Assembly (NCBI GenBank): GCA_964291395.2
Contig: OZ219858.1
Coordinates: forward strand, 768,001-832,000
DNA from: Alphaproteobacteria bacterium
GTDB lineage: Bacteria > Pseudomonadota > Alphaproteobacteria > UBA2966
Length of the DNA stretch: 64,000 nucleotides
Direction of reading: 5' to 3'
Notes under the pieces: generated by a model
The model's database searches: none
What the model was told of the DNA's origin: nothing
What the model saw: the letters and a program-made list of their open reading frames with translations, nothing else
Program-made: the position numbers and the translations under genes
Part shown: one piece after another, positions 1 to 64,000 of the stretch
Layout: the number at the start of each line of letters is the position of its first letter
Numbering within the stretch: the first letter of the stretch is position 1

Positions 1-2092
1 GGTCCTCCGCCTCCGGGATGACGCTGACGGCTGCGACGTGGGTCTGCGGCGCGCCTTCGAGCGCTCCGGGAGCGAAGATCGTTGCGAACTCCACCCGGAT
101 GCGGCTCCAGTCGATGGTACGCAGGTTATGGATCTCAGCCGTGATGCGGCGACCCAGAACGTTGAAGGTCAGCGTGTCGCCTACAGCGATGCCGAGTTCC
201 TCGGCGATGTGCGCGTCCAGCGAGATGGCCGGCGGGCCGGAGTAACTCTCGGACCACCAGGTACCTGAGACGATGTCCGCGCCCTCAGGTGGTGTTGCGG
301 CGTAAGTGAGGCCCCGTTCGCCGTTCACGAACCAGGAGGCCCGCGGGTCGTAGGTCGCCTCGTCCACCGGTGTGCCGTCGATCAGTGCGAGCCGTCCCCG
401 CAGGTTGGGCATTTGCTGAAGCAGGTCGGCGCCATCTGTGCGCGCGACGATCTCTTCGAACGGCTGCACCTGATCCGGCTGGATATCGATGAAGAAGAAC
501 GACGGCGCCCGCTCCGGGATGCGGTCCGCGATCTGACGGGAGAGGTTCGTGTCGAGCAACGCCACGGTGATCAGGACCGACAGACCGGCACCGATCGACA
601 TGACGATCCCAGCCGTCGGTGCGCTGGGCCGCGTCAGGTTGGACAGCGCCAAGCGCAGAGCCGGCGACCGTGGCCGCTTCGATCTCGCGGTGCCGGCAAC
701 GATCAGCTTCGCCACGATCCAGAACGCCAGGAGCGAGACCGCCGCCCCGACGATAAACCAGCGTGCGAAGAAGAGGTACTCCGTCGTCGACAGCGCCAGT
801 CCGACCAGGGCGGCGAGCGCGAGAGTCGTGGCCAGCACATAACGCAACGGGGGAACACGCCGTGCGGGCGCGACGATGTCGCGGAACAGACCAGCGGCAG
901 GCACATCACGTGCCCGCGCCAAAGGCCACAGGGTGAATATGATCGTGGTCAACATTCCGAACGCCGTGGCGACGACGAGAGGCGTGGGATAGAGGCCTGC
1001 CGCAGGAGGAACGGGGAGAGAGGGACCGGCTAGAGAAGCCATCAGAACCGGCGTCCCGCCCCCAAGTCCGAGTCCGATCGCAATGCCTAATAGTGCCAGG
1101 ACACCGACTTCGAGGAAGTAAGTCCGGAAGACGATGTCCGACGTGGCGCCCAAGCACTTGAGCGTGGCGATGGTCTCGGTCCGACCCGCGAGATGACTCG
1201 CCACGGCGTTGGCGATCCCGACACCGCCGATCACCAGGGCCGTCAGGCCGACGAGCGTCAGGAATATGCCGAGACGATTGACGAACCGCTTGACCGAGGG
1301 CTGCGCATCGTCGAGATCGTAGACGCGCCACGCCGCGTCGGGAAAGGCCGCGCTCAGTCTCTCGACCCACGGTCCCACCGTCTCCGTGGCCGGAAGGCGC
1401 ACGCGATACTTGTGCCGCAGCATGCTGCCGAGACGGACGAGACCCGTGGCGTCGAACGTCTCGTTCGTCACCATGAGGCGAGGTCCGAGCGTGAAGGCGC
1501 CCGCCACGCGGTCGGGCTCGCGAACGATCACCGCGCGGACTTCGATTTCCGCGTCGCCGACCTGCACGCGATCTCCGATAGCAAGACCGATACGGGACAG
1601 CAGCGTCTTCTCGACCGTCGCGCCCGGCACACCGCCGCGGGTCTCCAACGCCTCCGCAAGGGAGATGGACGGCGACAGCGCGATCGAGCCGTAGAGCGGG
1701 TAGGCGGGGTCGATTCCCTTGAGTTCCACCAATGTCCGCACATCCGACGCCGTCGCGTAAGCCATGGCGCGCAGTTCACGAACGGAGATCAAGGTTTCGC
1801 TGTTGTCCCTCAGCCAAGCCAACTGCTCTTTCGTTGCGCCATGCGCGGCGACGCGGATTTCCACGTCCGCGCCCAACAGCGCCCGGGCGTTCTCTGCCAG
1901 CCCGGCGCGGAACGCTTCGGCCAGGGAACCGACGCCCGAAATCGCTGCGACGCCGAGAACGATACAGGCCAGGAAAATACGAAAGCCCCTTATTCCGCCC
2001 CTGAGTTCGCGGCGCGCAAACCGCCATGCGACGAGCCAGGGACTGGACGCGGAAGCGCCTGCACGTGGAGAACCCGCGTCGGGGACGCCCAT
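1..2092 (-). CDS. ybbP: ABC transporter permease, YbbP/FtsX-like (3' end runs off window)
   Basis: Manual minus-strand translation from ATG 2092: MGVPD...WRFARRELRGGIRGFRIFLACIVLGVAAISGVGSL; directly downstream of ybbA-like ATPase. Confidence 0.85.
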   Translation of the reverse strand, partial: MGVPDAGSPRAGASASSPWLVAWRFARRELRGGIRGFRIFLACIVLGVAAISGVGSLAEAFRAGLAENARALLGADVEIRVAAHGATKEQLAWLRDNSETLISVRELRAMAYATASDVRTLVELKGIDPAYPLYGSIALSPSISLAEALETRGGVPGATVEKTLLSRIGLAIGDRVQVGDAEIEVRAVIVREPDRVAGAFTLGPRLMVTNETFDATGLVRLGSMLRHKYRVRLPATETVGPWVERLSAAFPDAAWRVYDLDDAQPSVKRFVNRLGIFLTLVGLTALVIGGVGIANAVASHLAGRTETIATLKCLGATSDIVFRTYFLEVGVLALLGIAIGLGLGGGTPVLMASLAGPSLPVPPAAGLYPTPLVVATAFGMLTTIIFTLWPLARARDVPAAGLFRDIVAPARRVPPLRYVLATTLALAALVGLALSTTEYLFFARWFIVGAAVSLLAFWIVAKLIVAGTARSKRPRSPALRLALSNLTRPSAPTAGIVMSIGAGLSVLITVALLDTNLSRQIADRIPERAPSFFFIDIQPDQVQPFEEIVARTDGADLLQQMPNLRGRLALIDGTPVDEATYDPRASWFVNGERGLTYAATPPEGADIVSGTWWSESYSGPPAISLDAHIAEELGIAVGDTLTFNVLGRRITAEIHNLRTIDWSRIRVEFATIFAPGALEGAPQTHVAAVSVIPEAED

Positions 2093-2101
2093 CGAAGGCA
2101 C

Positions 2102-2839
2102 CTAAGTCGCCGCGGCCAGGGCAGCATCCGCAGGCTGCACGATGCGCCCGTCGTTCAGGTACACGACACGGTCGCACCTGCTGGCCACCGCGGAGTCGTG
2201 GGTGATGAGCACCAGGGTCGTGTCCTCGCGCGTCCGGATCTCGAACATCAGATCGATGATCTGAGCTCCGGTAACCGTATCGAGATTGCCCGTGGGTTCG
2301 TCGGCCAGGACCAGAGCGGGGCCGGCGGCAAATGCGCGCGCCAGGGCCACACGCTGCTGTTCACCGCCGGAGAGCTGCGCCGGGTAATGGTCGACCCGGT
2401 CGTCCAGTCCGACGGCGGACAGACTCGCACGGGCTCGATCGAACGAGTCCGGGAAATCCGACAACTCCATCGGCACGGCGACGTTCTCCAGAGCCGTCAT
2501 CGCCGGGATGAGATGAAACGACTGAAACACGATACCCACGTGGCGGCGGCGGAAGAGGGCCAATGCATCCTCGCTCAGTCCGTCGAATTCGGTGCCGGCC
2601 ACCACAACTCGGCCGGCGCTGACCCTCTCCAGTCCGGCCGTCACCGCAAGCATGGTCGACTTTCCGGAACCTGACGGCCCGGCGACGCCGACGGTTTCTC
2701 CCGCGGCAACGGTGAGATCGATTCCGCGCAGGATGTTGACCGCGCCCGCTCGACTTTCCAGAGTGAGGTGCACACCTTCCAGGACAACCATCGGTTCCGG
2801 AGGCGTGGCTGGACGATTGGGGGCGATGGGTTCGGGCAT
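2102..2839 (-). CDS. ybbA: ABC transporter ATP-binding protein (YbbA/LolD-like)
   Basis: Walker [24 protein letters not shown], Walker [11 protein letters not shown]; divergent from tesA. Confidence 0.9.
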
Positions 2840-3542
2840 GTTCAGGCGGTGTCGAATGGTCGCGACGGCGGCACATAGCGCGTCGGGGTGGCGCGCGCGC
2901 TTCTACCATATAGGTCGTATCTCGATCTTCGTCATCCTTGCCGCGTGTCTTGCGCTAGCCGTCAGCGTCCGTTCGTCGTTGGCGGACCCGAAATTCATCA
3001 TCGCGGCGTTCGGCGACAGTCTGACGGCCGGCCATGGCCTTCCGGCCGCGGACGCCTTCCCGGTTCGGCTGGAATCCGCGTTGCGGAAGGCGGGAAAACG
3101 CGTCCGGGTGATCAACGCCGGCGTGTCGGGCGATACCACGGCAGGTGGTCGTGCCCGGCTCGGCTGGGTCCTGGCCGACAAGCCTGATGCCGTAATCGTC
3201 GAGCTCGGCGCCAACGACGCGATGCGCGGGATCGATCCCGCGGAGACGTCCCGAAATCTCGCCGCCATCCTTCAAATCCTGAAGAGGCGCGGTATCCGCG
3301 TGCTGCTCGCCGGCATGCTGGCGCCGCCGAATCTCGGCGACCGGTATGCCGAGGCATTCAACGCCATCTATCCGGAGCTGGCGGCGGCCTATGACGTGCC
3401 GCTGTATCCGTTCTTCCTCGACGGTGTCGCGGCGATTCCGGCGCTCAACCAGCCGGACGGCATTCATCCGACCGCCAAGGGGGTCGAACGCATCGTGAAG
3501 GGGATTCTCCCCTATGTCGTCCGTGTCGTCGAAGCCGAATAG
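2838..3542 (+). CDS. tesA: Arylesterase / acyl-CoA thioesterase I (SGNH hydrolase); start uncertain
   Basis: FGDSLTAG, NAGVSGDTT, ELGANDA, DGIHP motifs; N-terminal hydrophobic segment. Confidence 0.88.
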   Translation: MFRRCRMVATAAHSASGWRARFYHIGRISIFVILAACLALAVSVRSSLADPKFIIAAFGDSLTAGHGLPAADAFPVRLESALRKAGKRVRVINAGVSGDTTAGGRARLGWVLADKPDAVIVELGANDAMRGIDPAETSRNLAAILQILKRRGIRVLLAGMLAPPNLGDRYAEAFNAIYPELAAAYDVPLYPFFLDGVAAIPALNQPDGIHPTAKGVERIVKGILPYVVRVVEAE

Positions 3543-3635
3543 GATGTCGCGGCCCATGGGATCGTGATAGACATCCCGGCGCACGCACCGGCTGAGATCG
3601 CCCTCTCCCGAAGTTTCGTTGCCCAGGACCAAAGC

Positions 3636-4175
3636 ATGATTCGGTTGTTCGTCGCGGTGGATCTGCCCGAGGGCGTGCGCGACCGGATCGCCGGCCTGTG
3701 TGCGGGGCTTCCCGGGGTCCGGTGGGTCGAACCCCAAAACCTGCATCTGACGTTGCGCTTCATCGGCGAAGTCGAGGAACCGCAGTTTCCCGAGATCGAT
3801 TCCGTGCTGTCTGCAATCCGGTCCCCCGCCTTCTCGCTCGCCATGGACGGAGTCGGTTATTTCGGCGATCGCCGTCGAGCCCGGGCTCTCTGGGCCGGGG
3901 TGCGGCCGTGCGAGGAATTGTCCGCCCTGCAATCGAAAACCGAATCGGCCCTTGCGCGGACGGGGCTGGAGCCCGAAACCCGAAAATTCCACCCCCACGT
4001 TACCCTTGCTCGGCTCAAGGGCATGAAAGCGAACCGGTTGGCGAGCTATCTCGAGGCGCACGGCGCTTTTTTCACGGAAGAATTCTCGATCAGAGAATTC
4101 GCGTTGTATTCGAGCCATTTGGGGCGCAACGCCGCCTCTTATATCCGGGAAGCCGGTTACCCCTTGGCCGTCTGA
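3636..4175 (+). CDS. thpR: RNA 2',3'-cyclic phosphodiesterase (2H phosphoesterase)
   Basis: MIRLFVAV start, two HxT motifs (HLTLRF, PHVTLAR). Confidence 0.9.
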   Translation: MIRLFVAVDLPEGVRDRIAGLCAGLPGVRWVEPQNLHLTLRFIGEVEEPQFPEIDSVLSAIRSPAFSLAMDGVGYFGDRRRARALWAGVRPCEELSALQSKTESALARTGLEPETRKFHPHVTLARLKGMKANRLASYLEAHGAFFTEEFSIREFALYSSHLGRNAASYIREAGYPLAV

Positions 4176-5086
4176 TCCGTATCGGGCTCGCCGACGCCGG
4201 GTCGGATCAGGAGCACCGGGATTTCCAAACCTTCCACGACATTGTCCGTGGACTTGCCCCGAAGCAGCGGACTCTCGCAGCCGAGAACGAACAATTCGCC
4301 GTGCTCCGCGTGTACGACCGTCGCAAGGCGGGCGGCTTCACGCCGACCGAGCCGGCGGAAGCGGGGTTGCAGCCCGAAGGCCGCCAACAGAGCATCAGCC
4401 TCTTCCTCCAGCCTCGGGGCGGTCCGCTTCGAGTCCGGGATGAAAACGGTGATCGGGTGTCTCTCGCTCAAGGCGAGCCGGGCGGCGAGGCGAAGCCCGC
4501 GGTCCCCGGTCGACGTGTCGTCGTAAGCCACCAGAATGGCGCCGGGCGGCGAATATGCCGCGGCGACAAAACGGTGGTGCGCGATAAGTACCGCACTCGG
4601 TGATCGGGCGCTCAAAGTCCGTGCCGTCTCGCCGAGCTTGACGCGTTGCGGGTACGCCCGGTCCGACTTGCCGACGATGACGATGTCGGCCTCGGAGGCG
4701 GCTGCAAGGATCTCGCTCGCCATGGCTCCCCGAGCAGTTCGAAATGACCAGCGGACGGAGAACCGCTCTGCGTTCATGGCGAGCATATCCCGCGCCACGC
4801 GCGCCTGACGCCGCAACTCGCGTTCCATCGACGAGAGATCCAGACCCTGCCCCGACGTCGTGGCAACGCTTACCACGCGGGTGCACGGGAGGCCCGCCAT
4901 GCGCAACAGGTTGATGTCCTCGACGAACAACCCTTCGATCTCGGCGCGCAGCTTGGCGGCGAGCCGGGTCGCGAGGTCCAGGGAGGTCAAGCTGTCCTCG
5001 GTCGCATCGAGGGCGACCAAAACACGGTAGACCTCCGGCTCCTGCGGTTCGGGCAGTCCGGTGGCCCGTGTCTGTTCCGGAGTCAT
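4157..5086 (-). CDS. Tandem universal stress protein
   Basis: RVLVALDA...ADIVIVG...LGETAR and second ILVAYD...IPVLLIR USP-like halves. Confidence 0.75.
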   Translation of the reverse strand: MTPEQTRATGLPEPQEPEVYRVLVALDATEDSLTSLDLATRLAAKLRAEIEGLFVEDINLLRMAGLPCTRVVSVATTSGQGLDLSSMERELRRQARVARDMLAMNAERFSVRWSFRTARGAMASEILAAASEADIVIVGKSDRAYPQRVKLGETARTLSARSPSAVLIAHHRFVAAAYSPPGAILVAYDDTSTGDRGLRLAARLALSERHPITVFIPDSKRTAPRLEEEADALLAAFGLQPRFRRLGRREAARLATVVHAEHGELFVLGCESPLLRGKSTDNVVEGLEIPVLLIRPGVGEPDTDQTAKG

Positions 5087-7530
5087 GACCTGCTCTCCCC
5101 GTCACGTCGGCCGAACGCGCTCAGATCGTCGGCCAGACTCCGCAGACGATCTTCGACAAGCCGGTTCACCGTATTCGTACCGAACTCGCCACTCCTGCCC
5201 CGCACGCCGGCACGCCGGCCGGTCAGGAGCTCGATCCCTTCATCGATCGTCGTGACCGGGAATATGCGGAACTTGCCGGCCCCGCAGGCGTCGACCACGT
5301 CCTGCCGCAGCATCAGATGCTTGACGTTCGAGCCAGGAATCAAAACGCCCTGGTCGCCCGTCAAGCCCCGTTCCCGGCAAATGTCGAAGAAGCCCTCGAT
5401 CTTCTCGTTGACCCCGCCGATCGCCTGCACCCCGCCCTGCTGGTTGACCGATCCGGTCACGGCAAGGGACTGACGCAACGGCAGCGCCGACAGCGCCGAC
5501 AGCAGCGCGTACAACTCGGCGGAAGAAGCGGAATCACCATCAACGCCGCCATAGGACTGCTCGAAAACGAGGCTGGCCGACAGGGACAGCGGCCGGTCGA
5601 GGGCATACCGGGCGCCCAGGAATCCCGACAGGATGAGGACTCCCTTCGAGTGCAGGGGCCCGCCCAGATCGACTTCGCGCTCGATATCGACGACCTGCCC
5701 CCGGCCCATCCGCACCCGAGCGGTAATCCGATTGGGGCGCCCGAACGAAAAGTCGCCCAGCGAAATGACTGCGAGCCCGTTGATCTGGCCGACCCGCTCA
5801 CCGTCCGTGTCGATCAACACAGTGCCGCGCGTGATCTGCTCCTGCGATCGCTCGCGCAGGCGATCCGCCCTGCGGACGCGGGCATCGATCGCGTGCTGGA
5901 CGTCCGCCGCGGTCACGACCCGGCGTCCGTTCTCCGACGCCCAGAAGTCGGCCTCCCGCATGACATCCGTCACGCGCCCCATGCGCAGGCTCAACTTCTC
6001 GGCGTCGTCCGCGATGCGGGCACTATGTTCGATCAGACGCGCGACTGCCCGACGGTCGAACGGCCGCAGTTCGTCCTTGGCTGCAAGACCGGCGATCAGC
6101 CGAGCATAGGCGAACGAGCCCTCCCCGGACCGGTCCATGTCCCAGCCATAGTCTACGGACACCTTGAACAAGTCGTTGAACTCAGGGTCCAGGACGCTCA
6201 ATAGGTAGTAGATTCTGGGCTCGCCGGTCAGGATCACCTTGACGTCGAGCGGGACCGGCTCGGGCTCCAGCGAGACTGTGCTCACCAGGCTCAGGGCTTG
6301 GCCCAGCGACTCGATGCGAACCATGCGGGAATCCAGGGCCCGTTTCAGGCCTTCGTAGGCATAGGGCTGCGTGAGGAGCTTGACCGCGTCGATGATCAGA
6401 TATCCGCCGTTGGCCCGGTGCAGCGCGCCGGCGCGGATCAGTCCGAAGTCGGTCACCAGCGCGCCCATCTCGGCGATGTGCTCGACGCGGCCGATCAGGT
6501 TGGCGAACGTCGGGTTGTCCTCGTAGATAACCGGGGCACCGCCGTCGGCCGAGTTGTCCACCAGCAGATTGATCTCGTAACGGCGGAACGCCATGGAGGC
6601 CTGGAGTTGCGGCAGCGGATTGCCGGGGAGGCCAGGCTGGCCGGGTGGCGACTGCGTCTGGGCCTGCATCTGAGCCTGATGGTCGGCAAGGAAAACGTCG
6701 ACATTGTCGGTGATGTCCGTCGACACGGCTTCGAGGTACGCGACGATCCGGGAAAACTCCTTGTACCGCTCCTTTAGGGCTTCGATCATGTGCCCGACCG
6801 CGAAGGCGGTGACGTCCCGATTAAGTTCGCGGATGCGGTTGCGCCGGTCCTTGTCCCACTCCGGAATCTGCCGCACCGTCGCCTGCAGCTCGTGCTGTAG
6901 GACCTCGATATCGGACTCGAAGCGGCCGCGGTCTTCCTCCCTCAAGCCTTGGAAGGCCTCGGGCGAGATGACCTCTCCGTCCTTCATCGGGGCGAGCGCC
7001 AAACCCACCGGCGTTCGTACCAGCGCGACGCTTTTCTTCTTCGCCTTCTCCGCCAACTCCTCGAAGGCGTGCTCTTGCTTTTCCTTGAACTCCTCGTCGA
7101 GCGCCTGACGGCGAGCGCGGTAGTCCTCGCTGTCGAAGGCCGCGGGAATGGCTGTCTTGAGCTCCTCGATGAGGTTCGACATGTCCTCCCGGAGCTCGCC
7201 CCCCCGGCCGGGGGGAAGCTCGACGGCGAGCGGCTTCTGCGCGTCCTCGAAATTGTTCAGGACCACCCAGTCGGGCGGAACGTCCTCGTCCTGGGCGGCG
7301 CGCTTGAGGTATTCGCGAACCGTCGTGTGACGCCCCGTTCCCTCGGGACCGTGGACGAACAGATTGTAGCCGTCCCGCTTGATGCGGGTACCGAAGCGCA
7401 GGGCTTCGACGGCCCGCTCCTGCCCCAGCACGCCGACGTGCGGCTTTAGGTCCGACGTCGTCCGGAACGGAAATCCGGACAGGCGGCACCGTGTATAAAG
7501 CGCACTCTTGCTCAACGGCCGGAGGGCCAT
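5083..7530 (-). CDS. Lon-related AAA protease (LonC/LonB-like, no TM segments)
   Basis: GALHRANGGYL, GDSASSAE (catalytic Ser), GGVNEKIEGF (Lys); variant Walker A GPEGTGRHT. Confidence 0.85.
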   Translation of the reverse strand: MALRPLSKSALYTRCRLSGFPFRTTSDLKPHVGVLGQERAVEALRFGTRIKRDGYNLFVHGPEGTGRHTTVREYLKRAAQDEDVPPDWVVLNNFEDAQKPLAVELPPGRGGELREDMSNLIEELKTAIPAAFDSEDYRARRQALDEEFKEKQEHAFEELAEKAKKKSVALVRTPVGLALAPMKDGEVISPEAFQGLREEDRGRFESDIEVLQHELQATVRQIPEWDKDRRNRIRELNRDVTAFAVGHMIEALKERYKEFSRIVAYLEAVSTDITDNVDVFLADHQAQMQAQTQSPPGQPGLPGNPLPQLQASMAFRRYEINLLVDNSADGGAPVIYEDNPTFANLIGRVEHIAEMGALVTDFGLIRAGALHRANGGYLIIDAVKLLTQPYAYEGLKRALDSRMVRIESLGQALSLVSTVSLEPEPVPLDVKVILTGEPRIYYLLSVLDPEFNDLFKVSVDYGWDMDRSGEGSFAYARLIAGLAAKDELRPFDRRAVARLIEHSARIADDAEKLSLRMGRVTDVMREADFWASENGRRVVTAADVQHAIDARVRRADRLRERSQEQITRGTVLIDTDGERVGQINGLAVISLGDFSFGRPNRITARVRMGRGQVVDIEREVDLGGPLHSKGVLILSGFLGARYALDRPLSLSASLVFEQSYGGVDGDSASSAELYALLSALSALPLRQSLAVTGSVNQQGGVQAIGGVNEKIEGFFDICRERGLTGDQGVLIPGSNVKHLMLRQDVVDACGAGKFRIFPVTTIDEGIELLTGRRAGVRGRSGEFGTNTVNRLVEDRLRSLADDLSAFGRRDGESRS

Positions 7531-7682
7531 GACGTCGACCGGTCAGGTGGTGTTCAAGGCCGCCGGGGCAGCCGGAGCGTCGATTCATGGGGTCGCGGGC
7601 GCGGAACGTCAAGAGACGGCCAAGGCGGGAATCTGTGTGAGCGATGAGAAGGTCGAGGTCGGGCCTGAAATCCGACCCCGAT

Positions 7683-8093
7683 TCAGCCCTCGCGTTCGAT
7701 CGCCTCCATGTCCGCGTCCGACAGCCCGAAATGGTGACCGATTTCGTGAACCAGTACGTTGCGCACGATCGCCGCGAGGGATTCGCCTGTCTCGCACCAA
7801 TAATCGAGGATGGGGCGGCGGTAGAGAAATATGATGTCGACGTCGGTGGCAGTGTCGAGAACGCTTCGCTGATCGAGACTTACGCCACGGTAGAGACCGA
7901 GCAGGTCGAACTCGTTGTCGACGCCCAGCTCTCTCATCGTTTCCGAATCGGGAAACTCCACGACCTGGATGACGACATCGCTCGTATATGCGCGAAAACG
8001 TTCGGGAAGCGACTCGTAACCCGCGGTGGCCAACGATTCGATGTCCGCCGCGCTGGGCGCCGCGCCGACGGGGGGGACGCCACCCTGCTTCAT
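7683..8093 (-). CDS. Zincin-like metallopeptidase family protein
   Basis: LLGLYRG, FLYRRPI, HEIGHHFG motif. Confidence 0.85.
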   Translation of the reverse strand: MKQGGVPPVGAAPSAADIESLATAGYESLPERFRAYTSDVVIQVVEFPDSETMRELGVDNEFDLLGLYRGVSLDQRSVLDTATDVDIIFLYRRPILDYWCETGESLAAIVRNVLVHEIGHHFGLSDADMEAIEREG

Positions 8094-8130
8094 TCGCCGA
8101 TACGTCACGCACGAGGCGGCGCGGAACGCG

Positions 8131-8895
8131 CTACCTCGGCGCCATGCGCAGCGCCCCGTCGAGCCGAACGACTTCGCCGTTGAGCATCCGGTTCTCGCAG
8201 ATGTAGAGGACCATCGATGCGTACTCGTCCGCGTCGCCGAGCCGGGACGGGAACGGGACGCTCTCACCAAGCGCCTTCTGCGCTTCTTCCGGCAACGAGA
8301 ACATCAGCGGCGTCGCGAACAGCCCCGGGGCGATGGTCATGACCCGGACGCCTCGCGACGCGAACTCTCGCGCGAGCGGAAGGGTGAGCGAGGCGATGCC
8401 GCCTTTGGACGCCGCATAGGCCGGTTGCCCGATCTGGCCGTCGTAGGCCGCCACCGAAGAGGTGTTGACGATGACCCCGCGCTCGCCGTCGTCGTTGACG
8501 GGGTCCTGCTCGAGCATGTCGGCGGCAGCGAGTCGAGCGCAGTTGAACGTCCCGATCAGGTTGATCTCGATGATCTTGCGGAAATCGTCGAGCGGCAGAG
8601 GCCCGCGGCGGCTGACGGCGCGGCCGGGCGGGCCGATGCCGGCACAATTGACGAGGACCCGGGCGGCACCGTGCGCTTCCCGCGCGGACGCGATGGCCCC
8701 TTGCGCCGCCTCGTCGCCGGTGACGTCGCATTCGAGGCCCAGCCCACCGATCTCGGAGGCTACCGACCGGGCGGCCTCGGCGTTGACGTCGAGGATCGCG
8801 ACCTTGGCGCCGGCCGCGGCGAGCGCGCGGGCCGTCGCGGCGCCGAGGCCCGATGCGCCGCCGGTCACGATGGCAGCAGTTCCCTTGAGTTCCAC
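8131..8895 (-). CDS. SDR, 3-hydroxyacyl-CoA dehydrogenase type-2 (HSD10-like)
   Basis: TGGASGLG, NCAGIG, YAASKGG, LNGEVVRLDGALRM. Confidence 0.9.
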   Translation of the reverse strand: MELKGTAAIVTGGASGLGAATARALAAAGAKVAILDVNAEAARSVASEIGGLGLECDVTGDEAAQGAIASAREAHGAARVLVNCAGIGPPGRAVSRRGPLPLDDFRKIIEINLIGTFNCARLAAADMLEQDPVNDDGERGVIVNTSSVAAYDGQIGQPAYAASKGGIASLTLPLAREFASRGVRVMTIAPGLFATPLMFSLPEEAQKALGESVPFPSRLGDADEYASMVLYICENRMLNGEVVRLDGALRMAPR

Positions 8896-9015
8896 GGATC
8901 CTCCCCTTTGTCCCCGACCGGCGTTGTTTAACGGGGTTCTGGTTTAGCAGATCGGATTCGGATGCGCGACCGGGAGTCCGTTGCGAGTCGCGCCGCCCCT
9001 TCCTATATGCGAAGG

Positions 9016-9408
9016 ATGTCGGATTCCGATCATGGGGCTGGTTCGGGCACCGGGCCGAAGGACGACGCGGACGTCGTCCTCAAGGGGTTCTGGAACAAGG
9101 TCCGGCGTACACTGGGGCGCGTGCCCTTCCTGGACGAAGCCGTCGCCGCCTATTACTGCGCCACGGATCCCAAGACCCCGCGCCGCGTTCAGGCGATATT
9201 GCTGGGGGCACTCGCGTACTTCGTGGTTCCCGCTGACATGATTCCCGACTTCATCGCCGGTCTCGGTTTCACCGACGATGCGGCGGTCCTGGCTGCGGTC
9301 ATCGGTACCGTGCGTCGCCACATCACGGACGATCATCGGGCGGGCGCCCGCGCGGTCCTCGACCGCTTCGCCAATACCGGCGGCTCCGAGACCACGGACG
9401 ACGGCTAG
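9016..9408 (+). CDS. YkvA/DUF1232 family membrane protein
   Basis: DPKTP...ALAYFVVPADMIPDFIAGLGFTDDA. Confidence 0.85.
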   Translation: MSDSDHGAGSGTGPKDDADVVLKGFWNKVRRTLGRVPFLDEAVAAYYCATDPKTPRRVQAILLGALAYFVVPADMIPDFIAGLGFTDDAAVLAAVIGTVRRHITDDHRAGARAVLDRFANTGGSETTDDG

Positions 9409-10352
9409 GACCGTTCCCCTGACGGCTCGTCATGCCGGACCCGTGGGCGCCTCGCCGCCGCGGCGCGCTCGATCTGCGCCTCGCGGCGGGTAATGTAGAA
9501 AGTGCTGGAAAAGATCACCGCGGCACCGACCCAGGTCCAGATGTCGGGCACCTCGCTGAAGGCGATGTAACCGATCAGCGCGGTGAACGGCAGACGCGTG
9601 AAATCGAAGGGCATGATGACGGTGGTCTCGGCGATGGCAAAGGCCTTGGTCATCGCCAGATGGGCGCACGTGCCGGAGACGCCGACGACGACCAGCCACG
9701 TGAATTCCTGGGCGGTGGGCCATTGCCACACGAACAGTGCCGGAATGAGGGCGGCGGGGACCATGAACAGGTTGAGGTAGGCGACGATTGTGGTCGAGGA
9801 CTCCGTACGCGAGAGGATCTTGATGACGATGAAGGCGGCGGCCATGCCGGCGGCCGAGAGAATGACGATCAGCAGGTTCGGGTCGATCTCCGCGAAGCCG
9901 GGGCGCAGGATCAGCAGGGCGCCGGCAAAGCCGAGCAGAGTGGCCGTCCATCGCCGTATGCGTACGACCTCCTTGAGAACGATGACGGCCAGCACGGTGG
10001 TGAACAGCGGAGCCGTGAAGCTCAGCGCCACGGCGTCCGCTACCGGAACCACGGACACGGCGTAAAACCAGGTCACTTGGAATACGAGCGCCATGCAACC
10101 GCGCACGAGCAACAATCCGTAACGGTTCGCCCGGAGGACACCGAGCCCCTGGCGGATGAACAGCGGCGACAACGCGAGAAGTCCGAACAAGTTCCGGAAG
10201 AACACGGTCTCGATCGAGGGGATGGATGCGGAGACCTCGCGGATGCCGCCGACCATGGCCGAAAAGAACGCCGAGGCCACGATCATCAGCAGGGCGCCCT
10301 GCGCCGCGTTGGTCAGCCTTCGCGGGCCGTTTCCCGGTATCCCGCGGGTCAC
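9405..10352 (-). CDS. DMT/EamA family transporter
   Basis: About 10 hydrophobic segments; FFRNL, FTAPLF, KEVVRIRRW, LRPG, PFDFTRL motifs. Confidence 0.88.
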   Translation of the reverse strand: MTRGIPGNGPRRLTNAAQGALLMIVASAFFSAMVGGIREVSASIPSIETVFFRNLFGLLALSPLFIRQGLGVLRANRYGLLLVRGCMALVFQVTWFYAVSVVPVADAVALSFTAPLFTTVLAVIVLKEVVRIRRWTATLLGFAGALLILRPGFAEIDPNLLIVILSAAGMAAAFIVIKILSRTESSTTIVAYLNLFMVPAALIPALFVWQWPTAQEFTWLVVVGVSGTCAHLAMTKAFAIAETTVIMPFDFTRLPFTALIGYIAFSEVPDIWTWVGAAVIFSSTFYITRREAQIERAAAARRPRVRHDEPSGERS

Positions 10353-10612
10353 GCCGCGACCTCCCCGTAGCCGCTTGCCGATGCGGTGCCGTATCTTCGT
10401 CCGAAGAAAGGGCTGTCCGCGAGTTCCGGGTCGGGTTGCCGTTCACTCACGCCTCCATTCTTACAGCATGACGCGACCCCGTGCCGGAGGACCGCCCGTC
10501 CCACGCCCGGGTCAATCGTCCCATGGCGCTTCCCACCCGCCGTCGGGCTCGGCAATATCCGATAGCGGAACGTGGTTCAGATCGACCGAGGCTCGCGAAT
10601 GGGGAGGGCTTG

Positions 10613-12574
<1,962 letters not shown>

Positions 12575-12586
12575 CCCGCGAACGCG

Positions 12587-13897
12587 TCATCCGGTCAGCA
12601 GCGACTTCCGGCTGGCCAAAAACTCGTCGACGGCGGCGACGATGCCCTCGATCTCCGTCTCGGTCATCGGCAGCGACAAGGTGATCATGCCGGTGCGCGC
12701 GAGAAAATGGTCCTGATCCATCATGTCGAAATGGAAAAGGTCGCGCTTTCGCAGGTCCGTTTTGAGGATGTCTTCCGGGGCCCGGATGGGTTCTGCCGTG
12801 AAATGGATGTTGAGCATCGAGCCCACTCCGGTGAACTGCACCGGCAGGCCATGCTTGCCGGCGAGCGCATTGAGCCGCCTCCGCAGATCGTCTCCCCGGG
12901 CGTTGAGGTCGCGCGCGGCGTCCTCGGTGTAGATCTTCTCGAGGGCCGCCAGGCCAGCGGTCATCGTGAGCACGTTGTTGTTGAAGGTGCCGGCCTGCGG
13001 CAACGGCTTCTCGCCCGTCTGGTCGTAGTGTCTCATCAAGTCGGCGCGGCCGCCGAAGGCGCCGAACGTCAGGCCACCGCCGAGGTATTTGCTGACCGTC
13101 GTCAGGTCCGGCGTGATTCCGACCTCGCCTTGATAGCCGTTCGGCCCGAGGCGGGAAGTCATCACCTCGTCGAAAACGAAGACGATCCCCTTCTCCCGGG
13201 TCGCGTCGCGCAGGCCCCGCAGGAATTCCCGTTCCGCCGGGATGCACCCGCCGGCGCCCACCATCGGTTCGACGATCACGGCCGCCAGATCGTTCTCGTG
13301 CTTGTCGATCAGGGCGAGGGTGCCGTCGAGGTCGTTGTAGGGCGCCAGCACCCACGGGACGGGGTAGTTCACCGGCGCGGGGCCGTGCTCGAAGTTGAGC
13401 ACCCCGCCGTGGTAGCAGCCCTCGAACGCCATCACGTGCGTCTTGCCCGTAACGGCGCGGGCGAGGCTCAGGGCCCAGATGTTGGCCTCGGTGCCGGAAT
13501 TGGCGAAGCGGATCTGCTCGAAGGTCGGGAAGCGCCGGCACAAGGCCTCGGCGAAGGGAGCTTCGTGCTTGTGGGGTCCGTTGAGGGCGATGCCGTTGTC
13601 CAGGGTCTCGACGATCGTGCGGCGGGTGATCGGGTGGTTGTGCCCGAAAATGCCCGCCGTGTAGTCGCCCATGAAATCGGCATAGCGATGATCGTCCATG
13701 TCCCAGATGTAGGCGCCCTCGCCGCGCGAGAAGGCGAGGGGAAAGGGCCGGAAGTAGAGCGAACTGCGGCCGACGCCGCCGGCGATCGGCTTGGAGGCAG
13801 CCTCGTGATAGGCGCGGCTGTTGGGATTGGCGGCGGCGTATTTGTCCGCCGCCTCCTTGAGCGCGGCGTCGAGGTCGACATTGGGTTGCATGGCCAT
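12587..13897 (-). CDS. Class III PLP aminotransferase (glutamate-1-semialdehyde aminomutase-like)
   Basis: NSGTEA, FEGCYHG, FDEVMTSR, SKYLGGG, AGTFNNN. Confidence 0.85.
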   Translation of the reverse strand: MAMQPNVDLDAALKEAADKYAAANPNSRAYHEAASKPIAGGVGRSSLYFRPFPLAFSRGEGAYIWDMDDHRYADFMGDYTAGIFGHNHPITRRTIVETLDNGIALNGPHKHEAPFAEALCRRFPTFEQIRFANSGTEANIWALSLARAVTGKTHVMAFEGCYHGGVLNFEHGPAPVNYPVPWVLAPYNDLDGTLALIDKHENDLAAVIVEPMVGAGGCIPAEREFLRGLRDATREKGIVFVFDEVMTSRLGPNGYQGEVGITPDLTTVSKYLGGGLTFGAFGGRADLMRHYDQTGEKPLPQAGTFNNNVLTMTAGLAALEKIYTEDAARDLNARGDDLRRRLNALAGKHGLPVQFTGVGSMLNIHFTAEPIRAPEDILKTDLRKRDLFHFDMMDQDHFLARTGMITLSLPMTETEIEGIVAAVDEFLASRKSLLTG

Positions 13898-13951
13898 CGG
13901 ATACCCTCCCGTATCTGGCTGACGATAGGCTGCGCGCCGCTCCCAGGCGAG

Positions 13952-15180
13952 TCAATCGCCGCTGGCGGCCAAGTGCGGGTCGCGGCGGGGCAGCAGGAAG
14001 ACCAGGACGTTGGCGACCAGCATCGTGCCTGCCAGGAAGTAGAATACCGAGGCGAGGCCCCAAGTGTCGGCGATGAGTCCGCCGACGGCGGGCGTCAGAG
14101 TCGAGAGACCGGCCTGGGTGCCGAACAACAGACTCGTCGCCGAGCCGCCGAGCCGAGGCGGAGTCAGGTCCATCAGCCAGCTGTGGATCACCGGCCGTGT
14201 GGCAAACATGGCGAAGCCCAGCAGCGAGACGCCGGCGACGAAGATGGTCTCGTCGTCGATGAACGTGAGGATCACGATAAGCGCCGTGGAGGCGCTCAAC
14301 GCGACGACGACGACGGGTCGGCGACCAACTCGGTCGGAAGCGGTCCCGGCGATGGGGGCGGCGATCAGGCCGCCGATCTGCAGTGCCGACAGGGCGAGCC
14401 CGAGGGTCAGCGGGCTCACCTTGACCACGTCGGCGAGATAGAGCGGCAGGAACACGAACAGACCGTTCTGGGTCATGTTACGGAAGGCGGCCATGACGCA
14501 GAGGCCGAGCACCGCCCTGTCGCGGATCACGCCTTTAACTCCGGTAACGTACTCGCCGATCGACATGCCGCGGTCGTGCAGTGCGCCCCGGTGCTCCTCT
14601 CCCGCAGCAGGACCACGGCGACGACCAGGGAAGCGGCGAAGATCGGTATCGCATTGACCATCGCCGCGCCCTGCCAGGTGAACCAGACCAGGGCCGCGCC
14701 CGCCACGAGGGGCGCCATACTGTCGCCGATATTGGCGCCGAGGGCGTGGATGGAGAGCGTGTAGCCCCGATTGTTGGGGAAGCGGCCGGACAGGTAGGAG
14801 ATCGCGGCCGGATGCCACAGGTTTGCGCCGGCGCCGATGAAGACGATCATCACGCCGATTATCAGGAACTCGCCGGTCATGCCGAGAGCCAGTAGCCCCA
14901 CGGCACCCATCAGAAGGGCGGCGATCTGGAACACGACCTGCCGCCCGACCACGTCGATGAGGGCACCGCTGCCGATCGAGGCAGTGAACCCGCTGGCGTG
15001 ATAGATGGCCACGAGCAAGCCGGCCTCGGCATAGCTCAGCCCCAGTTGCCGCGCGATGAACGGCAGCAGGACGTAGAAGGTGCCGAAGGCCCAGTGCGTG
15101 CCGCCATGACCCAGCGCCAGGGTCATGACCGGAGGCTGGTCCCGCCAGGACATCCCGGTAAGTCGTTCGGATAGGGACAA
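13952..15180 (-). pseudogene. MFS transporter split by a frameshift near 14590
   Basis: N-half in ORF 14527-15180 (IDVVGRQ motif), C-half in ORF ending 13952 (SDRVGRR); one extra base, e.g. in the C4 run 14586-14589, restores one ORF. Confidence 0.75.
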
Positions 15181-15370
15181 AATTCTCGATCACCGCTGGC
15201 GTGGGCCGGTCAGGCACTATACGTGGCAATCCGCCTGGCGCAATGCGCCGGAAGAGCTCGAAAGGACATGAAACCCTTTGATGTCCGGGCGCTTGCGATC
15301 TGGCCCTCAAAGCGATCGAAGCGGCCGGGTTCTCGAACGGGCGCGCGTAGAGGTGGACCGCACCGGACGG

Positions 15371-16750
15371 TTAAATCCCTTCCTCGACTCGCCGCTCGAT
15401 GGCTGGATAGGGCACGGCGAGCGTGATCCCGCGCAAGGCCATGAAAAACATCAGCGCGGCCCACAGTCCGTGGTTGCCGTACGCCGGTACCAGGAGTGCC
15501 AGCGCCCCGACGTATCCGAGGAACGAGAGCACCATCGTGTTCCGCATCAGGCGAGTTTCGGTCGCGCCGATGTAGACGCCGTCGAGTTGGAAGCTCCAGA
15601 CCGAGATCAGCGGGGAAGCGATCAGCCAGGGCAGGTATACGTACGACTCATGCCGCACGTCCTGCAGGCCGGTGAGCACGTCGACAATGAGGCGTCCCGC
15701 CGAGGCGTACACCACGATGAACACCAACGCGGTTCCAGCCGCCCAGAGCGTCGACACGACGACGGAACGGCGGAAGGCGGTACGGTCGCGCGCACCGGCC
15801 GCGCCCCCCACGAGCGCGCTCGCCGCGTGGGCGAAGCCGTCCAGGGCATAGGAGAGGAACATCTGGAAATTGAGCAGCAGCGCGTTGGCGGCGAGGATCG
15901 CATCGCCCATCTCGGCTGCTTGCGCGGTGAACACCGCGAACGCGGAGATCAGGAACAGCGTGCGGATGAAGATGTCGCCGTTGATCGCGGCAAGACGGCG
16001 GAACCGCGTGACGTCCCATAGCACCGTCGCGTTTCGCTGCGCCCGCTCCGCGCGAAGAACTCGCACGCATAGTAACAGGCCAAGGACGATGGCGGTGTAT
16101 TCGGAAAGCGCGCTGGCGAGTGCGACGCCCTTGACGTCCCAGCCGAAGCCGATCACGAACACGAGATCCAGGACCACGTTCAGGCCGTTCATGAACACCT
16201 GTATCGTGAGGGCCGAGCCGGCCCGCTGCAGGCCGATGAGCCAGCCCAGTACCACGTAGTTTGCGAGCGCGGCCGGCGCCGCCCAGATACGGATGCGGAA
16301 ATACTCGCCCGCCAGGGCTTCCACCGGTACGCTGGCGTCGACCAGCCACAGGGCCATCTCGACGACCGGAACCTGCAGCGCGATGACGAGCGCCGACAAC
16401 ACGGCGGCGATGACGAATCCCCGGTGCAGGGTGGCCCAGATTTCCTGACCGTCGCGTACGCCGAGCGCCTGGGCGGCCAGTCCGGTCGTGCCCATGCGCA
16501 GGAAGCCGAACCCCCAATACACGTAGTTGAAGATGAGCGTTCCGATGGCCACGCCGCCCAGATAGATGGGGCTGTCGAGATGACCGACGACGGCCGTATC
16601 GACCGCACCCAGCAACGGCACGGAGACGTTGGACAGGATGATGGGTCCGGCGATCCGCCAAACCCGCCGGTGTTCGCCGTCCGCTGGCGGCGACGTCGGG
16701 GCCGCCCCCACCCCTACTTCCCCCGGGGAGCAAGTTCTTCGCTCCCGCAC
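15371..16750 (-). CDS. dinF: MATE family efflux transporter (DinF-like); start uncertain
   Basis: PIILSNVSVPLLGAVDTAVVGH, FLRMGTTG, LDGFAHA. Confidence 0.88.
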   Translation of the reverse strand: MRERRTCSPGEVGVGAAPTSPPADGEHRRVWRIAGPIILSNVSVPLLGAVDTAVVGHLDSPIYLGGVAIGTLIFNYVYWGFGFLRMGTTGLAAQALGVRDGQEIWATLHRGFVIAAVLSALVIALQVPVVEMALWLVDASVPVEALAGEYFRIRIWAAPAALANYVVLGWLIGLQRAGSALTIQVFMNGLNVVLDLVFVIGFGWDVKGVALASALSEYTAIVLGLLLCVRVLRAERAQRNATVLWDVTRFRRLAAINGDIFIRTLFLISAFAVFTAQAAEMGDAILAANALLLNFQMFLSYALDGFAHAASALVGGAAGARDRTAFRRSVVVSTLWAAGTALVFIVVYASAGRLIVDVLTGLQDVRHESYVYLPWLIASPLISVWSFQLDGVYIGATETRLMRNTMVLSFLGYVGALALLVPAYGNHGLWAALMFFMALRGITLAVPYPAIERRVEEGI

Positions 16751-16852
16751 GAGAATTTCCGAGCGAATCTGCCGCTCTCCCGGGGGAGGAGACCGGAACG
16801 TCGTCTTCTGAACCTCCCTCCCCGAGATCGGCGAGGGGTAAGGGGAGGGGCG
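16703..16852. repeat. Degenerate palindromic C/G-rich repeat element (REP/MITE-like)
   Basis: CGCCCCCACCCCTACTTCCCCC (16703-16724) is an imperfect inverted repeat of GCGAGGGGTAAGGGGAGGGGCG (16831-16852); internal CTCTCCCGGGGGGAG palindrome-like motif. Confidence 0.5.
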
Positions 16853-16879
16853 AAATCCAAACGCCCGACCGGCACCACC

Positions 16880-18001
16880 CTAATTCTTCGCCGCCGGCAG
16901 CTTGCCGGGCACGGGCAATCCCAACAGATCGGGATGGCAGCGCGCGTATTGGTGGGGATAGGCCGCCTCCTGGCCGAGCGCCACGGCCGCCTCCCACGTC
17001 CAGTGCGGCTTGTAGAGCATGCCGCGCGCCAGCGCGACCATGTCGGCCTGGCCGGAGCGGATGATGCTGTCCGCTTGGTGGGGATCGGTGATCAGGCCCA
17101 CCGCCATCACCGCCATGTCCGTCAGGTTGCGTTTGATCTCCGCGGCGAAGCCGACCTGATAGCCCGGCCCGGCGACGACGGCGGCATCGGGCGTCGCGCC
17201 GCCGCTCGATGCCACGATGAAGTCGCAGCCCCGCTTCTCCAGCTCCCTGGCCAGGACGACGGAATCGCCGATCTCCCAGCCGCCGTCGACCCAGTCGCTT
17301 GAAGTGATGCGGACTCCGAGCGGTTTCTCCTTCGGCCACGCGGCACGGACCTTCCCAAAGGTCTCCAAGAGGAACCGCATGCGGTTCTCCAGGCTGCCGC
17401 CGTACTCGTCTTCGCGCTTGTTGGAAAGCGGTGAGAGGAATGACTGCATCAGATAGCCGTGCGCCGCGTGGATTTCGATGCAGTCGAGATCGAGCCGCTC
17501 GGCCCGCCTGGCCGCCGCGACGAACGCTCCCTGGGCGTGCTCGATTCCCGCCTTGTCCAATGCCTCGGGCATGACCGAACGGTTGGAAAACGGAATCGCC
17601 GACGGCGCCACGGGTTCCCAGCCGCCGTCCTCTGGCATGACCGGACCTTGTCCCCGCCATGGCGGTTCGGTCGATGCCTTGCGCCCGGCGTGGGCGAGCT
17701 GGACGCCGATGGGGGAATTGCCGTACTCCCGGACGAACGCCGCGACGCGCTTCAGGGCGTTCTCGTTCTCATCGGAATAGAGACCCAGGCAGTTCGGCGA
17801 GATGCGTCCCTCGGGAACCACGCCCGTCGCCTCCGTCAACAGCAACCCGACGCCCGTGACCGAGAACTGGCCGAGATGCATGAGATGCCAGTCGCTTGCG
17901 GTGCCGTCCACGGCGCTGTACTGGCACATCGGCGCGACGACGATGCGGTTGGCCAGTTCGAGGTTGCGGAGCTTGATGGGTTTGAATAGCTGGCTATCCA
18001 T
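16880..18001 (-). CDS. NADH:flavin oxidoreductase (old yellow enzyme, YqjM/NamA-like)
   Basis: NRIVVAPMCQYSA, QLAHAGRK, HAAHGYL, YGGSLENRMRF. Confidence 0.92.
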   Translation of the reverse strand: MDSQLFKPIKLRNLELANRIVVAPMCQYSAVDGTASDWHLMHLGQFSVTGVGLLLTEATGVVPEGRISPNCLGLYSDENENALKRVAAFVREYGNSPIGVQLAHAGRKASTEPPWRGQGPVMPEDGGWEPVAPSAIPFSNRSVMPEALDKAGIEHAQGAFVAAARRAERLDLDCIEIHAAHGYLMQSFLSPLSNKREDEYGGSLENRMRFLLETFGKVRAAWPKEKPLGVRITSSDWVDGGWEIGDSVVLARELEKRGCDFIVASSGGATPDAAVVAGPGYQVGFAAEIKRNLTDMAVMAVGLITDPHQADSIIRSGQADMVALARGMLYKPHWTWEAAVALGQEAAYPHQYARCHPDLLGLPVPGKLPAAKN

Positions 18002-18150
18002 GAAGCGGTCCCGACGGTTCGTGGTTTGCGACGGCAGCCGACTTACACCGTGGGCAATCGCACCGTCAAATGGAGTTGGCTGCAGCGCCGCGCACGTTTC
18101 TGATACGATGCCGGCCCGACATCATACTCACACCGACGGGGAGAAAGTCC

Positions 18151-20277
18151 GTGGCGGTCCAGGAAACCTCCGAACCCAGAGAGATTTACGCGACGTGCCC
18201 CCACGATTGCCCCGACTCGTGCGCCATGGTGGCGACGGTCGAGGACGGCCGGGTGGTTGGCGTCCGGGGCCGGCGCGACCACCCGTTCACGCGCGGCACG
18301 CTGTGCGTGAAGGTCAAGAACTATCAGGACCGGGTCCACAGCCCCGATCGCGTGCTCTATCCGCAACGGCGAGTCGGCGCCAAGGGCGAGGGCCGGTTCG
18401 AGCGCATCAGCTGGGACGAGGCGCTCGCCGCCATACACGACCGCTTCCGCGCCGCCATCGAGGAATTCGGAGCCGAAGCGATCCTGCCCTGCAGCTACAT
18501 CGGACAGCAGGGGTTCGTACACGGTTTGAATTCGGGAGACGCCTTCTTCAACAGACTCGGCGCGACGATCATGGAGCGCACGCTCTGCGCCTCCGCCGCA
18601 AACTCCGCTTCCGTCATGACGACCGGCGTGTCAGGCGGCGTCGATCCGTTGAGCTTCGTCCATTCGCGTTACATCGTCATTTGGGGCTGCAACACGATCT
18701 CCACGCACATGCACCAGTGGCCGATGATCGCCGAAGCCCGTCGCGGCGGCGCCAAGGTGGTGGTCGTCGATCCCATCCGCTCGCGCACCGCGGCCGAGGC
18801 GGATTGGCACGTGCGAATCCGTCCCGGGACCGACGCCGCCCTGGCTCTCGGCATGATGAACGTGATCATCGCCGAGAACCTGATCGATGCCGACTACGTC
18901 GCCAACTACACAACGGGCTTCGATGAGCTCAAGGAGCGCGCGGCCCGGTATCCGCCCGCCCGTGTCGCCGCGATCACGGGGCTTCCCGCCGACGACGTGC
19001 TTCTGCTCGCACGCGAGTACGCGACGACCCGGCCGTCAGTCATTCGAGTCGGCGTGGCCGTGGAGCGCCATCGGAGCGGCGGTCAGGCCGTTCGCGCGCT
19101 CGCCTCCCTGCCCGCCCTGATCGGCGCCTGGCGCCACGTCGGCGGCGGCGTCCTGCAGAGTGCGGCAAGGTCCCTGCCCTCGCGGGGTGACCGGATTTCC
19201 CGCCCCGACTTCATCCGCCCGGGAACCCGCGTCATCAACCAGATCGAGATGGGCCGGGCGCTGACCGGCGACCTCGATCCGCCGATCAAGGCCCTGTTCG
19301 TCTACAACTGCAATCCCATGGTCACGGTGCCGGACCAGCAGGCGGTCGCCCGGGGGCTCGAACGCGACGACCTGTTCGTCGTGGTCAGCGAGCAGTTTCA
19401 AACCGATACGGCGGACTACGCGGATATCCTCCTGCCGGCCTCGACACAGCTCGAGCAGTTCGAGCTCGTCTATTCATGGGGGCAGTTCTTCCTCGGCATC
19501 AGCGAGCCCGCGATCGCGCCGCTCGGCGAGTCCGTGCCCAACGCCGAGCTGTTCCGGCGCCTTGCCGCGACCTTCGGTTTCAACGAGCCGTATTTCCGCC
19601 GCTCCGATGAAGAAATCGCCCACGACGCCATCGACTGGGACCATCCGGTGCTGGAGGGCATCGACATGGAGCTCCTGCGGCGGAAAGGCTATGCGCGTCT
19701 CAATGTAGGCGATCCCGACACCCGATTGCCGCACGCGGAGGGCAACTTCCCGACCCCGTCCGGGAAGTGCGAGTTCCTGTCGTCACGCGCGCTGAAGGGA
19801 AACTTGGTGCTGCCCCGGTTGCGTCAGGGTTACGAGGAGGACCAGCCGGCGGGCGCCGTCGACCCCCTCCCGGACTACGTTCCGGCGGAAGCCGCCGACC
19901 CCCGCCATCCGCTCGTGCTCATTTCGCCGAAGAGCCACGCGTTCCTCAATTCCAGCTATGGAAATCTCGACGTTCAGAAAAAGGCTGCCGGCGATCCGTT
20001 GGTTCTCGTTCACCCCGCCGATGCCAGGGCGCGGGGCATCGAGGACGGCGACCGGGTCGGCGTCTTCAACGACCTCGCCACGATCGAGGTGAGCGCGCGG
20101 GTATCGGATGAGACGGCAGAGGGCGTCGTGGTCGTGCCGATGGGACATTGGCGCAAGTCGGACGGTGTCGGAGTCGGCGTCAACGCCCTCAATCCCGCCG
20201 CTCTCACCGATATCGGACAGGGGCCCGCGCTCACCGACACGCGCGTCGAGGTCGCGGCTCTCGGGGCGGTCGTCTGA
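18151..20277 (+). CDS. Molybdopterin-dependent oxidoreductase (YoaE-like)
   Basis: CPHDCPDSC Fe-S motif, ISWDEAL, RPGTDAAL, TADYADILLPA, LNSSY; GTG start at 18151. Confidence 0.88.
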   Translation: MAVQETSEPREIYATCPHDCPDSCAMVATVEDGRVVGVRGRRDHPFTRGTLCVKVKNYQDRVHSPDRVLYPQRRVGAKGEGRFERISWDEALAAIHDRFRAAIEEFGAEAILPCSYIGQQGFVHGLNSGDAFFNRLGATIMERTLCASAANSASVMTTGVSGGVDPLSFVHSRYIVIWGCNTISTHMHQWPMIAEARRGGAKVVVVDPIRSRTAAEADWHVRIRPGTDAALALGMMNVIIAENLIDADYVANYTTGFDELKERAARYPPARVAAITGLPADDVLLLAREYATTRPSVIRVGVAVERHRSGGQAVRALASLPALIGAWRHVGGGVLQSAARSLPSRGDRISRPDFIRPGTRVINQIEMGRALTGDLDPPIKALFVYNCNPMVTVPDQQAVARGLERDDLFVVVSEQFQTDTADYADILLPASTQLEQFELVYSWGQFFLGISEPAIAPLGESVPNAELFRRLAATFGFNEPYFRRSDEEIAHDAIDWDHPVLEGIDMELLRRKGYARLNVGDPDTRLPHAEGNFPTPSGKCEFLSSRALKGNLVLPRLRQGYEEDQPAGAVDPLPDYVPAEAADPRHPLVLISPKSHAFLNSSYGNLDVQKKAAGDPLVLVHPADARARGIEDGDRVGVFNDLATIEVSARVSDETAEGVVVVPMGHWRKSDGVGVGVNALNPAALTDIGQGPALTDTRVEVAALGAVV

Positions 20278-20281
20278 CCTC

Positions 20282-21262
20282 TCAGGCGCCGACCGTGAGC
20301 ACCATCTTCCCGGTCGACCTCCGGTCCATCATCAAGGCAAGCGCGTCGCCCGCCCGCTCCAGCGGCATGGTGTGGCTGATGTGGGGCTTGAGCCGGCCCG
20401 CCTCCCACATGTGGACGAGCTCGGTCATGGACTCGCCGATGGCCGAGGGCCGGTGCATGGAGTACGAACCCCAATAAAAACCCATGACCGCGATGTTCTT
20501 GACCAGCAGGATGTTGGTCCGCGCCCGGTTGAAATCGCCGCTGGCGAAGCCGATCACGATGATGCGGCCTTCCCAGTTGACGGACCGCATCGCCGCCTCG
20601 AAGGACTCGCCGCCGACGGGGTCGTAGATCACGTCGGCCCCCTTGCCGCCCGTGATCTCCTTGACCCGCTCGCGGATGTCCTCGTCGCTGTAGTTGACGA
20701 CGTGATCCGCGCCCCGCGCCGCACAGAGGTCAAGCTTCTCCCGTGTCCCGGCGCAGGCGATGACTTGGGCACCCATGATTTTGCCGATCTCCACGGCGGT
20801 GAGGCCGACGCCGCCGGCGGCCCCGAACACCATGAGGGTCTCGCCCGCCTTGAGGCCGGCCCGGTAGCCGAGCGCCATGTGCGACGTCGAATAGGCGACC
20901 GCGAACGATGCCGCCGTTTCGAAATCCATCGCCTCCGGGATCGGGACGACGGCTGCAGCCTTGACCGCAACCCGCTCGGCGAATGCGCCGATGTTCGGTA
21001 TGCCGACGACGCGGTCCCCGATCGAGACGGTGTCGACGCCTGCTCCCAGCTCGGCCACGGTCCCGGCGACCTCGAGACCGGGGATGAACGGGAAGTCGGG
21101 CCTGAGCTGGTAGGTCCCCTGGATGATCAAGGTATCGGCGAAGTTCACCCCGGCCGCCTTGACGTCGATCACCACTTCACCGGCCGCCGGCGAGGGCGGG
21201 TCGGTATCGCCCACGCTCAGTTTCCCCGGTCCACCCCATTCGGTACAGAGAACCGCCTTCAT
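20282..21262 (-). CDS. NADPH:quinone oxidoreductase (MDR family)
   Basis: AAGVNFAD, PGLEVAG, GAAGGVG, DPVGG. Confidence 0.9.
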   Translation of the reverse strand: MKAVLCTEWGGPGKLSVGDTDPPSPAAGEVVIDVKAAGVNFADTLIIQGTYQLRPDFPFIPGLEVAGTVAELGAGVDTVSIGDRVVGIPNIGAFAERVAVKAAAVVPIPEAMDFETAASFAVAYSTSHMALGYRAGLKAGETLMVFGAAGGVGLTAVEIGKIMGAQVIACAGTREKLDLCAARGADHVVNYSDEDIRERVKEITGGKGADVIYDPVGGESFEAAMRSVNWEGRIIVIGFASGDFNRARTNILLVKNIAVMGFYWGSYSMHRPSAIGESMTELVHMWEAGRLKPHISHTMPLERAGDALALMMDRRSTGKMVLTVGA

Positions 21263-21299
21263 TCGCGTCCACCCGTCGCCTTGTCGATCGTCGTCAGCC

Positions 21300-21794
21300 T
21301 CACGCACCTCGCACGAAGGCCGCGAGCTCGTGCCAATACCCCGGCTCCCAGAACCCCCGTGCCGCTCCGGAGGTCGAAGGAAGCACGAAAACCGTACTGC
21401 TGCCAAGCCGCTCGGACTGCCGCCCGTAATCCACGTTCGCCGTATCGAAGAACGACTTGGCCGAACGCTTGCCGTTGAAAGCCAGCGCCGACGGTTCGAG
21501 CTCGAGCATGCGCCGCCGCAGCCGGTCCGGGTCGAAGACGCGCGCGGGCAGCGACGCGTCCGAACCGGACGCCGTCTTGACCACATCCGTCAAACCGATG
21601 CCGTAGTTGATCACTTCCGAGAACTCGCCGGGTTCGAGACGCCGCGGCGTCAGACCGGTCTCGAACAGGATCTCCCAGAACCGGTTTCCGGGGCCCGCGT
21701 AGTACGCCCCTGCCCGGGCGGAGGCGGTTCCCGCCGCGGTGCCGCAGAAGACGACGCCGAGCCCCGGCCGGAGGATGTCGGGAAGGACGCTCAC
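21300..21794 (-). CDS. mug: Mismatch-specific DNA glycosylase (MUG/TDG family)
   Basis: LPDILRPGL.VVFCG, YYAGPGNRFW, GLTDVVK, VLPSTSG. Confidence 0.82.
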   Translation of the reverse strand: MSVLPDILRPGLGVVFCGTAAGTASARAGAYYAGPGNRFWEILFETGLTPRRLEPGEFSEVINYGIGLTDVVKTASGSDASLPARVFDPDRLRRRMLELEPSALAFNGKRSAKSFFDTANVDYGRQSERLGSSTVFVLPSTSGAARGFWEPGYWHELAAFVRGA

Positions 21795-21950
21795 GTCGGG
21801 GGTCCGGGCGAGGCGCGGGCGGCGCCCGCGCCTCGGTGAGAGCGTTCGAGGCGTCCATCACGCGGGACTTCAACGGCGACGGGGTTGGTCATCGAACCGC
21901 CGATGTTTACTCTTGGCTCATTGTATCGACAAGTGGAATCGAGGCCGCTC

Positions 21951-22484
21951 ATGCGCGGATATTTTGGCGTGGGTGTGGAGCGGTTGAGCAAGCCCATGAA
22001 CGCCGGCAATCTGTTCCGTTCGGCGCATGCCTTCGGCGCGAGTTTCATCTTCACCGTGGCGTCCCGGCTCTCGCTCGCCGACACGCGGTCCGACACGTCC
22101 GAGGCCTGGAAGCAGCTCCCGTTCTATCGATTCGAGACGGCCGAGACGATGACGCTGCCCAGGGGCTGCGCGGTGGTCGGCATCGAGTTTCTGGACGACG
22201 CGGTCGAACTACCCAGCTTCAGGCACCCGGCGAGGGCCGCCTATGTCCTGGGCCCCGAGCGCGGTTCGCTTTCCGAAGAGCTGCTTGCGCGATGCGATCA
22301 TGTGATCCGCATTCCGACGCAATTCTGCATCAACGTGGGCACGGCCGGCGCCATCGTGATGTACGACCGCCTGCTGACCGCCGGCCGGTTCGCGGAGCGG
22401 CCGGTGACACCGAGCGGCGAACCGACCCCCCTGCCGGACCACGTGCAGGGAGTCCCCGTTATCCGCAGGCCGGAGGCCGGCTGA
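21951..22484 (+). CDS. SpoU/TrmH family RNA methyltransferase
   Basis: MRGYFGVGVE, N.GNLFRSAHAFGA, LGPERGSL, CINVGTAG. Confidence 0.88.
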   Translation: MRGYFGVGVERLSKPMNAGNLFRSAHAFGASFIFTVASRLSLADTRSDTSEAWKQLPFYRFETAETMTLPRGCAVVGIEFLDDAVELPSFRHPARAAYVLGPERGSLSEELLARCDHVIRIPTQFCINVGTAGAIVMYDRLLTAGRFAERPVTPSGEPTPLPDHVQGVPVIRRPEAG

Positions 22485-22550
22485 CTGTCATGATCCGCCG
22501 CCGCATCTCTTGAATGGACAGATATGCGGGCCATGAGTATTTAAGGGAAC

Positions 22551-23069
22551 ATGATTGGAAAGGTTGCGATGGGGGCGCTCGCCGCCCTGCTGGTGGTGGT
22601 GCCGGAGTGGGTTCTTGCCCAAACGCCCAGGGAAATCGGCACCTATCGGGCTTGGCGGGCCTATGTCTATGACGAGGCCAAGGGCAGCAAGGTCTGCTTC
22701 ATGGATTCCGAGCCCGTGGATACCGAACCGAAGAACGTCCGGCGGGGCCAGATCTACACGCTGGTGACCCATCGTCCCGGCGACAAGGTACGCGACGAGG
22801 TCAGCATATTCGTCGGCTACCCCTTCAAGGAAGGCAGCACCGTCAAGGTCACGATCGCCGGCAAGGAATTCACGCTGTTCACGGATGCGGATTCCGCCTG
22901 GAACTACGATGCGCGCGGCGACCGGAACATGGTCAAGGCCATGATCAAAGGCAACGTCATGATCGTGGAAGGCCGGTCCAAGCGGGGGACCCGGACACGG
23001 GACCGGTATTCCCTGGTGGGGTTTACCGCGGCCCACAGGGCGATTTCCAAGGCCTGCGGCGTCAGGTAG
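22551..23069 (+). CDS. Invasion-associated locus B (IalB) family secreted protein
   Basis: Signal peptide, KVCF, GYPFK, YSLVGFTAA...C; usual position upstream of rlmN. Confidence 0.75.
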   Translation: MIGKVAMGALAALLVVVPEWVLAQTPREIGTYRAWRAYVYDEAKGSKVCFMDSEPVDTEPKNVRRGQIYTLVTHRPGDKVRDEVSIFVGYPFKEGSTVKVTIAGKEFTLFTDADSAWNYDARGDRNMVKAMIKGNVMIVEGRSKRGTRTRDRYSLVGFTAAHRAISKACGVR

Positions 23070-23136
23070 CCGTCGAGCGAATTGACGGCCGGACCCGCGG
23101 AAGGCGGCAGCGGCAGAATCGGATCGAGGACACCAT

Positions 23137-24273
23137 ATGAGCGTGGCTTTGGAAGCTGCACCCAGCCGGCCCTCGACGACGGACACCACGAACCTCGTCG
23201 GGCTCGATCGGGAAGAACTGCGGGGGGCGCTCGTCGCGGTCGACGTACCCGAACGCGAGCTTCGGATGCGGACATCCCAACTCTGGCATTGGATCTACCA
23301 TCGCGGCATCACCGACTTCGGGGCGATGACCAACGTCTCCAAGCGTTTCCGTGCGGCGCTTTCGGATCGTTGCGGGCTGTCGCGGGGAGATGTCGCCTCG
23401 GAACGGATTTCCTCCGACGGCACCAGGAAATGGCTGGTTCGATTTGCGGACGGAAACGAGGTCGAGACCGTCTATATCCCGGAGGAGGATCGGGGCACGC
23501 TCTGCGTGTCGTCCCAGGTCGGCTGCACGCTCAACTGCCGTTTTTGCCATACGGGAACGCAAAGGCTGGTGCGCAATCTGACGGCGGCCGAAATTGTCTC
23601 TCAGGTCATGATCGCCCGCGATTCGTTGGGAGAATGGCCGAGCCCCAGTCAGGACCGGCTGATCTCCAACATCGTGCTCATGGGCATGGGCGAGCCGCTC
23701 TACAACTACGACAACGTCGCGCGGGCGTTGAACATCGTGATGGATGCCGAAGGCATTTCGATATCGCGCCGACGGATCACTCTGTCGACCGCGGGTGTGG
23801 TGCCGCTGATGTCCCGGGTCGGCGTGGAACTCGGGATCAACCTGGCGGTCTCGCTCCATGCGGTCAGTGACGCAGTGCGTGACGTGCTCGTGCCCCTCAA
23901 TCGCAGATATCCGATCGCCGAGTTGGTGGAGGCGTGCCGGACCTATCCCGGTGCCACCAACTCCCGGCGGATCACGTTCGAGTACGTCATGCTGAAGGGG
24001 ATCAACGACTCCCTCGAGGACGCCAAATCCCTGGTCGACCTGATCTCCGGCATTCCGGCAAAGATCAATCTCATCCCGTTCAATCCGTGGCCCGGCGCGC
24101 CCTACGAGTGCTCCGACCCCAAGACCATCGACCGGTTCGGCGATTTCGTGAACCGGGCCGGCTACGCGTCGCCGGTTCGCGCGCCCCGTGGCCGCGACAT
24201 CATGGCGGCATGCGGCCAGCTCAAATCTGCGAGCGAAAGACGACCCGGAGGCCGGCGCGGGAGAAATCCATGA
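23137..24273 (+). CDS. rlmN: 23S rRNA/tRNA m2A methyltransferase RlmN
   Basis: [15 protein letters not shown] radical SAM motif, MGMGEP, AACGQL. Confidence 0.95.
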
Positions 24274-25475
24274 CGACTGACGTGAAGAAGGTTGTGCTCG
24301 CCTACTCGGGCGGGCTCGATACCTCGGTGATCCTCAAATGGCTTCAGCAGACCTACGACTGCGAGGTCGTGACCTTCACGGCCGACATCGGCCAGGGGGA
24401 TGAGCTCGAAGAAGCCCGGGCCAAGGCCGAAATGCTCGGGGTCAAGGAGATCCACATCGAGGACCTGCGCGAGGAATTCGTCCACGATTTCGTCTTCCCC
24501 ATGTTCCGCGCCAACGCGCTCTACGAAGGCCTTTATCTGTTGGGCACGTCGATCGCCCGCCCCCTGATCGCCGAGCGACAGATCGAGATCGCCCGCCAGA
24601 CGGGCGCGGACGCCGTCGCCCACGGAGCCACGGGCAAAGGCAACGACCAAGTGCGTTTCGAGCTTTCCTACTATGCGCTCGAGCCAGACATCCAGGTGAT
24701 CTCGCCGTGGCGCGAATGGGACCTGACCTCCCGGACCGCCCTGATCGCGTTCGCCGAGAAGCACCAGATCCCCATCCCGCGGGACCGGCGGGGCGAGGCG
24801 CCGTTCTCCCGGGACGCGAACCTGCTGCACGTCAGCTCGGAGGGCAAGGCACTGGAAGATCCGGCGGTCGAGGCCGAGGAGCACGTCTACGCGCGCACGG
24901 TATCGCCTGAGGACGCGCCCGACCGGCCGACCATCGTCGAGATCGAATTCGAAGGCGGGGACCCCGTCGCCATCGAGGGCCGGAGACGCTCCCCCGCCGC
25001 GCTGCTGGCCGAACTCAACGCGCTGGGCAGCGCGAACGGCATCGGCCGTCTCGATTTGGTGGAAAACCGCTTCGTCGGTATGAAGAACCGCGGCATCTAC
25101 GAGACGCCGGGCGGGACGATCCTGCTCGCAGCCCGTCGCGGCATGGAAAGCATCACGCTCGACAGGGGCGCGGCCCACCTCAAGGACGAGCTCATGCCGC
25201 GGTACGCAGAGCTCATCTACAACGGCTTCTGGTTCTCGCCGGAACGCGAGATGCTCCAGGCCGCCATCGACAAGAGCCAGGAGCGCGTCTCGGGCAAGGT
25301 GCGCGTCAAGCTCTACAAGGGCAACGTCGGCGTGATCGCCCGGGAGTCGTTCGAATCCCTCTATTCGCTGGATCACGTCACCTTCGAGGACGACGAGGTC
25401 TATGACATGCGGGACGCCGAGGGCTTCATCAAGCTCAACGCGCTGCGCCTGCGGCTTCTAAACAAGCGGGGCTAG
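24270..25475 (+). CDS. argG: Argininosuccinate synthase
   Basis: [29 protein letters not shown]; ATGA overlap with rlmN. Confidence 0.95.
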
Positions 25476-25542
25476 CTAGAGCGGCCCGGCGGCATCACCG
25501 GGTCCACATCCTTGCCCCTTCCTCCTGCCGGGCGGAAAGAGA

Positions 25543-26574
25543 TCACGTCCAGCCGCGCCGCGCCGCGACGACGATCCCAAAGAGCGTTCGTTCGCAAATC
25601 GTACGGCCGGGCATCCCGGTGGTTTTGCACGACCGTTCGGCGCGAAGCACGACCTGCAACGCCTCCTCGATGCGGGCGGTCGTCCACTTGGCGACCTGCG
25701 CCTTGAAGGCCGCCTTGCTCTTGAAGAACACTGGCGGCCTCAGCGATGACATCGCTTTCTCGACGCTTTCTCCCGCGTCGCCGGCCACCGACACCGCGTG
25801 CAGTCTCTGGAGGTGACGGGCCAGCGCCCGCAAGACCGCGATTTCCTGCTGTCCCGACGCGACACAGCGGTCGTAGGCTCGCGCCAACTCCGCGGGGGCA
25901 CCCGCCGCGGCGGCCACAGCCACGTCCTCCAGGACGTGCTCCGCTTCGTCGCCGATGCAGTCCGCTGCCATTTCCCGCGTCACGGCGCCGTCGCGGTCCA
26001 ACGCGTAGAGAGCGAGCTTGTCCAGCTCCCGGCGGGAGAGGGCGCGGTCGCCGCTCAAGCGCGGCGCCAGATACGCCAGCGCCGATTGTTCGACCTCTTT
26101 TCCGTACCCGCCCAACGTTTCCCGAATCAGGTTCTCCCGCGCGACGTCGTCGTCCAGGTAGCACGGAACCGCGGCGGCCCGGTCCGCGCCCTCGAAAAGG
26201 CGGCGCACTCGGGAGCGAGGCCCGAGGTCCCCCGCCTCGACCACGATGAACGCCTTTTCGAGCGAACGCTCGAAAACCGAGGACATCGCCTCCGCGACGT
26301 TGTCCGAAGCGCCCTGGACCCGGACGAGCCGGATGCCGCCGCCCAACGGAATAGCGGATGCCTCGTCGAACAAACGTCCGGGGGATCCGGCGAGATCCTC
26401 CTCCCTCAACGTCGTCGTGCTGAACGGATCCTCAAGATCGACGCCGCTGGTCCGCGCGAGTGACAACGCGCGCTCGCCGACCAGTCCGGAAGCCGGCCCG
26501 TAGACCAGGAAGGCGAAGATGTCCGGATCGGGATTCCGTGCGAACGACTCAGCGTTTCGAGCGCTGATCTTCAT
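25543..26574 (-). CDS. holA: DNA polymerase III delta subunit
   Basis: LVYGP..GLV.E, ELDKLALY, PPVFFK; leuS-lptE-holA synteny. Confidence 0.9.
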   Translation of the reverse strand: MKISARNAESFARNPDPDIFAFLVYGPASGLVGERALSLARTSGVDLEDPFSTTTLREEDLAGSPGRLFDEASAIPLGGGIRLVRVQGASDNVAEAMSSVFERSLEKAFIVVEAGDLGPRSRVRRLFEGADRAAAVPCYLDDDVARENLIRETLGGYGKEVEQSALAYLAPRLSGDRALSRRELDKLALYALDRDGAVTREMAADCIGDEAEHVLEDVAVAAAAGAPAELARAYDRCVASGQQEIAVLRALARHLQRLHAVSVAGDAGESVEKAMSSLRPPVFFKSKAAFKAQVAKWTTARIEEALQVVLRAERSCKTTGMPGRTICERTLFGIVVAARRGWT

Positions 26575-26589
26575 GACGTGCCTTCCGAC

Positions 26590-27090
26590 CTACGAGCGGC
26601 CGCCGCGCGCGAGAAAGACCGCCACGCGCGTCTTCAGTTCGTCGCTGATCTCCCTGGCGGCCCGAAGTTCCGCGTCGCGCTCGGCGACCGTGTTCGCGTA
26701 GCCCGAGGAAACGACGTCGTAGGCGGCAATCGATCTCGCCCCGCCCTGCAACACCGTCTCCCCGGTCGAAATCAACGAGAGGTCGTAGTCCGCTTCCACG
26801 GACACGTTGAAGCGCGTCGCCGTATCGTCCCGCGCGATCGCCAGGGGCTCCTTGGACGTGCGCAGGGAGACGGCGAACCTGTACGTTGCCGCGGCCGGCG
26901 CACCTCGGGGCGTCAGGCGATCCAACAGGTGGTTGCGAACGACTTGCCCGAGACGGTCGGGGATGTGGGCGATTTCGATTCCCGCGAGAACCTCGGGCTC
27001 GGCGCCGCCGCCCGGCGCGTGCAGCGGGCGAAACCCGCACGCGGCGAGCGATATCAGCGCCGCCGCGACGGCCGGCCTAAAGAACGACAT
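26590..27090 (-). CDS. lptE: LPS assembly lipoprotein LptE
   Basis: Lipobox LAAC followed by GFRPL; synteny between leuS and holA. Confidence 0.85.
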
Positions 27091-29674
27091 TGACGATTCG
27101 ATTGGGAACCACGATCACCTTCCGCACGGCGCGGTCGCCGATGTTTCGCCGCACGTTGGCATGCGCGAGCGCCGCTTCCCGAACCAGCGTCTCATCGGAA
27201 TCGCGGGCCACCTCGATGGTGCCGCGCAGCTTCCCGCTCACCTGAATGCCGATCGTCACGCTCTCCTCCTCGACCAGCTCGGGATCCGCCGCCGGCCACG
27301 GCGTGTCGGCCAGCAGCGTTTCGTGGCCGAGGCGCCGCCACAGTTCCTCGGCGATATGGGGCATCATGGGCCCGATGAGCTGAACCACGGCCTCGAGAGC
27401 CTCTCGAAGCACGGCAGCGGCCTCGTCGGATCGTTCCGCCCGGCCCGGCGGTGTCCACGATCCCAGGACGTTGACGAACTCGTGAATCCGCGCCACCGCC
27501 TTGTTGAAGCGGAACGCCTCGATATCGTCGCCGACCGCCGCGATCGTACGGTGGGCCGCGCGCCGCAGCTCGCCGTCGGGCCCGTCGGGGACGGCCGGCG
27601 GTCGGCCGGCCCCCGCCTCGCCGGCGTGAACGCTCAATTCCTGCACGAGTCGCCACAGCCGCTGCACGAAGCGCCACGCCCCCGACACGCCGGCATCCGT
27701 CCATTCCAGATCGCGCTCCGGCGGGCTGTCGGAAAGCATGAACCAGCGGGCCGTATCGGCGCCGTAGCGGCCGATGATGGAGCTCGGGTCCACGACGTTC
27801 TTCTTGGACTTGCTCATCGACTCCGAGCGGCCGATCTCGACCGGCAGCCCCGACTCCGCTAGCACCGGCCGGCCGCTCGGGTCCTGTGTCACCTCTTCGG
27901 GATAGCGCCAGTTTCCGTCGCCGTCCCGATAGGTCTCGTGGCAAACCATGCCCTGGGTGAACAGCCCCGAGAAGGGCTCGTCGAATTCGAGATGACCGCA
28001 GCGGCCCATCGCCCGCATGAAAAACCGCGAATACAGCAGGTGGAGAATGGCGTGCTCGATTCCGCCGATGTACTGGTCCACGGGCATCCAGTACCGGATC
28101 GCCGTCTCGTCGACGGGGGCGTCCGCGCGAGGGCTGCAGAAGCGCGCGAAATACCACGACGAGTCCACGAAGGTATCGAGCGTATCCGTCTCGCGCAGAG
28201 ACGGCTTCCCGCAGGCCGGGCAATCCACCCGCCGCCAGGCCATGTGGTCGTCGAGAGGATTCCCGGGTTTGTCGAAAGTGACGTCCTCCGGCAGCAGCAC
28301 GGGCAGGTCTTCCTCGGGCACCGGAACGATTCCGCAGTCGCCGCAGTGGATCATCGGAATCGGGCAACCCCAATACCGCTGCCGGGACGCCCCCCAGTCG
28401 CGCAGGCGGTAGTTGACGGTGCGCCTACCCCGGCCGACGCTCTCGAGCCTTTCGGCGACGGCCTCCTTCGCCGCGTCCACCGAGAGGCCGTCGAGGAACC
28501 GCGAATTGGCGAGAACGACGTTGCGGACGTCCAGGTAGGCCTCGTCGCCGACCCGGAACCGGGCGGCGTCCGCATCCTCGGGAACGACGACCGGCAGCAC
28601 CGGGAGCCCATACTGCCGCGCGAAATCCAAATCCCGTTGATCGTGCGCGGGACAGCCGAAGATGGCCCCCGTCCCGTACTCCATCAGCACGAAATTGGCG
28701 ATATAGACCGGCAGTTCCCTGCCTTCGACGAAGGGGTGCCGAACGCGAAGGCCGGTGTCGTAGCCCTTCTTCTCGGCGGTTTCGATGGCTTCCTCGCTGG
28801 TTCCCATGCGGCGGCATTCCGCGACGAACTCCGCCGCCCCGGGATCGCGGTCGGCCGCTTCCGACGCCAGCGGGTGATCGGCCGACAGGGCCATGAAACT
28901 CGCGCCGAAGATCGTGTCGTGCCGCGTCGTGTAGACGTCGAGGCCGTCGTCCCGTCCGACGATCTCGAAAGACATGGTGAGACCTTCGGAGCGGCCGATC
29001 CAGTTCCGCTGCATGGTCCGCACCTGGGGCGGCCAACGGTCCAGCGACTCCAGCGCCTCCAGAAGATCGTCGGCGAACGCGGTGATTCTGAAGAACCACT
29101 GGCTCAGCTCGCGTTTCTCGACGAGGGCGCCGGATCTCCAGCCCCGGCCTTCGATCACCTGCTCGTTCGCCAGGACCGTGTGGTCCACCGGATCCCAGTT
29201 CACCCACGATTCCCTCTGGTACACGAGATCGGCCTCATACATGTCGAGGAACAGCTTCTGCTGCTGCTCGTAGTAGCCGGGGTGGCAAGTGGCCAACTCA
29301 CGCGACCAATCGAGCGACAGCCCCATCGCCTTGAGCTCGTCGCGCATGTTGGCGATGTTGCCGTACGTCCACGCCGCCGGATGAACCCCCTGGTCCCGGG
29401 CGGCGTTTTCGGCAGGCAGGCCGAAGGCGTCCCAGCCCATGGGGTGCAGGACGCTGAACCCCTTCGCCCGTTTGTACCGCGCGACCACGTCCCCCAGCGT
29501 GTAGTTCCTGACGTGTCCCATGTGAATGCGCCCGGAGGGGTACGGGAACATCTCGAGAACGTAGTATTTCCGCCTGCCGGGATCCTCGCTGGCCTCGAAG
29601 GTGCGGCGCTCGGCCCAGACCCTTTGCCATTTCGCCTCGGTTTCCTGGGCGTCGTATCGGGCGGATGGGTTCAT
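27077..29674 (-). CDS. leuS: Leucine--tRNA ligase
   Basis: [29 protein letters not shown] editing domain, SMSKS. Confidence 0.96.
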
Positions 29675-29813
29675 GATGGTGGCAGTTGCGACTCCGGAGC
29701 GCGTTGCGCCGCCTCCCGTTCGCGAGGGGCGGCGCAAACTATCACAGCGGGAAACGGCGGGAAACGGCCGTCCGGCGGGACACCCGGGGGTCGGACTCGT
29801 GGCCCGGCCCCGA

Positions 29814-30371
29814 TCACTCCGGAACGGTCTTCGAGCGCAGCTCGCGCGCCCGCGTGAGAATCGCGTTCTCCAATTCCGTCGCGGTTCCCTGCCCCACTTC
29901 GCCGTCGACCCACCGGTCGCCCGCCGCGAGCCGTTGCCGGAACACGGATACCTTCACGCCGTCCGCGCGCAACTGGCGGTCGAGAATGTAGACCGTCATC
30001 TTGAAGCGCTCGGAAGGCACCTCGGGAGGCGAATACCAGTCGGTGATGATCACGCCGCCGAAGGGGTCCGCGGACGACAGGGGCATGAACGACATGGTGT
30101 CGAGCGAGGCCCGCCACAGGAACGAGTTCACGCCGATGCCCGCGCTGCCTCCCGACCCCCGGGCGTCCGGGTCTCCGACGAAAGGAATCCCGAGGCCGTC
30201 CAGCAGTCCCCCTTCGACATTCCCGAATCGCTCCTTTCTTGGGTCGTATTCGGAGTCGCGGGCGTCCTCGATCTTCAGATCCTGACACCCGGCGGCCAGC
30301 AACAGGACACCGCCGAAGGCGCTGGTTAGCAGAAGCCGCCCGTACCGCGGCCCGAACATCGTCGTGGGCAT
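29814..30371 (-). CDS. DUF3576 family lipoprotein
   Basis: LAAGC lipobox, [25 protein letters not shown]; upstream of leuS. Confidence 0.85.
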
Positions 30372-30555
30372 CTCTCGTTCCCGGATCTCCGCCCGCCGCC
30401 GGGATGGAGTCCCCGGTCGGCATCGGCATGAAACGTCGCTCAGTCGGTTCGCCGGCAGTTTGCGACGGCCGGCCGGAACACGCAACGATGAATCTCCCGA
30501 ACCGTCCCGGCGAGGGGAGTCGGCCGCGCGCCGGCGGGACTGAAGCGGGACAAGC

Positions 30556-30581
30556 CGAGACTAGGCGAGACTAGGCGAGAC
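30556..30581 (+). repeat. 10-bp tandem repeat (CGAGACTAGG x2.6)
   Basis: cgagactagg cgagactagg cgagac. Confidence 0.8.
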
Positions 30582-30587
30582 AAGTTG

Positions 30588-30710
30588 TGTCGCCAGCAAG
30601 TAGATTTGTCCGGTTTTGGTAGCACATCGATTGGCCGCTTCTGTTGAGGTTCCGGTCCTGTGGGGAAGTGGTCAGACGCGGAGCGGCTGTCCACTTCCCC
30701 ACAGGGCGTG
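30588..30710. mobile_element. Possible IS-end remnant with long hairpin
   Basis: TGTCGCCAGCAAGTAGATTTGTCCGGTTTT resembles ISNCY/IS1202-type ends; perfect 15-bp inverted repeat CCTGTGGGGAAGTGG / CCACTTCCCCACAGG at ~30657-30705. Confidence 0.35.
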
Positions 30711-30837
30711 GGCGGGTCTCGAACGGTTCGCCATCGGCGTGTGCTAGCGACAGAGAGCAAATCTGGTATTGTGTCGTCTCATGAAGGGCTGTATCTTGCT
30801 TGTCGAGGGGTAATTGCCCCTTTCAGGTGGAGAGGCA

Positions 30838-31437
30838 ATGCCGCTGCTGCGCCCGTCAAATCCGCTCAGCGAATTTGAAGCTGGATTGCTGCGCGAGAAA
30901 ACCTTCGGAATCATCAAGTCCAAGTCCTTCTCAAGGGGCCGGTTCCGGCTGTCCTCCGGAAAAGAGAGCGTCTTCTACCTCGATATGAAGCCGACGATGC
31001 TCGACCCCGAAGGCGCCGACGCTTTGGCGCAAATGGTTTTGGACCGGCTGAAAGATATGAAGGTGGACTGTATCGGCGGCCTCGAAGTCGGAGCCATACC
31101 GATAGTCAGCACGATCGCTATGCTGAGCCAGCAGCAAGGAACGCCGTTGCCCGGCTTTTTCGTGCGGAAGGAACTCAAAGACCACGGTACGAGGCAGCTC
31201 CTGGAGGGCTTGGCAAGCGGTGAAAGTCTGGAAGGCAAGAACGTCGTGATATTGGACGACGTTACCACCAGCGGCCGTTCCTCCATGGCTGCCGTGAAGG
31301 CCGCTCAGGATGAAGGCGCAAGGGTCGTGTTGGTCTTGGCAATCGTCGATCGAGAAGAGGGAGCGGCGGAGTTCTACAGAGACAACGACGTGCCATTTGC
31401 AGCACTATTTACGGCCAGTGAATTCATGGCGGCCTGA
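30838..31437 (+). CDS. pyrE: Orotate phosphoribosyltransferase
   Basis: FRLSSGKESVFYLD, VRKE.KDHGT, PRPP-binding VILDDVTTSG. Confidence 0.85.
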   Translation: MPLLRPSNPLSEFEAGLLREKTFGIIKSKSFSRGRFRLSSGKESVFYLDMKPTMLDPEGADALAQMVLDRLKDMKVDCIGGLEVGAIPIVSTIAMLSQQQGTPLPGFFVRKELKDHGTRQLLEGLASGESLEGKNVVILDDVTTSGRSSMAAVKAAQDEGARVVLVLAIVDREEGAAEFYRDNDVPFAALFTASEFMAA

Positions 31438-31529
31438 CTCTCCGCAATTTGCCAAGACATGCATTGTCTCGACTCTTGTTCGGGCTTGACCGTGTCCTCC
31501 CCTCTCTGACGCCTGAGCGCTACGCCGAC

Positions 31530-31607
31530 GCGCCTCGCTAATCCTTCGCCGCCATCGGGCTGGATGGAGGACTCCCACCTCCAAGCTGTCGATCATGCCC
31601 GGCACAC
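31530..31607 (-). mobile_element. 5' fragment of a group II (class C-like) intron
   Basis: Minus strand reads GTGTGCCGGGCATGATCGACAGCTTGGAGGTGGGAGTCCTCCATCCAGCCCGATGGCGGCGAAGGATTAGCGAGGCGC, starting immediately after a terminator. Confidence 0.72.
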
Positions 31608-31635
31608 TAAAAAGGACGGGGCTGATGCCCCGCCC
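31608..31635 (-). terminator. Rho-independent terminator
   Basis: Minus strand GGGCGGGGC-ATCA-GCCCCGTCC-TTTTTA. Confidence 0.8.
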
Positions 31636-31688
31636 GCTCCAACCCTGCGCGCTCTTGAGGCGGCCCGGAACTACCGCGCGCGCGGTTC

Positions 31689-31986
31689 ATGCCGACTGAG
31701 CCACCGGCCCTCAGAATCGAGCACTTCGACGCGGCGCGGCATGACCGCGCCGATCTCGACTGTGGCGTCGCCCGTCTGAACAACTATCTCAAGCTGAAAC
31801 GCCAGGAAGCAGCAGAAGGACGACATGACCCGCGTCTATGTCGTCATGGAAGAAGGAAGCACGCGCATCCTCGGCTACCATGCGATAAACCTGGGTATGA
31901 TGAATGCGGACGAGCTCGAGCGCCGGCCGCGCGGGGCACCGGATCACGGAGAGATCCCGATGCTGTTCCTGGGGCAGGTCGCGGTC
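31689..31986 (+). pseudogene. Truncated, frameshifted GNAT acetyltransferase (TacT/AtaT toxin-like)
   Basis: HDRADLDCGVARLNNYLK / ARKQQKDDMTRVYV...ILGYHAIN...IPMLFLGQVAV; extra A at 31797-31799; cut before the acetyl-CoA motif. Confidence 0.75.
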
Positions 31987-32067
31987 CCAGAAGACGGCAT
32001 CCCTCTCCTCGACGCGAAGCGAGTCGACGGTGCGCTTGGTGATCCTGAGTTCGCTTCGCCTCGGCAC
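31972..32067 (-). pseudogene. N-terminal fragment of tyrosine integrase (arm-binding domain)
   Basis: GTG start, MPRRSELRITKRTVDSLRVEERDAVFWDRDLP; expected GFG.RV continuation missing. Confidence 0.68.
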
Positions 32068-32548
32068 GGCGCCCCCGGCTCCCATAACCGACGACGGGCG
32101 GCGCGATCCGTCATCAAACCGCACACGCCCGGCATAAAATCGGGGCGCATCCAAGCGCATGCGCGATGGGAACACAAGCGGCGCGAACGGAGGATGAGGC
32201 AAAAAATATAGTGAATATAATGCGTTATACGCACCCGAGCGCAGTCCGTGCAGGGCCGGCGTTCGGCGGCATCGACAGCCCATGCGCAGTCGAATAGGAA
32301 TCGTTCCGCGCGACCGACGACGCATCCGCTTCGTGTGGACCGGCCGGGGACCGGCGGACGCCGAGATCTTGAGCTGGCGGGACCGGAAGGCCGAGAGCAG
32401 GCCATGTGTTCAGGGCGGCCTTACTTGTCGCCGAGTCGCGATTGCGATAGATACCGGTCCGGCAGCCCGAGAACCGACGGTAAGCTGCCCTGGCATAACC
32501 CGAAGGCGCGGGTTCGGAATTCGCGCCGCCGGAAACCGAGGAAGAGCC

Positions 32549-33472
32549 GTGCCTGGCGTTCTGTGGCTCGCGTCGTACCCCAAGTCCGGCAACACGTGGG
32601 TTCGCGCCTTCATCGCGAACTACCTGGTGAACGCCGATTCACCCGTCCCGATCAACGATCTTCCCGAATTCGTCAAGGGCGACGGCCCCAAGCACTTCTA
32701 CGAAGAAGTTCTCGGATTCCCCATAACCAAACCGCTGTCCCCGAAGGAGACCCAGGAGCTGCGGCTTCTCGTGCACAAGAAATTCGCATACGAGAGCCAG
32801 AACACGACGATCGTCAAGACCCATAACGCGATCGCATACCTCGACGACATCCCGACCATCAATCCCGAGGCTACCGAGGGCGCCGTGTACATCATGCGCA
32901 ATCCGCTCGACGTCGTGCTGAGCTATGCGCATCACTACGGCATGACCCACGACGAGGCGATCGAGAGGCTGGGTTCTGAGGAAAACGCCCTGGGCGGAAC
33001 GGAACGGCAGGTCCTGCAGTTCCTGGGAAGCTGGAGCCAGCATGTCCGGAGCTGGGTCGAGGCTCCGGGCCTCAAGGTCCACGTCATGCGTTACGAGGAC
33101 ATGCTTCTCGGACCCTCCGACTCGTTCTCCGGACTCGTCAAGTTCCTGGAGCTTCCCGAAGAGCCCGAGCGGCGCGAGAGGGCCATCGAATTCAGCTCGT
33201 TCAAAACGCTGGCGGGCCAGGAGAGGTCCCAAGGGTTCATCGAGGCCGTTCCCGCCAGGGAGCATGCGGCATTTCGGGGCAAGAGCGTGGAAACGGTGCC
33301 GCAAACCGCCAGGTTCCAGGGCGAGAACCGGGTTCGCTTTTTCCGTTCGGGGAAACTGGGGGCCTGGCGCGACCAGCTCACCGAGGAACAGGTATCCCGC
33401 GTCGTCGACGATCACCGGGAGGTGATGGAGGCGCACGGCTATCTCGATGAACGGGGCGCACCGGTATTCTGA
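32549..33472 (+). CDS. PAPS-dependent sulfotransferase
   Basis: WLASYPKSGNTWVR 5'-PSB loop, VKTH, MRNPLDVVLS, MRYEDM, FFRSGKLG.W. Confidence 0.9.
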   Translation: MPGVLWLASYPKSGNTWVRAFIANYLVNADSPVPINDLPEFVKGDGPKHFYEEVLGFPITKPLSPKETQELRLLVHKKFAYESQNTTIVKTHNAIAYLDDIPTINPEATEGAVYIMRNPLDVVLSYAHHYGMTHDEAIERLGSEENALGGTERQVLQFLGSWSQHVRSWVEAPGLKVHVMRYEDMLLGPSDSFSGLVKFLELPEEPERRERAIEFSSFKTLAGQERSQGFIEAVPAREHAAFRGKSVETVPQTARFQGENRVRFFRSGKLGAWRDQLTEEQVSRVVDDHREVMEAHGYLDERGAPVF

Positions 33473-33538
33473 GCGCCGGCCGGGACCGGACCCGGGGTCC
33501 GAATTGCTCCGGAGCCCGCCGGCCGGCCCCCTGATGTC

Positions 33539-35293
33539 ATGGAAACGCGGCGCCCGCTCCTGAACCTGTTGCTCGCCGGTCCGGCGAATGCCGGGGTCAC
33601 GGCGCTCACGCGCCGTCTCGCCGGCGAGGATGACAGTCCGTTCCCGACCGGGGACAACGACTGCGTCGCGATCGACGCCTCGGCCGACTCCGCCGGGATC
33701 CTGCAACGGGTGATGCGGGAAACCGTCGTCGCGGATGGCCTCGTACTGGTGTGCGACGCTGCCGACCGGCGTTTCGAGCGTTTCGAGAGCGCCGCGCGGC
33801 TGGCCTCGGTGCTGGGCATCGACCAGGTCGTGGTCGCACTCAACAAAGTAGACCGCCTCGCGACCCCGGACGAACTGGACGAGGCGCGGGAGCGCGTCCG
33901 GCGGACGATCGTCCGGACCGGGGTGGAATGCCCGGCGATCGTGCCCCTGTCGGCGCGGACGGGCGGGAACGTCCGGGACTCCGCTGACGGGGTCCTCGGA
34001 AACGACGGCCCCTCGCTCACCGACATCATCAGCGGCTTCGAGGCGCCGCCGACGCCGTCCGACCAGCCGCTGCGCCTCCCCCTGACGGGAACCGCCGACG
34101 ATGGCGGGCCGCGTTTCCACGAAGGCCGGCTGAAGAGCGGCGTGCTCGTGGAAGGGGACCGGGTCATCCTTTCCCCGTCCAACGTGGCGGCGCGCGCCGC
34201 TCGCCTGCGGATCCCGGATGGCGGCCGCGACACCCGGACCGCGCGCGCGGGCGACCGCGTGTCGTTGCTGCTGGATGCCGAAGCGGACGTCGCGCCGGGC
34301 CAGCTTCTCAGCCACGCCGAAAACCCTCCGGTGGAGTCGGACGTGTTTCGCGCCAAGGTTTGGTGGCGGCGGCGTCAGCCGCTGATCCCCGGTTCACGGA
34401 TCGGCGCGGACATCGGAGACCGGGTGGTGGACGCCGAGGTTCAGTCCATAGACCACGTCATCGATCCTTCCGAAATCGCGAACGTGGATGCCGACAGGCT
34501 GTCCCGCGGCCACATCGGCGAAGTCGTGGTGCGGGCCCCGGGGATGCTCGCGCTCGATACGCCGGCAACCTGTCCGGCGAATTCACGAGTCAGGTTCCTG
34601 GACGACGACGGCGTATCGGCCTGGGGCTTCATCGGCATGGAAGGCTACGCCGACCAGCGGAACGTCGTAACGGTCCGGGCGACGAACGTGACGCGGGTGG
34701 CTCACCACGTCTGGACCGACGCGCGCGTCGCAAGGCACAGGCACCGCGGGGGCGTGCTCTGGTTCACCGGCCTCTCCGGCGCCGGCAAGTCCACGCTGGC
34801 CGTCGAGGTCGAACGGTCGCTGTTCGACAAGGGGTACGAGGTCTACGTGCTGGACGGCGACAACGTGCGCCACGGGCTCAACGCGGACCTCGGGTTCTCC
34901 CCCGAGGACCGTTCCGAGAACATCCGACGGGTGGGGGAGGTCGCGGCGCTGTTTTCCCGCGCCGGCATCGTCGCCATCTCGGCGTTCATCTCGCCGTACC
35001 GTTCCGACCGCGCGCGCGCGCGCGCCGCGGCCGGAGACGGCTTCCACGAGATCCACATCAAGGCGCCGCTCGAAGTCTGCGAACGCCGGGATCCCAAGGG
35101 TCTCTATGCGCGGGCGCGAAGCGGCGAGATCAGGGACTTCACGGGAATCTCGGCTCCCTACGAGTCGCCCGAAGCGCCCGACCTCGTCGTCGACACGGCG
35201 GCGAACGACGTCGCGTCTTGCGTCGGACGGGTGGTGGCCTACGTCGAGACCGTCTTGTCGGTGGACGGCGGGCCGGGCGCCCCTAAGCCTTAG
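33539..35293 (+). CDS. cysC: Adenylyl-sulfate kinase fused to degenerate CysN-like GTPase (NodQ/CysNC architecture)
   Basis: C-terminal WFTGLSGAGKST, LDGDNVRHGL, RDPKGLY, FTGISAPYE; N-terminal VVALNKVD, PLSARTG, PLRLP remnants. Confidence 0.85.
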   Translation: METRRPLLNLLLAGPANAGVTALTRRLAGEDDSPFPTGDNDCVAIDASADSAGILQRVMRETVVADGLVLVCDAADRRFERFESAARLASVLGIDQVVVALNKVDRLATPDELDEARERVRRTIVRTGVECPAIVPLSARTGGNVRDSADGVLGNDGPSLTDIISGFEAPPTPSDQPLRLPLTGTADDGGPRFHEGRLKSGVLVEGDRVILSPSNVAARAARLRIPDGGRDTRTARAGDRVSLLLDAEADVAPGQLLSHAENPPVESDVFRAKVWWRRRQPLIPGSRIGADIGDRVVDAEVQSIDHVIDPSEIANVDADRLSRGHIGEVVVRAPGMLALDTPATCPANSRVRFLDDDGVSAWGFIGMEGYADQRNVVTVRATNVTRVAHHVWTDARVARHRHRGGVLWFTGLSGAGKSTLAVEVERSLFDKGYEVYVLDGDNVRHGLNADLGFSPEDRSENIRRVGEVAALFSRAGIVAISAFISPYRSDRARARAAAGDGFHEIHIKAPLEVCERRDPKGLYARARSGEIRDFTGISAPYESPEAPDLVVDTAANDVASCVGRVVAYVETVLSVDGGPGAPKP

Positions 35294-35906
35294 GGGCGGA
35301 GAGACCGGCGATCGCGGCAAGCCCCGCCGCCCCGCAGTTCAAAAGGCGGGGGGCCGTGTCGGACGTCAGGCCTCCGAGGGCGTAGACGGGGAAGTCCCGG
35401 AGCATCCGTCTCGCCGCCCGGTTGAGCGCGGAGAACCGGACCGCTCCGAGCGGCCGCACGTCCGGATGGCTTTCGGTGGCGAACACCGGTCCGAGCAGCG
35501 CGGCGTCCGATCCGGCGCGCCACGCCGCCACGAGCCCCCGCCGTGAATGAGCGGCCGCCGTGATGATCCATTGGGGACGGTGTCGCCGCCATCGCCGCGC
35601 TTCCGCCGACCGTCTCTCGGGGAAATGCACTCCCTCGGCGGAAACGCGCATGGCCAGGGGGCCGTCGCCGCCGATGAGCAATCGCAGGCCGCGATGCCGG
35701 CACAGGCTGGCCAGTTCCCGCGCGAGAGCGGGTCGATCCGGATCGTCGTAGTGGCGCAGGATCACTCCGGCGCCGCGGGGGAGCGTCGCCGCGGCGGGCA
35801 GCGGGTCGGGCAGGCGCACGCCGTCCGTCAGCAACAGGATCGGAGGCAGTTTGCCCCCGCCGGGATGCCGCGAATTGAGGCGCGTGGCGAGCTCTGTTAG
35901 GGTCAT
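35283..35906 (-). CDS. Thiamine phosphate synthase/TenI family protein
   Basis: GVILRHYD, GVHFP, AAAHS, LGPVFATESHP, VYALGG; divergent from yggS. Confidence 0.8.
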   Translation of the reverse strand: MTLTELATRLNSRHPGGGKLPPILLLTDGVRLPDPLPAAATLPRGAGVILRHYDDPDRPALARELASLCRHRGLRLLIGGDGPLAMRVSAEGVHFPERRSAEARRWRRHRPQWIITAAAHSRRGLVAAWRAGSDAALLGPVFATESHPDVRPLGAVRFSALNRAARRMLRDFPVYALGGLTSDTAPRLLNCGAAGLAAIAGLSAPKA

Positions 35907-35960
35907 GCGTCGGAGTCGAAGAGCTCCCGCGACAGTGCCACGAGCGCGGAGTCACCGCAA

Positions 35961-36653
35961 TTGGCGGATCGCCATCAGGATGCCGTCGATGTCGCGGCCA
36001 ATCTTCGAGCGGTACAGGAGCGAATCGCCGGGGCCGCCCGGGAATCCCGCCGGGAGGCGCCGGACGTAAGCCTGATCGCGGTCTCCAAGACCCACGGCGC
36101 CGAACGCATCGCGCCGGCGCTGGACGCGGGCCACCGGATATTCGGGGAGAATCGGGTCCAGGAAGCGGAGGCGAAGTGGCCGCCGCTCAGGCAGGCCTTC
36201 CCCTCGGTGGAGCTCCATCTCATCGGCCCGCTGCAGACCAACAAGGCGAAAGCGGCCGTCGCGTTGTTCGACGTCATCCAGACGGTCGACCGGCCGAAGC
36301 TCGCCGGGGTCCTGTCGGACGAGATGTCGCGTACGGGCCGGCGACGGGAATGCTACGTCGAGGTGAACATCGGCGAGGAATCCCGGAAGGCGGGCGTGCC
36401 GCCGATGGAGGCCGACCGGTTCATCGCGGAATGCCGGGAACGGTATCAGCTGCCGGTGCGGGGCGTGATGTGCATCCCCCCGTTCGATCAGGAGCCCTCC
36501 CCCTATTTTGCGCTGTTGGCGAAGATCGCGGAACGGAACGGTCTCCCTTCGATCAGCATGGGGATGAGCGGCGACTACGAAATTGCCGTCGCTTTCGGCG
36601 CCACCCACGTCCGGGTCGGCACCGCCATCTTCGGCCCCCGCGAGCCACGGTGA
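35961..36653 (+). CDS. yggS: YggS family PLP-binding protein
   Basis: LIAVSKT, FGENRVQEA, HLIGPLQTNK, SMGMSGDY, VRVGTAIFG. Confidence 0.93.
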   Translation: MADRHQDAVDVAANLRAVQERIAGAARESRREAPDVSLIAVSKTHGAERIAPALDAGHRIFGENRVQEAEAKWPPLRQAFPSVELHLIGPLQTNKAKAAVALFDVIQTVDRPKLAGVLSDEMSRTGRRRECYVEVNIGEESRKAGVPPMEADRFIAECRERYQLPVRGVMCIPPFDQEPSPYFALLAKIAERNGLPSISMGMSGDYEIAVAFGATHVRVGTAIFGPREPR

Positions 36654-36675
36654 TGCGCCGCGGACCGCCGCCGAT

Positions 36676-37176
36676 TCATCCCCGTATGTCGATTTCCGTA
36701 TCTCGATCGCAGTCCCTCAGTACGGCGAGAAGATCGTCCATCGCGAGCGCGACGCATCCCGCCGTCGGGGCGAACCGGTCGCGCGCGACGTGCAGAAAGA
36801 TCGCGCTGCCCCGGCCCGGCGACGGCGGCCGGTCGTTGTAGCCGATCACCAAGACGACGTCGTAGACGTGATCGTCACGCCACAGCCGTTCGGCGCTGCA
36901 GACGTGGGGCAGGGACACCAGCCGGTTGTAGGACGGGTCCCGCGGATCGTCGCACCAGCCGTCGTGCATCCGGATCGGCCGGACAGGGAGGCCGGTCTCC
37001 GGGCGGGATACGCGGTCCTGCCGGTAGAGCACCTGCCGCAAGGGGTGGACACCGGCCGGCGTCGCGCCGTCGCCCTCCCGTTTTTCCGCGGTCACGCCGC
37101 CCCACCCGAGAGCGCAAGGATAGACGGCCCCTTGGAAGGCGAGCGCCGCTTCCGCGCTAACGACGATGCGGTTCAG
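36676..37176 (-). CDS. L,D-transpeptidase (YkuD-like) family protein; start codon unclear
   Basis: CALG.GG, KREGDGATPAG, WCDDP, GSAIFLH, TAGCVAL; frame is open to a CTG near 37176 with no in-frame ATG. Confidence 0.8.
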   Translation of the reverse strand: MNRIVVSAEAALAFQGAVYPCALGWGGVTAEKREGDGATPAGVHPLRQVLYRQDRVSRPETGLPVRPIRMHDGWCDDPRDPSYNRLVSLPHVCSAERLWRDDHVYDVVLVIGYNDRPPSPGRGSAIFLHVARDRFAPTAGCVALAMDDLLAVLRDCDRDTEIDIRG

Positions 37177-37300
37177 TTTGAAATCTCATGGCGCCGGTAA
37201 CGGCCCTGCCTGTCGTATCGACGAGGGCCTCGGCCTGCTTGTCGTCGAACCCGGCGCCCTTGAGTTCCTCGACCGCTGCAGGCGTATCGAAGTTGCTCAT
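37157..37300 (-). pseudogene. N-terminal fragment of DUF1640/CCDC90-like protein
   Basis: MSNFDTPAAVEELKGAGFDDKQAEALV matches the FDT...L..AGF...QAEA pattern; only 47 aa. Confidence 0.5.
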
Positions 37301-37371
37301 GTCCCGGATCATAGTGCCGGAACGAATTTTGACAATCGGGCGCACGCCGGAGTGACGTACGGGAGTTCGTG

Positions 37372-38043
37372 TCAGTGGGCGAGGCGAAACAGCAGCCGAT
37401 ATAAGCCGTAATTCAGCTCGGACCCGGTTCCCTGGGCCCGAATCACGGATTCTTTCAGGAGCGCCGCCCGCGCCGCCTGCAGATCCTCGGGCCGCGTGCC
37501 CTCCCAGGCGATGAGCCAGTCGATCGCAGCCGTCGTCGTGGGCACGAACCCCCGGGACCCCGCCGCGAGCGCCTCGGCGTTCGTCTCCCACAAGTGCGCC
37601 GACACCACACCGTGCTGGTTCACGAGTCGGGGCAGCGCCACGTGGGTGATCCAGGCGCGCAGGTCTTCCTGGCGGCCGGCCTCCGGTCTCAGCGCCAGAA
37701 ATCCCATGACTCCGCCCTCGCCCTCGCCGGCGCTCGCCGTGACGGAACAGATGGTGCGCCGCGTGTTGTAGAACTTGGGCACGTTCTCCCGCTCCGCCAG
37801 GTCCGGGTTGCCGCCCGCGTCGAGATAGTCCTGGGAGGCGAGCACCGACACGTCGTCCGTGCCGTAGACCGCCGCGTAGCGCGGCGACCCCAGGATCGCC
37901 TCGTAGCGCTTGCCCCACTGGAAGCCGTCGACGATCACGCGGCTCTTCACGTGCTCGCGGGTGTACCATTCGTCGACCGCGTCGTCTTCGTCGAGCGGGA
38001 AGTCCGTAAAGATGATGAGTATGCCCTTCGGCGCCGCGGCCAT
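37372..38043 (-). CDS. Hypothetical protein, EthD/DUF4286-like alpha-beta barrel
   Basis: DEWYTREHV..RV...GF....RY...GSPRYAAVY pattern; second similar half. Confidence 0.65.
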   Translation of the reverse strand: MAAAPKGILIIFTDFPLDEDDAVDEWYTREHVKSRVIVDGFQWGKRYEAILGSPRYAAVYGTDDVSVLASQDYLDAGGNPDLAERENVPKFYNTRRTICSVTASAGEGEGGVMGFLALRPEAGRQEDLRAWITHVALPRLVNQHGVVSAHLWETNAEALAAGSRGFVPTTTAAIDWLIAWEGTRPEDLQAARAALLKESVIRAQGTGSELNYGLYRLLFRLAH

Positions 38044-38066
38044 GATACGACCCCTTCCCCGCCCGG

Positions 38067-38309
38067 CTACGAGACCCGCCTGATCAGGAATTCGTAGACC
38101 CCGGCGTCGTCACGCCATTCCGTGAGCTCGTTTGCCGAGGCATCACAGTAGGCCTGGAAATCGGCGATCGAACCGGGATCCGTCGCCAGAACGCGCAGCA
38201 GTCCGCCCGGCGGCACGTCCCGCAGCGCCTTGCGGGCCCTGAGCACGGGCAGCGGGCATTTCAACCCCTTGGCGTCGAGGACGACCTCGGCGGCGGCGTG
38301 TTCGCTCAC
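38067..38309 (-). CDS. tusA: Sulfurtransferase TusA family protein
   Basis: LDAKGLKCPLPVL, LATDPGS. Confidence 0.88.
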   Translation of the reverse strand: MSEHAAAEVVLDAKGLKCPLPVLRARKALRDVPPGGLLRVLATDPGSIADFQAYCDASANELTEWRDDAGVYEFLIRRVS

Positions 38310-38518
38310 TCGCGCGACCTCCCTTCGATTGGTTTCGCTCGATGGTATGCCGGTCCCGGCCGCGGAACAATCGTTCGAAGTCCGACAAGTGAGGATGCGG
38401 GTTGCCCCGGGCCTTGACGCGGCGGGGACGAGGTCCTATGGCGCTTCAGGTCGGGCCTGAACCGCTCCGACGGTCGACGCGGGGCGGAGGGCCGCCACCA
38501 TGCTTCGGGGAGAAGACG

Positions 38519-39335
38519 ATGAAAGCGAAATCCAACGGCATCGAGATCAACTATGCGGTCGAAGGGCCCGAGGACGCGCCCGTCGTGGTCATGAGCCATT
38601 CGCTGGCCTCGAGCCATCGCATGTGGGACTCCCAGATGCCGGTCCTGTCGGATTACCGGGTCTACCGGTTCGACACGCGCGGCCACGGCGGCACCGACGC
38701 GCCGGACGGTCCCTACGACCTCGATATGCTGGCTGGCGGACGACGCGCGCGGCTTGCTCGATGCCCTGGGCCTCGGCGCGGTCCATTTCGTGGGCCTGTC
38801 GATGGGCGGCATGATCGGCCAGATGCTGGCGATCAAGTATCCCGAGGTCCTGCTCTCCGCAACGCTCTGCGCGACCTCGAGCCGCATGCCCGAGGAAGCC
38901 TGGCCAGCCTGGCGGGAACGTATCGACACGGCGAAGGCGCATGGTATGGGAGCGCTCGTCGAAGCCACCATCGAACGCTGGTTCACGCGAAACTTCATCG
39001 CCTCGAACGAGAACGCCGTCGGCCCGATCCGCGATCTGGTGCGGTCGACTCCCGTGCAGGGCTATACCAGTTGCATCGAGGCCATCATGAAGCTCGACAT
39101 CACCGACCGCCTGAGATCGGTGAACCTGCCGACCTTGATCATCGCCGGCGAAGACGACGAGTCCACGCCGGTGGCGGCTCACGAGGCCATCCACGCGGCC
39201 GTCTCCGGCTCCGAACTGGTGGTGGTGCCGACGGCCAAGCACTTCGTCAACGTCGAGCAGAGCGGACCCGTCAACGACGCCCTGAGCCGCTTCCTGGCTC
39301 GGCACGCGGGCGGACGGGCTCGGGCGGCGGAGTAG
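38519..39335 (+). pseudogene. pcaD: 3-oxoadipate enol-lactonase-like hydrolase, frameshifted by a 4-bp duplication
   Basis: SHSLA...MWD.Q...FDTRGHG in one frame, GLSMGG and the C-terminus in another; CTGG duplicated at 38729-38736. Confidence 0.75.
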
Positions 39336-39525
39336 GCGATACGGTTGGACGGTTCCGTGGTCCAAGCCGTATTGACTCGGTGGGGAGAAGACCACCACGT
39401 GAAGTTGGTCGATGCCGGGGAGTCGTCTTCAACCTCCTGAAATCGCCACCACTCCAGAAGGGTCTACGTCCATCATTCGCACAATGTTGGGGAGCGCGCT
39501 ATACGGCCCGTATCGGGCCACATTA

Positions 39526-39540
39526 TGAGAATTATTCGCA
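39526..39540. promoter_or_regulatory. Fur-like box upstream of hemP
   Basis: TGAGAATTATTCGCA, 7-1-7 near-palindrome in an AT-rich patch. Confidence 0.75.
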
Positions 39541-39623
39541 TTTGCATTTACAATCCAAATCCTTTGCGCTATAGAAGGACGGTGTCGAACGTCGTTCGAG
39601 CTTGAGCGACGGGAGACGCGTCC

Positions 39624-39854
39624 GTGACGAGCGAGGCGGAGGAGATGGACAAATCTCTTCTCGAATCGATGTTCCGCGAACACTGGCGATCCCCTCGGAC
39701 AGAACACGCAACCGTGTCCGAACGGGGCGCCGGGACGCGGGAGATCACCAGCCGGGATCTGCTGGGCGACGGCCGCGAAGTCATCATCCGGCATGGCGCG
39801 GAAGCCTACCGACTCAAGCTGACCAACAGCGGCAAGCTGCTGCTGACGAAATGA
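39624..39854 (+). CDS. hemP: Hemin uptake protein HemP/HmuP
   Basis: ITSRDLL...REVIIRHGAEAYRLKLTNSGKLLLTK signature. Confidence 0.9.
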   Translation: MTSEAEEMDKSLLESMFREHWRSPRTEHATVSERGAGTREITSRDLLGDGREVIIRHGAEAYRLKLTNSGKLLLTK

Positions 39855-39985
39855 ACCGCAGAGAGGTGCGATCTCTCCACCGCCTCCAACGACGCATCGA
39901 ACCAAGCCAGCCAACGGCGCGCGACCGCGACACCAGCCAGCCAGGTTCCCAACCCAATGAGGACCGACAAGGGAGCCAGACCGCA

Positions 39986-40801
39986 GTGTCACGCCACAAC
40001 ACCGATCACTACCACACACCGAACCCGGCCGACGGGTCCGAAGCCGCGTCGAAGGACGCCGGTACGTCCGTCGTCTACGTCCGCCCGAAGGACGTTCACC
40101 TGACCCTCGCCGACCTGACGGAAGCGGAGAGCCTCGTCCTGTGGGCCATCAGGACCTGGGTTCGAGGTTTCATGCGGGATATTCCCGTTGCCAAGAGCAT
40201 CGTCAACGGATTGCGCCGCGCGCACGCCGAGAAGATCTTTATGGAACTCGACGGACTCATGTCGCTCTTCGGACGCAACGCGCGACGGCGTCTCGACGTT
40301 CGGTGCCCCGCGTGCGGCTCTCTGAGCCCTGACGAGTACGGCTTTCTGCTGCTCATCGGAGCGGCCCAAGCCGGGCTGAAGGACCTGGTCCAAGCAGTCG
40401 CACGGGAAGGGCTGGAACCTCCGGCTCCGTCATATGGTGCCCTACAGGCCGATCGACTGGCGGCGAATCTGCGCGCCGGTGGGATTGAGCTGCCGCTGCG
40501 GACTCCCAAGGTTGCCGAGAATTCCTCCATGCACGCAATGGCACCCCTTCCGGGCAACCGTACCGTTCGTCTCGGGGTGACAGGACGCGCCGTGGCGGCT
40601 CGGCGGGAGGAGCGGATTGTTTCATGGCCTGCACTCGCCCCGCCACTTGAACTGAACCTGGGAATTGGGGACGGCACCGTGGGCCGAGGGCCTCGGACGC
40701 CGGGTCTCCCGACCGTCGACCTGCGGTGCCCCGTGTCGTTCCTGTGGCGTTGGTGGGCTCAAACCGCCGGCGAGTATCGACCGACGATTTGCCGCTATTG
40801 A
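39986..40801 (+). CDS. Hypothetical protein with CxxC motif downstream of hemP (alternative start 39851)
   Basis: RBS AAGGGAG before GTG 39986; protein-like core LWAIRTW...LDVRCPACGSLSPDE..LL.LIGAAQAG. Confidence 0.6.
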   Translation: MSRHNTDHYHTPNPADGSEAASKDAGTSVVYVRPKDVHLTLADLTEAESLVLWAIRTWVRGFMRDIPVAKSIVNGLRRAHAEKIFMELDGLMSLFGRNARRRLDVRCPACGSLSPDEYGFLLLIGAAQAGLKDLVQAVAREGLEPPAPSYGALQADRLAANLRAGGIELPLRTPKVAENSSMHAMAPLPGNRTVRLGVTGRAVAARREERIVSWPALAPPLELNLGIGDGTVGRGPRTPGLPTVDLRCPVSFLWRWWAQTAGEYRPTICRY

Positions 40802-40835
40802 AAATCATTCGTAAAGGTATTGACAATCATTCTTA
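40799..40835. promoter_or_regulatory. Two Fur-like boxes upstream of bfd
   Basis: TGAAAATCATTCGTA (40799-40813) and TGACAATCATTCTTA (40821-40835), the latter overlapping TTGACA. Confidence 0.7.
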
Positions 40836-40888
40836 TTTGCACCAAAAAGGGGCTGCAACAGGACACCGACAGGACGGCGCCACGAGCC

Positions 40889-41080
40889 ATGTACGTTTGC
40901 ATCTGTAATCGTTACCGGGACAGCGACCTCCGCGACCTCGCGGCTGACGGCGCCCGCTCGGCGGAAGAAGCGTATTCCGTGCTCGGAAACGGTCCGCAGT
41001 GCGGCCGCTGCCTTCAATTCGCCCAGGCCCTGATGGACGAAGTGACGGCGGCGGCGGTCGCGGAATCGACCGTGGGCTGA
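40889..41080 (+). CDS. bfd: Bacterioferritin-associated ferredoxin
   Basis: MYVCICN...CGRC [2Fe-2S] motif. Confidence 0.9.
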   Translation: MYVCICNRYRDSDLRDLAADGARSAEEAYSVLGNGPQCGRCLQFAQALMDEVTAAAVAESTVG

Positions 41081-41281
41081 CGAGTTCGGGACGGGAAATC
41101 CCGGCGATGTTCTGTTGGCCCCGACTTCGTTCAAAAAACCTTCTGGCGGCCGCGCGCTATGTCTCGGGCGCGCTGTCGGCGGGCCAACCGCGCCCCCGGG
41201 ACCCGCAAGCGGGTTTGGCGGGATCGGCCGGCATGAAAATCGAGGACCCGGGCTCCGGGGTGACGGGACGGGTCCGGCCGG

Positions 41282-41752
41282 TCACTCGCCGCTCTGAAAC
41301 TGAACAAAGTTCTCCAGACCCATTGTATCTATGAGCCCGAGCTGGGTTTCCAGCCAGTCGACGTGCTCCTCTTCCCCTTCCAGAATGTCCTCGAGCAGTT
41401 CGCGGGTCACGTAGTCCGACTGCTGCTCGGAGCATGCAATGGCCTCCCGAACCAGCGGGATCGCCTCGTGTTCCAGCCTGAGATCGCAGTCCAGAACCTC
41501 CTTCACGGTTTCTCCGATCAGGAGCTTGTTGAGGTCCTGGAGGTTCGGCAGACCCTCGAGAAACAGAATCCGCTCGACCAACCTGTCCGCGTGCTTCATC
41601 TCGTCCACCGATTCCTCGTACTCGTGTTTGGCCAGACGAGACACACCCCAATTCTTCAACATGCGTGAATGCAGGAAGTATTGATTGATCGCCGTCAACT
41701 CGTTCCTCAGGACACGATTGAGGAAATCGACAACCTTCGCGTCACCTTGCAC
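41282..41752 (-). CDS. bfr: Bacterioferritin
   Basis: ELTAINQYFLH, DEMKHAD, LEGLPNLQ, EEEHVDWLE; RBS AAGGAG before GTG. Confidence 0.95.
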   Translation of the reverse strand: MQGDAKVVDFLNRVLRNELTAINQYFLHSRMLKNWGVSRLAKHEYEESVDEMKHADRLVERILFLEGLPNLQDLNKLLIGETVKEVLDCDLRLEHEAIPLVREAIACSEQQSDYVTRELLEDILEGEEEHVDWLETQLGLIDTMGLENFVQFQSGE

Positions 41753-41863
41753 GGCACTCTCCTTCGCTGATCGATCGGATACCACCGGTGCGGATCCGAT
41801 GATTCCGCATCATGTCGCAAGAACTTTCGCCTGACCACGGCAACGACTCGCTTGACGCAATTC

Positions 41864-41878
41864 TGCGATTGATTATCA
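41864..41878. promoter_or_regulatory. Fur-like box in the bfr/DUF4856 divergent region
   Basis: TGCGATTGATTATCA, inside a TTGACG-N16-TATCAT plus-strand promoter-like element. Confidence 0.6.
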
Positions 41879-42016
41879 TTATTATATAATCGCGGGTACT
41901 CACACACCGTCGGCCGGGCGCCCGACCCGTTCCTGACGCGCCTCAGATGGGATAGCCACCCCACACGGGCGCCGAATCATACAAGAGATCCAAGGGCTTG
42001 GAATATGTATTGCGAG

Positions 42017-42062
42017 TGTGAATTATTCGCATTGATCAATGTGCAATTGTGAATTATTCTCA
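42017..42062. promoter_or_regulatory. Two Fur-like boxes upstream of the DUF4856 gene
   Basis: TGTGAATTATTCGCA (42017-42031) and TGTGAATTATTCTCA (42048-42062). Confidence 0.75.
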
Positions 42063-42099
42063 ATATCATGAATCAGCGACGAACGCGAGGACGAGTCAA

Positions 42100-43524
42100 A
42101 TGAGCAAAGCAATCACCGCGGGGACCGCGGCGGTCACTTTGGCGCTGCTTTCCGGCGCGGCGCTGGCCGACGACATGGTCTACGCCGGCTTCCCCGTGAC
42201 CGTGAAAGGGTACAGCGGCAGTAAAACGACGTCGGTCTCCTACACCGGGCAGGTCGCCCGTCACGTTCTTCACGATTCGCTGAAGAAACTCGCCGGCTCC
42301 GGCAACGGAAAGCCCAATCCGGAACTGAAGGCCAAGATGATGGCCTACTTCGGCGGGAAGGACGCCGGACGCGAGATCATCGCGCCGGCGACCAAGGGGC
42401 CGTTCGCGATCTCCCAGTCGGCGGTCGACGAGATCAGCAAGGGGAAGAACCTGTCCGGCAAGACGTTCAAGGCCGCCGTCACGGGCATGCCGAACGGCAT
42501 GATCGGCCCGGAGCTGGTCGAATTCTGGATCGACAAGGCGTCGTCCGCCAACAAGGGATTCGACAAGGACAACGGTTACGATTATCCGCAACTGATCTCC
42601 AAGTACGTCATGGGCGCGGTGTTCTACAACCAGGCCGCCGACGGCTATCTGGACGAGTATCTCAGCGCGGACAAAAAGCCCAACGACAAGCCCTACAAGG
42701 ATGGAGCGGCCTACACCGGGAAAGAGCACTCTTGGGACGAGGCCTTCGGCTATTTCGGGACGCCGGCCCACACGCTGAAGCTCACGCCGAAGCAGGTCTA
42801 CGGCATCGCGAAGCGCAAGTCCGAGGCTTTCGCGGACGCCGACTACAACAAGGACGGGAAGGTGGATCTGAGAACCGAAATGACGTTCGGTCCGGCCTAT
42901 TACGCCGCGGGGTTCGACGCCTCCGTCTACGACAAGAGCAACGGAACCAGCTACCTGCACACGATCACGAAGGCCTTCCTCGACGGCCGCAAGCTGCTCA
43001 CGGACGCCAAGGGCGAGAAGCTGACGGACGAACAGCGCGACCAGCTGAAGCGCCATGCTTCGGTCATCACGCGGAATTGGGAGAAGGTCCTGGCCGAGGC
43101 AACCTTCAAGTATGCGGGTTCGGTCTACAAGGACATGGTGAAGCTCCAGACCATCGTGGACTCCGGCGGAGACCCGAGCAAGGCGTTCCGCGCGTACGCG
43201 AAGCACTGGGGAGAGCTCAAGGGCTTCGCCCTCGCGTTGCAGTCCGGCAAGGACAACCTCGGCGAGACGGCGACGAGGCTGAACCGGATGATCGGCGCCG
43301 GCCCGCTGCTGCTCAACGCCAGCCAGGTCGTCGACATCGACAGCCAGGGCAACTACGTTCGCGACCAGGGACCGGACTGGGGCGAGTACATGCTCCACAT
43401 GGCCAAGGTGCAGAAGCTGATGATCGACCAGTTCGGCGTCCAGGCGCGCAACAACGACGTGACGGGAGAGATGGCGGCGTTGGCCGGCCAGCTCGGCGAC
43501 AAGGCGTCCGCCGAAAACGACTAG
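42100..43524 (+). CDS. Secreted DUF4856-like protein (iron-regulated)
   Basis: Signal peptide ending ALA-DD, SVSYTGQ.AR, QLISK..MGAVFYNQ, EHSWDEAFGYFG, KHWGELKGF motifs. Confidence 0.78.
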   Translation: MSKAITAGTAAVTLALLSGAALADDMVYAGFPVTVKGYSGSKTTSVSYTGQVARHVLHDSLKKLAGSGNGKPNPELKAKMMAYFGGKDAGREIIAPATKGPFAISQSAVDEISKGKNLSGKTFKAAVTGMPNGMIGPELVEFWIDKASSANKGFDKDNGYDYPQLISKYVMGAVFYNQAADGYLDEYLSADKKPNDKPYKDGAAYTGKEHSWDEAFGYFGTPAHTLKLTPKQVYGIAKRKSEAFADADYNKDGKVDLRTEMTFGPAYYAAGFDASVYDKSNGTSYLHTITKAFLDGRKLLTDAKGEKLTDEQRDQLKRHASVITRNWEKVLAEATFKYAGSVYKDMVKLQTIVDSGGDPSKAFRAYAKHWGELKGFALALQSGKDNLGETATRLNRMIGAGPLLLNASQVVDIDSQGNYVRDQGPDWGEYMLHMAKVQKLMIDQFGVQARNNDVTGEMAALAGQLGDKASAEND

Positions 43525-43550
43525 GACGGTTCCGGTTTGACCGGAAGCGC

Positions 43551-43678
43551 CAGGGAACAGGTGTCGGACCCGGACGAGCGATAATGCGGGGTCCGACACC
43601 GATCCCTGCACCAGCTTCCCGCCGTAAGAAACCGCGGGCAGGGGCCGGAACGACGGCGTCCCGGCCCCCGTGGTTTTT
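43551..43678 (+). terminator. Two tandem intercistronic hairpins (stabiliser or partial terminator)
   Basis: GGTGTCGGACCC/GGGTCCGACACC 12-bp stem; GGGGCCGG/CCGGCCCC stem followed by GTGGTTTTT. Confidence 0.6.
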
Positions 43679-43696
43679 CCCGGGGATAGGTTGATC

Positions 43697-45712
43697 ATGG
43701 ACGCCCTGTTCGTCGATTACGTCGACCGTCTGGCCGACCAGCTCCTCAACCCGCAGAAGCGGGTTTTCATCGGCTACCTGGCAAGCGCTTTGGTTCTGGC
43801 ACTCGGAGTCCGGGTGTTCGCCGCCAGAACGACGCTCCTTCGAGCGCCGGCCCGGATATTCAGCGCCAGGGTCTGGTGGTCCCGGTCGGCGAAGGCGGAC
43901 TACAAGATCGCCGCCCTCAATCAGGCGATCATGATGGGCGTGGCCCCGCGCCTGATTTCCCAACTGGCGGTGGCCACCCTCCTGTTCGAAGCCATGCACG
44001 TTTGGTTCGGCGGGCGTCCCCTCGTCTGGCTCGAAGTGCCCGGCTGGGCGGTTGCCGGCGTGTTTACCGTCGTGCTTTTCCTCCTCGATGACGCGACCAA
44101 GTATCTGCTCCACCGATGCCTCCACGCATCGCCCGTCCTGTGGTGTTTCCACAAGGTTCACCACACGGCGGAGACGATGACTCCGTTCACGGTGTATCGC
44201 ACCCACCCGGTCGAGGCCGTGCTCTTCGCCTTGCGCGCCACCTTGGTGCAGGCGGTCGCCATGGCGGCGTTCTTCTTCTTTCTGGGCGACCGCGTGGAGC
44301 TGATGACGGTATTCGGAGCCAACGTGATCCTGTTCGTGTTCAACGTCGCCGGATCGAATCTCCGTCACTCCCACGTATGGATCTCCTATGGACGCGTCAT
44401 CGAGCACGTCCTGATCTCGCCGGCACAGCACCAGATCCACCACTCCGTCGATCCGCGGCACCACGATCGGAACTTCGGAACCGTGCTGGCGATTTGGGAT
44501 TGGATGGGGCATAGCCTGTGTCTTGCCGAACGCGGGCATGAAATCCGCTATGGGGTGACGGGCGCCGCGCCCGAGCCTCACGGTTTGAAGGCCGTCTATC
44601 TCGAACCCTTTCGGGAAGCCGTCGCGGGCTTGTCCGGACTACGATGCTGGAGACCTGTCAAGATGTTTTCCTCGCTGAATTCCCGGCCGCTCCGCCGGAG
44701 CGGTATCGCCATCCTCGCCGCCGCGCTGGCAACCGTGCTCGAAGCGGCCGCGTCCGGCGCTTCGTCGCAGGACCTCAACATCTATTCGCACCGCCAACCG
44801 TTCCTGATCAACCCGTTCATCGAGGCGTACGAGGAGCGGACCGATGTGACGATCAACATCGTCTTCGCCTCCAAGGGACTGGCGCAGCGCCTTCAGGCGG
44901 AGGGACCGCGGAGCCCGGCGGACGTCGTGCTGACGGTCGATATCGCCCGTCTCCATACGTACGCCGACAAGGACCTCCTGGCGCCCGTCGAGTCGGCCGT
45001 TCTGACGAAGAACATCCCGCCTCATCTGCGCGATCCCGGCAACCGTTGGTTCGCCTTTTCCAAGCGGGCCCGCGTGATCGTCGTCTCGAAAAAGGCGGAG
45101 GACGGCTTCTCGATCAAGAGCTATGAGGATCTGACGGATCCCAAGTGGAAAGGCCGCATCTGCGCGCGGCCGGGCAGTCACGTGTACAACAGGGCCCTGA
45201 TCGCCTCCTTGATCGAATCCCGGGGCGAGGAAGGGGCACAGGCCTGGGCGCAGGGCCTGTTCGACAACCTGGCGCGACGGCCGCAAGGCAACGACCGGGC
45301 GCAGGTGAAGGCGATCTACGAGGGCGTGTGCGACGTCGCCATCATCAACAACTACTATTACGGAAAACTGAAGCGGTCCGACGTACCCGAACAACGCGAG
45401 TGGGCGGCGGCCGTGCGCCTGATCTTTCCAAATCAGGACGGCCGCGGAACGCATGTCAATATTTCGGGCGGAGGCGTCGCCAAGCATTCCAAGAACAAGG
45501 AACGAGCGGTTCACTTCCTGGAGTTCTTGACATCCGAGACCGCTCAGAAGCTGTATGGCTCCATCAATTACGAGTATCCGGTGAATCCGGCCGTCGAGCC
45601 GTCGGACGAGCTGAAGTCCTGGGGAGCGTTCAAGGAAGATCAGATGCCCATCGCCCGTATCGCCGAATTGGCCCCACAGGCGCAGCGCGTCATCGACCGC
45701 GTGGGATGGTGA
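43697..45712 (+). CDS. Fusion: sterol desaturase/fatty-acid hydroxylase family domain + FutA/FbpA Fe(III)-binding protein
   Basis: His boxes HRCLH, HKVHH, HSH, HQIHH; then a signal-like stretch from Met 44663; then NIYSHRQ, SPADVVLTVD, HVYN, NNYYYG, HVNISG; no stop between domains. Confidence 0.85.
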   Translation: MDALFVDYVDRLADQLLNPQKRVFIGYLASALVLALGVRVFAARTTLLRAPARIFSARVWWSRSAKADYKIAALNQAIMMGVAPRLISQLAVATLLFEAMHVWFGGRPLVWLEVPGWAVAGVFTVVLFLLDDATKYLLHRCLHASPVLWCFHKVHHTAETMTPFTVYRTHPVEAVLFALRATLVQAVAMAAFFFFLGDRVELMTVFGANVILFVFNVAGSNLRHSHVWISYGRVIEHVLISPAQHQIHHSVDPRHHDRNFGTVLAIWDWMGHSLCLAERGHEIRYGVTGAAPEPHGLKAVYLEPFREAVAGLSGLRCWRPVKMFSSLNSRPLRRSGIAILAAALATVLEAAASGASSQDLNIYSHRQPFLINPFIEAYEERTDVTINIVFASKGLAQRLQAEGPRSPADVVLTVDIARLHTYADKDLLAPVESAVLTKNIPPHLRDPGNRWFAFSKRARVIVVSKKAEDGFSIKSYEDLTDPKWKGRICARPGSHVYNRALIASLIESRGEEGAQAWAQGLFDNLARRPQGNDRAQVKAIYEGVCDVAIINNYYYGKLKRSDVPEQREWAAAVRLIFPNQDGRGTHVNISGGGVAKHSKNKERAVHFLEFLTSETAQKLYGSINYEYPVNPAVEPSDELKSWGAFKEDQMPIARIAELAPQAQRVIDRVGW

Positions 45713-47385
45713 GCCAAGCCGCTCTCGGCGGCGCCACGAAGGCCGGAAATCGGGTTACGCCCTGGACCCTCGCGGCGGTCGCCCTCGCGCTCGTATTCTT
45801 CGCGCCGATTCTCTCGGTGTTCGCCGCCGCGACGGGCGATAGCGGCGGGCTGTGGGATCATCTGTTCCGGACCGTGTTCCCGCGCTACGTGGCCAACACG
45901 TTGACCCTGATGGCCGGAGTCGGCTCCGTCAGCCTGTTGTTCGGAGTGGCGGCCGCGTGGGTGGTTCACCGATACGCGTTCCCGGGCAGAGCGATCCTGC
46001 AATGGATGCTGCTGCTGCCCGCCGCGGTCCCGACCTACCTCATCGCCTATACCTACACGGACTTTCTCGAGTATGCCGGGCCCCTGCAACAGGTGCTGCG
46101 CGACATGTTCGGATGGCGAAATGCCCGAGACTACTGGTTCCCGGAAATCCGTTCCATGGGGGGCGCCTCGCTCGTGCTCGGCGCGGTTCTCTATCCCTAC
46201 GTCTACATGATGGCCCGCACGGCATTCCTGTTGACGCCGGCCGGGCTGTTCGAGGTCGGAATGCTCGCCAAGCGAAATCTCTTCTTCAACGTCGCGCTGC
46301 CGCTGGCCCGGCCGGCCATCGTCGCGGGGTTGGCTTTGGTGTTGATGGAGACGATCTCGGAGTTCGGCGCCGTCGAGTACTTTGCCATCGAGACCATCAC
46401 GCTGGGCATCTTCAACGTCTGGCTCGGCATGAACAGCCTGCCCGCGGCCGCCCAAATCGCCTCCGTCTCCACGCTCTTCATCGTCGCCCTCCTGTGCGTC
46501 GAGCTGCTGGCGCGCTCCCGCAGACGGTTTACCAACACCAGCCGGAAGACCATGCCGCTGGCCGCGACCCCAGTGGGCGGATTGAAGGCTCTCGCCTGCG
46601 CCGCCGTGTGCCTGACGCCCGTGGTGGTCGGTTTCGTGATTCCCGCCGGACTCCTGTCGGGCTTCGTCCTTCAGGGACACTCGCTCGAATTCGACAGCGG
46701 CGTGGTGACCGCGTCCCTCAACTCCATCGCCCTTGCCGGGGCCGTGGCGTTCTTCGTCATCGCGTCGGCGGCGTTCATGGGACTCGTCGCCCACTACCAG
46801 GGCGGCGTCCCGCTGAAGCGCCTGACCGCCCTCGCCTCGGTCGGCTACGCATTCCCCGGCACGATCCTCGCCATCGGCGTGATCACGGTGGGCGGAGCGA
46901 TCGACGACGGCATCGGCGCGTTCGTCGAGAACACCCTGGGCCTGTCCTATCAGGGCTGGTTGACCGGGGGCATCGGCCTCGTCGCCATTGCCTGCACCGT
47001 TCGATTTCAGGCCGTCGGCTACGGGGCGATTACGACGGGGCTCCAGCGGCTGCCGCCCAACATGATGGAAGCCAGCCGCTCTCTGGGACACACGTTCGCG
47101 CAGAGCCTGCGCGACGTCATCCTGCCGCTGCTCCGTCTCCCCCTGATCACGGGAGGGTTGCTGGTGTTCGTCGACGTGATGAAAGAGCTGCCCATGACGC
47201 TTCTGCTGCGGCCGTTCAATTACGAGACGCTGGCCACGTACGTGTATCAGTTCGCCAAGGACGAGTTGCTGGAAGAGGCGGCCCTGCCGGCGCTCTTCAT
47301 CGTCATCGTCGGCATCCTGCCGGTCATCGCGATGAACGCCATGCTGCGCAGGATCGCCCGGCAGGACACGTCCGCGCCCCGCTGA
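45706..47385 (+). CDS. fbpB: Fe(III) ABC transporter permease (FutB/FbpB)
   Basis: YWFPEIRS, LYPYVY, LPLARPAI, MEASRSLG, FVDVMKELP.TLLLRPFN.ETLA. Confidence 0.9.
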   Translation: MVSQAALGGATKAGNRVTPWTLAAVALALVFFAPILSVFAAATGDSGGLWDHLFRTVFPRYVANTLTLMAGVGSVSLLFGVAAAWVVHRYAFPGRAILQWMLLLPAAVPTYLIAYTYTDFLEYAGPLQQVLRDMFGWRNARDYWFPEIRSMGGASLVLGAVLYPYVYMMARTAFLLTPAGLFEVGMLAKRNLFFNVALPLARPAIVAGLALVLMETISEFGAVEYFAIETITLGIFNVWLGMNSLPAAAQIASVSTLFIVALLCVELLARSRRRFTNTSRKTMPLAATPVGGLKALACAAVCLTPVVVGFVIPAGLLSGFVLQGHSLEFDSGVVTASLNSIALAGAVAFFVIASAAFMGLVAHYQGGVPLKRLTALASVGYAFPGTILAIGVITVGGAIDDGIGAFVENTLGLSYQGWLTGGIGLVAIACTVRFQAVGYGAITTGLQRLPPNMMEASRSLGHTFAQSLRDVILPLLRLPLITGGLLVFVDVMKELPMTLLLRPFNYETLATYVYQFAKDELLEEAALPALFIVIVGILPVIAMNAMLRRIARQDTSAPR

Positions 47386-47399
47386 CCGGTCATCCCGTA

Positions 47400-47690
47400 C
47401 GGATACGTCTCTCCAAGCGGTCGAGACCGTTCTCCCGAAATCCGTCCTGGGAGTCCCGTCCTGGAACGCCGTTGGTGTCACACCGACGACGCTCCAGGAC
47501 TCGCTCCAGGCTCAGGGAGGCGAGCACCCGGCAAGGAGCACGACCAGTCGGCCGGCAACCACCATTGAGGTCAGTGATCCGAGAATGCTCGCTCTGGAGT
47601 GGGACAAACGCCGCAGGCACGAGGCCGTCGGCGGAGGACATGACCCGCTCGCCCTTCGTCACGGATCGGAAGACATTCCCGCGATCCGTG
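47400..47690 (-). ncRNA. Candidate iron-regulated structured sRNA
   Basis: Minus-strand TATAAT (47694-47699) abutting a Fur-like box; 9-bp stem 47660-47690; 20-bp hairpin 47458-47500; no recognisable protein. Confidence 0.35.
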
Positions 47691-47700
47691 CGCATTATAT

Positions 47701-47782
47701 TGCGAATTAGTCTTAATCGCATGATGCGTCATTCATGCGGGAAACGAGACCCCGAGTCAAGTGTTAATGCGAACTATTCGCA
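47701..47782. promoter_or_regulatory. Two orphan Fur-like boxes
   Basis: TGCGAATTAGTCTTA (47701-47715) and TGCGAACTATTCGCA (47768-47782). Confidence 0.65.
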
Positions 47783-48201
47783 AATTTTGTCGCATCCCGC
47801 CAGCCACTTGGATGACGGAGATCGGAAAGCCCCGCCCGCCGTCCTCGGTCCATAAGAATCGGTTATCCGGCTCCGAGGAAATCGGTATTGGTGGTCGTAC
47901 CGCGTCCTCCCCACGTCAATTCTAGAAAGTCCTCAGCAGATCGGGAGCAATCCGATGTTGGACAGACGCAGAGGCCTCAGAAAAATCATCACCACGGTCG
48001 GTCACATCGTGGGGAATTTCGTGTCCCGAGCCGGTGTGGAGACCCCGAAGAAGAGGCCACCCTCACGGCAGCAGGGCGAGGCACCGGACGGCGAGCATCG
48101 CCGGCGGGTGATCTATCGCTGCACCCTCTCGACGCCGCACCGCCTTAGCGGCTTCAGAATCTGGGACGCATAGGAGGACCCCTCGCAATAGGCCTCGACG
48201 A

Positions 48202-49032
48202 TCAGACCGGCCGATCACCCGCGACAGTGAACCTGTAGCCGTGCCGCACCTCGGGATGGTAGTCGAACATGGCGTAGTGCTGGGCGCAACGGTTGTCCCA
48301 GAACGCCACTGAATTCGCTCGCCATCTAAAGCGGCAATGGTACTTCGGCTGGCGGATGTGTTCGTAAAGCATCCCGAGGACGGCGTCGCTTTCGGCGGCA
48401 GTCACATCCTTGATGTGTGAGGTGAAGATCTCGTTCACGAACAAGGCCTTGCGCCCGGTCACAGGGTGGGTGCGCACAACCGGATGCTCCGAAACCGGCG
48501 GTGTCTCGTCCCGGAGCTGCGGGCTCTGCTCCTGGCGACCGTCGTAGACCTGTGGCGCGCTGTGCACCGCAGTGAGACCCGAGAGGAACTGTTGCATGGT
48601 GTCCGACAGATCCTCGTGAGCCGCATACATGCTGGCGAAAAGAGTGTCGCCGCCGGTGCTTGGCGCTTCCGTCAGGTAGAGGATGCTGCCCATCGGCGGC
48701 TCAGGGTCGCAGGACACGTCCGAGTGCCAGCCGCCGCTCCCCGCCGCGAATTTGGTCGTCTCGTCGGCGCGGATGATCAGCAGTTCGGGATGCCCCAGGT
48801 CTCCCGACCCGAACATGGGATGGATGTGCAATTCGCCGAACTGCCGTGCGAACACCTTGTGCTGATCGATGGTCATGTGCTGGTCACGGAAGAAGATGAC
48901 CTGATGCTCCATGAGAGCGTCGTGGACCTCCTTGAAGGTCTGGTTACCCAACGGCTTCGATAGGTCGATACCGCCGATCTCGGCACCGATGCGGGGGGTT
49001 ACGGGCTCGACGTGAATCGTCTCATAGGTCAT
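48202..49032 (-). CDS. TauD/TfdA family Fe(II)/2-oxoglutarate dioxygenase
   Basis: WHSD, GGDTLFASM, HPVVRTHPVTGRK, FWDNR..QH. Confidence 0.9.
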   Translation of the reverse strand: MTYETIHVEPVTPRIGAEIGGIDLSKPLGNQTFKEVHDALMEHQVIFFRDQHMTIDQHKVFARQFGELHIHPMFGSGDLGHPELLIIRADETTKFAAGSGGWHSDVSCDPEPPMGSILYLTEAPSTGGDTLFASMYAAHEDLSDTMQQFLSGLTAVHSAPQVYDGRQEQSPQLRDETPPVSEHPVVRTHPVTGRKALFVNEIFTSHIKDVTAAESDAVLGMLYEHIRQPKYHCRFRWRANSVAFWDNRCAQHYAMFDYHPEVRHGYRFTVAGDRPV

Positions 49033-49229
49033 GGCACACCCTTCCGAACGTTCGTTCGCGGCTGAGCGAACTACCCACCCACCGGTACAGCATACTACGC
49101 GGCTTTCGGGCACTGCTCGATAAACGACCGTTTTTTCCAGCACGACGAGAGAGCGCATCCCGGCGATGCTTTCGACCCCCACCTGACAACGATATGCTTG
49201 CGCGGCGCATCGGAAATCGAGAACCTGTC

Positions 49230-49865
49230 ATGATGAAACTGCTGAGCGCGAGTCCCAGCCCCTACGCCCGCAAGGTCCGGATCGTACTGGCCGAGAAAGG
49301 GCTCCCGTTCGAACTGCTCACCGAAGTGCCCTGGAACGCCGATACCACGACGCCGCGATACAATCCGCTCGAGAAGCTGCCGGTCCTGATCCTCGAGGAC
49401 GGAACGACGGTATACGAGTCGCGGCACATACTCGAATACCTGGAGGTCAAGTTTCCCCACCCGCCGATGTTTCCAGAGGCTCCAGACGACTTCCTGGCGG
49501 CCAAGCGGCTCGAAGTGCTGGCGGACGGCATCTGCGACGCCGCGGTGCTCGTCATTTTCGAACGTATGCGGCCCCAAGACAGTCGCAGCGTGCCTTGGGA
49601 GGCGCGTCAACGACGCAAGATCGAGGGCGGGTTCACGGAAGTCGCGCGCCTGGTTCCGGCCGACGGCTACTGCGTGGGTGGCGCCTTCGGCCTGGGCGAC
49701 ATCGCCGTCGGCGCGCTGCTCGACTACATCTCGTTGCGCTTGCCGGAGATCGATTGGTCCGACAAGTACGCGAATCTGGCCGGATTGCGCGAACGGTTGT
49801 CGCAACGGCCATCCTTTCAGGACACCGCACCGCGAGTCCAGCAGATCGACCCCGCGGTGGTCTAG
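49230..49865 (+). CDS. Glutathione S-transferase family protein
   Basis: SPYARKVRI, NPLEKLPVL, YESRHILEYL. Confidence 0.88.
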   Translation: MMKLLSASPSPYARKVRIVLAEKGLPFELLTEVPWNADTTTPRYNPLEKLPVLILEDGTTVYESRHILEYLEVKFPHPPMFPEAPDDFLAAKRLEVLADGICDAAVLVIFERMRPQDSRSVPWEARQRRKIEGGFTEVARLVPADGYCVGGAFGLGDIAVGALLDYISLRLPEIDWSDKYANLAGLRERLSQRPSFQDTAPRVQQIDPAVV

Positions 49866-50049
49866 AATCCCGGCTTTCGGTATCCGGGACTCAAATACGG
49901 TCGTGGTCCTCTCCGAGTTGGAAGGGCCGGGAGAGAAGTTGTGCGATCTATACCCATCCCCATGACAGCGACCACAGGGGGCTTGGTCTGCGCGTCCACC
50001 TCGAAGCTGCGGCCGCTCCGCACGATACAAGAAAACGACGGAGGCCTGG

Positions 50050-50817
50050 GTGACTGACAAAGACCTTTCAGGGCGTGTCGCTCTGGTGACAGGCGGCTCG
50101 CGGGGCATCGGCCGCGCGATCTGCCGGCGGCTCGCGCGGGCCGGTGCATGGGTGGCAATCAACCACTCGTCGAGCGACGAGGCCGCAGCGGAAACGCTAG
50201 CGCTGATCAGGGCCGGCGGCGGCGAAGGAGGCGTTTACAGGGCCGATGTATCGTCGTTTGAGGCGACCGATGCGATGTTCCAGAGCATCGAGGCCGACAA
50301 AGGCCCCGTCGATCTTCTGGTCACCAACGCCGGGATCGCCTCGTTTCAGGACGATGTCGACATGCCCGTCGATCTCTGGCGCCGCATCCTGTCCGTGAAT
50401 CTGGACGGCACGTTTCACTGCGTGTGGCGCGCCAAGGAGGGCATGCTGGCCCGCGGCGACGGGCGTATCGTCTGCATCTCCTCGGCCAACGGCCTGGCGC
50501 CGTCCAAGATCCGGCCGGACAGGCTGATCGCCTACGGCACGTCGAAATCCGCCGTCATCGGGTTCTCGCGCAACTGCGCGACCGCGTTGGGCCCCGCGAT
50601 CCGCGTCAACTGCGTCGCGCCGGGTCTGATCGACACGGATATGACAAGCGGCATGAGCGACGAGATGCGCCAGCGCATCATCGCGAGCACTCCCGCGGGC
50701 CGGACCGGCACGCCGGATGACATCGCCGGGCTCACCTACTTCTTGCTCAGCGACGCCGCAAGCTTCATCACAGGCCAAACCTATGTCGCCTCCGGCGGAC
50801 TGGTCACACTACCCTGA
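50050..50817 (+). CDS. SDR family oxidoreductase (FabG-like)
   Basis: TGGSRGIG, TNAGI, YGTSK, NCVAPGLIDT. Confidence 0.9.
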   Translation: MTDKDLSGRVALVTGGSRGIGRAICRRLARAGAWVAINHSSSDEAAAETLALIRAGGGEGGVYRADVSSFEATDAMFQSIEADKGPVDLLVTNAGIASFQDDVDMPVDLWRRILSVNLDGTFHCVWRAKEGMLARGDGRIVCISSANGLAPSKIRPDRLIAYGTSKSAVIGFSRNCATALGPAIRVNCVAPGLIDTDMTSGMSDEMRQRIIASTPAGRTGTPDDIAGLTYFLLSDAASFITGQTYVASGGLVTLP

Positions 50818-50940
50818 CGTGTTTGAGGGCTTCCCTTTTTCAGAGTTCGTTTGCCGGGATAACGTTTCCCTTCGATCACGATAAACGTCGGCAAACCCAT
50901 GGTACACGCACCGGGAACGGTCGACCGGCCGGCCCAAGGG

Positions 50941-51215
50941 CTAGTGAGCCTGCGCCGCGACCGCCGCGACGCGAGACGAGTTGACACGCAGATAGACGGC
51001 CATCAGCGCCGGGACGAGCAATATCAGTATCGCTGTCGCATGATGCCGACACCGAGCGACGCGGCGAAGGGGACAAGGAACTGGCCTGAATGGCCCGTTC
51101 GAGAATGAGGGGCGAAACCGAGGAAGGTGGTAAGCGAGGTCAGGGCGATGGGGCGAAAACGCGCCTCGGCGCCTTCGACGATGGCCGCCCCCGCGCCCAC
51201 CACCGCGCGGTTGAT
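50941..51215 (-). pseudogene. Decayed C-terminal fragment of an RND (AcrB-like) transporter
   Basis: AIVEGAEARFRPIALTSLTTFLGFAP / ILERAIQA / FLVPFAASLG.GI / ATAILILLVPAL across three indels. Confidence 0.72.
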
Positions 51216-51229
51216 CCGTCGCGAACCGC

Positions 51230-51350
51230 AGCGCATCGACGACGAAGCCTTCGTGACCGGTGCTCTCCAGGATGGGCAGTTGGTGGTTACCGGCGGCATT
51301 CAGTTTGTCACGGAAGGCATGGTCGTACGAACCGGAGCCGACACTGCGGG
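51230..51350 (+). pseudogene. C-terminal fragment of an RND membrane-fusion protein (AcrA-like)
   Basis: DDEAFVTGALQDGQLVVTGGIQFVTEGMVVR resembles the MFP C-terminal GL..G..VV..G....eG..V pattern. Confidence 0.55.
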
Positions 51351-51356
51351 ACGAAT

Positions 51357-52430
51357 TCAAGCGAGAAGTCGCGGGGAGAAGCCCGCGGGCCGATCGTCAT
51401 CCCGGCGGTCTGGATAGAACTGTTCGCAATAGCGCCGATACCTCCCGATTTCGCCGTCGGAGCCGCTCAGACGGGGACGGGGTCGATACCGCTTCCGGCT
51501 CCATATCACGACGTCCTGCAACACGTCCCGCTTTTGCGCGGCCATGGTGATTTTCCTCATGATCGTGGTGCGCAGGCGCGGAGGAAGGAATCGCATACCG
51601 ACGATGGGCCGTTTCGGTGCGCGGATTTCCCGCACCTGCCCGACCAGCACCATTTCGATGAGCGTACCGTCCACGGGCGTTGCGAGCACCCACAGACGTG
51701 TTTCCATGTCGAAAAAACGTTCGTGAACCTCGACGAACGAATAGCCCAGCCCGTACACGTGGGTCACGGCGGAGACATCGTACGCAAAGCTGGCGATTCC
51801 GGCGATAGTCTGGGTTCGCTTGAAATCGAAACAGCTTCTTAAATAGACGCCGTCCACCGACATGGTTCCTACCCGGTTCACGCCGCCGTAGCCGTGCACG
51901 TACCGCAGGTGCGCGAGGTCCACGGCGTTCTCGGTCGTTTCCTGGGGATGGCCGGGGAACTGGACCGTCCAGAATTCCATTTCGCCCCAGTCGGCCCCGC
52001 CCGGCGGATCTTTGGGAAGGCTCCATTGCGGAGGCCGCCCGCCGCTTCCCCACCAAGCGAAAACCAGGCCGAGAATCTCCCGTGTCTGGAACACCTTCAG
52101 TCTGGCTGCTCGGGGTGCCGGGGCAAAGGGCGTGGCGACGCATTGGCCGGTTGCATCGTATTCGAATCCGTGGAACGGGCAGACCAGGCGGCCGTTGCGT
52201 ACTTTCCCCCCCGCTTCCGGGCCCAGCTCGGCACCCAGATGCGCACATACCGCCTCTGCCACGCAGACGCGCCCCTCTTCGTCGCACCAGGCGACGACTT
52301 GCCGACCCAGCCAGCATTTCTGGATCAGCTTCCGCTTCGATATCGCTTGACGACTGGCGACGAAATACCAGCCTTCGGGAAACGGAGAAAGCGAGGAGAG
52401 GTCATCACTCTCGCTTTGACTTGCCTGCAT
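51357..52430 (-). CDS. Rieske [2Fe-2S] non-heme iron oxygenase (KshA/Neverland-like)
   Basis: FPEGWY, CAHLG...CPFHG, ENAVDLAHLRYVHG, QDVVIWSRKRY. Confidence 0.85.
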   Translation of the reverse strand: MQASQSESDDLSSLSPFPEGWYFVASRQAISKRKLIQKCWLGRQVVAWCDEEGRVCVAEAVCAHLGAELGPEAGGKVRNGRLVCPFHGFEYDATGQCVATPFAPAPRAARLKVFQTREILGLVFAWWGSGGRPPQWSLPKDPPGGADWGEMEFWTVQFPGHPQETTENAVDLAHLRYVHGYGGVNRVGTMSVDGVYLRSCFDFKRTQTIAGIASFAYDVSAVTHVYGLGYSFVEVHERFFDMETRLWVLATPVDGTLIEMVLVGQVREIRAPKRPIVGMRFLPPRLRTTIMRKITMAAQKRDVLQDVVIWSRKRYRPRPRLSGSDGEIGRYRRYCEQFYPDRRDDDRPAGFSPRLLA

Positions 52431-52653
52431 TTCTCGCCGGCATCCCTTGTTCTGACGGCCACGAGTCCGCCCGGGTCGGGCAGCCGACGCGAAAGTACCA
52501 GAATGCTGCTGTTCGCGGTATCGGGAGATGCAGGAAGCGGTACTCTGCCGGGGGCGGCGATTCCAGCATTTTTGCAGCGCCGACAACGGTCCATGTGGCA
52601 CGATAGCGCCGATATCGTCCTCACTCCCATTCCTTCAAGAGGCAACACCCGAC

Positions 52654-53097
52654 ATGGAACAAGCGCCCTACATCACCCTCGATCAGTGTCAGGCCGCCAT
52701 GGCCGCCATGCTCGAAGCCGCGCGGAAGAAGCCCGAGCATCCCGTGGCCATGGCCATCGTCGACGACGGCGGCGTTCTGCTCGCCTACCAGCAGATGGAC
52801 CGGTTGCGCATGTTCACCCGCACCCACGCCATCCGCAAGGCCTACACGGCGGCGATCACCGGCATGAACAGCGGTGCGCACGGCGAGTGGATGGCCGAGC
52901 GCGGGCTCACCGTTCGGGAGCTCGGCGGCGATCTTCAACTCACCCCGGGCTTCGGCGGCGTGGTGGTACGCTCGAGCATCCATGATCCGGACGATTTCCA
53001 CACCAATGTCATGGGCGGGATCGGCGTTGGCGGCTACCTTTCCGGCAAGGAGGACGAGGAGCTCGCCCTGATCGGGCTCAAGGCGATGAACGCATAG
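52654..53097 (+). CDS. GlcG/HbpS family heme-binding protein
   Basis: AIVDDGG.LLA...MD, KAYTAA, GGIGVGG...DEELA. Confidence 0.85.
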   Translation: MEQAPYITLDQCQAAMAAMLEAARKKPEHPVAMAIVDDGGVLLAYQQMDRLRMFTRTHAIRKAYTAAITGMNSGAHGEWMAERGLTVRELGGDLQLTPGFGGVVVRSSIHDPDDFHTNVMGGIGVGGYLSGKEDEELALIGLKAMNA

Positions 53098-53341
53098 CCG
53101 GTGCGACGGGTGCGCCGCGGAGTCCAAGCAGCCGGTTGAAACGTAAGGACTTATCGGGAATCTGCCGGAAATTCGCACCCCCCAGACATCATGCGAATTG
53201 CGCGAACTTCCTCGATTGTTAACGAGCCGCGAGCCGCGCTATGTTTGGCGGAGGGACCGCCGTGCGGGTAGCGTGGAGGCAGACCTCACCGGCCGACGCT
53301 TCGGCGGCCCCGACGCACTCCACCAGGGAGGTGACGGGATC

Positions 53342-54811
53342 ATGTCATCAGGTTTGAGCGCCGCGGAGATCCGCGGGAAATTCGATCATCCGGTCATCGA
53401 CGCGGACGGGCATATCGTCGAAATCGCTCCGGTCTACGAGGAATACATTGCCAAGGCGGCCGGGCCGGAGGTCCGCGACCGCGCGGTCGACAGCATGAAG
53501 GCCCCCCTCCGCCTCTGGTATGACCTGAGCGAGGAGGAGCGCTTCCAGCGCCATCTCACCCGCCCGCCGTTCTGGGTGCATCCGGCGTCCAACAGCTACG
53601 ACCTGGCCACCGCCGTGCTGCCGAGCCTCATGCGTGCGCGCATGGACGAGATCGGCGTCGACCTCAGCATCGTCTACCCGACCTTCGGGCTGCAGGTGCC
53701 CCGTATCCAGGACGACGAGATCCGCCGCGCCATGTGCCGGGCGCTGAACCTCATGCATCACGAGCTGTTCTCGGATCACGCCGATCGCCTGATCCCGGCG
53801 GCGACGATCCCGATGCAGACTCCCGACGAGGCGCTCGACGAGATCAGGTACGCCTGCGACGAGCTCGGCTACAAGGTGGTCATGCTCCAGGGCATCGTCC
53901 GCCGGCCGTTCCTCGACCAGGACGGCAAGCCCGTGCCCGGCAACCCGGTGTGGGTCGACCCCCTGGGCATCGACAGCCTCTACGACTACGACCCGCTGTG
54001 GCAGGCGCTGGTCGACCGGGGCATCCCGGCGAACATGCACACGGGCGCCATGAGCGTCGGCATGCGCGCCTCGCCGAGCAACTACGTCTACAACCACATC
54101 GGTCACTTCGCCTCGGCGCACGAGGCCTGCTGCAAGGCCCTGCTGCTCGGCGGCGTGACCCGGCGGTTTCCGGAGCTGGCCTTCGGATTCCTGGAGGGCG
54201 GCGTGGGTTGGGCGACGACGCTCTACGGCGACCTCATCGCCCATTGGGAGAAGCGCAACGGCGACGCCATCCAGGACCTGAATCCGAAGACCATAGATTT
54301 CGCGCGCTTCCGCGAGCTCTGCGACGAATATGCCGTGCCGGACCATCGCGCCGCGCTGGAGCCCTTCACCGAGAACTGCCACTGGTTCTTCGCCGCCGAT
54401 CTCGAGCAGGCGCCCGAGGCCGAGGACGAATGGGCCAAGAGCGGCATCCGCACCGACGAGGACTTCGCCAGGATCTTCTCCCGTCATTTCTACTTCGGCT
54501 GCGAGGCCGACGACCGGGCCGTCGCCGGCGCCTTCAACACCAAGGCCAATCCGTTCGGCGCCCGCCTCAACGCGCTGTTCAGCTCCGACATCGGCCACTG
54601 GGACGTGCCCGACATCGCCGGGGTGCTGGCCGAGGCCTACGAGCTGGTCGACGACGAGTTGATCGACGAAGCCGATTTCCGGGACTTCGTGTTCACGAAC
54701 ACGGTCCGCCTGCAGACCCTGAACCGGCCCGACTTCTTCGAGGGCACCGCCGTCGAGGATGCGGTGAACGAGTTTCTGGCGGCGGAGTCCCGGGCTCAGG
54801 CCGCGGAATAG
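53342..54811 (+). CDS. Amidohydrolase_2 family protein
   Basis: IDADGH, YDPLW, RFPEL.FGFLEGG.GW, FGCEADD, FSSDIGHWD. Confidence 0.85.
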   Translation: MSSGLSAAEIRGKFDHPVIDADGHIVEIAPVYEEYIAKAAGPEVRDRAVDSMKAPLRLWYDLSEEERFQRHLTRPPFWVHPASNSYDLATAVLPSLMRARMDEIGVDLSIVYPTFGLQVPRIQDDEIRRAMCRALNLMHHELFSDHADRLIPAATIPMQTPDEALDEIRYACDELGYKVVMLQGIVRRPFLDQDGKPVPGNPVWVDPLGIDSLYDYDPLWQALVDRGIPANMHTGAMSVGMRASPSNYVYNHIGHFASAHEACCKALLLGGVTRRFPELAFGFLEGGVGWATTLYGDLIAHWEKRNGDAIQDLNPKTIDFARFRELCDEYAVPDHRAALEPFTENCHWFFAADLEQAPEAEDEWAKSGIRTDEDFARIFSRHFYFGCEADDRAVAGAFNTKANPFGARLNALFSSDIGHWDVPDIAGVLAEAYELVDDELIDEADFRDFVFTNTVRLQTLNRPDFFEGTAVEDAVNEFLAAESRAQAAE

Positions 54812-54846
54812 AGCCGACGGTCGACTCGTCCCGATCCGATGGGACC

Positions 54847-55491
54847 ATGAAGCTCTACAACACGTACATCTCGTCCGCGAGCTACCGCGTCCGCATCGCC
54901 CTGAACCTCAAGGGGTTGGAGTACGAGTTCGTCAGCGTGAACCCGTTCAAGGGCGACAACCTCAAGCCCGAGTATCTGGCGGTGAACCCGCAGGGCGTGG
55001 TGCCGACCCTGGTCGACGGCCGTCACACGTTGACCCAGAGCCTAGCGATCATCGAGTACCTCGAGGAGACCCGCCCCGATCCGCCGCTGCTGCCGACGGA
55101 CCCGCTGGGGCGGGCCCGGGTGCGGGCGCTGGCGCTCGTGCCCGCCTGCGAGATGCATCCCATCAACACGCCCCGCGTCCGGAAGCATCTCACCAACGAT
55201 CTCGGCCTCGACCAGGAGACGTCGATCGCCTGGGGCGGTCACTGGAACGGGCTGGGATTCGGCACCCTGGAGGCCCTGCTCAACGACAGTCCACACACCG
55301 GCACGTTCTGCCACGGCGACAGCCCGACCCTGGCCGATCTCTGCCTCGTGCCGCAACTCTTCGTCGCGCGGATCGTGCAGACCGACGTCTCGTCCTATCC
55401 GACGCTGCTCAGGATCGAGGAGGCTTGCCTAGCGTTGCCCGAGTTTCGGGCCGCCATGCCCGAGAACCAGCCGGATTCACCTTCCTCCTGA
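54847..55491 (+). CDS. maiA: Maleylacetoacetate isomerase (GST zeta)
   Basis: [48 protein letters not shown]. Confidence 0.88.
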
Positions 55492-55630
55492 CCCCCGCCT
55501 CTGTCGCCGGGAGCGGCCGACTCCGGATCTCGGCGGCGCCGAACGGCGTCACACGTTGGTCACAATGGCCGCGCATTTCTGTATGGTCCCCCGATCGGCA
55601 AACAAGGGATTCGTCGGGAAACGCGGTCGA

Positions 55631-56701
55631 ATGGCAACTCGCATCGGTATCAACGGCATGGGCCGCATCGGCCGCCTGGTGCTTCGCGCCATCCTGGGTG
55701 GGGTGCGGGACTACACGCTGCCCGGCTCCGAGCCCCTGGAGGTCGTGCACCTGAATGAGATCGCCGGCGACGCCGCGACGATCGCCCATCTGCTGGAGTT
55801 CGACAGCGTCCACGGCCGCTGGCGCGAACGCATCGCGTCGTCGGACCGGTCCGTCACCGTCGGCGGCGTCGAGATCGGACACTCGTCCGAAGCCGCGCCG
55901 GGCGACGTCGACTGGGGTGCGCTGGGAGTCGAGATGGTCCTCGAGTGCACGGGCAAATTCCGCACGCCCGCTTTGCTGGCGCCCTATTTCGAGAGGGACG
56001 TGAGCAAGGTGATCGTGGCCGCGCCGGTGAAGGAAGGCGCCCTGAACATCGTCATGGGGGTCAACGATCACCTCTACGACCCCGATCGGCACGACATCCT
56101 CACCGCCGCATCCTGCACGACCAACTGCCTGGCACCGGTGGTCAAGGTGATCCATGAAACCCTCGGCATCCGCCACGGCGTCATCACCACAATCCACGAC
56201 GTGACCAACACGCAGGTCGTCATCGACGCCCCGCACAAGGACTTGCGCCGGGCCCGATCGTCGCTGTCGTCGCTCATTCCGACGACCACGGGTTCGGCCA
56301 CGGCGATCGGCCTCATCTATCCCGAGCTCCGGGGCAAGCTGAACGGAATCGCCGTACGGGTGCCGCTTCTGAACGCCTCACTGACCGATTGCGTGTTCGA
56401 GGTGTCGACCCCGACCGCCGTCGACGAGGTGAACAGCCGGTTGCGCGAGGCGGCCGGCGGGCCGCTTTCCGGTATTCTGGGGTTCGAGGATCGGCCCCTG
56501 GTCTCGGCCGATTACGTGGACGACGTCCGGTCATCGATCGTCGACGGGCCGGCGACGATGGTGGTGGACGACACACAGGTGAAAATATTGGCCTGGTACG
56601 ACAACGAGATGGGCTACGCCTGCCGCATGGCCGAGCTGGCCGTGAAGGCCGCCGTCGGGCTCGCGGCGTCCGCAAGCCCGACGGCGGCGGCTGCGCAATG
56701 A
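55631..56701 (+). CDS. ArsJ-associated glyceraldehyde-3-phosphate dehydrogenase
   Basis: [40 protein letters not shown]; overlaps arsJ start. Confidence 0.9.
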
Positions 56702-57954
56702 CGGATCTGCGCAACTACGCAGTGGTGACCGCGGCCTATTGGACGTTCACGCTGTCCGACGGCGCGTTGCGCATGCTCGTGCTGCTTCACTTCTACACGC
56801 TCGGATTCACACCCTTTCAGCTCGCCTTCCTGTTCCTGCTCTACGAGTTCTTCGGCGTCGTCACCAACCTGCTCGGCGGCTGGGTCGGTTCGCGGGTCGG
56901 CATCAAGGTCACGCTTTGCGCCGGGCTCGCCCTGCAGGTCCTGGCGCTGCTCATGCTCTCGGGTCTCGATGACCGTTGGGCGTTGCTGCTCTCCATCGCC
57001 TACGTCGTGGTGGCACAGGGACTCTCGGGCATCGCCAAGGATCTCACCAAGATGAGCTCCAAGAGCGCCATCAAGCTGGTCGTGCCCGAGGATGCCCATG
57101 GCGCGCTGTTCAAGTGGGTGGCGCTGCTCACCGGCTCGAAGAACGCCCTCAAGGGCGTCGGCTTCTTTCTCGGGGGTCTGCTCCTCGGGACCCTCGGCTT
57201 CGTCGCCGCGCTCTGGGCGATGGCGGCCGTTCTGGGGCTGGCGCTGGCCTCTACGGCGGGCATGCTGCCGGGGACCCTGGGCCAAGCCAAGGAGAAGGAG
57301 AAGTTCAGCCGAATCTTCTCCAAGACCCCGGAGATCAACCTGCTGTCGGGCGCGCGATTCTTTCTGTTCGGTGCCCGGGACGTGTGGTTCGTCGTCGGGG
57401 TCCCGATCTTTCTCTACGGAACGCTGAACTGGACCTTCACGCAGGTGGGGACGTTCCTCGCCGCGTGGGTCATCGGTTACGGCGTGGTTCAGGCGGCCGC
57501 GCCGGGGTTCGTGCGCCGGTCGGCGGACGGGCGGTCGGCCGAGACCCGGGCCGCGCGTCTGTGGGCGTTCGTGCTGGCGCTGGTCCCGATCGCTATGGTG
57601 CTGGTCCTGTCCCTGGAAGGCCGGGTCGGAGCCGCCTGGCCGGCGCCGGGGTGGACGATCATCGTCGGCCTGGGAGTTTTCGGGTTCGTCTTCGCGGTCA
57701 ATTCATCGGTGCACTCCTATCTGATCCTGGCGTACACCGAGTCGGACAACGTCGCCCTCAACGTCGGTTTCTACTATATGGCCAACGCGGGCGGACGTCT
57801 GGTCGGGACGTTGCTGTCGGGACTGACGTACCAGTTCGCGGGATTGACGGGATGCCTGCTGACGGCATCCGCCATGGTGGCGCTAAGCTGGCTGATCGCG
57901 CTCGCCCTGCCCGCCGCATCCGCCGACGTCGACGCCGCGGTGCCCGCGGACTGA
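56698..57954 (+). CDS. arsJ: Organoarsenical efflux MFS transporter ArsJ
   Basis: [48 protein letters not shown]. Confidence 0.9.
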
Positions 57955-58101
57955 TCGCCCACTCTCTCCAGACGACCGCTTCCCCCAAGAATCGACCGCG
58001 GTTTCCGGGCGCTGAAACGCCTCGGCAACCCACGCTATTATTCCCGCTGACGCGCCGCGGGCGTTGCGCTCTCCGGAGCGTCACCATGAGGGAGGAATTC
58101 G

Positions 58102-59139
58102 ATGATTTTCCGGCAGCTGTTCGATGCCACTTCGAGCACCTATACCTACATCCTGGCGAGCCGCCGGGGCGGCGAAGCCATGATCATCGATCCCGTCCTC
58201 GAACGGGTGGATCAGTACCTTCGCGTCCTCGACGAGCTCGGCTGCCGGCTCGTGAAAGCTGTGGACACCCACGTGCACGCGGACCACATCACGGGCCTCG
58301 GCGCGCTGCGGGACAAAACCCGGTGCATCACGGTCATGGGGGACCAGAGCTCGGCCGACGTCGTGTCCATGCGCGTTCGAGAAGGCGAGACCATCGACGT
58401 GGACGGGATATCACTGGAGGTGTTGTACACCCCGGGTCACACGGACGATTCCTACAGCTTCGTTCTGGACGATCGCGTCTTCACGGGAGACACGTTGCTC
58501 ATCCGAGGCACGGGCCGCACCGATTTCCAGCACGGGGATCCCCGCGCCCAATACGATTCCATCTTCAACAAGCTGCTGAAGCTTCCGGCCGAGACGCTGG
58601 TATATCCCGCACACGACTACAAGGGAGAGACGGTCAGCACCATCGGCGAGGAGGCGATTCACAACCCCCGACTGCAGGTGTCTTCCATCGAGGAATACGT
58701 CGACGTCATGAACGGATTGAACCTGGCCCACCCGAAGATGATCGACGTCGCGGTTCCGGCCAACCGGCAGATCGGCGCCCCGCAGGAAGACGACGAGGAT
58801 ACGTCCTGGGCGCTGACTCCCGGGGACGCGATGACCCTGATCGCCAAGCCCGACACGTTGCTGGTCGATCTCCGGGAGGACGTCGAGCGGACACGGGATG
58901 GTGTGATCCCCAATTCCGTCCGCGCGCCCTACAAGGCCCTCGACGACCTCGTCCGGCCCGGCGGCATGCTGCGTTACGAGACCGCCCAAGGCGGCAAGCG
59001 GATCGTCTTCTACTGCGCCTTCGGCGAGCGCTCCACGCTCGCCGTCAAGACCGCGCGAGAGGCCGGGCTCGACAACGTGTGCCACGTCGTCGGCGGCATC
59101 GATGCGTGGGCTTCCGCGGGCGGAACGCTCGAACGCTGA
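58102..59139 (+). CDS. Persulfide dioxygenase (ETHE1-like MBL)-rhodanese fusion
   Basis: MIFRQLFD, THVHADHITG, TPGHT, GTGRTDFQ, PAHDY; C-terminal rhodanese YCAFGERS. Confidence 0.88.
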   Translation: MIFRQLFDATSSTYTYILASRRGGEAMIIDPVLERVDQYLRVLDELGCRLVKAVDTHVHADHITGLGALRDKTRCITVMGDQSSADVVSMRVREGETIDVDGISLEVLYTPGHTDDSYSFVLDDRVFTGDTLLIRGTGRTDFQHGDPRAQYDSIFNKLLKLPAETLVYPAHDYKGETVSTIGEEAIHNPRLQVSSIEEYVDVMNGLNLAHPKMIDVAVPANRQIGAPQEDDEDTSWALTPGDAMTLIAKPDTLLVDLREDVERTRDGVIPNSVRAPYKALDDLVRPGGMLRYETAQGGKRIVFYCAFGERSTLAVKTAREAGLDNVCHVVGGIDAWASAGGTLER

Positions 59140-59160
59140 TCGACCGCCGGGGGAAGCGGA

Positions 59161-59913
59161 TCAAAGCCCTCGCGCACACGGCCGAGGGCTCGAAGCAGGC
59201 GCGTCGACTGTCGCCGCGGCGCTGTCGGCCGACCCGCCGCCAATCCAAGTCCCGAGGAACTCGCGCGCCCAGCGCACGACGCCCGGCTCGTAGCGGCGCC
59301 GACCTCGCAGCTGCTCTTCCGGCGACTGAGCGCCGAGCCGCTTTTTCCAGGTGTCGCCGGACATCCAGCGGCGCTGGATCCCGTACGTCACTTCGGGATG
59401 GAACTGCAGCGCGTAAGCGTTGCCGAACCGATACGCCTGGTTCTCGAACCGCTCACTGCTGGCGAGGCGTTCCGCGCCACGGGGCAGATCCATGCCTTCG
59501 CGATGCCATTGATACATGTGGGTGACGCCCCCGAAGAGGGAAGCGCCCGCTTCCGTGGGCCGGACACGATAGTAGCCGACCTCGGACAGACCCTGCGGAT
59601 GAGTCCACACGGCGCCCCCGAGCGCGCGGGTGAGCAGTTGGGCGCCGAGGCAGATGCCGAGAAACGGCTTGTCCGAATCCAGGACCGTCGGAATCCAGTC
59701 GATCTCCGCACGGATGAAGTCGGTGTCGTCGTTGGCGCTCATCGGTCCGCCGAAGACGACCGCGCCCGCATGCCCGTCCATCGTCTGGGGGAGCGGGTCG
59801 CCCCCGCTGGGGCGCCGGATGTCGAGGTCGTGGCCCATCGCTCGGAGAATGCGCGCTACTCGGCCGGGATCGGATCTCCTTTGGTGGACGACGAGCAGTA
59901 CGGGATCGGCCAT
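59161..59913 (-). CDS. Class I glutamine amidotransferase-like protein
   Basis: FGGPMSAND, GICLGAQL, QWH, QFHPE. Confidence 0.88.
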   Translation of the reverse strand: MADPVLLVVHQRRSDPGRVARILRAMGHDLDIRRPSGGDPLPQTMDGHAGAVVFGGPMSANDDTDFIRAEIDWIPTVLDSDKPFLGICLGAQLLTRALGGAVWTHPQGLSEVGYYRVRPTEAGASLFGGVTHMYQWHREGMDLPRGAERLASSERFENQAYRFGNAYALQFHPEVTYGIQRRWMSGDTWKKRLGAQSPEEQLRGRRRYEPGVVRWAREFLGTWIGGGSADSAAATVDAPASSPRPCARGL

Positions 59914-59962
59914 GGCGCCGAGACCATATAGGGCGAGGCGGACGGACCGCAACCTCTTCCAC

Positions 59963-60730
59963 TCATTGTGCCGTGACTCCGCCGTCGACGACGAATTCGG
60001 CGCCGGTGACGAACTTCGATTCATCGGAGGCGAGATAGACGATCATGTGCGCCACGTCGTCAGGCTCCCCGATTTCGCCGAGGGGAATCTGCCGCGCGAG
60101 CTTTTGGCGCGTCCGCTCGGGATCGTCCGACGCGTCGATCATCGACCGCACCATGGCCGTCTCGATGAAGGTGGGATGAACCGAGTTGCAGCGAATGCCG
60201 TAGCCTGCCCGCGCGCAGTGGAGCGCGACGGATTTGGTCAACAGGCGGACACCCCCCTTCGAGGAATTATAGGCCGCCAGGTTGTGACCGCCGATCAGCC
60301 CGGAAACCGACGACAGGTTGATGATCGACCCGCCGCCGCGCTTCATCACCTCGACCCCGTGCCGACAGCCGAGGAAGACTCCATCGAGATTCACGGCGTG
60401 GACGTGCCGCCACGCCGCGAGCGACAGCGACTCGACGTCCCCCAAGACCACCACGCCGGCATTGTTGACGAGCACGTCGAGCCGACCGAAGGCCTCCAGC
60501 GTGGCCTCCATGGCGCGGGACCAGTCTTCCGGTCGCGTGACGTCGAGCCGCTCGAAGCGCCCGGACGCGCCGATTTCCGAGGCAACGTCGTCTCCCGCCT
60601 CGTCCAGGATATCCGTGACCACGACCCGCGCGCCCTGTTCCGCCATACGGATAGCGGCGGCCCGGCCGAGGCCGGCGGCCGCGCCCGTCACCAGGGCGAC
60701 CTTGCCGTCGAGCCTGCCGGTCGAGGCCAT
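59963..60730 (-). CDS. SDR oxidoreductase (3-beta-HSD/cyclopentanol dehydrogenase-like)
   Basis: TGAAAGLG, NNAG, YNSSKGG, CNSVHP. Confidence 0.9.
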   Translation of the reverse strand: MASTGRLDGKVALVTGAAAGLGRAAAIRMAEQGARVVVTDILDEAGDDVASEIGASGRFERLDVTRPEDWSRAMEATLEAFGRLDVLVNNAGVVVLGDVESLSLAAWRHVHAVNLDGVFLGCRHGVEVMKRGGGSIINLSSVSGLIGGHNLAAYNSSKGGVRLLTKSVALHCARAGYGIRCNSVHPTFIETAMVRSMIDASDDPERTRQKLARQIPLGEIGEPDDVAHMIVYLASDESKFVTGAEFVVDGGVTAQ

Positions 60731-60852
60731 GTCATGCCGTTCCGTACGACGTGCCGTTCATCGTCCAACTGTGCGGCTGTCGACCGGCGGGAATCAAGGG
60801 TGAATCCCTCTGGAGCACAGCACAGGGGCCGATCGACTCGCCGGAGCGGGGC

Positions 60853-61338
60853 GGCGACAAAGAGGCGTTCCTTCGCGGCCTCGTCCGTCCCCACGGTCTC
60901 GCCATTCACGACGGATATCTCTACATCGGAGAGCCTAGTCGGATCGTCCGGGTTCCCTACGAACCCGGAGACCTCAAGACCGGCGGCAATACGGAAACGG
61001 TCGGCGGAAACCGCTCGCTCGGCAGCGGTGGCGGACACTGGACGCGGAACATCGCCTTCGCTCCGGACCATAAGACCTTCTACGTCGCGGTCGGCAGCGC
61101 CGGCAACACCAACCCGGAGGACCCGCCCCGGGTGACCGTCCAGCGCTTCGACGCCGACGGCGCCGGGCAGTCCACCTTCGCAACGGGCCTGCGCAATCCG
61201 GTCGGTATCGCCTTCCACCCGGATACGGACGAGCTCTACGTCGTGGTCAACGAGCGGGACGGGTTGGGCGACGATCTCGTACCCGACTATCTCACCCGCG
61301 TACGCGAGAGGGACTTCTTCGGCTGGCCCTACGCCTAT
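60853..61338 (+). pseudogene. Internal fragment of a sorbosone/PQQ sugar dehydrogenase
   Basis: RPHGLA, GHWTRNI, GLRNPVG, VNERDGLGDDLVPDYLT, FFGWPYAY; both termini missing. Confidence 0.75.
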
Positions 61339-61374
61339 CGGCGGAACTGGACCCGCGCCGCGGCCCGCGGAAGC

Positions 61375-61450
61375 TGGTGGAGCCGAGGGGAATCGAACCC
61401 CTGACCTCGACATTGCGAACGTCGCGCTCTCCCAACTGAGCTACGGCCCC
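61375..61450 (-). tRNA. tRNA-Ala (anticodon CGC)
   Basis: GGGGCCGTAGCTCAGTTGGGAGAGCGCGACGTTCGCAATGTCGAGGTCAGGGGTTCGATTCCCCTCGGCTCCACCA; G3:U70 pair, CCA end. Confidence 0.97.
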
Positions 61451-61492
61451 AAACGTCGTGCTTTCGCCCGCGGTGTGGCGGGAGGCGCGGGG

Positions 61493-61521
61493 ATAATGGG
61501 TAGGGCCCCGAATGCTGTCAA
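61493..61521 (-). promoter_or_regulatory. Sigma70 promoter of tRNA-Ala
   Basis: TTGACA-N17-CATTAT on the minus strand. Confidence 0.65.
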
Positions 61522-61584
61522 GGCGTGTGGCGAGGTGCTATAGATTATGCCGATCGCCGAGACGCAGAGGCTCGGAGCCGGGTT

Positions 61585-61878
61585 ATGTATTCGCTTCTCC
61601 AACTCATCAGCACCGTCATCACGCTTTACATATGGGCGCTCATCATCTCAGCGGTGCTGAGTTGGCTGGTCGCATTCAACGTGATCAACACCGGGAACCG
61701 ATTCGTCTACATGGTGGGCGACTTCCTGTATCGCATCACCGAACCGGCGCTGAGGCCCATCCGCAGGTTCATCCCTCTTCTGGGCGGGATCGATATCTCA
61801 CCGGTGGTGCTCATCCTCATCCTGATCTTCTTGCGCAACTTCATGTTCGAGATTTTCCTGGGCCAGGGTGGCTTCTGA
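61585..61878 (+). CDS. yggT: YggT family membrane protein
   Basis: LSWLVAFNVINT.N.FV, ITEPALRPIRR, GIDISP. Confidence 0.9.
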   Translation: MYSLLQLISTVITLYIWALIISAVLSWLVAFNVINTGNRFVYMVGDFLYRITEPALRPIRRFIPLLGGIDISPVVLILILIFLRNFMFEIFLGQGGF

Positions 61879-62021
61879 GGCGTCGACGTCCCGCGCGGAC
61901 CGAATATTCTCGACGACCGGGGAGAGAAGCCGCCGGAAATCGATGCTGGTCGAAGGAGACTCGTCAGCCCTGTTGAGCGCGCCTCGGGGATGGGCTAAGC
62001 ACGCACTGGGAGGAGATTGAC

Positions 62022-62930
62022 ATGGCGGAGTCCGGATCGGACACGGGCACGGCCCGGATTATCGACGGCAAGGCGTTCGCCGCGGGGATTCGCGAGAAGG
62101 TGGCGCGGCGCGTCACGCACCTGAAGGCCGAGCACGGCGTAACCCCAGGCTTGGCGGTCGTGCTTGTGGGCGAGAACCCCGCGAGCCAAGTCTATACGCG
62201 CAACAAGTCGAAACAGACCGTCGAAGTGGGGATGGAGTCGTTCAAGTTCGACCTCCCGGCGGAAACGACCCAGGACGAGGTGCTCGGCAGGGTCTCCGAA
62301 CTCAACGAGGACTCCAGGGTAAACGGCATCCTCGTACAGCTACCGCTTCCCGATCAGATCGAGGAACACGCCGTCATCAACGCCATCGATCCCGCCAAGG
62401 ACGTCGACGGCTTCCACGTGATCAACACCGGACGGCTGGCGACGGGCCAGGACGCGCTCGTGCCGTGCACCCCGCTCGGCTGCCTGATGATGCTCAAGGA
62501 CGCACTGGGGGATCTGCAGGGGCGGAAGGCCCTGGTCTTGGGCCGCTCCAACATCGTCGGCAAGCCGATGGCCATGTTGCTCATCAAGGAAAGCTGCACC
62601 GTCACCGTGGCGCATTCACGAACTCAGGACCTTCCGGCGGAGGCCCGGGAAGCGGACATTCTGGTCGCCGCGGTCGGCCGTCCCCGGATGGTCAAGGGAG
62701 ACTGGATCAAACCGGGCGCCACGGTGATCGACGTCGGCATCAACCGAGTGCCGGCGGGAGAGGGAAAGGCCCGGCTTGTCGGCGACGTCGATTTCGATGA
62801 AGCGGTGAAGATCGCGGGCGCCATCACGCCGGTTCCCGGCGGGGTCGGCCCCATGACGATCGCCTGCCTCCTGCACAACACCGTGACGGCCTGCGGCCGC
62901 CAGAACGGGCTCGACGTCCCTGTCGACTAA
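62022..62930 (+). CDS. folD: Methylenetetrahydrofolate dehydrogenase/cyclohydrolase
   Basis: [40 protein letters not shown]. Confidence 0.96.
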
Positions 62931-63048
62931 CGAATTGACAAAAAAGGAAAATTCACAGGATCGTGGTGGCGGTAGCTAGGAACGGATCATCCCGTCCTCG
63001 GCCGAACGCCCGCCGGTGACGGAAGCGGCAGGGCGCCGCACGGTCCAT

Positions 63049-63954
63049 TCAGAAGGGTCTCGACATGGACGTCTCTTCGTGATGACACAGGCGTCTGCAT
63101 ACCTCATCCAACTGCTCGAGCGTCTTGTACCCGATATTGACCGTCCCTCCCGTCTCTCCCTTGTGGCGGATGTCGACGTGAAGACCGAGAGCCTCGGAAA
63201 GATCGCGCTCCAGCGCGAGCGTGTCCGCATCCTTGTCGGCGACGCCCCGCTTCCTGCCGTTCCCCGAACCCGTTTCCTTCGCCAGGGTTTCCACCTCTCG
63301 AACCGTAAGACCCTGATTTATAATACGTTTTGCGAGTCCTTCCGGATCTTCCGTCCCCAACAAAGCTCTCGCATGCCCTGCCGACAGCTGCCCGTCTTCC
63401 ACCAACCGCTTCACCGAGTCGGGTAGGTTCAACAAGCGTACGGCGTTCGCAACATGGCTGCGACTCCTGCCGATGGCGAGGGAAACGGCCTCTTGCGTGA
63501 GTCCGAATTCTTCCATGAGGCGGCTGTACCCCTCCGCCTCCTCGATCGCGCTCAGGTCTTCGCGTTGAATGTTCTCCACGAGCGCGATCTTCAACGATTG
63601 GGCGTCATCGAGGTCCTTGACGACAACGGGTACCCGGTGCAATTGCGCCCGCTGAGCGGCACGCCAACGACGCTCCCCGGCAACGATTTCGAATTCCTCT
63701 TTCCGATCGCCCGCGCGTCGCACGAGTATCGGCTGCAGCATGCCGACTTCCTTGACGGACTCGACCAGGGTTTCCATCTCCGCCTCGTCGAACCGCCGCC
63801 TCGGCTGAAAGGCACTGGGCCGGAGCCGTTCGATCGGAACCGTCTTCGACGATCGGGTCTGATCCAGACGCGCATAGTCTTCCGCGTCGTCACCGAGAAG
63901 CGCGGATAGTCCCCGGCCCAGGCCGCGCCGCCGGCCCTGGGTTTCCTCGATCAT
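63049..63954 (-). CDS. parB: Chromosome partitioning protein ParB
   Basis: GLGRGLSALL, QPRR.F, AGERRWRAA, ENIQREDL, GHARAL. Confidence 0.95.
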   Translation of the reverse strand: MIEETQGRRRGLGRGLSALLGDDAEDYARLDQTRSSKTVPIERLRPSAFQPRRRFDEAEMETLVESVKEVGMLQPILVRRAGDRKEEFEIVAGERRWRAAQRAQLHRVPVVVKDLDDAQSLKIALVENIQREDLSAIEEAEGYSRLMEEFGLTQEAVSLAIGRSRSHVANAVRLLNLPDSVKRLVEDGQLSAGHARALLGTEDPEGLAKRIINQGLTVREVETLAKETGSGNGRKRGVADKDADTLALERDLSEALGLHVDIRHKGETGGTVNIGYKTLEQLDEVCRRLCHHEETSMSRPF

Positions 63955-64000
63955 GCCGCGATGGCCCCCTCGCGCCGAAGCACCTCTCCGGCGAGGCTGA
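63951..64000 (-). CDS. parA: 3' end of ParA (partial)
   Basis: SLAGEVLRREGAIAA* with ATGA overlap onto parB. Confidence 0.7.
   Translation of the reverse strand, partial: SLAGEVLRREGAIAA

Follow-up and report, generated by a model that had tools for sequence, protein, structure and literature searches.

An iron homeostasis island in the window (the whole 64,000-nucleotide stretch of DNA that was analysed) contains, in this order, hemP, a CxxC ORF, bfd, bfr, a DUF4856-like gene, an FA_hydroxylase::FbpA/FutA fusion and FutB. The FutA iron-ligand motifs and the hydroxylase histidine boxes are intact, and operator-like boxes are present. At slightly better than even confidence, we read the locus as an FbpABC/FutABC-type operon for ABC uptake of ferric iron under Fur control, equipped with a conserved two-protein front end and operating by the mechanism outlined below.

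In this mechanism, the secreted DUF4856-like protein, a probable FEA1/ISIP2a (phytotransferrin) relative, would capture periplasmic Fe(III). Its hairpin (residues 406-426) would dock at the mouth of the FutA cleft, beside the tyrosine ligand Y497, and hand over the iron, which would then pass to FutB, powered by a FutC-type ATPase encoded elsewhere (candidate G000:C1:1762976-1764034). Translation of the hydroxylase ORF would yield FutA as its C-terminal part, and FutA may also arise from a conserved internal start or be released at a retained signal-peptide cleavage site; by either route, oxygenase and FutA would be made together. For the oxygenase, the prediction places the di-iron centre on the cytoplasmic side, and our best guess is that the enzyme would use O2 to modify a membrane lipid or a lipid-soluble cofactor needed for hand-over or release of iron at the inner membrane. 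Against this reading, the induction of an iron-requiring oxygenase by iron starvation is paradoxical. Furthermore, FutA-type proteins bind Fe(III) tightly alone, as established for solved homologues, so it is not obvious why a second binder in the periplasm would be required.

Genes and Fur-type boxes of the island

All genes named in the initial annotation were recovered with Pfam and NCBIfam profiles, between 39.5 and 47.8 kb of the window (Table 1). A Pfam search of the island agrees with its statement that genes for a TonB receptor, an imelysin or an ABC ATPase are absent there, and a profile search of the island revealed neither siderophore synthesis nor a chelate-type binding protein. 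The genome encodes two TonB receptors, both outside the island, while no imelysin gene was found genome-wide. The CPAC-motif ORF, which has no Pfam or NCBIfam match, is conserved only in its first ~150 residues; the atlas places it closest to clusters of unnamed proteins from Pseudomonadota (score 0.92), and it adjoins hemP in three loci of the genome and metagenome surveys (L002, L008 and L078).

Table 1. Features of the island (window positions).
Feature	Position	Strand	Remarks
Fur-type palindrome TGAGAATTATTCGCA	39526-39540	.	exact; upstream of hemP; overlaps promoter-like site 39525-39554
hemP (HemP/HmuP family small protein)	39624-39854	+	PF10636, E 5.7e-15
Hypothetical ORF with CPAC motif, conserved	about 40124-40801, start uncertain	+	
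Two Fur-like boxes, starts 40799 and 40821, 2 mismatches each	40799-40835	.	over promoter-like site before bfd
bfd, bacterioferritin-associated [2Fe-2S] ferredoxin	40889-41080	+	PF04324, E 1.5e-8
bfr, bacterioferritin	41282-41785	-	TIGR00754, E 6.8e-71
Divergent control region	41864-42062	.	boxes 41864 (2 mismatches), 42017 and 42048 (exact)
DUF4856-like periplasmic protein, 474 aa	42100-43524	+	PF16148
Fused ORF, uninterrupted: FA_hydroxylase and solute-binding domain	43670/43697-45712	+	
FA_hydroxylase part of fused ORF (membrane di-iron oxygenase)	43697-44661	+	PF04116, 76 bits
Internal in-frame ATG and signal-peptide-like segment	44663-44761	+	conserved ATG, hydropathy
FbpA/FutA-type Fe(III)-binding domain	44762-45712	+	matches to solved homologues
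FutB/FbpB-type permease, two BPD_transp_1 domains	45706-47385	+	domain profiles
Two Fur-like boxes, 47701 (2 mismatches) and 47768 (1)	47701-47782	.	downstream of futB

The Fur-like boxes previously reported between these genes exceed chance: when the whole genome of 4,161,607 bases was searched for TGNGAATNATTCNCA, all three exact matches fell inside the island, as did four of the five matches with up to one mismatch, a genome-wide contrast that is partly circular because the pattern was derived from the same island sites. With up to two mismatches, the 59 genome-wide matches are at chance level (on contig C3, 22 were observed against 26-38 in three Markov simulations), and eight of them lie in the 8.3-kb island, all intergenic. 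Four promoter-like sites were found in 39300-48300, where 1.4 ± 1.3 are expected, and three of these overlap a box; one site, TTGACG-16-TATCAT at 41852-41879, belongs to the divergent control region. The boxes downstream of futB could be assigned to no gene, with no Rfam match and no Pfam match in the flanking ORFs. Of 46 related loci, 30 have a box with up to two mismatches in the 300 nt that precede the DUF4856-like gene, and 27 have a match that ranks no higher than the 5th percentile when compared with their own background; SAR11-like loci carry TTAGAATAATTCTAA in place of the TGNGAATNATTCNCA-type box. The operator-like boxes suggest that the cassette is Fur-controlled, which we hold as part of the overall reading and with the same confidence.

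Conservation of the DUF4856-like/hydroxylase pair with FutA and FutB

The gene-neighbourhood survey suggested by the initial annotation was run from both anchors, and its outcome supports conservation of the system. With the fusion protein as anchor, the genome survey yielded 69 loci, 53 of them with a cassette-type hydroxylase; a DUF4856-like gene lies in the same operon in 51 of these 53, the remaining two being one locus without contig room and one (L043) that truly lacks the gene. On DUF4856-anchored metagenome contigs, the hydroxylase immediately follows in 58 of the 62 loci that have room for it, FutA is present in 40/47 and FutB is on the same strand in 21/32. The DUF4856-like and FA_hydroxylase pair is thus conserved with FutA/FutB. 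The pair also occurs without FutAB (L018, L023 and L030), and in gammaproteobacteria two loci (L058 and L060) combine it with imelysin and a TonB receptor; because of these operons, and of the L043 fusion without DUF4856, its core job is not FutA-specific. The distribution of the cassette is patchy even within the genus (3/5 congeners, 0/7 genomes from other genera of the family); one culturable species that carries it is Nisaea denitrificans (DSM 18348, locus L046). Finally, storage by Bfr/Bfd next door, once counted as part of the system, is a local feature outside the conserved unit, since bfr occurs in only 5/69 genome and 6/79 metagenome loci.

The FutA domain matches the solved proteins 1Q35 (M. 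haemolytica FbpA; E 1.7e-88), 6G7N (E 1.1e-84) and 2PT1 (FutA1; E 4.2e-84), which we take to bind bare Fe(III), with or without carbonate, and retains the SHRQP, HVYNRAL and NNYYYG motifs. Its proposed fusion to a desaturase is real as an ORF: hydroxylase and FutA share one frame in 30 of 48 loci (one of the 30, L012, with an internal stop) and form separate, mostly overlapping ORFs in the other 18. The internal ATG is preceded by GGAGA and followed by the signal-peptide-like segment MFSSLNSRPLRRSG-IAILAAALATVLEAAASGA, which could serve as a linker helix, supply an internal start or be a site of cleavage. Since an internal ATG and then a full signal peptide are kept in 19/20 fused ORFs, with a ribosome-site-like run 5' of the ATG in about 17/20 (judged by eye), FutA may also be made or cleaved free.

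The ATG of futB overlaps the stop of the fused ORF (ATGGTGA). The idea of a system without ATPase is refuted by futC, which adjoins futB in 20 of 49 relatives, together with the unlinked FbpC-like candidate in this genome. The latter (ABC_tran+TOBE_2) is the best match, being 46% identical over its full length; it has no adjoining transporter partner, and the genome-wide box search found no Fur-type box nearby. We infer its pairing with FutB only from this best match.

The front-end proteins and alternative readings

The DUF4856-like protein scores 42 bits with PF16148 (cut-off 22.3), only model positions 124-204 of 358 being matched. Its signal peptide ends in ALA, followed by DD, and the alignment reveals two H-W-x-E motifs, a conserved EF-hand-like loop (DxNxDGxVDLxxE) and the conserved beta-hairpin; weak EF-hand matches occur in 12/32 members. 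The AF2 model is all-helical (pLDDT 89.8, pTM 0.90); fold searches returned no specific relative, and a literature search found no paper that mentions DUF4856. By language-model features, the top three of the closest non-DUF4856 clusters are all Fea1 (score 0.80, 180/256 features shared). Indeed, hhalign against 44 diverse PF07692 (Fea1) representatives gave Prob 91.9% over 128 columns for DUF4856 alignment A5 and 92.1% over 191 columns for alignment A1 (both E about 7e-7), whereas 8/8 controls remained at 1% or less. HSWDEAFGYFG is paired with hnWDE.wAFY.G, FKYAG with LKYA and HWGE with aE, and PF16148 is weakly matched by 4/44 Fea1 proteins. The Pfam Fea1 HMM leaves the window protein undetected, and hhalign against a narrow bacterial Fea1 alignment gave no link (Prob 0.6-0.85%). 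According to the available text of a review, ISIP2a descends in the published phylogeny from phosphonate-binding periplasmic proteins (PMC7676907), an origin that speaks against the link because that fold differs from the all-helical DUF4856 model. It seems probable from these profiles that the DUF4856-like protein is a distant relative of algal FEA1/ISIP2a, a profile-level tie that is new.

Modelling of the DUF4856-like protein with FutA placed the conserved hairpin at the FutA iron cleft, with a score of 0.74 versus 0.29 for the best of three controls; 116 of 157 solved complexes and 2 of 215 mismatched pairs reach this mark, counts that are only rough because own alignments were used. Contact agreement between runs was at least 78%, and partner pLDDT at least 92. 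The interface consists of conserved hairpin residues, and 8 of its 22 residues belong to segments that are missing in the two TonB-receptor-type DUF4856 proteins, neither of which is partnered by FutA; among the members compared, the hairpin is confined to those associated with FutA. The model, whose docking is also new and passed its controls, supports binding of the DUF4856-like protein to FutA. The earlier proposal that a secreted helical protein captures iron and hands it to FutA thereby gains support, of an indirect kind, from the probable FEA1 kinship and the complex model.

In the hydroxylase, H139, H143, H152, H155, H156, H170, H224, H245, H248 and H249 are invariant in 19 sequences. 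Hydropathy gives five membrane segments, with all His boxes in K/R-rich loops that are predicted to be cytoplasmic; the hydroxylase-FutA fusion gave a poor AF2 model (pLDDT 63.8). Relatives with about 26-31% identity (alignment A2; 32-37% by tblastn) occur in settings unrelated to iron: next to or fused with creatininase-family genes, or in ATP synthase operons.

This cytoplasmic histidine cluster might receive, reduce or sense iron leaving FutB, the hydroxylase being an acceptor or gate and not a lipid enzyme; in the TonB-receptor versions, which encode no permease, it would form the inner-membrane step. The final two predicted cytoplasmic loops, with six and then eleven histidines, would suit such a role, as would the fusion or translational coupling to FutA in 48/48 loci with both, and the operons of DUF4856, imelysin, receptor and hydroxylase hold no other inner-membrane protein. 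However, the His boxes follow the standard catalytic pattern of PF04116 enzymes, and together with the non-iron contexts of the relatives this leaves a role in the iron path rather unlikely.

TonB receptors usually import chelates, and one pair serves two different back ends: FutAB(C) in some operons, a TonB receptor with imelysin in others. The DUF4856-like protein could accordingly bind an iron-ligand complex (siderophore-like or another organic chelate) entering the periplasm, while the oxygenase, whose catalytic His boxes are intact, would process a lipophilic ligand or its carrier, by oxidation or in another way, freeing iron for FutA or, in gammaproteobacteria, for the TonB-receptor route. 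We consider this quite unlikely, given an island without siderophore synthesis or a chelate-type binding protein, a FutA domain with the tyrosine and arginine motifs of solved Fe(III)-binding homologues, and His-rich loops predicted on the cytoplasmic side, away from periplasmic ligands.

Least probable of all is that the hydroxylase serves to remodel the lipids of the membrane when iron is a stress factor, and that the DUF4856-like protein binds calcium in the periplasm and has no direct role in transport, both accompanying iron genes through a common regulon: the EF-hand-like loop and its weak matches, the weak OlsE match (E 3.3e-8, far below cut-off) and the patchy distribution would fit, but the fused or overlapping frames with futA and the adjacency in independent metagenome loci exceed a shared regulon, and the complex model and the restriction of the hairpin to FutA-associated members also speak against it.

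Comparison with known systems

A ferric-iron uptake operon with a two-protein front end, the reading that we prefer, is closest to the FbpABC/FutABC/SfuABC/HitABC importers (1Q35, 6G7N, 2PT1, 2VOZ, 1Y4T, 8C4Y), to which it is tied by the FutA matches and motifs, by a permease with two BPD_transp_1 domains and by the ABC_tran+TOBE_2 ATPase that adjoins in relatives. It differs in two extra conserved genes before the importer, in a binding protein that shares an ORF, or is translationally coupled, with a membrane di-iron oxygenase, and in an ATPase that is unlinked here. The available text of a SAR11 iron-limitation paper describes sfuA-C without DUF4856 or hydroxylase-type partners (PMC2864753).

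The oxygenase resembles the FA_hydroxylase superfamily (sterol desaturase/hydroxylase type; OlsE) in its PF04116 match and complete His boxes; unlike these enzymes, its clade has an extra N-terminal membrane region and an iron-transport context, and the NCBIfam model of OlsE, an ornithine-lipid hydroxylase, is matched with 33 bits against a cut-off of 475.

Both families are shared with the gammaproteobacterial DUF4856-imelysin-TonB receptor-FA_hydroxylase operons (L058 and L060, Gayadomonas joobiniege), which a literature search did not find in papers. In L058 and L060, identity to the window proteins is 29-32% for DUF4856 and 38-41% for the hydroxylases; the back end of these operons is an outer-membrane receptor plus imelysin and not FutAB, and residues 416-433 of the hairpin region are missing from their DUF4856 proteins, one of which has an added cadherin domain. 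The EfeUOB/imelysin-like (Peptidase_M75) proteins are likewise helical, periplasmic members of iron regulons, and imelysin adjoins DUF4856 in these two loci; hhalign of alignment A5 against two imelysins detected no profile similarity (Prob 1%).

Finally, algal FEA1/FEA2 and diatom ISIP2a (Fea1, PF07692) share motifs with the DUF4856-like protein (Prob 92%). Two features of DUF4856 members find no counterpart in the aligned Fea1 profile: the EF-hand-like insertion and the hairpin of the FutA type. According to the available text of two sources, FEA1 and ISIP2a are secreted or cell-surface proteins of low-iron regulons, and their partners are endocytosis or FOX1/FTR1, not an ABC importer (PMC7966952, PMC7676907).

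Island genes and conservation of the cassette

The gene list of the initial annotation for the 39.5-47.8 kb stretch was right, and all of the genes on it are present (see the table below). The host genome is alphaproteobacterial, with roughly 65% G+C and a size of 4.16 Mb. The remainder of the 64-kb window is given over to housekeeping and metabolism, and no further iron-transport genes were found there.

Genes of the island, with positions in the window
Feature	Position	Strand or arrangement
hemP	39624-39854	+
Conserved ORF with CPAC motif, without family match	about 40124-40801	+
bfd	40889-41080	+
bfr	41282-41785	-
DUF4856-like protein gene	42100-43524	co-oriented with fused ORF and permease
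Single ORF, FA_hydroxylase domain plus solute-binding domain	43697-45712	co-oriented
Two-domain permease	45706-47385	co-oriented; ATG overlaps preceding stop (ATGGTGA)

The last three genes had been proposed to act in one iron-acquisition system, and gene-neighbourhood surveys run from the fused protein and from DUF4856 both show this trio (the DUF4856-like gene, the hydroxylase with FutA, and FutB) to be conserved, in counts that are not independent, many loci being close kin (for example, SAR11-like single-cell genomes). The first survey, with the fused protein as query against one genome per species, yielded 69 loci: 53 with a cassette-type hydroxylase, seven with the FutA half alone, and nine with distant hydroxylases (32-37% identity). 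A DUF4856-like gene lies immediately 5' in 49 of the 53 cassette-type loci; two gammaproteobacterial loci carry it in the same operon, with an imelysin and a TonB receptor between, and of the remaining two, L042 has no contig room and L043 is truly without the gene. The second survey, of metagenome contigs with a DUF4856 alignment as query, found at least 509 relatives, mostly marine, of which the best 79 loci were kept. Here, the hydroxylase follows immediately 3' of the DUF4856-like gene in 58 of the 62 loci that leave 600 nt or more for it; 40 of 47 loci have FutA, 21 of 32 have FutB on the same strand, with FutB and an ATPase convergent in several more, and the ATPase occurs in 9 of 23. 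Across the surveyed loci, the proteins are between 43% and 89% identical to those of the window. In one Defluviicoccus-like genome (L028:12300-13718), a DDE transposase stands after the fused ORF in place of futB, with a fragment of FutA 6 kb beyond; this cassette seems to be disrupted.

The proposal that iron storage sits next door to uptake holds for the island itself, where bfr and bfd are present, but not for the family at large: bfr adjoins the cassette in only 5 of the 69 genome loci and 6 of the 79 metagenome loci (the best 79 of at least 509 relatives), which makes the ferritin genes a local addition. The CPAC-motif protein occupies the same position beside hemP in three other loci (L002, L008 and L078); its closest atlas clusters are unnamed Pseudomonadota proteins (score 0.92), and it may be an undescribed HemP partner. 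Just 3' of the island, a stretch of ~290 nt (47876-48170), which overlaps a 72-aa ORF without family match (47955-48173), recurs twice on contig C1 of this genome at 77-78% identity and may be a small repeat element. The adjoining TauD gene (48202-49182) has about 26 paralogues in this genome (tblastn, E 1e-8 or better), in which the taurine-dioxygenase family is strikingly expanded.

Transport core and the fused hydroxylase

The transport core, binding protein and permease, is certainly of the Fe(III) ABC importer kind. Over ~312 residues each, the FutA domain aligns with the solved homologues 1Q35 (M. haemolytica FbpA; E 1.7e-88), 6G7N (Trichodesmium; E 1.1e-84) and 2PT1 (Synechocystis FutA1; E 4.2e-84). 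Y497 (HVYNRAL), Y553/Y554 (NNYYYG) and R366 (SHRQP) are identical to the aligned residues of 1Q35 and invariant in 20 fused proteins; by reference to M. haemolytica FbpA, we take the tyrosines to be iron ligands and the arginine to be anion-binding. The permease is a single polypeptide of 561 aa with two PF00528 (BPD_transp_1) stretches. By sequence, then, binding protein and permease are of the ordinary FbpA/FutA and FutB/FbpB type, and no second copy of either was found in the genome at E 1e-8.

The initial annotation had remarked on the absence of an ABC ATPase gene. This stands for the island, where none was found, but not for the system, as 20 of 49 relatives have an ABC_tran+TOBE_2 ATPase directly after FutB or in convergent orientation to it. 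The closest match in the window's genome (G000:C1:1762976-1764034) is unlinked to the island and 46% identical over its full length to the ATPase of a related locus (L001); paired in this way by best match, it is a candidate cognate FutC-type ATPase. It is a lone gene between tatC and scpAB in a permease-less neighbourhood, and a search for Fur-type boxes nearby found none.

The desaturase::FutA fusion described in the initial annotation is real and recurrent at the ORF level: among the 48 loci with both parts, 30 have hydroxylase and FutA in one frame that is stop-free between them (one of these, L012, has a stop within the hydroxylase part). An assembly artefact was considered and is discounted, given that the fusion is seen in 30 loci of independent assemblies. 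The other 18 loci have separate ORFs, which overlap or are at most 12 nt apart in 17 cases; in L013 the hydroxylase is a remnant only. Of 20 aligned fused ORFs, 19 keep an in-frame ATG that opens a complete signal peptide, in which a positively charged n-region is followed by a hydrophobic core and then by small residues ahead of mature FutA. A purine-rich, Shine-Dalgarno-like run was seen by eye 5-14 nt 5' of this internal ATG in about 17 of the 20, and in the window's fused ORF GGAGA stands 9 nt ahead of the internal ATG at 44663. FutA may thus also be initiated internally, or may be released when signal peptidase cleaves the fusion; hydroxylase and FutA are made together under either route. 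By hydropathy, the hydroxylase part is predicted to have five membrane segments, and a sixth, signal-peptide-like, precedes FutA; the positive-inside rule predicts every His-rich loop to be cytoplasmic and FutA to be periplasmic. The AF2 model of the whole fusion (pLDDT 63.8, pTM 0.47) is too poor for use of the hydroxylase half.

The hydroxylase itself matches FA_hydroxylase (PF04116) at 76.3 bits against a cut-off of 31. Its histidine boxes (HRCLH, HKVHH and HQIHH) and further histidines are all invariant across 19 sequences, so that it probably functions as an O2-dependent di-iron oxygenase. A PDB sequence search with this half returned nothing meaningful, and the open-access and bioRxiv literature nowhere mentions 'sterol desaturase' together with 'imelysin', or together with 'Fur regulon' and 'iron'. 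Distant hydroxylases, at about 26-31% identity in the hydroxylase alignment (32-37% by tblastn), occur in non-iron settings. Three relatives of 33-35% identity (L061:9953-11758, L063:9800-11758 and L067:7514-10954) accompany a creatininase-family domain, fused in Micavibrio and flanking in a Terriglobia MAG, as a separate conserved partnership. Hydroxylases of this wider clade are also found in or beside the ATP synthase operons of three alphaproteobacterial MAGs (L065:9812-10795, L066:683-1729 and L068:2443-3510); those of L065 and L068 sit between the gamma- and beta-subunit genes, and on the short contig of L066 just the downstream beta-subunit gene is visible. A bolder guess as to the role of the cassette enzyme is that it would accept or gate iron; the one we prefer is that it would modify a lipid or a lipid-soluble cofactor required at the inner membrane.

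The DUF4856-like protein, FutA and phytotransferrins

The DUF4856-like protein matches PF16148 at 42.1 bits (gathering cut-off 22.3), over just model positions 124-204 of 358, and the same model is matched by all 32 members of our DUF4856 alignment A1. The protein has a Sec signal peptide without a lipobox. Its confident AF2 model (pLDDT 89.8, pTM 0.90) is all-helical save for a small hairpin at residues 408-423. Conserved features include two H-W-x-E motifs (EHSWDEAFGYFG and KHWGELKGF), many invariant tyrosines and an EF-hand-like loop, with weak EF-hand Pfam matches in 12 of the 32 A1 members. A PDB sequence search with the protein and its profile A1 found nothing meaningful, and Foldseek with the AF2 model had no PDB hit down to E 0.001. 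From 48,161 chains, VIA-align returned generic four-helix bundles alone, over residues of about 325-446, with Z up to 9.3, which is within that program's range for chance helical matches. The structure searches therefore place the protein in no known fold, which is not evidence of a new one. Comparison with imelysins gave an hhalign Prob of 1%, from an alignment of two imelysins only, and imelysin (Peptidase_M75) was not among the best 50 matches of the structure searches. Source databases name such proteins only 'DUF4856 domain-containing protein' or 'hypothetical protein', and the open-access and bioRxiv literature contains no mention of 'DUF4856'.

A complex model of the mature DUF4856-like protein with the FutA domain supports binding between the two. 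The best of three controls scored 0.29, the complex itself 0.74 (runs of 0.74, 0.69 and 0.77); among solved complexes 116 of 157 come up to this mark, among mismatched pairs 2 of 215, a calibration that is rough here, our own alignments having been used. The runs have at least 78% of contacts in common, with partner pLDDT of at least 92. On the hairpin side, the predicted interface consists of N406, S408, Q409, D412, D414, S415, N418, R421, D422 and Q423, all of them conserved, and on the FutA side of R491-V496 (just ahead of the ligand Y497), R528-G531 and the C-terminus. Residues 416-433 are absent from both DUF4856 proteins of the TonB-receptor type (gammaproteobacterial loci L058 and L060), which have no FutA partner; accordingly, 8 of the 22 interface residues fall in segments of the FutA-associated type. 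This comparison with two proteins of the other type hints that the hairpin segments are specific to the FutA-associated type.

Phytotransferrins (FEA1/ISIP2a; Pfam Fea1, PF07692) are algal low-iron proteins, and Fe(III) binding by ISIP2a is carbonate-dependent. When DUF4856 clusters were removed from a language-model look-up, the nearest clusters were three of Fea1 from diatoms and haptophytes, at a score of 0.80, which is a lead only by the tool's calibration. Some results speak against this lead: the Pfam Fea1 model had no match at E up to 10 among the 32 A1 members and none in a six-frame search of the genome, and hhalign of DUF4856 against one bacterial Fea1 protein from another alphaproteobacterium and its close family (the narrow alignment A3) gave a Prob of 0.1-0.85%. 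A PDB sequence search with the A3 profile also found nothing meaningful. Others speak for it. A profile search from A3 gathered 180 representatives, 44 of which were aligned; Fea1 is the top Pfam family in all 44, and 42 are over its cut-off. The DUF4856-Fea1 profile signal arose solely with this diverse alignment, against which the DUF4856 alignments A5 and A1 reached Prob 91.9% over 128 columns and 92.1% over 191 columns, respectively (E about 7e-7). The motifs HSWDEAFGYFG, FKYAG and HWGE are paired with hnWDE.wAFY.G, LKYA and aE, and eight controls (reversed alignments and three unrelated families) stayed at or below a Prob of 1%. The Pfam DUF4856 model is, in turn, weakly matched by 4 of the 44 Fea1 proteins.

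From these profile comparisons, DUF4856 and Fea1 are probably, with an appreciable margin for doubt, remotely homologous. Such homology fits poorly with the published account, as given in a review, in which ISIP2a is derived from phosphonate-binding proteins (PMC7676907). The Xanthobacteraceae-type genome G072 encodes a bacterial Fea1 member (L156:1414-2367; PF07692, E 6.6e-12), and a search of 401 genomes of the phylum matched no other; the family of this protein comprises 67 clusters, one of them named.

Probable iron control, distribution and relation to known systems

Fur-like boxes are indeed interleaved with the island genes, as the initial annotation had it. The palindrome TGNGAATNATTCNCA has three exact sites in the 4.16 Mb genome, every one of them in the island (39526, 42017 and 42048); allowing one mismatch raises the number to five, of which the island has four, and allowing two raises it to 59, the level of chance, of which eight lie in the 8.3-kb island, all intergenic. 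The contrast is partly circular, as the pattern was derived from the island's own sites. Three of the four promoter-like sites of the region overlap a Fur-type box, and the genome has four Fur-family genes. Among 46 related loci (a count that omits loci whose protein match starts after residue 60 or whose upstream sequence is shorter than 320 nt), 30 have a match of the TGNGAATNATTCNCA type at up to two mismatches within 300 nt 5' of the DUF4856-like gene, and in 27 of the 46 the match does not exceed the 5th percentile of windows taken from that locus. Ahead of the cassette, SAR11-like loci such as L035 (at 8398) have TTAGAATAATTCTAA instead, which is not of the Fur type, and the palindrome TTAGAATGATTCTAA is found at G000:C3:1306203 in the window's own genome; both resemble the Irr iron-control element. 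Given the operator-like boxes in the island and upstream in related loci, it is likely that the cassette is under iron control.

Two further Fur-like boxes lie 3' of futB (47701-47782) with no obvious target gene. Candidate targets are an unannotated small RNA, although an Rfam search of window positions 38500-49000 was negative at E up to 1, or a minus-strand ORF of 110 aa (47390-47722) for which Pfam has no match. One congener, G590, has a site with 79% identity to the stretch 47702-47804.

The DUF4856-like gene occurs in 53 of 187 genomes of the order containing a SAR11 (Pelagibacterales) single-cell genome, and the cassette is also found in Rhodospirillales, Nisaea, Defluviicoccus and Hyphomicrobiales. 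Closer to the window's genome, just 5 of 41 relatives carry the gene (the genome itself, three of five congeners, none of seven family genomes of other genera, and one genome of another family in the same class), and the cassette is therefore accessory and patchy. A sponge metatranscriptome (X1; one RNA library, Logan contigs) has near-identical contigs over 43909-45162, including the hydroxylase/FutA junction; these attest presence only, and uncovered stretches are uninformative. In a study of SAR11 HTCC1062, the 'unknown protein' SAR11_1239, which adjoins sfuC, was induced 2.47-fold (PMC2864753); its membership in the pair of DUF4856-like protein and hydroxylase was considered and set aside.

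The system is real and conserved. It serves Fe(III) uptake of the ABC type, is probably repressed by iron, and has a front end of two proteins, the DUF4856-like protein and the hydroxylase, that is so far undescribed. An iron relay through the DUF4856-like protein, as initially proposed, is plausible. A further-reaching proposal, which we regard as tentative and rather doubtful, is that DUF4856 would be a prokaryotic branch of the FEA1/ISIP2a superfamily, capturing Fe(III) in the periplasm and loading FutA directly via a dedicated hairpin, with an obligate di-iron oxygenase partner, in one piece with FutA, for an O2-dependent import step. If this is true, the commonest iron transporter of ocean bacteria gains two new components, in about a quarter of the SAR11-order genomes sampled among others, and a bacterial origin of algal phytotransferrin, different from the published one, would be suggested.

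A function can be assigned to all but two of the cassette's four or five proteins, and cultured carriers include Nisaea denitrificans (DSM 18348; locus L046) and Terasakiella. If the front end conditions or speeds Fe(III) capture, models of bacterial uptake in iron-poor seas miss one step; and if its ancestry is shared with algal phytotransferrin, the bacterial and eukaryotic strategies for uptake of unchelated iron would be connected.

Follow-up and report, generated by a model that had tools for sequence, protein, structure and literature searches.

The 64-kb window analysed here (the whole stretch of DNA) probably contains an iron-regulated Fe(III) uptake operon in which a hydroxylase-like membrane protein and an FbpA/FutA-type Fe(III)-binding protein are encoded as a polyprotein with a nested gene. 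In this operon, the hydroxylase would be a partner of a DUF4856-like protein and of envelope iron uptake. The fusion is better read as a pair of genes without a stop codon between them than as a new bifunctional protein, because the junction resembles a signal peptide, fused and split states have interchanged, and sister fusions need cutting. A polyprotein with a nested gene seems the most likely arrangement, given that the junction keeps a ribosome-binding site, an ATG, a Sec-type signal peptide and a signal peptidase I site (Table 1).

In the proposed operon, the gene order runs from a DUF4856-like periplasmic protein through a membrane di-iron FA_hydroxylase-like protein and FbpA to the FbpB permease, and the FbpC ATPase is unlinked in this genome. 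This lineage has lost the stop codon that once separated the hydroxylase gene from fbpA, and the read-through product would be tolerated topologically, given that the hydroxylase C-terminus is predicted to be cytoplasmic and FbpA starts with its own signal peptide. FbpA precursor could then come from two sources, the internal start and the C-terminal part of the full-length product. Mature, soluble FbpA would be freed in the periplasm by signal peptidase, and the hydroxylase-like protein would remain in the inner membrane. The layout of the locus, its conservation, the synteny and the co-occurrence are observed, and we infer both the cleavage and the use of the internal start from the features of the junction. 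The hydroxylase-like module would be obligately paired with the DUF4856-like protein, rather than a lipid housekeeping enzyme, and may have a wider role as a partner for envelope iron-uptake proteins.

FbpA/FutA-type uptake of inorganic Fe(III) is a main iron route of marine bacteria, and in a sizeable group this system comes together with the DUF4856-like and hydroxylase-like proteins, two additional components that are strictly coupled and uncharacterised. The locus suggests that bacterial iron uptake has a hydroxylase-like partner not described before, and would give DUF4856, together with one branch of the proteins annotated as "sterol desaturase family", a functional context in envelope iron acquisition. 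It also offers a clean natural case of a bacterial gene whose internal signal peptide and nested start have outlasted the loss of a stop codon, which matters for annotation.

Table 1. Features of the operon and its surroundings (positions in the window; residues of the fused protein unless stated otherwise)
Feature	Position	Strand	Basis
Ferritin-like (bacterioferritin-type) gene, divergent from the operon	41282..41785	-	Pfam Ferritin, E 1.2e-36
Promoter-like site, TTGACG-16-TATCAT	41852-41879	+	Sequence; a Fur-box-like site overlaps
Fur-box-like 7-1-7 sites	41870-41884 (2 mismatches), 41864-41878 (3 mismatches)	+	Pattern match; one overlaps the -10 hexamer
Fur-box-like site (3 mismatches), about 40 nt 5' of the DUF4856-like start codon	42048..42062	+	Pattern match
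DUF4856-like periplasmic protein (predicted), 474 aa	42100..43524	+	Pfam; ATG at 42100 is Met18 of the ORF 42049-43524
Structured intergenic spacer, two strong hairpins	43522..43696	+	MFE -99.5 kcal/mol; z of -6.0 relative to 200 shuffled sequences
Fused gene, 671 aa plus stop	43697..45712	+	Open frame and Pfam
Membrane FA_hydroxylase-family domain, residues 1-320	43697..44656	+	Pfam; invariant His; AF2 helices
His boxes	44111-44125 (H139-H143), 44150-44164 (H152-H156), 44366-44374 (H224-H226), 44429-44443 (H245-H249)	+	Alignment
Internal Shine-Dalgarno-like GGAG and ATG (Met323)	44649..44665	+	GGAG 44649-44652, ATG 44663-44665
Putative retained Sec-type signal peptide of FbpA, residues 323-355	44663..44761	+	Sequence features
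FbpA/FutA Fe(III)-binding domain, residues 356-671	44762..45709	+	PDB alignments
Candidate iron ligands	Y497 45185-45187; Y553-Y554 45353-45358; H365 44789-44791	+	Alignment
FbpB-like permease, two BPD_transp_1 halves	45706..47385	+	Pfam; ATG overlaps the fusion stop (ATGGTGA)

The preliminary description had reported a desaturase-type half and a FutA/FbpA-type half in one frame, and both are confirmed by matches to Pfam FA_hydroxylase and to solved FbpA/FutA proteins. The frame is uninterrupted from 43670 (GTG) or 43697 (ATG) to the stop, and the ATG is the start also used by homologs. All of the quoted motifs are present, namely HRCLH (residues 139-143), HKVHH (152-156), HSH (224-226) and HQIHH (245-249) in the first half and HVYN (495-498) and NNYYYG (551-556) in the second, as are the linker RPLRRSGIAILAAALATVLEAAASGASS, the GGAG and the ATG. 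Both Pfam families occur on all of the best 120 of 522 database matches (662-686 aa, 62-98% identity, 99-100% of the query covered), which carry only the name "extracellular solute-binding protein".

A sequencing or assembly error, or a gene caller merging two separate genes, might be suspected from the stop that lies between the halves in some relatives. However, contigs assembled from several independent public runs bridge the junction (44600-44680) identically, with no stop and no indel, and the fusion is carried by 73 of 80 species-level loci and by at least 120 database proteins. Two of these contigs cover 43500-45228 and 44294-44737, and a third, from a metatranscriptome library, covers 44518-44805. 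Coverage gaps of the metatranscriptome contigs are uninformative on transcript ends. The contig covering 44294-44737 has three substitutions near the junction, at 44591, 44599 and 44682 (Ala>Thr, silent and Ser>Phe in the frame as read here). An artefactual origin of the fusion is refuted by these observations and keeps practically no probability.

Judged by its alignments, the C-terminal half is a genuine full-length FbpA/FutA and a predicted Fe(III) binder. It matches 1q35 (E 1.4e-88, residues 3-314 of 316), 6g7n (9.5e-85) and 2pt1 (1.1e-83), as well as 1y4t, 1y9u and 2voz (E <= 1e-72), and the Pfam families SBP_bac_6, SBP_bac_8, SBP_bac_1 and SBP_bac_11 span residues 370-646 of the fused protein, each above its cut-off. 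The iron ligands of Tery_3377 are given as Tyr-144/200/201 (PMC6254336), and these align with Y497, Y553 and Y554. In 48 sequences, Y553 and Y554 are invariant and Y497 is at least 90% conserved. The likeness to known FbpABC/FutABC systems (FbpA of Mannheimia haemolytica, 1q35; Trichodesmium FutA/IdiA, 6g7n; Synechocystis FutA1, 2pt1, and FutA2, 2voz; E 1e-72 to 1e-88) includes these three tyrosines and the FbpB-type double permease that comes next, with overlapping start and stop. Unlike in those systems, FbpA here lacks a stop-delimited gene of its own and lies behind a hydroxylase-like membrane domain, a DUF4856-like protein opens the operon, and no ATPase gene is linked in this genome.

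The N-terminal half matches FA_hydroxylase (PF04116) at residues 125-271 with 76.4 bits against a cut-off of 31. Its HxxxH, HxxHH and HxxHH boxes correspond to H139/H143, H152/H155/H156 and H245/H248/H249, with H224 in addition, and all nine histidines are invariant across 48 sequences, down to 32% identity. The Pfam score, the His-box pattern and the predicted helices with the boxes on one membrane face are shared with the FA_hydroxylase/sterol desaturase superfamily, of which yeast Scs7p is a member. In contrast to that superfamily, there are about 115 extra N-terminal residues here, with one more predicted helix. AF2 helices, together with the signal peptides of the fused passengers, suggest that the His boxes are on the cytoplasmic face and that the domain ends in the cytoplasm. 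An Atlas search with this half returned "sterol desaturase family protein" alone, and no meaningful PDB sequence match was found for it.

The fusion occurs in marine and sponge-associated Alphaproteobacteria, many of them, and the fused lineages are 46-83% identical. In the remaining 7 of the 80 loci, which are distant and include SAR116, Paracoccaceae and Rhodobacterales MAGs, the halves are in the same frame with one or two stops between them, a few codons before the fbpA ATG. Four sampled genomes have separate hydroxylase and fbpA genes in different frames. The existence of both the stop-split loci and the different-frame pairs indicates that the fusion originated when a stop was lost between neighbouring genes. 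Five changes of the FbpA-fused state are needed to explain a tree of 132 hydroxylase domains, and at least four of them are forced by well-supported branches, which indicates that fused and split states have interchanged repeatedly, at least four times. Loci are related by descent, and counts of them, here and below, overstate independent support.

At the junction in the window, an n-region (RPLRR) is followed by a 14-residue uncharged core and a c-region with AAA-S and SGA-S sites. A junction Met is present in 69 of the 73 fused loci, and in 50 of the 73 it is accompanied by a Shine-Dalgarno-like site (at least 4 nt of AGGAGGT at -17 to -4), compared with 67 of 550 (12%) control Met codons, the other Met codons of the same ORFs. 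The Shine-Dalgarno-like words are encoded via differing amino acids (WRP, RR, KG, KD, RG); by this simple test the word is absent in 23 of the 73. At least one signal-peptidase -3/-1 site is found in 72 of 72 fused junctions, and the median length of the uncharged run is 20 residues, against 19 for the signal peptides of DUF4856-like proteins (n = 44).

Export of FbpA through Tat was considered, given that cyanobacterial FutA is Tat-exported and that the window has LRRSG at this position; it was ruled down by the twin arginine, which is not kept among relatives. Because of this lack of conservation, we assume Sec export of the FbpA half, in contrast to Trichodesmium FutA, for which a Tat signal is described (PMC6254336).

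The junction could instead be an uncleaved sixth transmembrane helix that holds FbpA at the membrane, where it would feed FbpB, with the hydroxylase as an anchor, sensor or acceptor. In its favour, uncharged runs reach 26 residues, AF2 places a 21-residue helix at 332-352 in the low-confidence linker, and the fused state persists across the diverged lineages described above. In addition, 4 of the 73 fused loci lack the junction Met and one of them, L073, has no ATG, GTG or TTG there at all, so that in some lineages FbpA could be obtained solely from the full-length protein. However, the -3/-1 motif is present in all 72 junctions, the uncharged core of the window is short, and the junction lengths are those of cleaved signal peptides in the same genomes. 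The recurrent interchange of fused and split states, the analogous fusions described below and the full-length AF2 model, which shows no confident packing between domains (pTM 0.52, linker pLDDT < 50), also argue against it, and we regard a lasting tether as unlikely. The preliminary description had proposed that the gene yields both a membrane-tethered and a soluble FutA. The idea of a separate FbpA precursor gains support from an internal Met and a Shine-Dalgarno-like site that are kept across diverged linkers; functional tethering does not, as the junction looks like a cleavable signal peptide of the usual kind.

Other envelope proteins, too, occur as fusions with relatives of the hydroxylase domain, among them six TonB-dependent receptors and five imelysins, each of the imelysins having a lipobox Cys; a cytochrome c peroxidase is also found fused or adjacent to such relatives. 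Each passenger is C-terminal of the hydroxylase domain and is preceded by a segment that resembles a signal peptide and has a positive n-region, which agrees with the coherent topology proposed earlier for the fused protein. The receptor and lipoprotein passengers must be cut off, because they would otherwise be nonfunctional in the outer membrane or as lipoproteins, and they cannot remain tethered. Such processing has a precedent in FbcH of the Bradyrhizobium cytochrome b-c1 complex, a polyprotein whose cleavage was experimentally shown. In FbcH, as here, the reading frame continues from a polytopic inner-membrane protein into an exported one that is headed by an internal signal peptide, and signal-peptidase cleavage yields two proteins from one gene, which is the mechanism that we propose for the polyprotein. 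Unlike in FbcH, cleavage at this junction is predicted, an internal ribosome-binding site persists as well, and the halves are not known to belong to one complex.

Immediately upstream is a conserved DUF4856-like protein, a partner that was absent from the preliminary description. Its signal peptide is MSKAITAGTAAVTLALLSGAALA, its C-terminal tail (...AEND) is invariant, and it scores 42.1 bits against Pfam DUF4856 (PF16148; cut-off 22.3), a family matched by 45 of 45 homologs. Met18 is nearly invariant, and E489, N490 and D491 are at least 90% conserved. A DUF4856 gene occupies position -1 of the fusion in 49 of 58 loci, and in 6 more it is masked by an antisense shadow ORF. In 401 evenly sampled Alphaproteobacteria, DUF4856 and hydroxylase genes occur in the same eight genomes and are always adjacent. 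The group in which the pair accompanies the FbpA system includes Rhodospirillales (such as Nisaea, Terasakiella, Defluviicoccus and Magnetovibrio), Hyphomicrobiaceae, SAR116 and sponge symbionts. Among cultivable bacteria, Nisaea denitrificans DSM 18348, N. nitritireducens and a Terasakiella sp. have the fusion.

In three other Pseudomonadota genomes, DUF4856, imelysin, TonB-dependent receptor and hydroxylase genes form one cluster. These clusters, and the imelysin fusions, recall EfeUOB-type systems, in which EfeU holds the inner-membrane position; in the clusters, the hydroxylase-like protein is the sole inner-membrane component. The operon in the window differs from them in having neither an imelysin nor a TonB-dependent receptor.

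The hydroxylase could also be an ordinary lipid hydroxylase or desaturase (acting, for example, on ornithine lipids) that is merely co-transcribed, for instance because it needs iron, with the fusion as a neutral accident. The FA_hydroxylase match and the complete His boxes fit a lipid enzyme, as does a weak NCBIfam match of the hydroxylase half to OlsE, an ornithine-lipid hydroxylase (33 bits against a cut-off of 475), and the way the two halves have joined and separated again and again suggests that being fused is near neutral. Some paralogs are fused to acyltransferase or phosphatase-type domains, and those below 40% identity lie beside PA14-domain proteins or are creatininase fusions, with no iron genes around. 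Because of these non-iron contexts, the iron link, as judged from gene neighbourhoods, is one of subclades and not of the whole family.

On the other side, in the 401 sampled genomes the hydroxylase and DUF4856-like genes never occur without each other and are always neighbours, fusion or adjacency to TonB-dependent receptors, imelysins, cytochrome c peroxidase and FbpA is repeated, and the complex prediction with the periplasmic partner passes (see below). An iron-requiring enzyme behind Fur-box-like sites would, moreover, presumably be induced exactly when iron is scarce. The operon also differs from the superfamily at large in its obligate exported partner, its iron-uptake fusions and its lack of lipid-metabolism neighbours. 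We consider a lipid enzyme quite improbable; the earlier proposal that the desaturase domain acts in iron uptake, and not in general lipid metabolism, receives strong support from gene context (synteny, co-occurrence and sister fusions). The His-box centre itself may serve redox, delivery, sensing or hydroxylation.

A complex of the hydroxylase domain and the DUF4856-like protein was predicted with an ipSAE of 0.66 (median of three runs), and the best of three controls reached 0.00. Among 80 solved complexes 58 reach this mark, as do 2 among 110 mismatched pairs; these counts are approximate because our own alignments were used. The runs have at least 64% of their contacts in common, and the pLDDT of the partner is at least 90. 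The model, a prediction computed with no membrane present, suggests that the DUF4856-like protein docks on the periplasmic face of the hydroxylase. The interface partly reaches the His boxes that would face the cytoplasm, which is hard to square with a periplasmic partner.

In this model, the last helix of the partner lies between transmembrane helices, and the interface includes its tail (residues 487-491) and H139, H155, H224 and H245. The tail reads (A/S)END-COOH in 42 of 45 DUF4856-like proteins of FbpA-type operons, and of 8 imelysins that are fused to sister hydroxylases or lie next to them, 7 have the ending ...GD(N/T/Q)D or ...SDND-COOH. Although we hold it to be rather improbable, the exported partner's C-terminal tail, and not a lipid, could be what the hydroxylase-like protein acts on or works through. 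The di-iron centre may hydroxylate a tail Asp or Asn, thereby equipping a protein with an Fe(III) ligand of the beta-hydroxy-aspartate type; such ligands are known from the chemistry of marine siderophores. Alternatively, the tail and the His cluster may form a path that passes iron or electrons across the inner membrane, in which case the hydroxylase fold would serve DUF4856/imelysin/TonB-receptor uptake systems as their component in the inner membrane.

The DUF4856-like protein was also modelled alone (AF2; pLDDT 89, pTM 0.88). The model had no Foldseek match in the PDB at E <= 1e-3, and no meaningful PDB sequence match was found for the protein. With VIA-align, its best match had a Z of 8.3 (catenin/vinculin helical bundles), and the imelysin 3n8u, at Z 5.8, ranked 32nd among generic helical bundles. 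An imelysin identity, considered on account of a KEHSWDE motif, was not adopted (hhalign probability 0.2%). The algal low-iron protein Fea1 (Atlas score 0.84, rank 19) was likewise set aside, with no Pfam support at E <= 1 in 45 members.

A literature search found no paper pairing "sterol desaturase" with imelysin, combining imelysin, TonB-dependent receptor, hydroxylase and iron, or dealing with DUF4856, and among the matches listed none joined a hydroxylase with FbpA/FutA. One match for sterol desaturase, TonB and Fur concerned a cold-induced gene of Caulobacter and was unrelated (PMC8552747).

Within the operon itself, Fur control is suggested by pattern matches. The 7-1-7 pattern TGATAATNATTATCA, with up to three mismatches, has five matches in the window against 0.18 expected, all at 39526-42062; we take this pattern to be the consensus of other bacteria, and it may not be that of the host. 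The canonical 19-bp Fur box was not found at up to three mismatches. No ABC ATPase gene is present in the operon, and the best FbpC-like gene (53% identity) is on another contig. In related loci, an FbpB homolog is at position +1 of the fusion in 47 of 60, and genes near the fusion encode an ABC ATPase (22), ferritin (10), Fur (6), imelysin (4) and a di-haem oxidoreductase (4). In the spacer between the DUF4856-like gene and the fusion gene, the second hairpin is followed by GUGGUUUUU, which resembles an attenuator or terminator just 5' of the fusion gene.

The fusion gene is a single open frame of 671 aa, from the ATG at 43697 to the stop at 45710-45712, and every motif named in the preliminary description was recovered at its position, including the GGAG at 44649-44652 and the internal ATG at 44663 (Met323). 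Both halves are members of known families. Pfam places FA_hydroxylase on residues 125-271 (76.4 bits against a cut-off of 31) and four overlapping solute-binding-protein families on residues 370-646, and matches to solved structures identify the C-terminal half as a complete ferric-binding protein (M. haemolytica FbpA 1q35, E 1.4e-88; Trichodesmium FutA 6g7n, E 9.5e-85; Synechocystis FutA1 2pt1, E 1.1e-83). The report on Trichodesmium FutA gives Tyr-144/200/201 as iron-binding (PMC6254336); Y497, Y553 and Y554 of the fusion protein align with these residues and are conserved in the family. An artefactual joining of two genes can be excluded, since contigs from independent public runs span the junction without indel or stop (see table). 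The stretch is present in 20 runs from 18 studies, mostly labelled sponge metagenome. The AlphaFold2 model (alignment of 48 sequences; pLDDT 86.6) has a pTM of 0.52 and thus shows two halves without confident packing; in the linker, residues 317-333 and 351-356 fall below 50 and residues 332-352 form a helix.

Other genomes also carry the fusion. A word-indexed search with the fusion protein gave 522 matches, and the best 120, which are those listed, all have both Pfam families (662-686 aa, 62-98% identity, 99-100% of the query covered). Named entries in the list go by 'extracellular solute-binding protein' or 'iron(III) transport system substrate-binding protein', and by no other name. From a scan with one genome per species, the best 80 of 283 relatives were taken as loci; their labels span Rhodospirillales (Nisaea, Terasakiella, Defluviicoccus, Magnetovibrio), Hyphomicrobiaceae/Filomicrobium, Sneathiellales, Minwuia, SAR116 and Paracoccaceae, and a single MAG each comes under Gammaproteobacteria and Mesoflavibacter. 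The fused frame is continuous in 73 of the 80 (72 from a motif search, plus L069). Two fused loci, L030 (match 5047-7059; in-frame stop within the hydroxylase half) and L088 (match 8001-10055; frameshifted), could reflect gene decay or sequencing error. Seven loci (L066, L077, L078, L081, L083, L084 and L085) are split in the same frame by one or two stop codons, 2-14 codons upstream of the Met that opens the fbpA signal peptide, a Met that L066 lacks. Within the genus, the fusion occurs in three of five other genomes. Of 401 alphaproteobacterial genomes sampled evenly, eight have a hydroxylase ortholog (identity at least 41%): three are fused, four have separate genes in different frames followed by fbpA (with fbpB detected behind it in three), and one, G023, has no fbpA adjoining the ortholog. 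A quick maximum-likelihood tree of 132 hydroxylase domains, rooted at the midpoint only, requires five changes of the FbpA-fused state, at least four of them forced by well-supported branches; it comprises the window and 131 of the 150 best representatives, 19 being left out for a length under 280 aa or a missing last His box. Judged from these sequences, the split and separate loci and the state changes indicate that the fusion is a derived, recurrent and reversible state, and that the older condition is a gene pair.

No region of the protein is less conserved than the linker (residues ~296-358), and despite this Met323 is at least 90% conserved. A Met lies within the junction window in 69 of 73 fused loci, and in 50 of 73 it is preceded at -17 to -4 by at least four letters of AGGAGGT, against 67 of 550 (12%) for all other Met codons in the same frames. 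The purine-rich word is encoded through differing amino acids, lineage by lineage, which points to the RNA, and not the protein, as the level under selection. Four of the 73 loci lack the Met, and the junction of L073 has no ATG, GTG or TTG. In all 72 fused loci tested, the n-region is positively charged, and one or more -3/-1 small-residue sites lie no further than 12 residues from the conserved LNIY that opens mature FbpA. The uncharged run (median 20, range 13-26; 14 in the window) matches in length those of genuine signal peptides of DUF4856-like proteins from the same genomes (median 19, range 13-23, n=44).

Relatives of the hydroxylase domain carry other passengers. An exhaustive HMMER search with residues 1-330 gave 761 cluster representatives with E-values of 1e-30 or lower, and 26 of the best 150 exceed 500 aa. 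Among 32 representatives scanned with Pfam (29 long or extended, three standalone), in which fusions share an N-terminal domain of 37-47% identity, the passenger is a creatininase-family domain in eight, a TonB-dependent receptor (plug and barrel) in six, an imelysin in five, an FbpA-type protein in four, and a di-haem cytochrome c peroxidase, Acyl_transf_3 or Exo_endo_phos in one each; one has only a match below significance and five have none. TonB-receptor and imelysin fusions all fall in one supported clade, FbpA fusions in a second and creatininase fusions in a third. A signal-peptide-like segment precedes every exported passenger, and all five imelysins have a lipobox cysteine. The TonB-receptor and imelysin fusions must be cut, because an outer-membrane barrel or lipoprotein fused to a polytopic inner-membrane protein cannot function, and this is the main argument, by analogy, that the hydroxylase-FbpA fusion would be cleaved as well. 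The creatininase-family domains (P0213, P0215, P0235, P0243-P0245, P0263, P0266; eight cluster representatives, one confirmed on genomic DNA) sit behind a membrane-anchor-like segment.

We suspect that the operon is a Fur-type, iron-regulated system for Fe(III) uptake in which stop-codon loss merged a hydroxylase-like gene with fbpA. The merged gene would retain a nested start together with a signal peptide that can be cleaved, and would therefore yield FbpA in soluble form alongside a distinct membrane protein, the latter a dedicated partner of the DUF4856-like protein encoded upstream. Taken as a whole, this combination of a polyprotein-type fusion and a DUF4856 partnership is best supported and rather probable. 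FbcH is a precedent for the polyprotein mechanism. The preliminary description envisaged both a tethered and a soluble FutA: the soluble form persists in the favoured reading, whereas FbpA truly tethered to the membrane domain is unlikely.

The DUF4856-like profile matches eight of the 401 sampled genomes, exactly those with the hydroxylase ortholog, and in each of them the two genes lie side by side. In three other Pseudomonadota genomes a hydroxylase relative ends a four-gene cluster (see table), whose imelysins terminate in SAGDND or GQSDND. A membrane-free complex prediction with hydroxylase residues 1-320 and the mature DUF4856-like protein gave an ipSAE of 0.66 as the median of three runs, with 0.00 for the best of three controls. 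This mark is attained by 58 of the 80 solved complexes and by 2 of the 110 mismatched pairs, rates that are approximate because the alignments were our own. At least 64% of contacts recur across the runs, the partner's pLDDT is 90 or more, and the model supports binding of the DUF4856-like protein to the hydroxylase domain. Contacts lie mostly opposite the His boxes (residues 15, 20-23, 88-112 and 185-207), which in the model is consistent with an N-out topology of five helices and a partner in the periplasm. That the domain is instead an unrelated lipid enzyme, as its family might suggest, seems quite improbable beside this linkage. Also listed at the interface are residues of the His boxes and the extreme C-terminus of the partner. 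The C-terminus is END in 42 of 45 DUF4856-like proteins, preceded by A, S or V; among the imelysins that neighbour or are joined to a sister hydroxylase, seven of eight have GD(N/T/Q)D or SDND as their last residues, and DUF4856 proteins of imelysin-containing clusters have tails that differ from END. Action of the His-box centre on, or through, this acidic tail is conceivable from the tail sequences and the model, and we regard it as improbable.

The DUF4856-like protein itself is modelled well (pLDDT 89, pTM 0.88), and sequence and structure searches of solved structures gave no convincing relative. Profile comparison found no similarity to imelysin. Its KEHxWDE motif is invariant, residues 259-274 of ORF 42049 hold an EF-hand-like DxNxDGxxD loop (ADYNKDGKVD), and EF-hand_5 matches weakly in 18 of 45 homologs. 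A protein-language-model atlas placed the 42100-43521 product near the Fea1 cluster (algal 'low iron-inducible periplasmic protein'; rank 19, score 0.84), a lead without Pfam backing. In the open-access literature, no paper turned up on DUF4856, and none that connects imelysin, TonB receptors, FbpA or FutA with this hydroxylase family.

Features of the window and of related loci (L-prefixed; other positions are window coordinates)
Feature	Position	Strand	Remark
CysN/CysC-type fusion	33539-35293		GTPase + APS kinase
Small-protein families, examples	39602-40801; L034:15461-15982; L036:3358-3855; L033:4568-5119
Ferritin-like gene	41282-41785	-	divergent from operon
DUF4856-like secreted protein gene	42100-43524	+	first in operon; Pfam
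Structured spacer	43522-43696	+	strongly folded, second hairpin terminator-like
Fusion gene	43697-45712	+	after spacer
FbpB gene		+	next after fusion gene; ATG overlaps its stop
TauD-family dioxygenase	48202-49182	-
Contig, run X1	43500-45228		spans junction
Contig, run X2	44294-44737		spans junction
Contig, run X6	44518-44805		spans junction; metatranscriptome library
DUF4856-imelysin-TonB-dependent receptor-FA_hydroxylase-like cluster	L129:3953-10301; L130:3126-9858; L131:4039-10052
PA14-domain protein genes	L090:7014-7604; L091:7028-7630	-
PA14-domain protein genes	L092:5098-5817; L093:5139-5771
Creatininase fusion	L132:6666-8501
Second FA_hydroxylase gene	G000:C3:215703-216110 (locus L094:5653-6579)		309 aa

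Five Fur-box-like 7-1-7 sites, by a pattern known from other bacteria, occur in the 64-kb window against 0.18 expected, all within 39526-42062, and one shares bases with the -10 hexamer of a promoter-like site (41852-41879); the 19-bp Fur consensus had no match at up to 3 mismatches. The cluster suggests a small iron-regulated island that would include the ferritin-like gene. It also fronts ORFs at 39602-40801 and around 40821. The spacer before the fusion gene (-99.5 kcal/mol, z -6.0) may set a high ratio of periplasmic to membrane protein. No ATPase gene follows FbpB in the window's operon, and the best FbpC-like gene of the genome is on another contig. Neighbours were counted at the 62 of 73 fused loci where a simple gene picker found the fusion gene: a DUF4856-like gene is directly upstream in 49 of 58 (in six further loci, as in the window, the picker instead took an antisense shadow ORF covering that stretch), FbpB comes next in 47 of 60, and genes for an ABC ATPase (22 loci), a ferritin (10), Fur (6), an imelysin (4) and a di-haem oxidoreductase (4) are repeatedly seen close by. 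Two small-protein families (~170-230 aa) with no Pfam match lie near the operon in 8-9 loci each. The CysN/CysC-type and TauD genes flanking the region belong to sulfur metabolism and lie outside the operon.

Hydroxylase paralogs below 40% identity occur in non-iron contexts, three directly behind a PA14-domain protein gene, and having an exported partner encoded upstream may be common to the family. In the tabulated PA14 cases (paralogs of 35-39% identity, directly behind the gene) the secreted protein has a conserved C-terminus, VP(A/K)E(V/A)(Y/F)G(H/Y). The second, shorter FA_hydroxylase gene of the window's genome adjoins dehydrogenase, hydrolase and Fic genes and is unrelated to iron genes.
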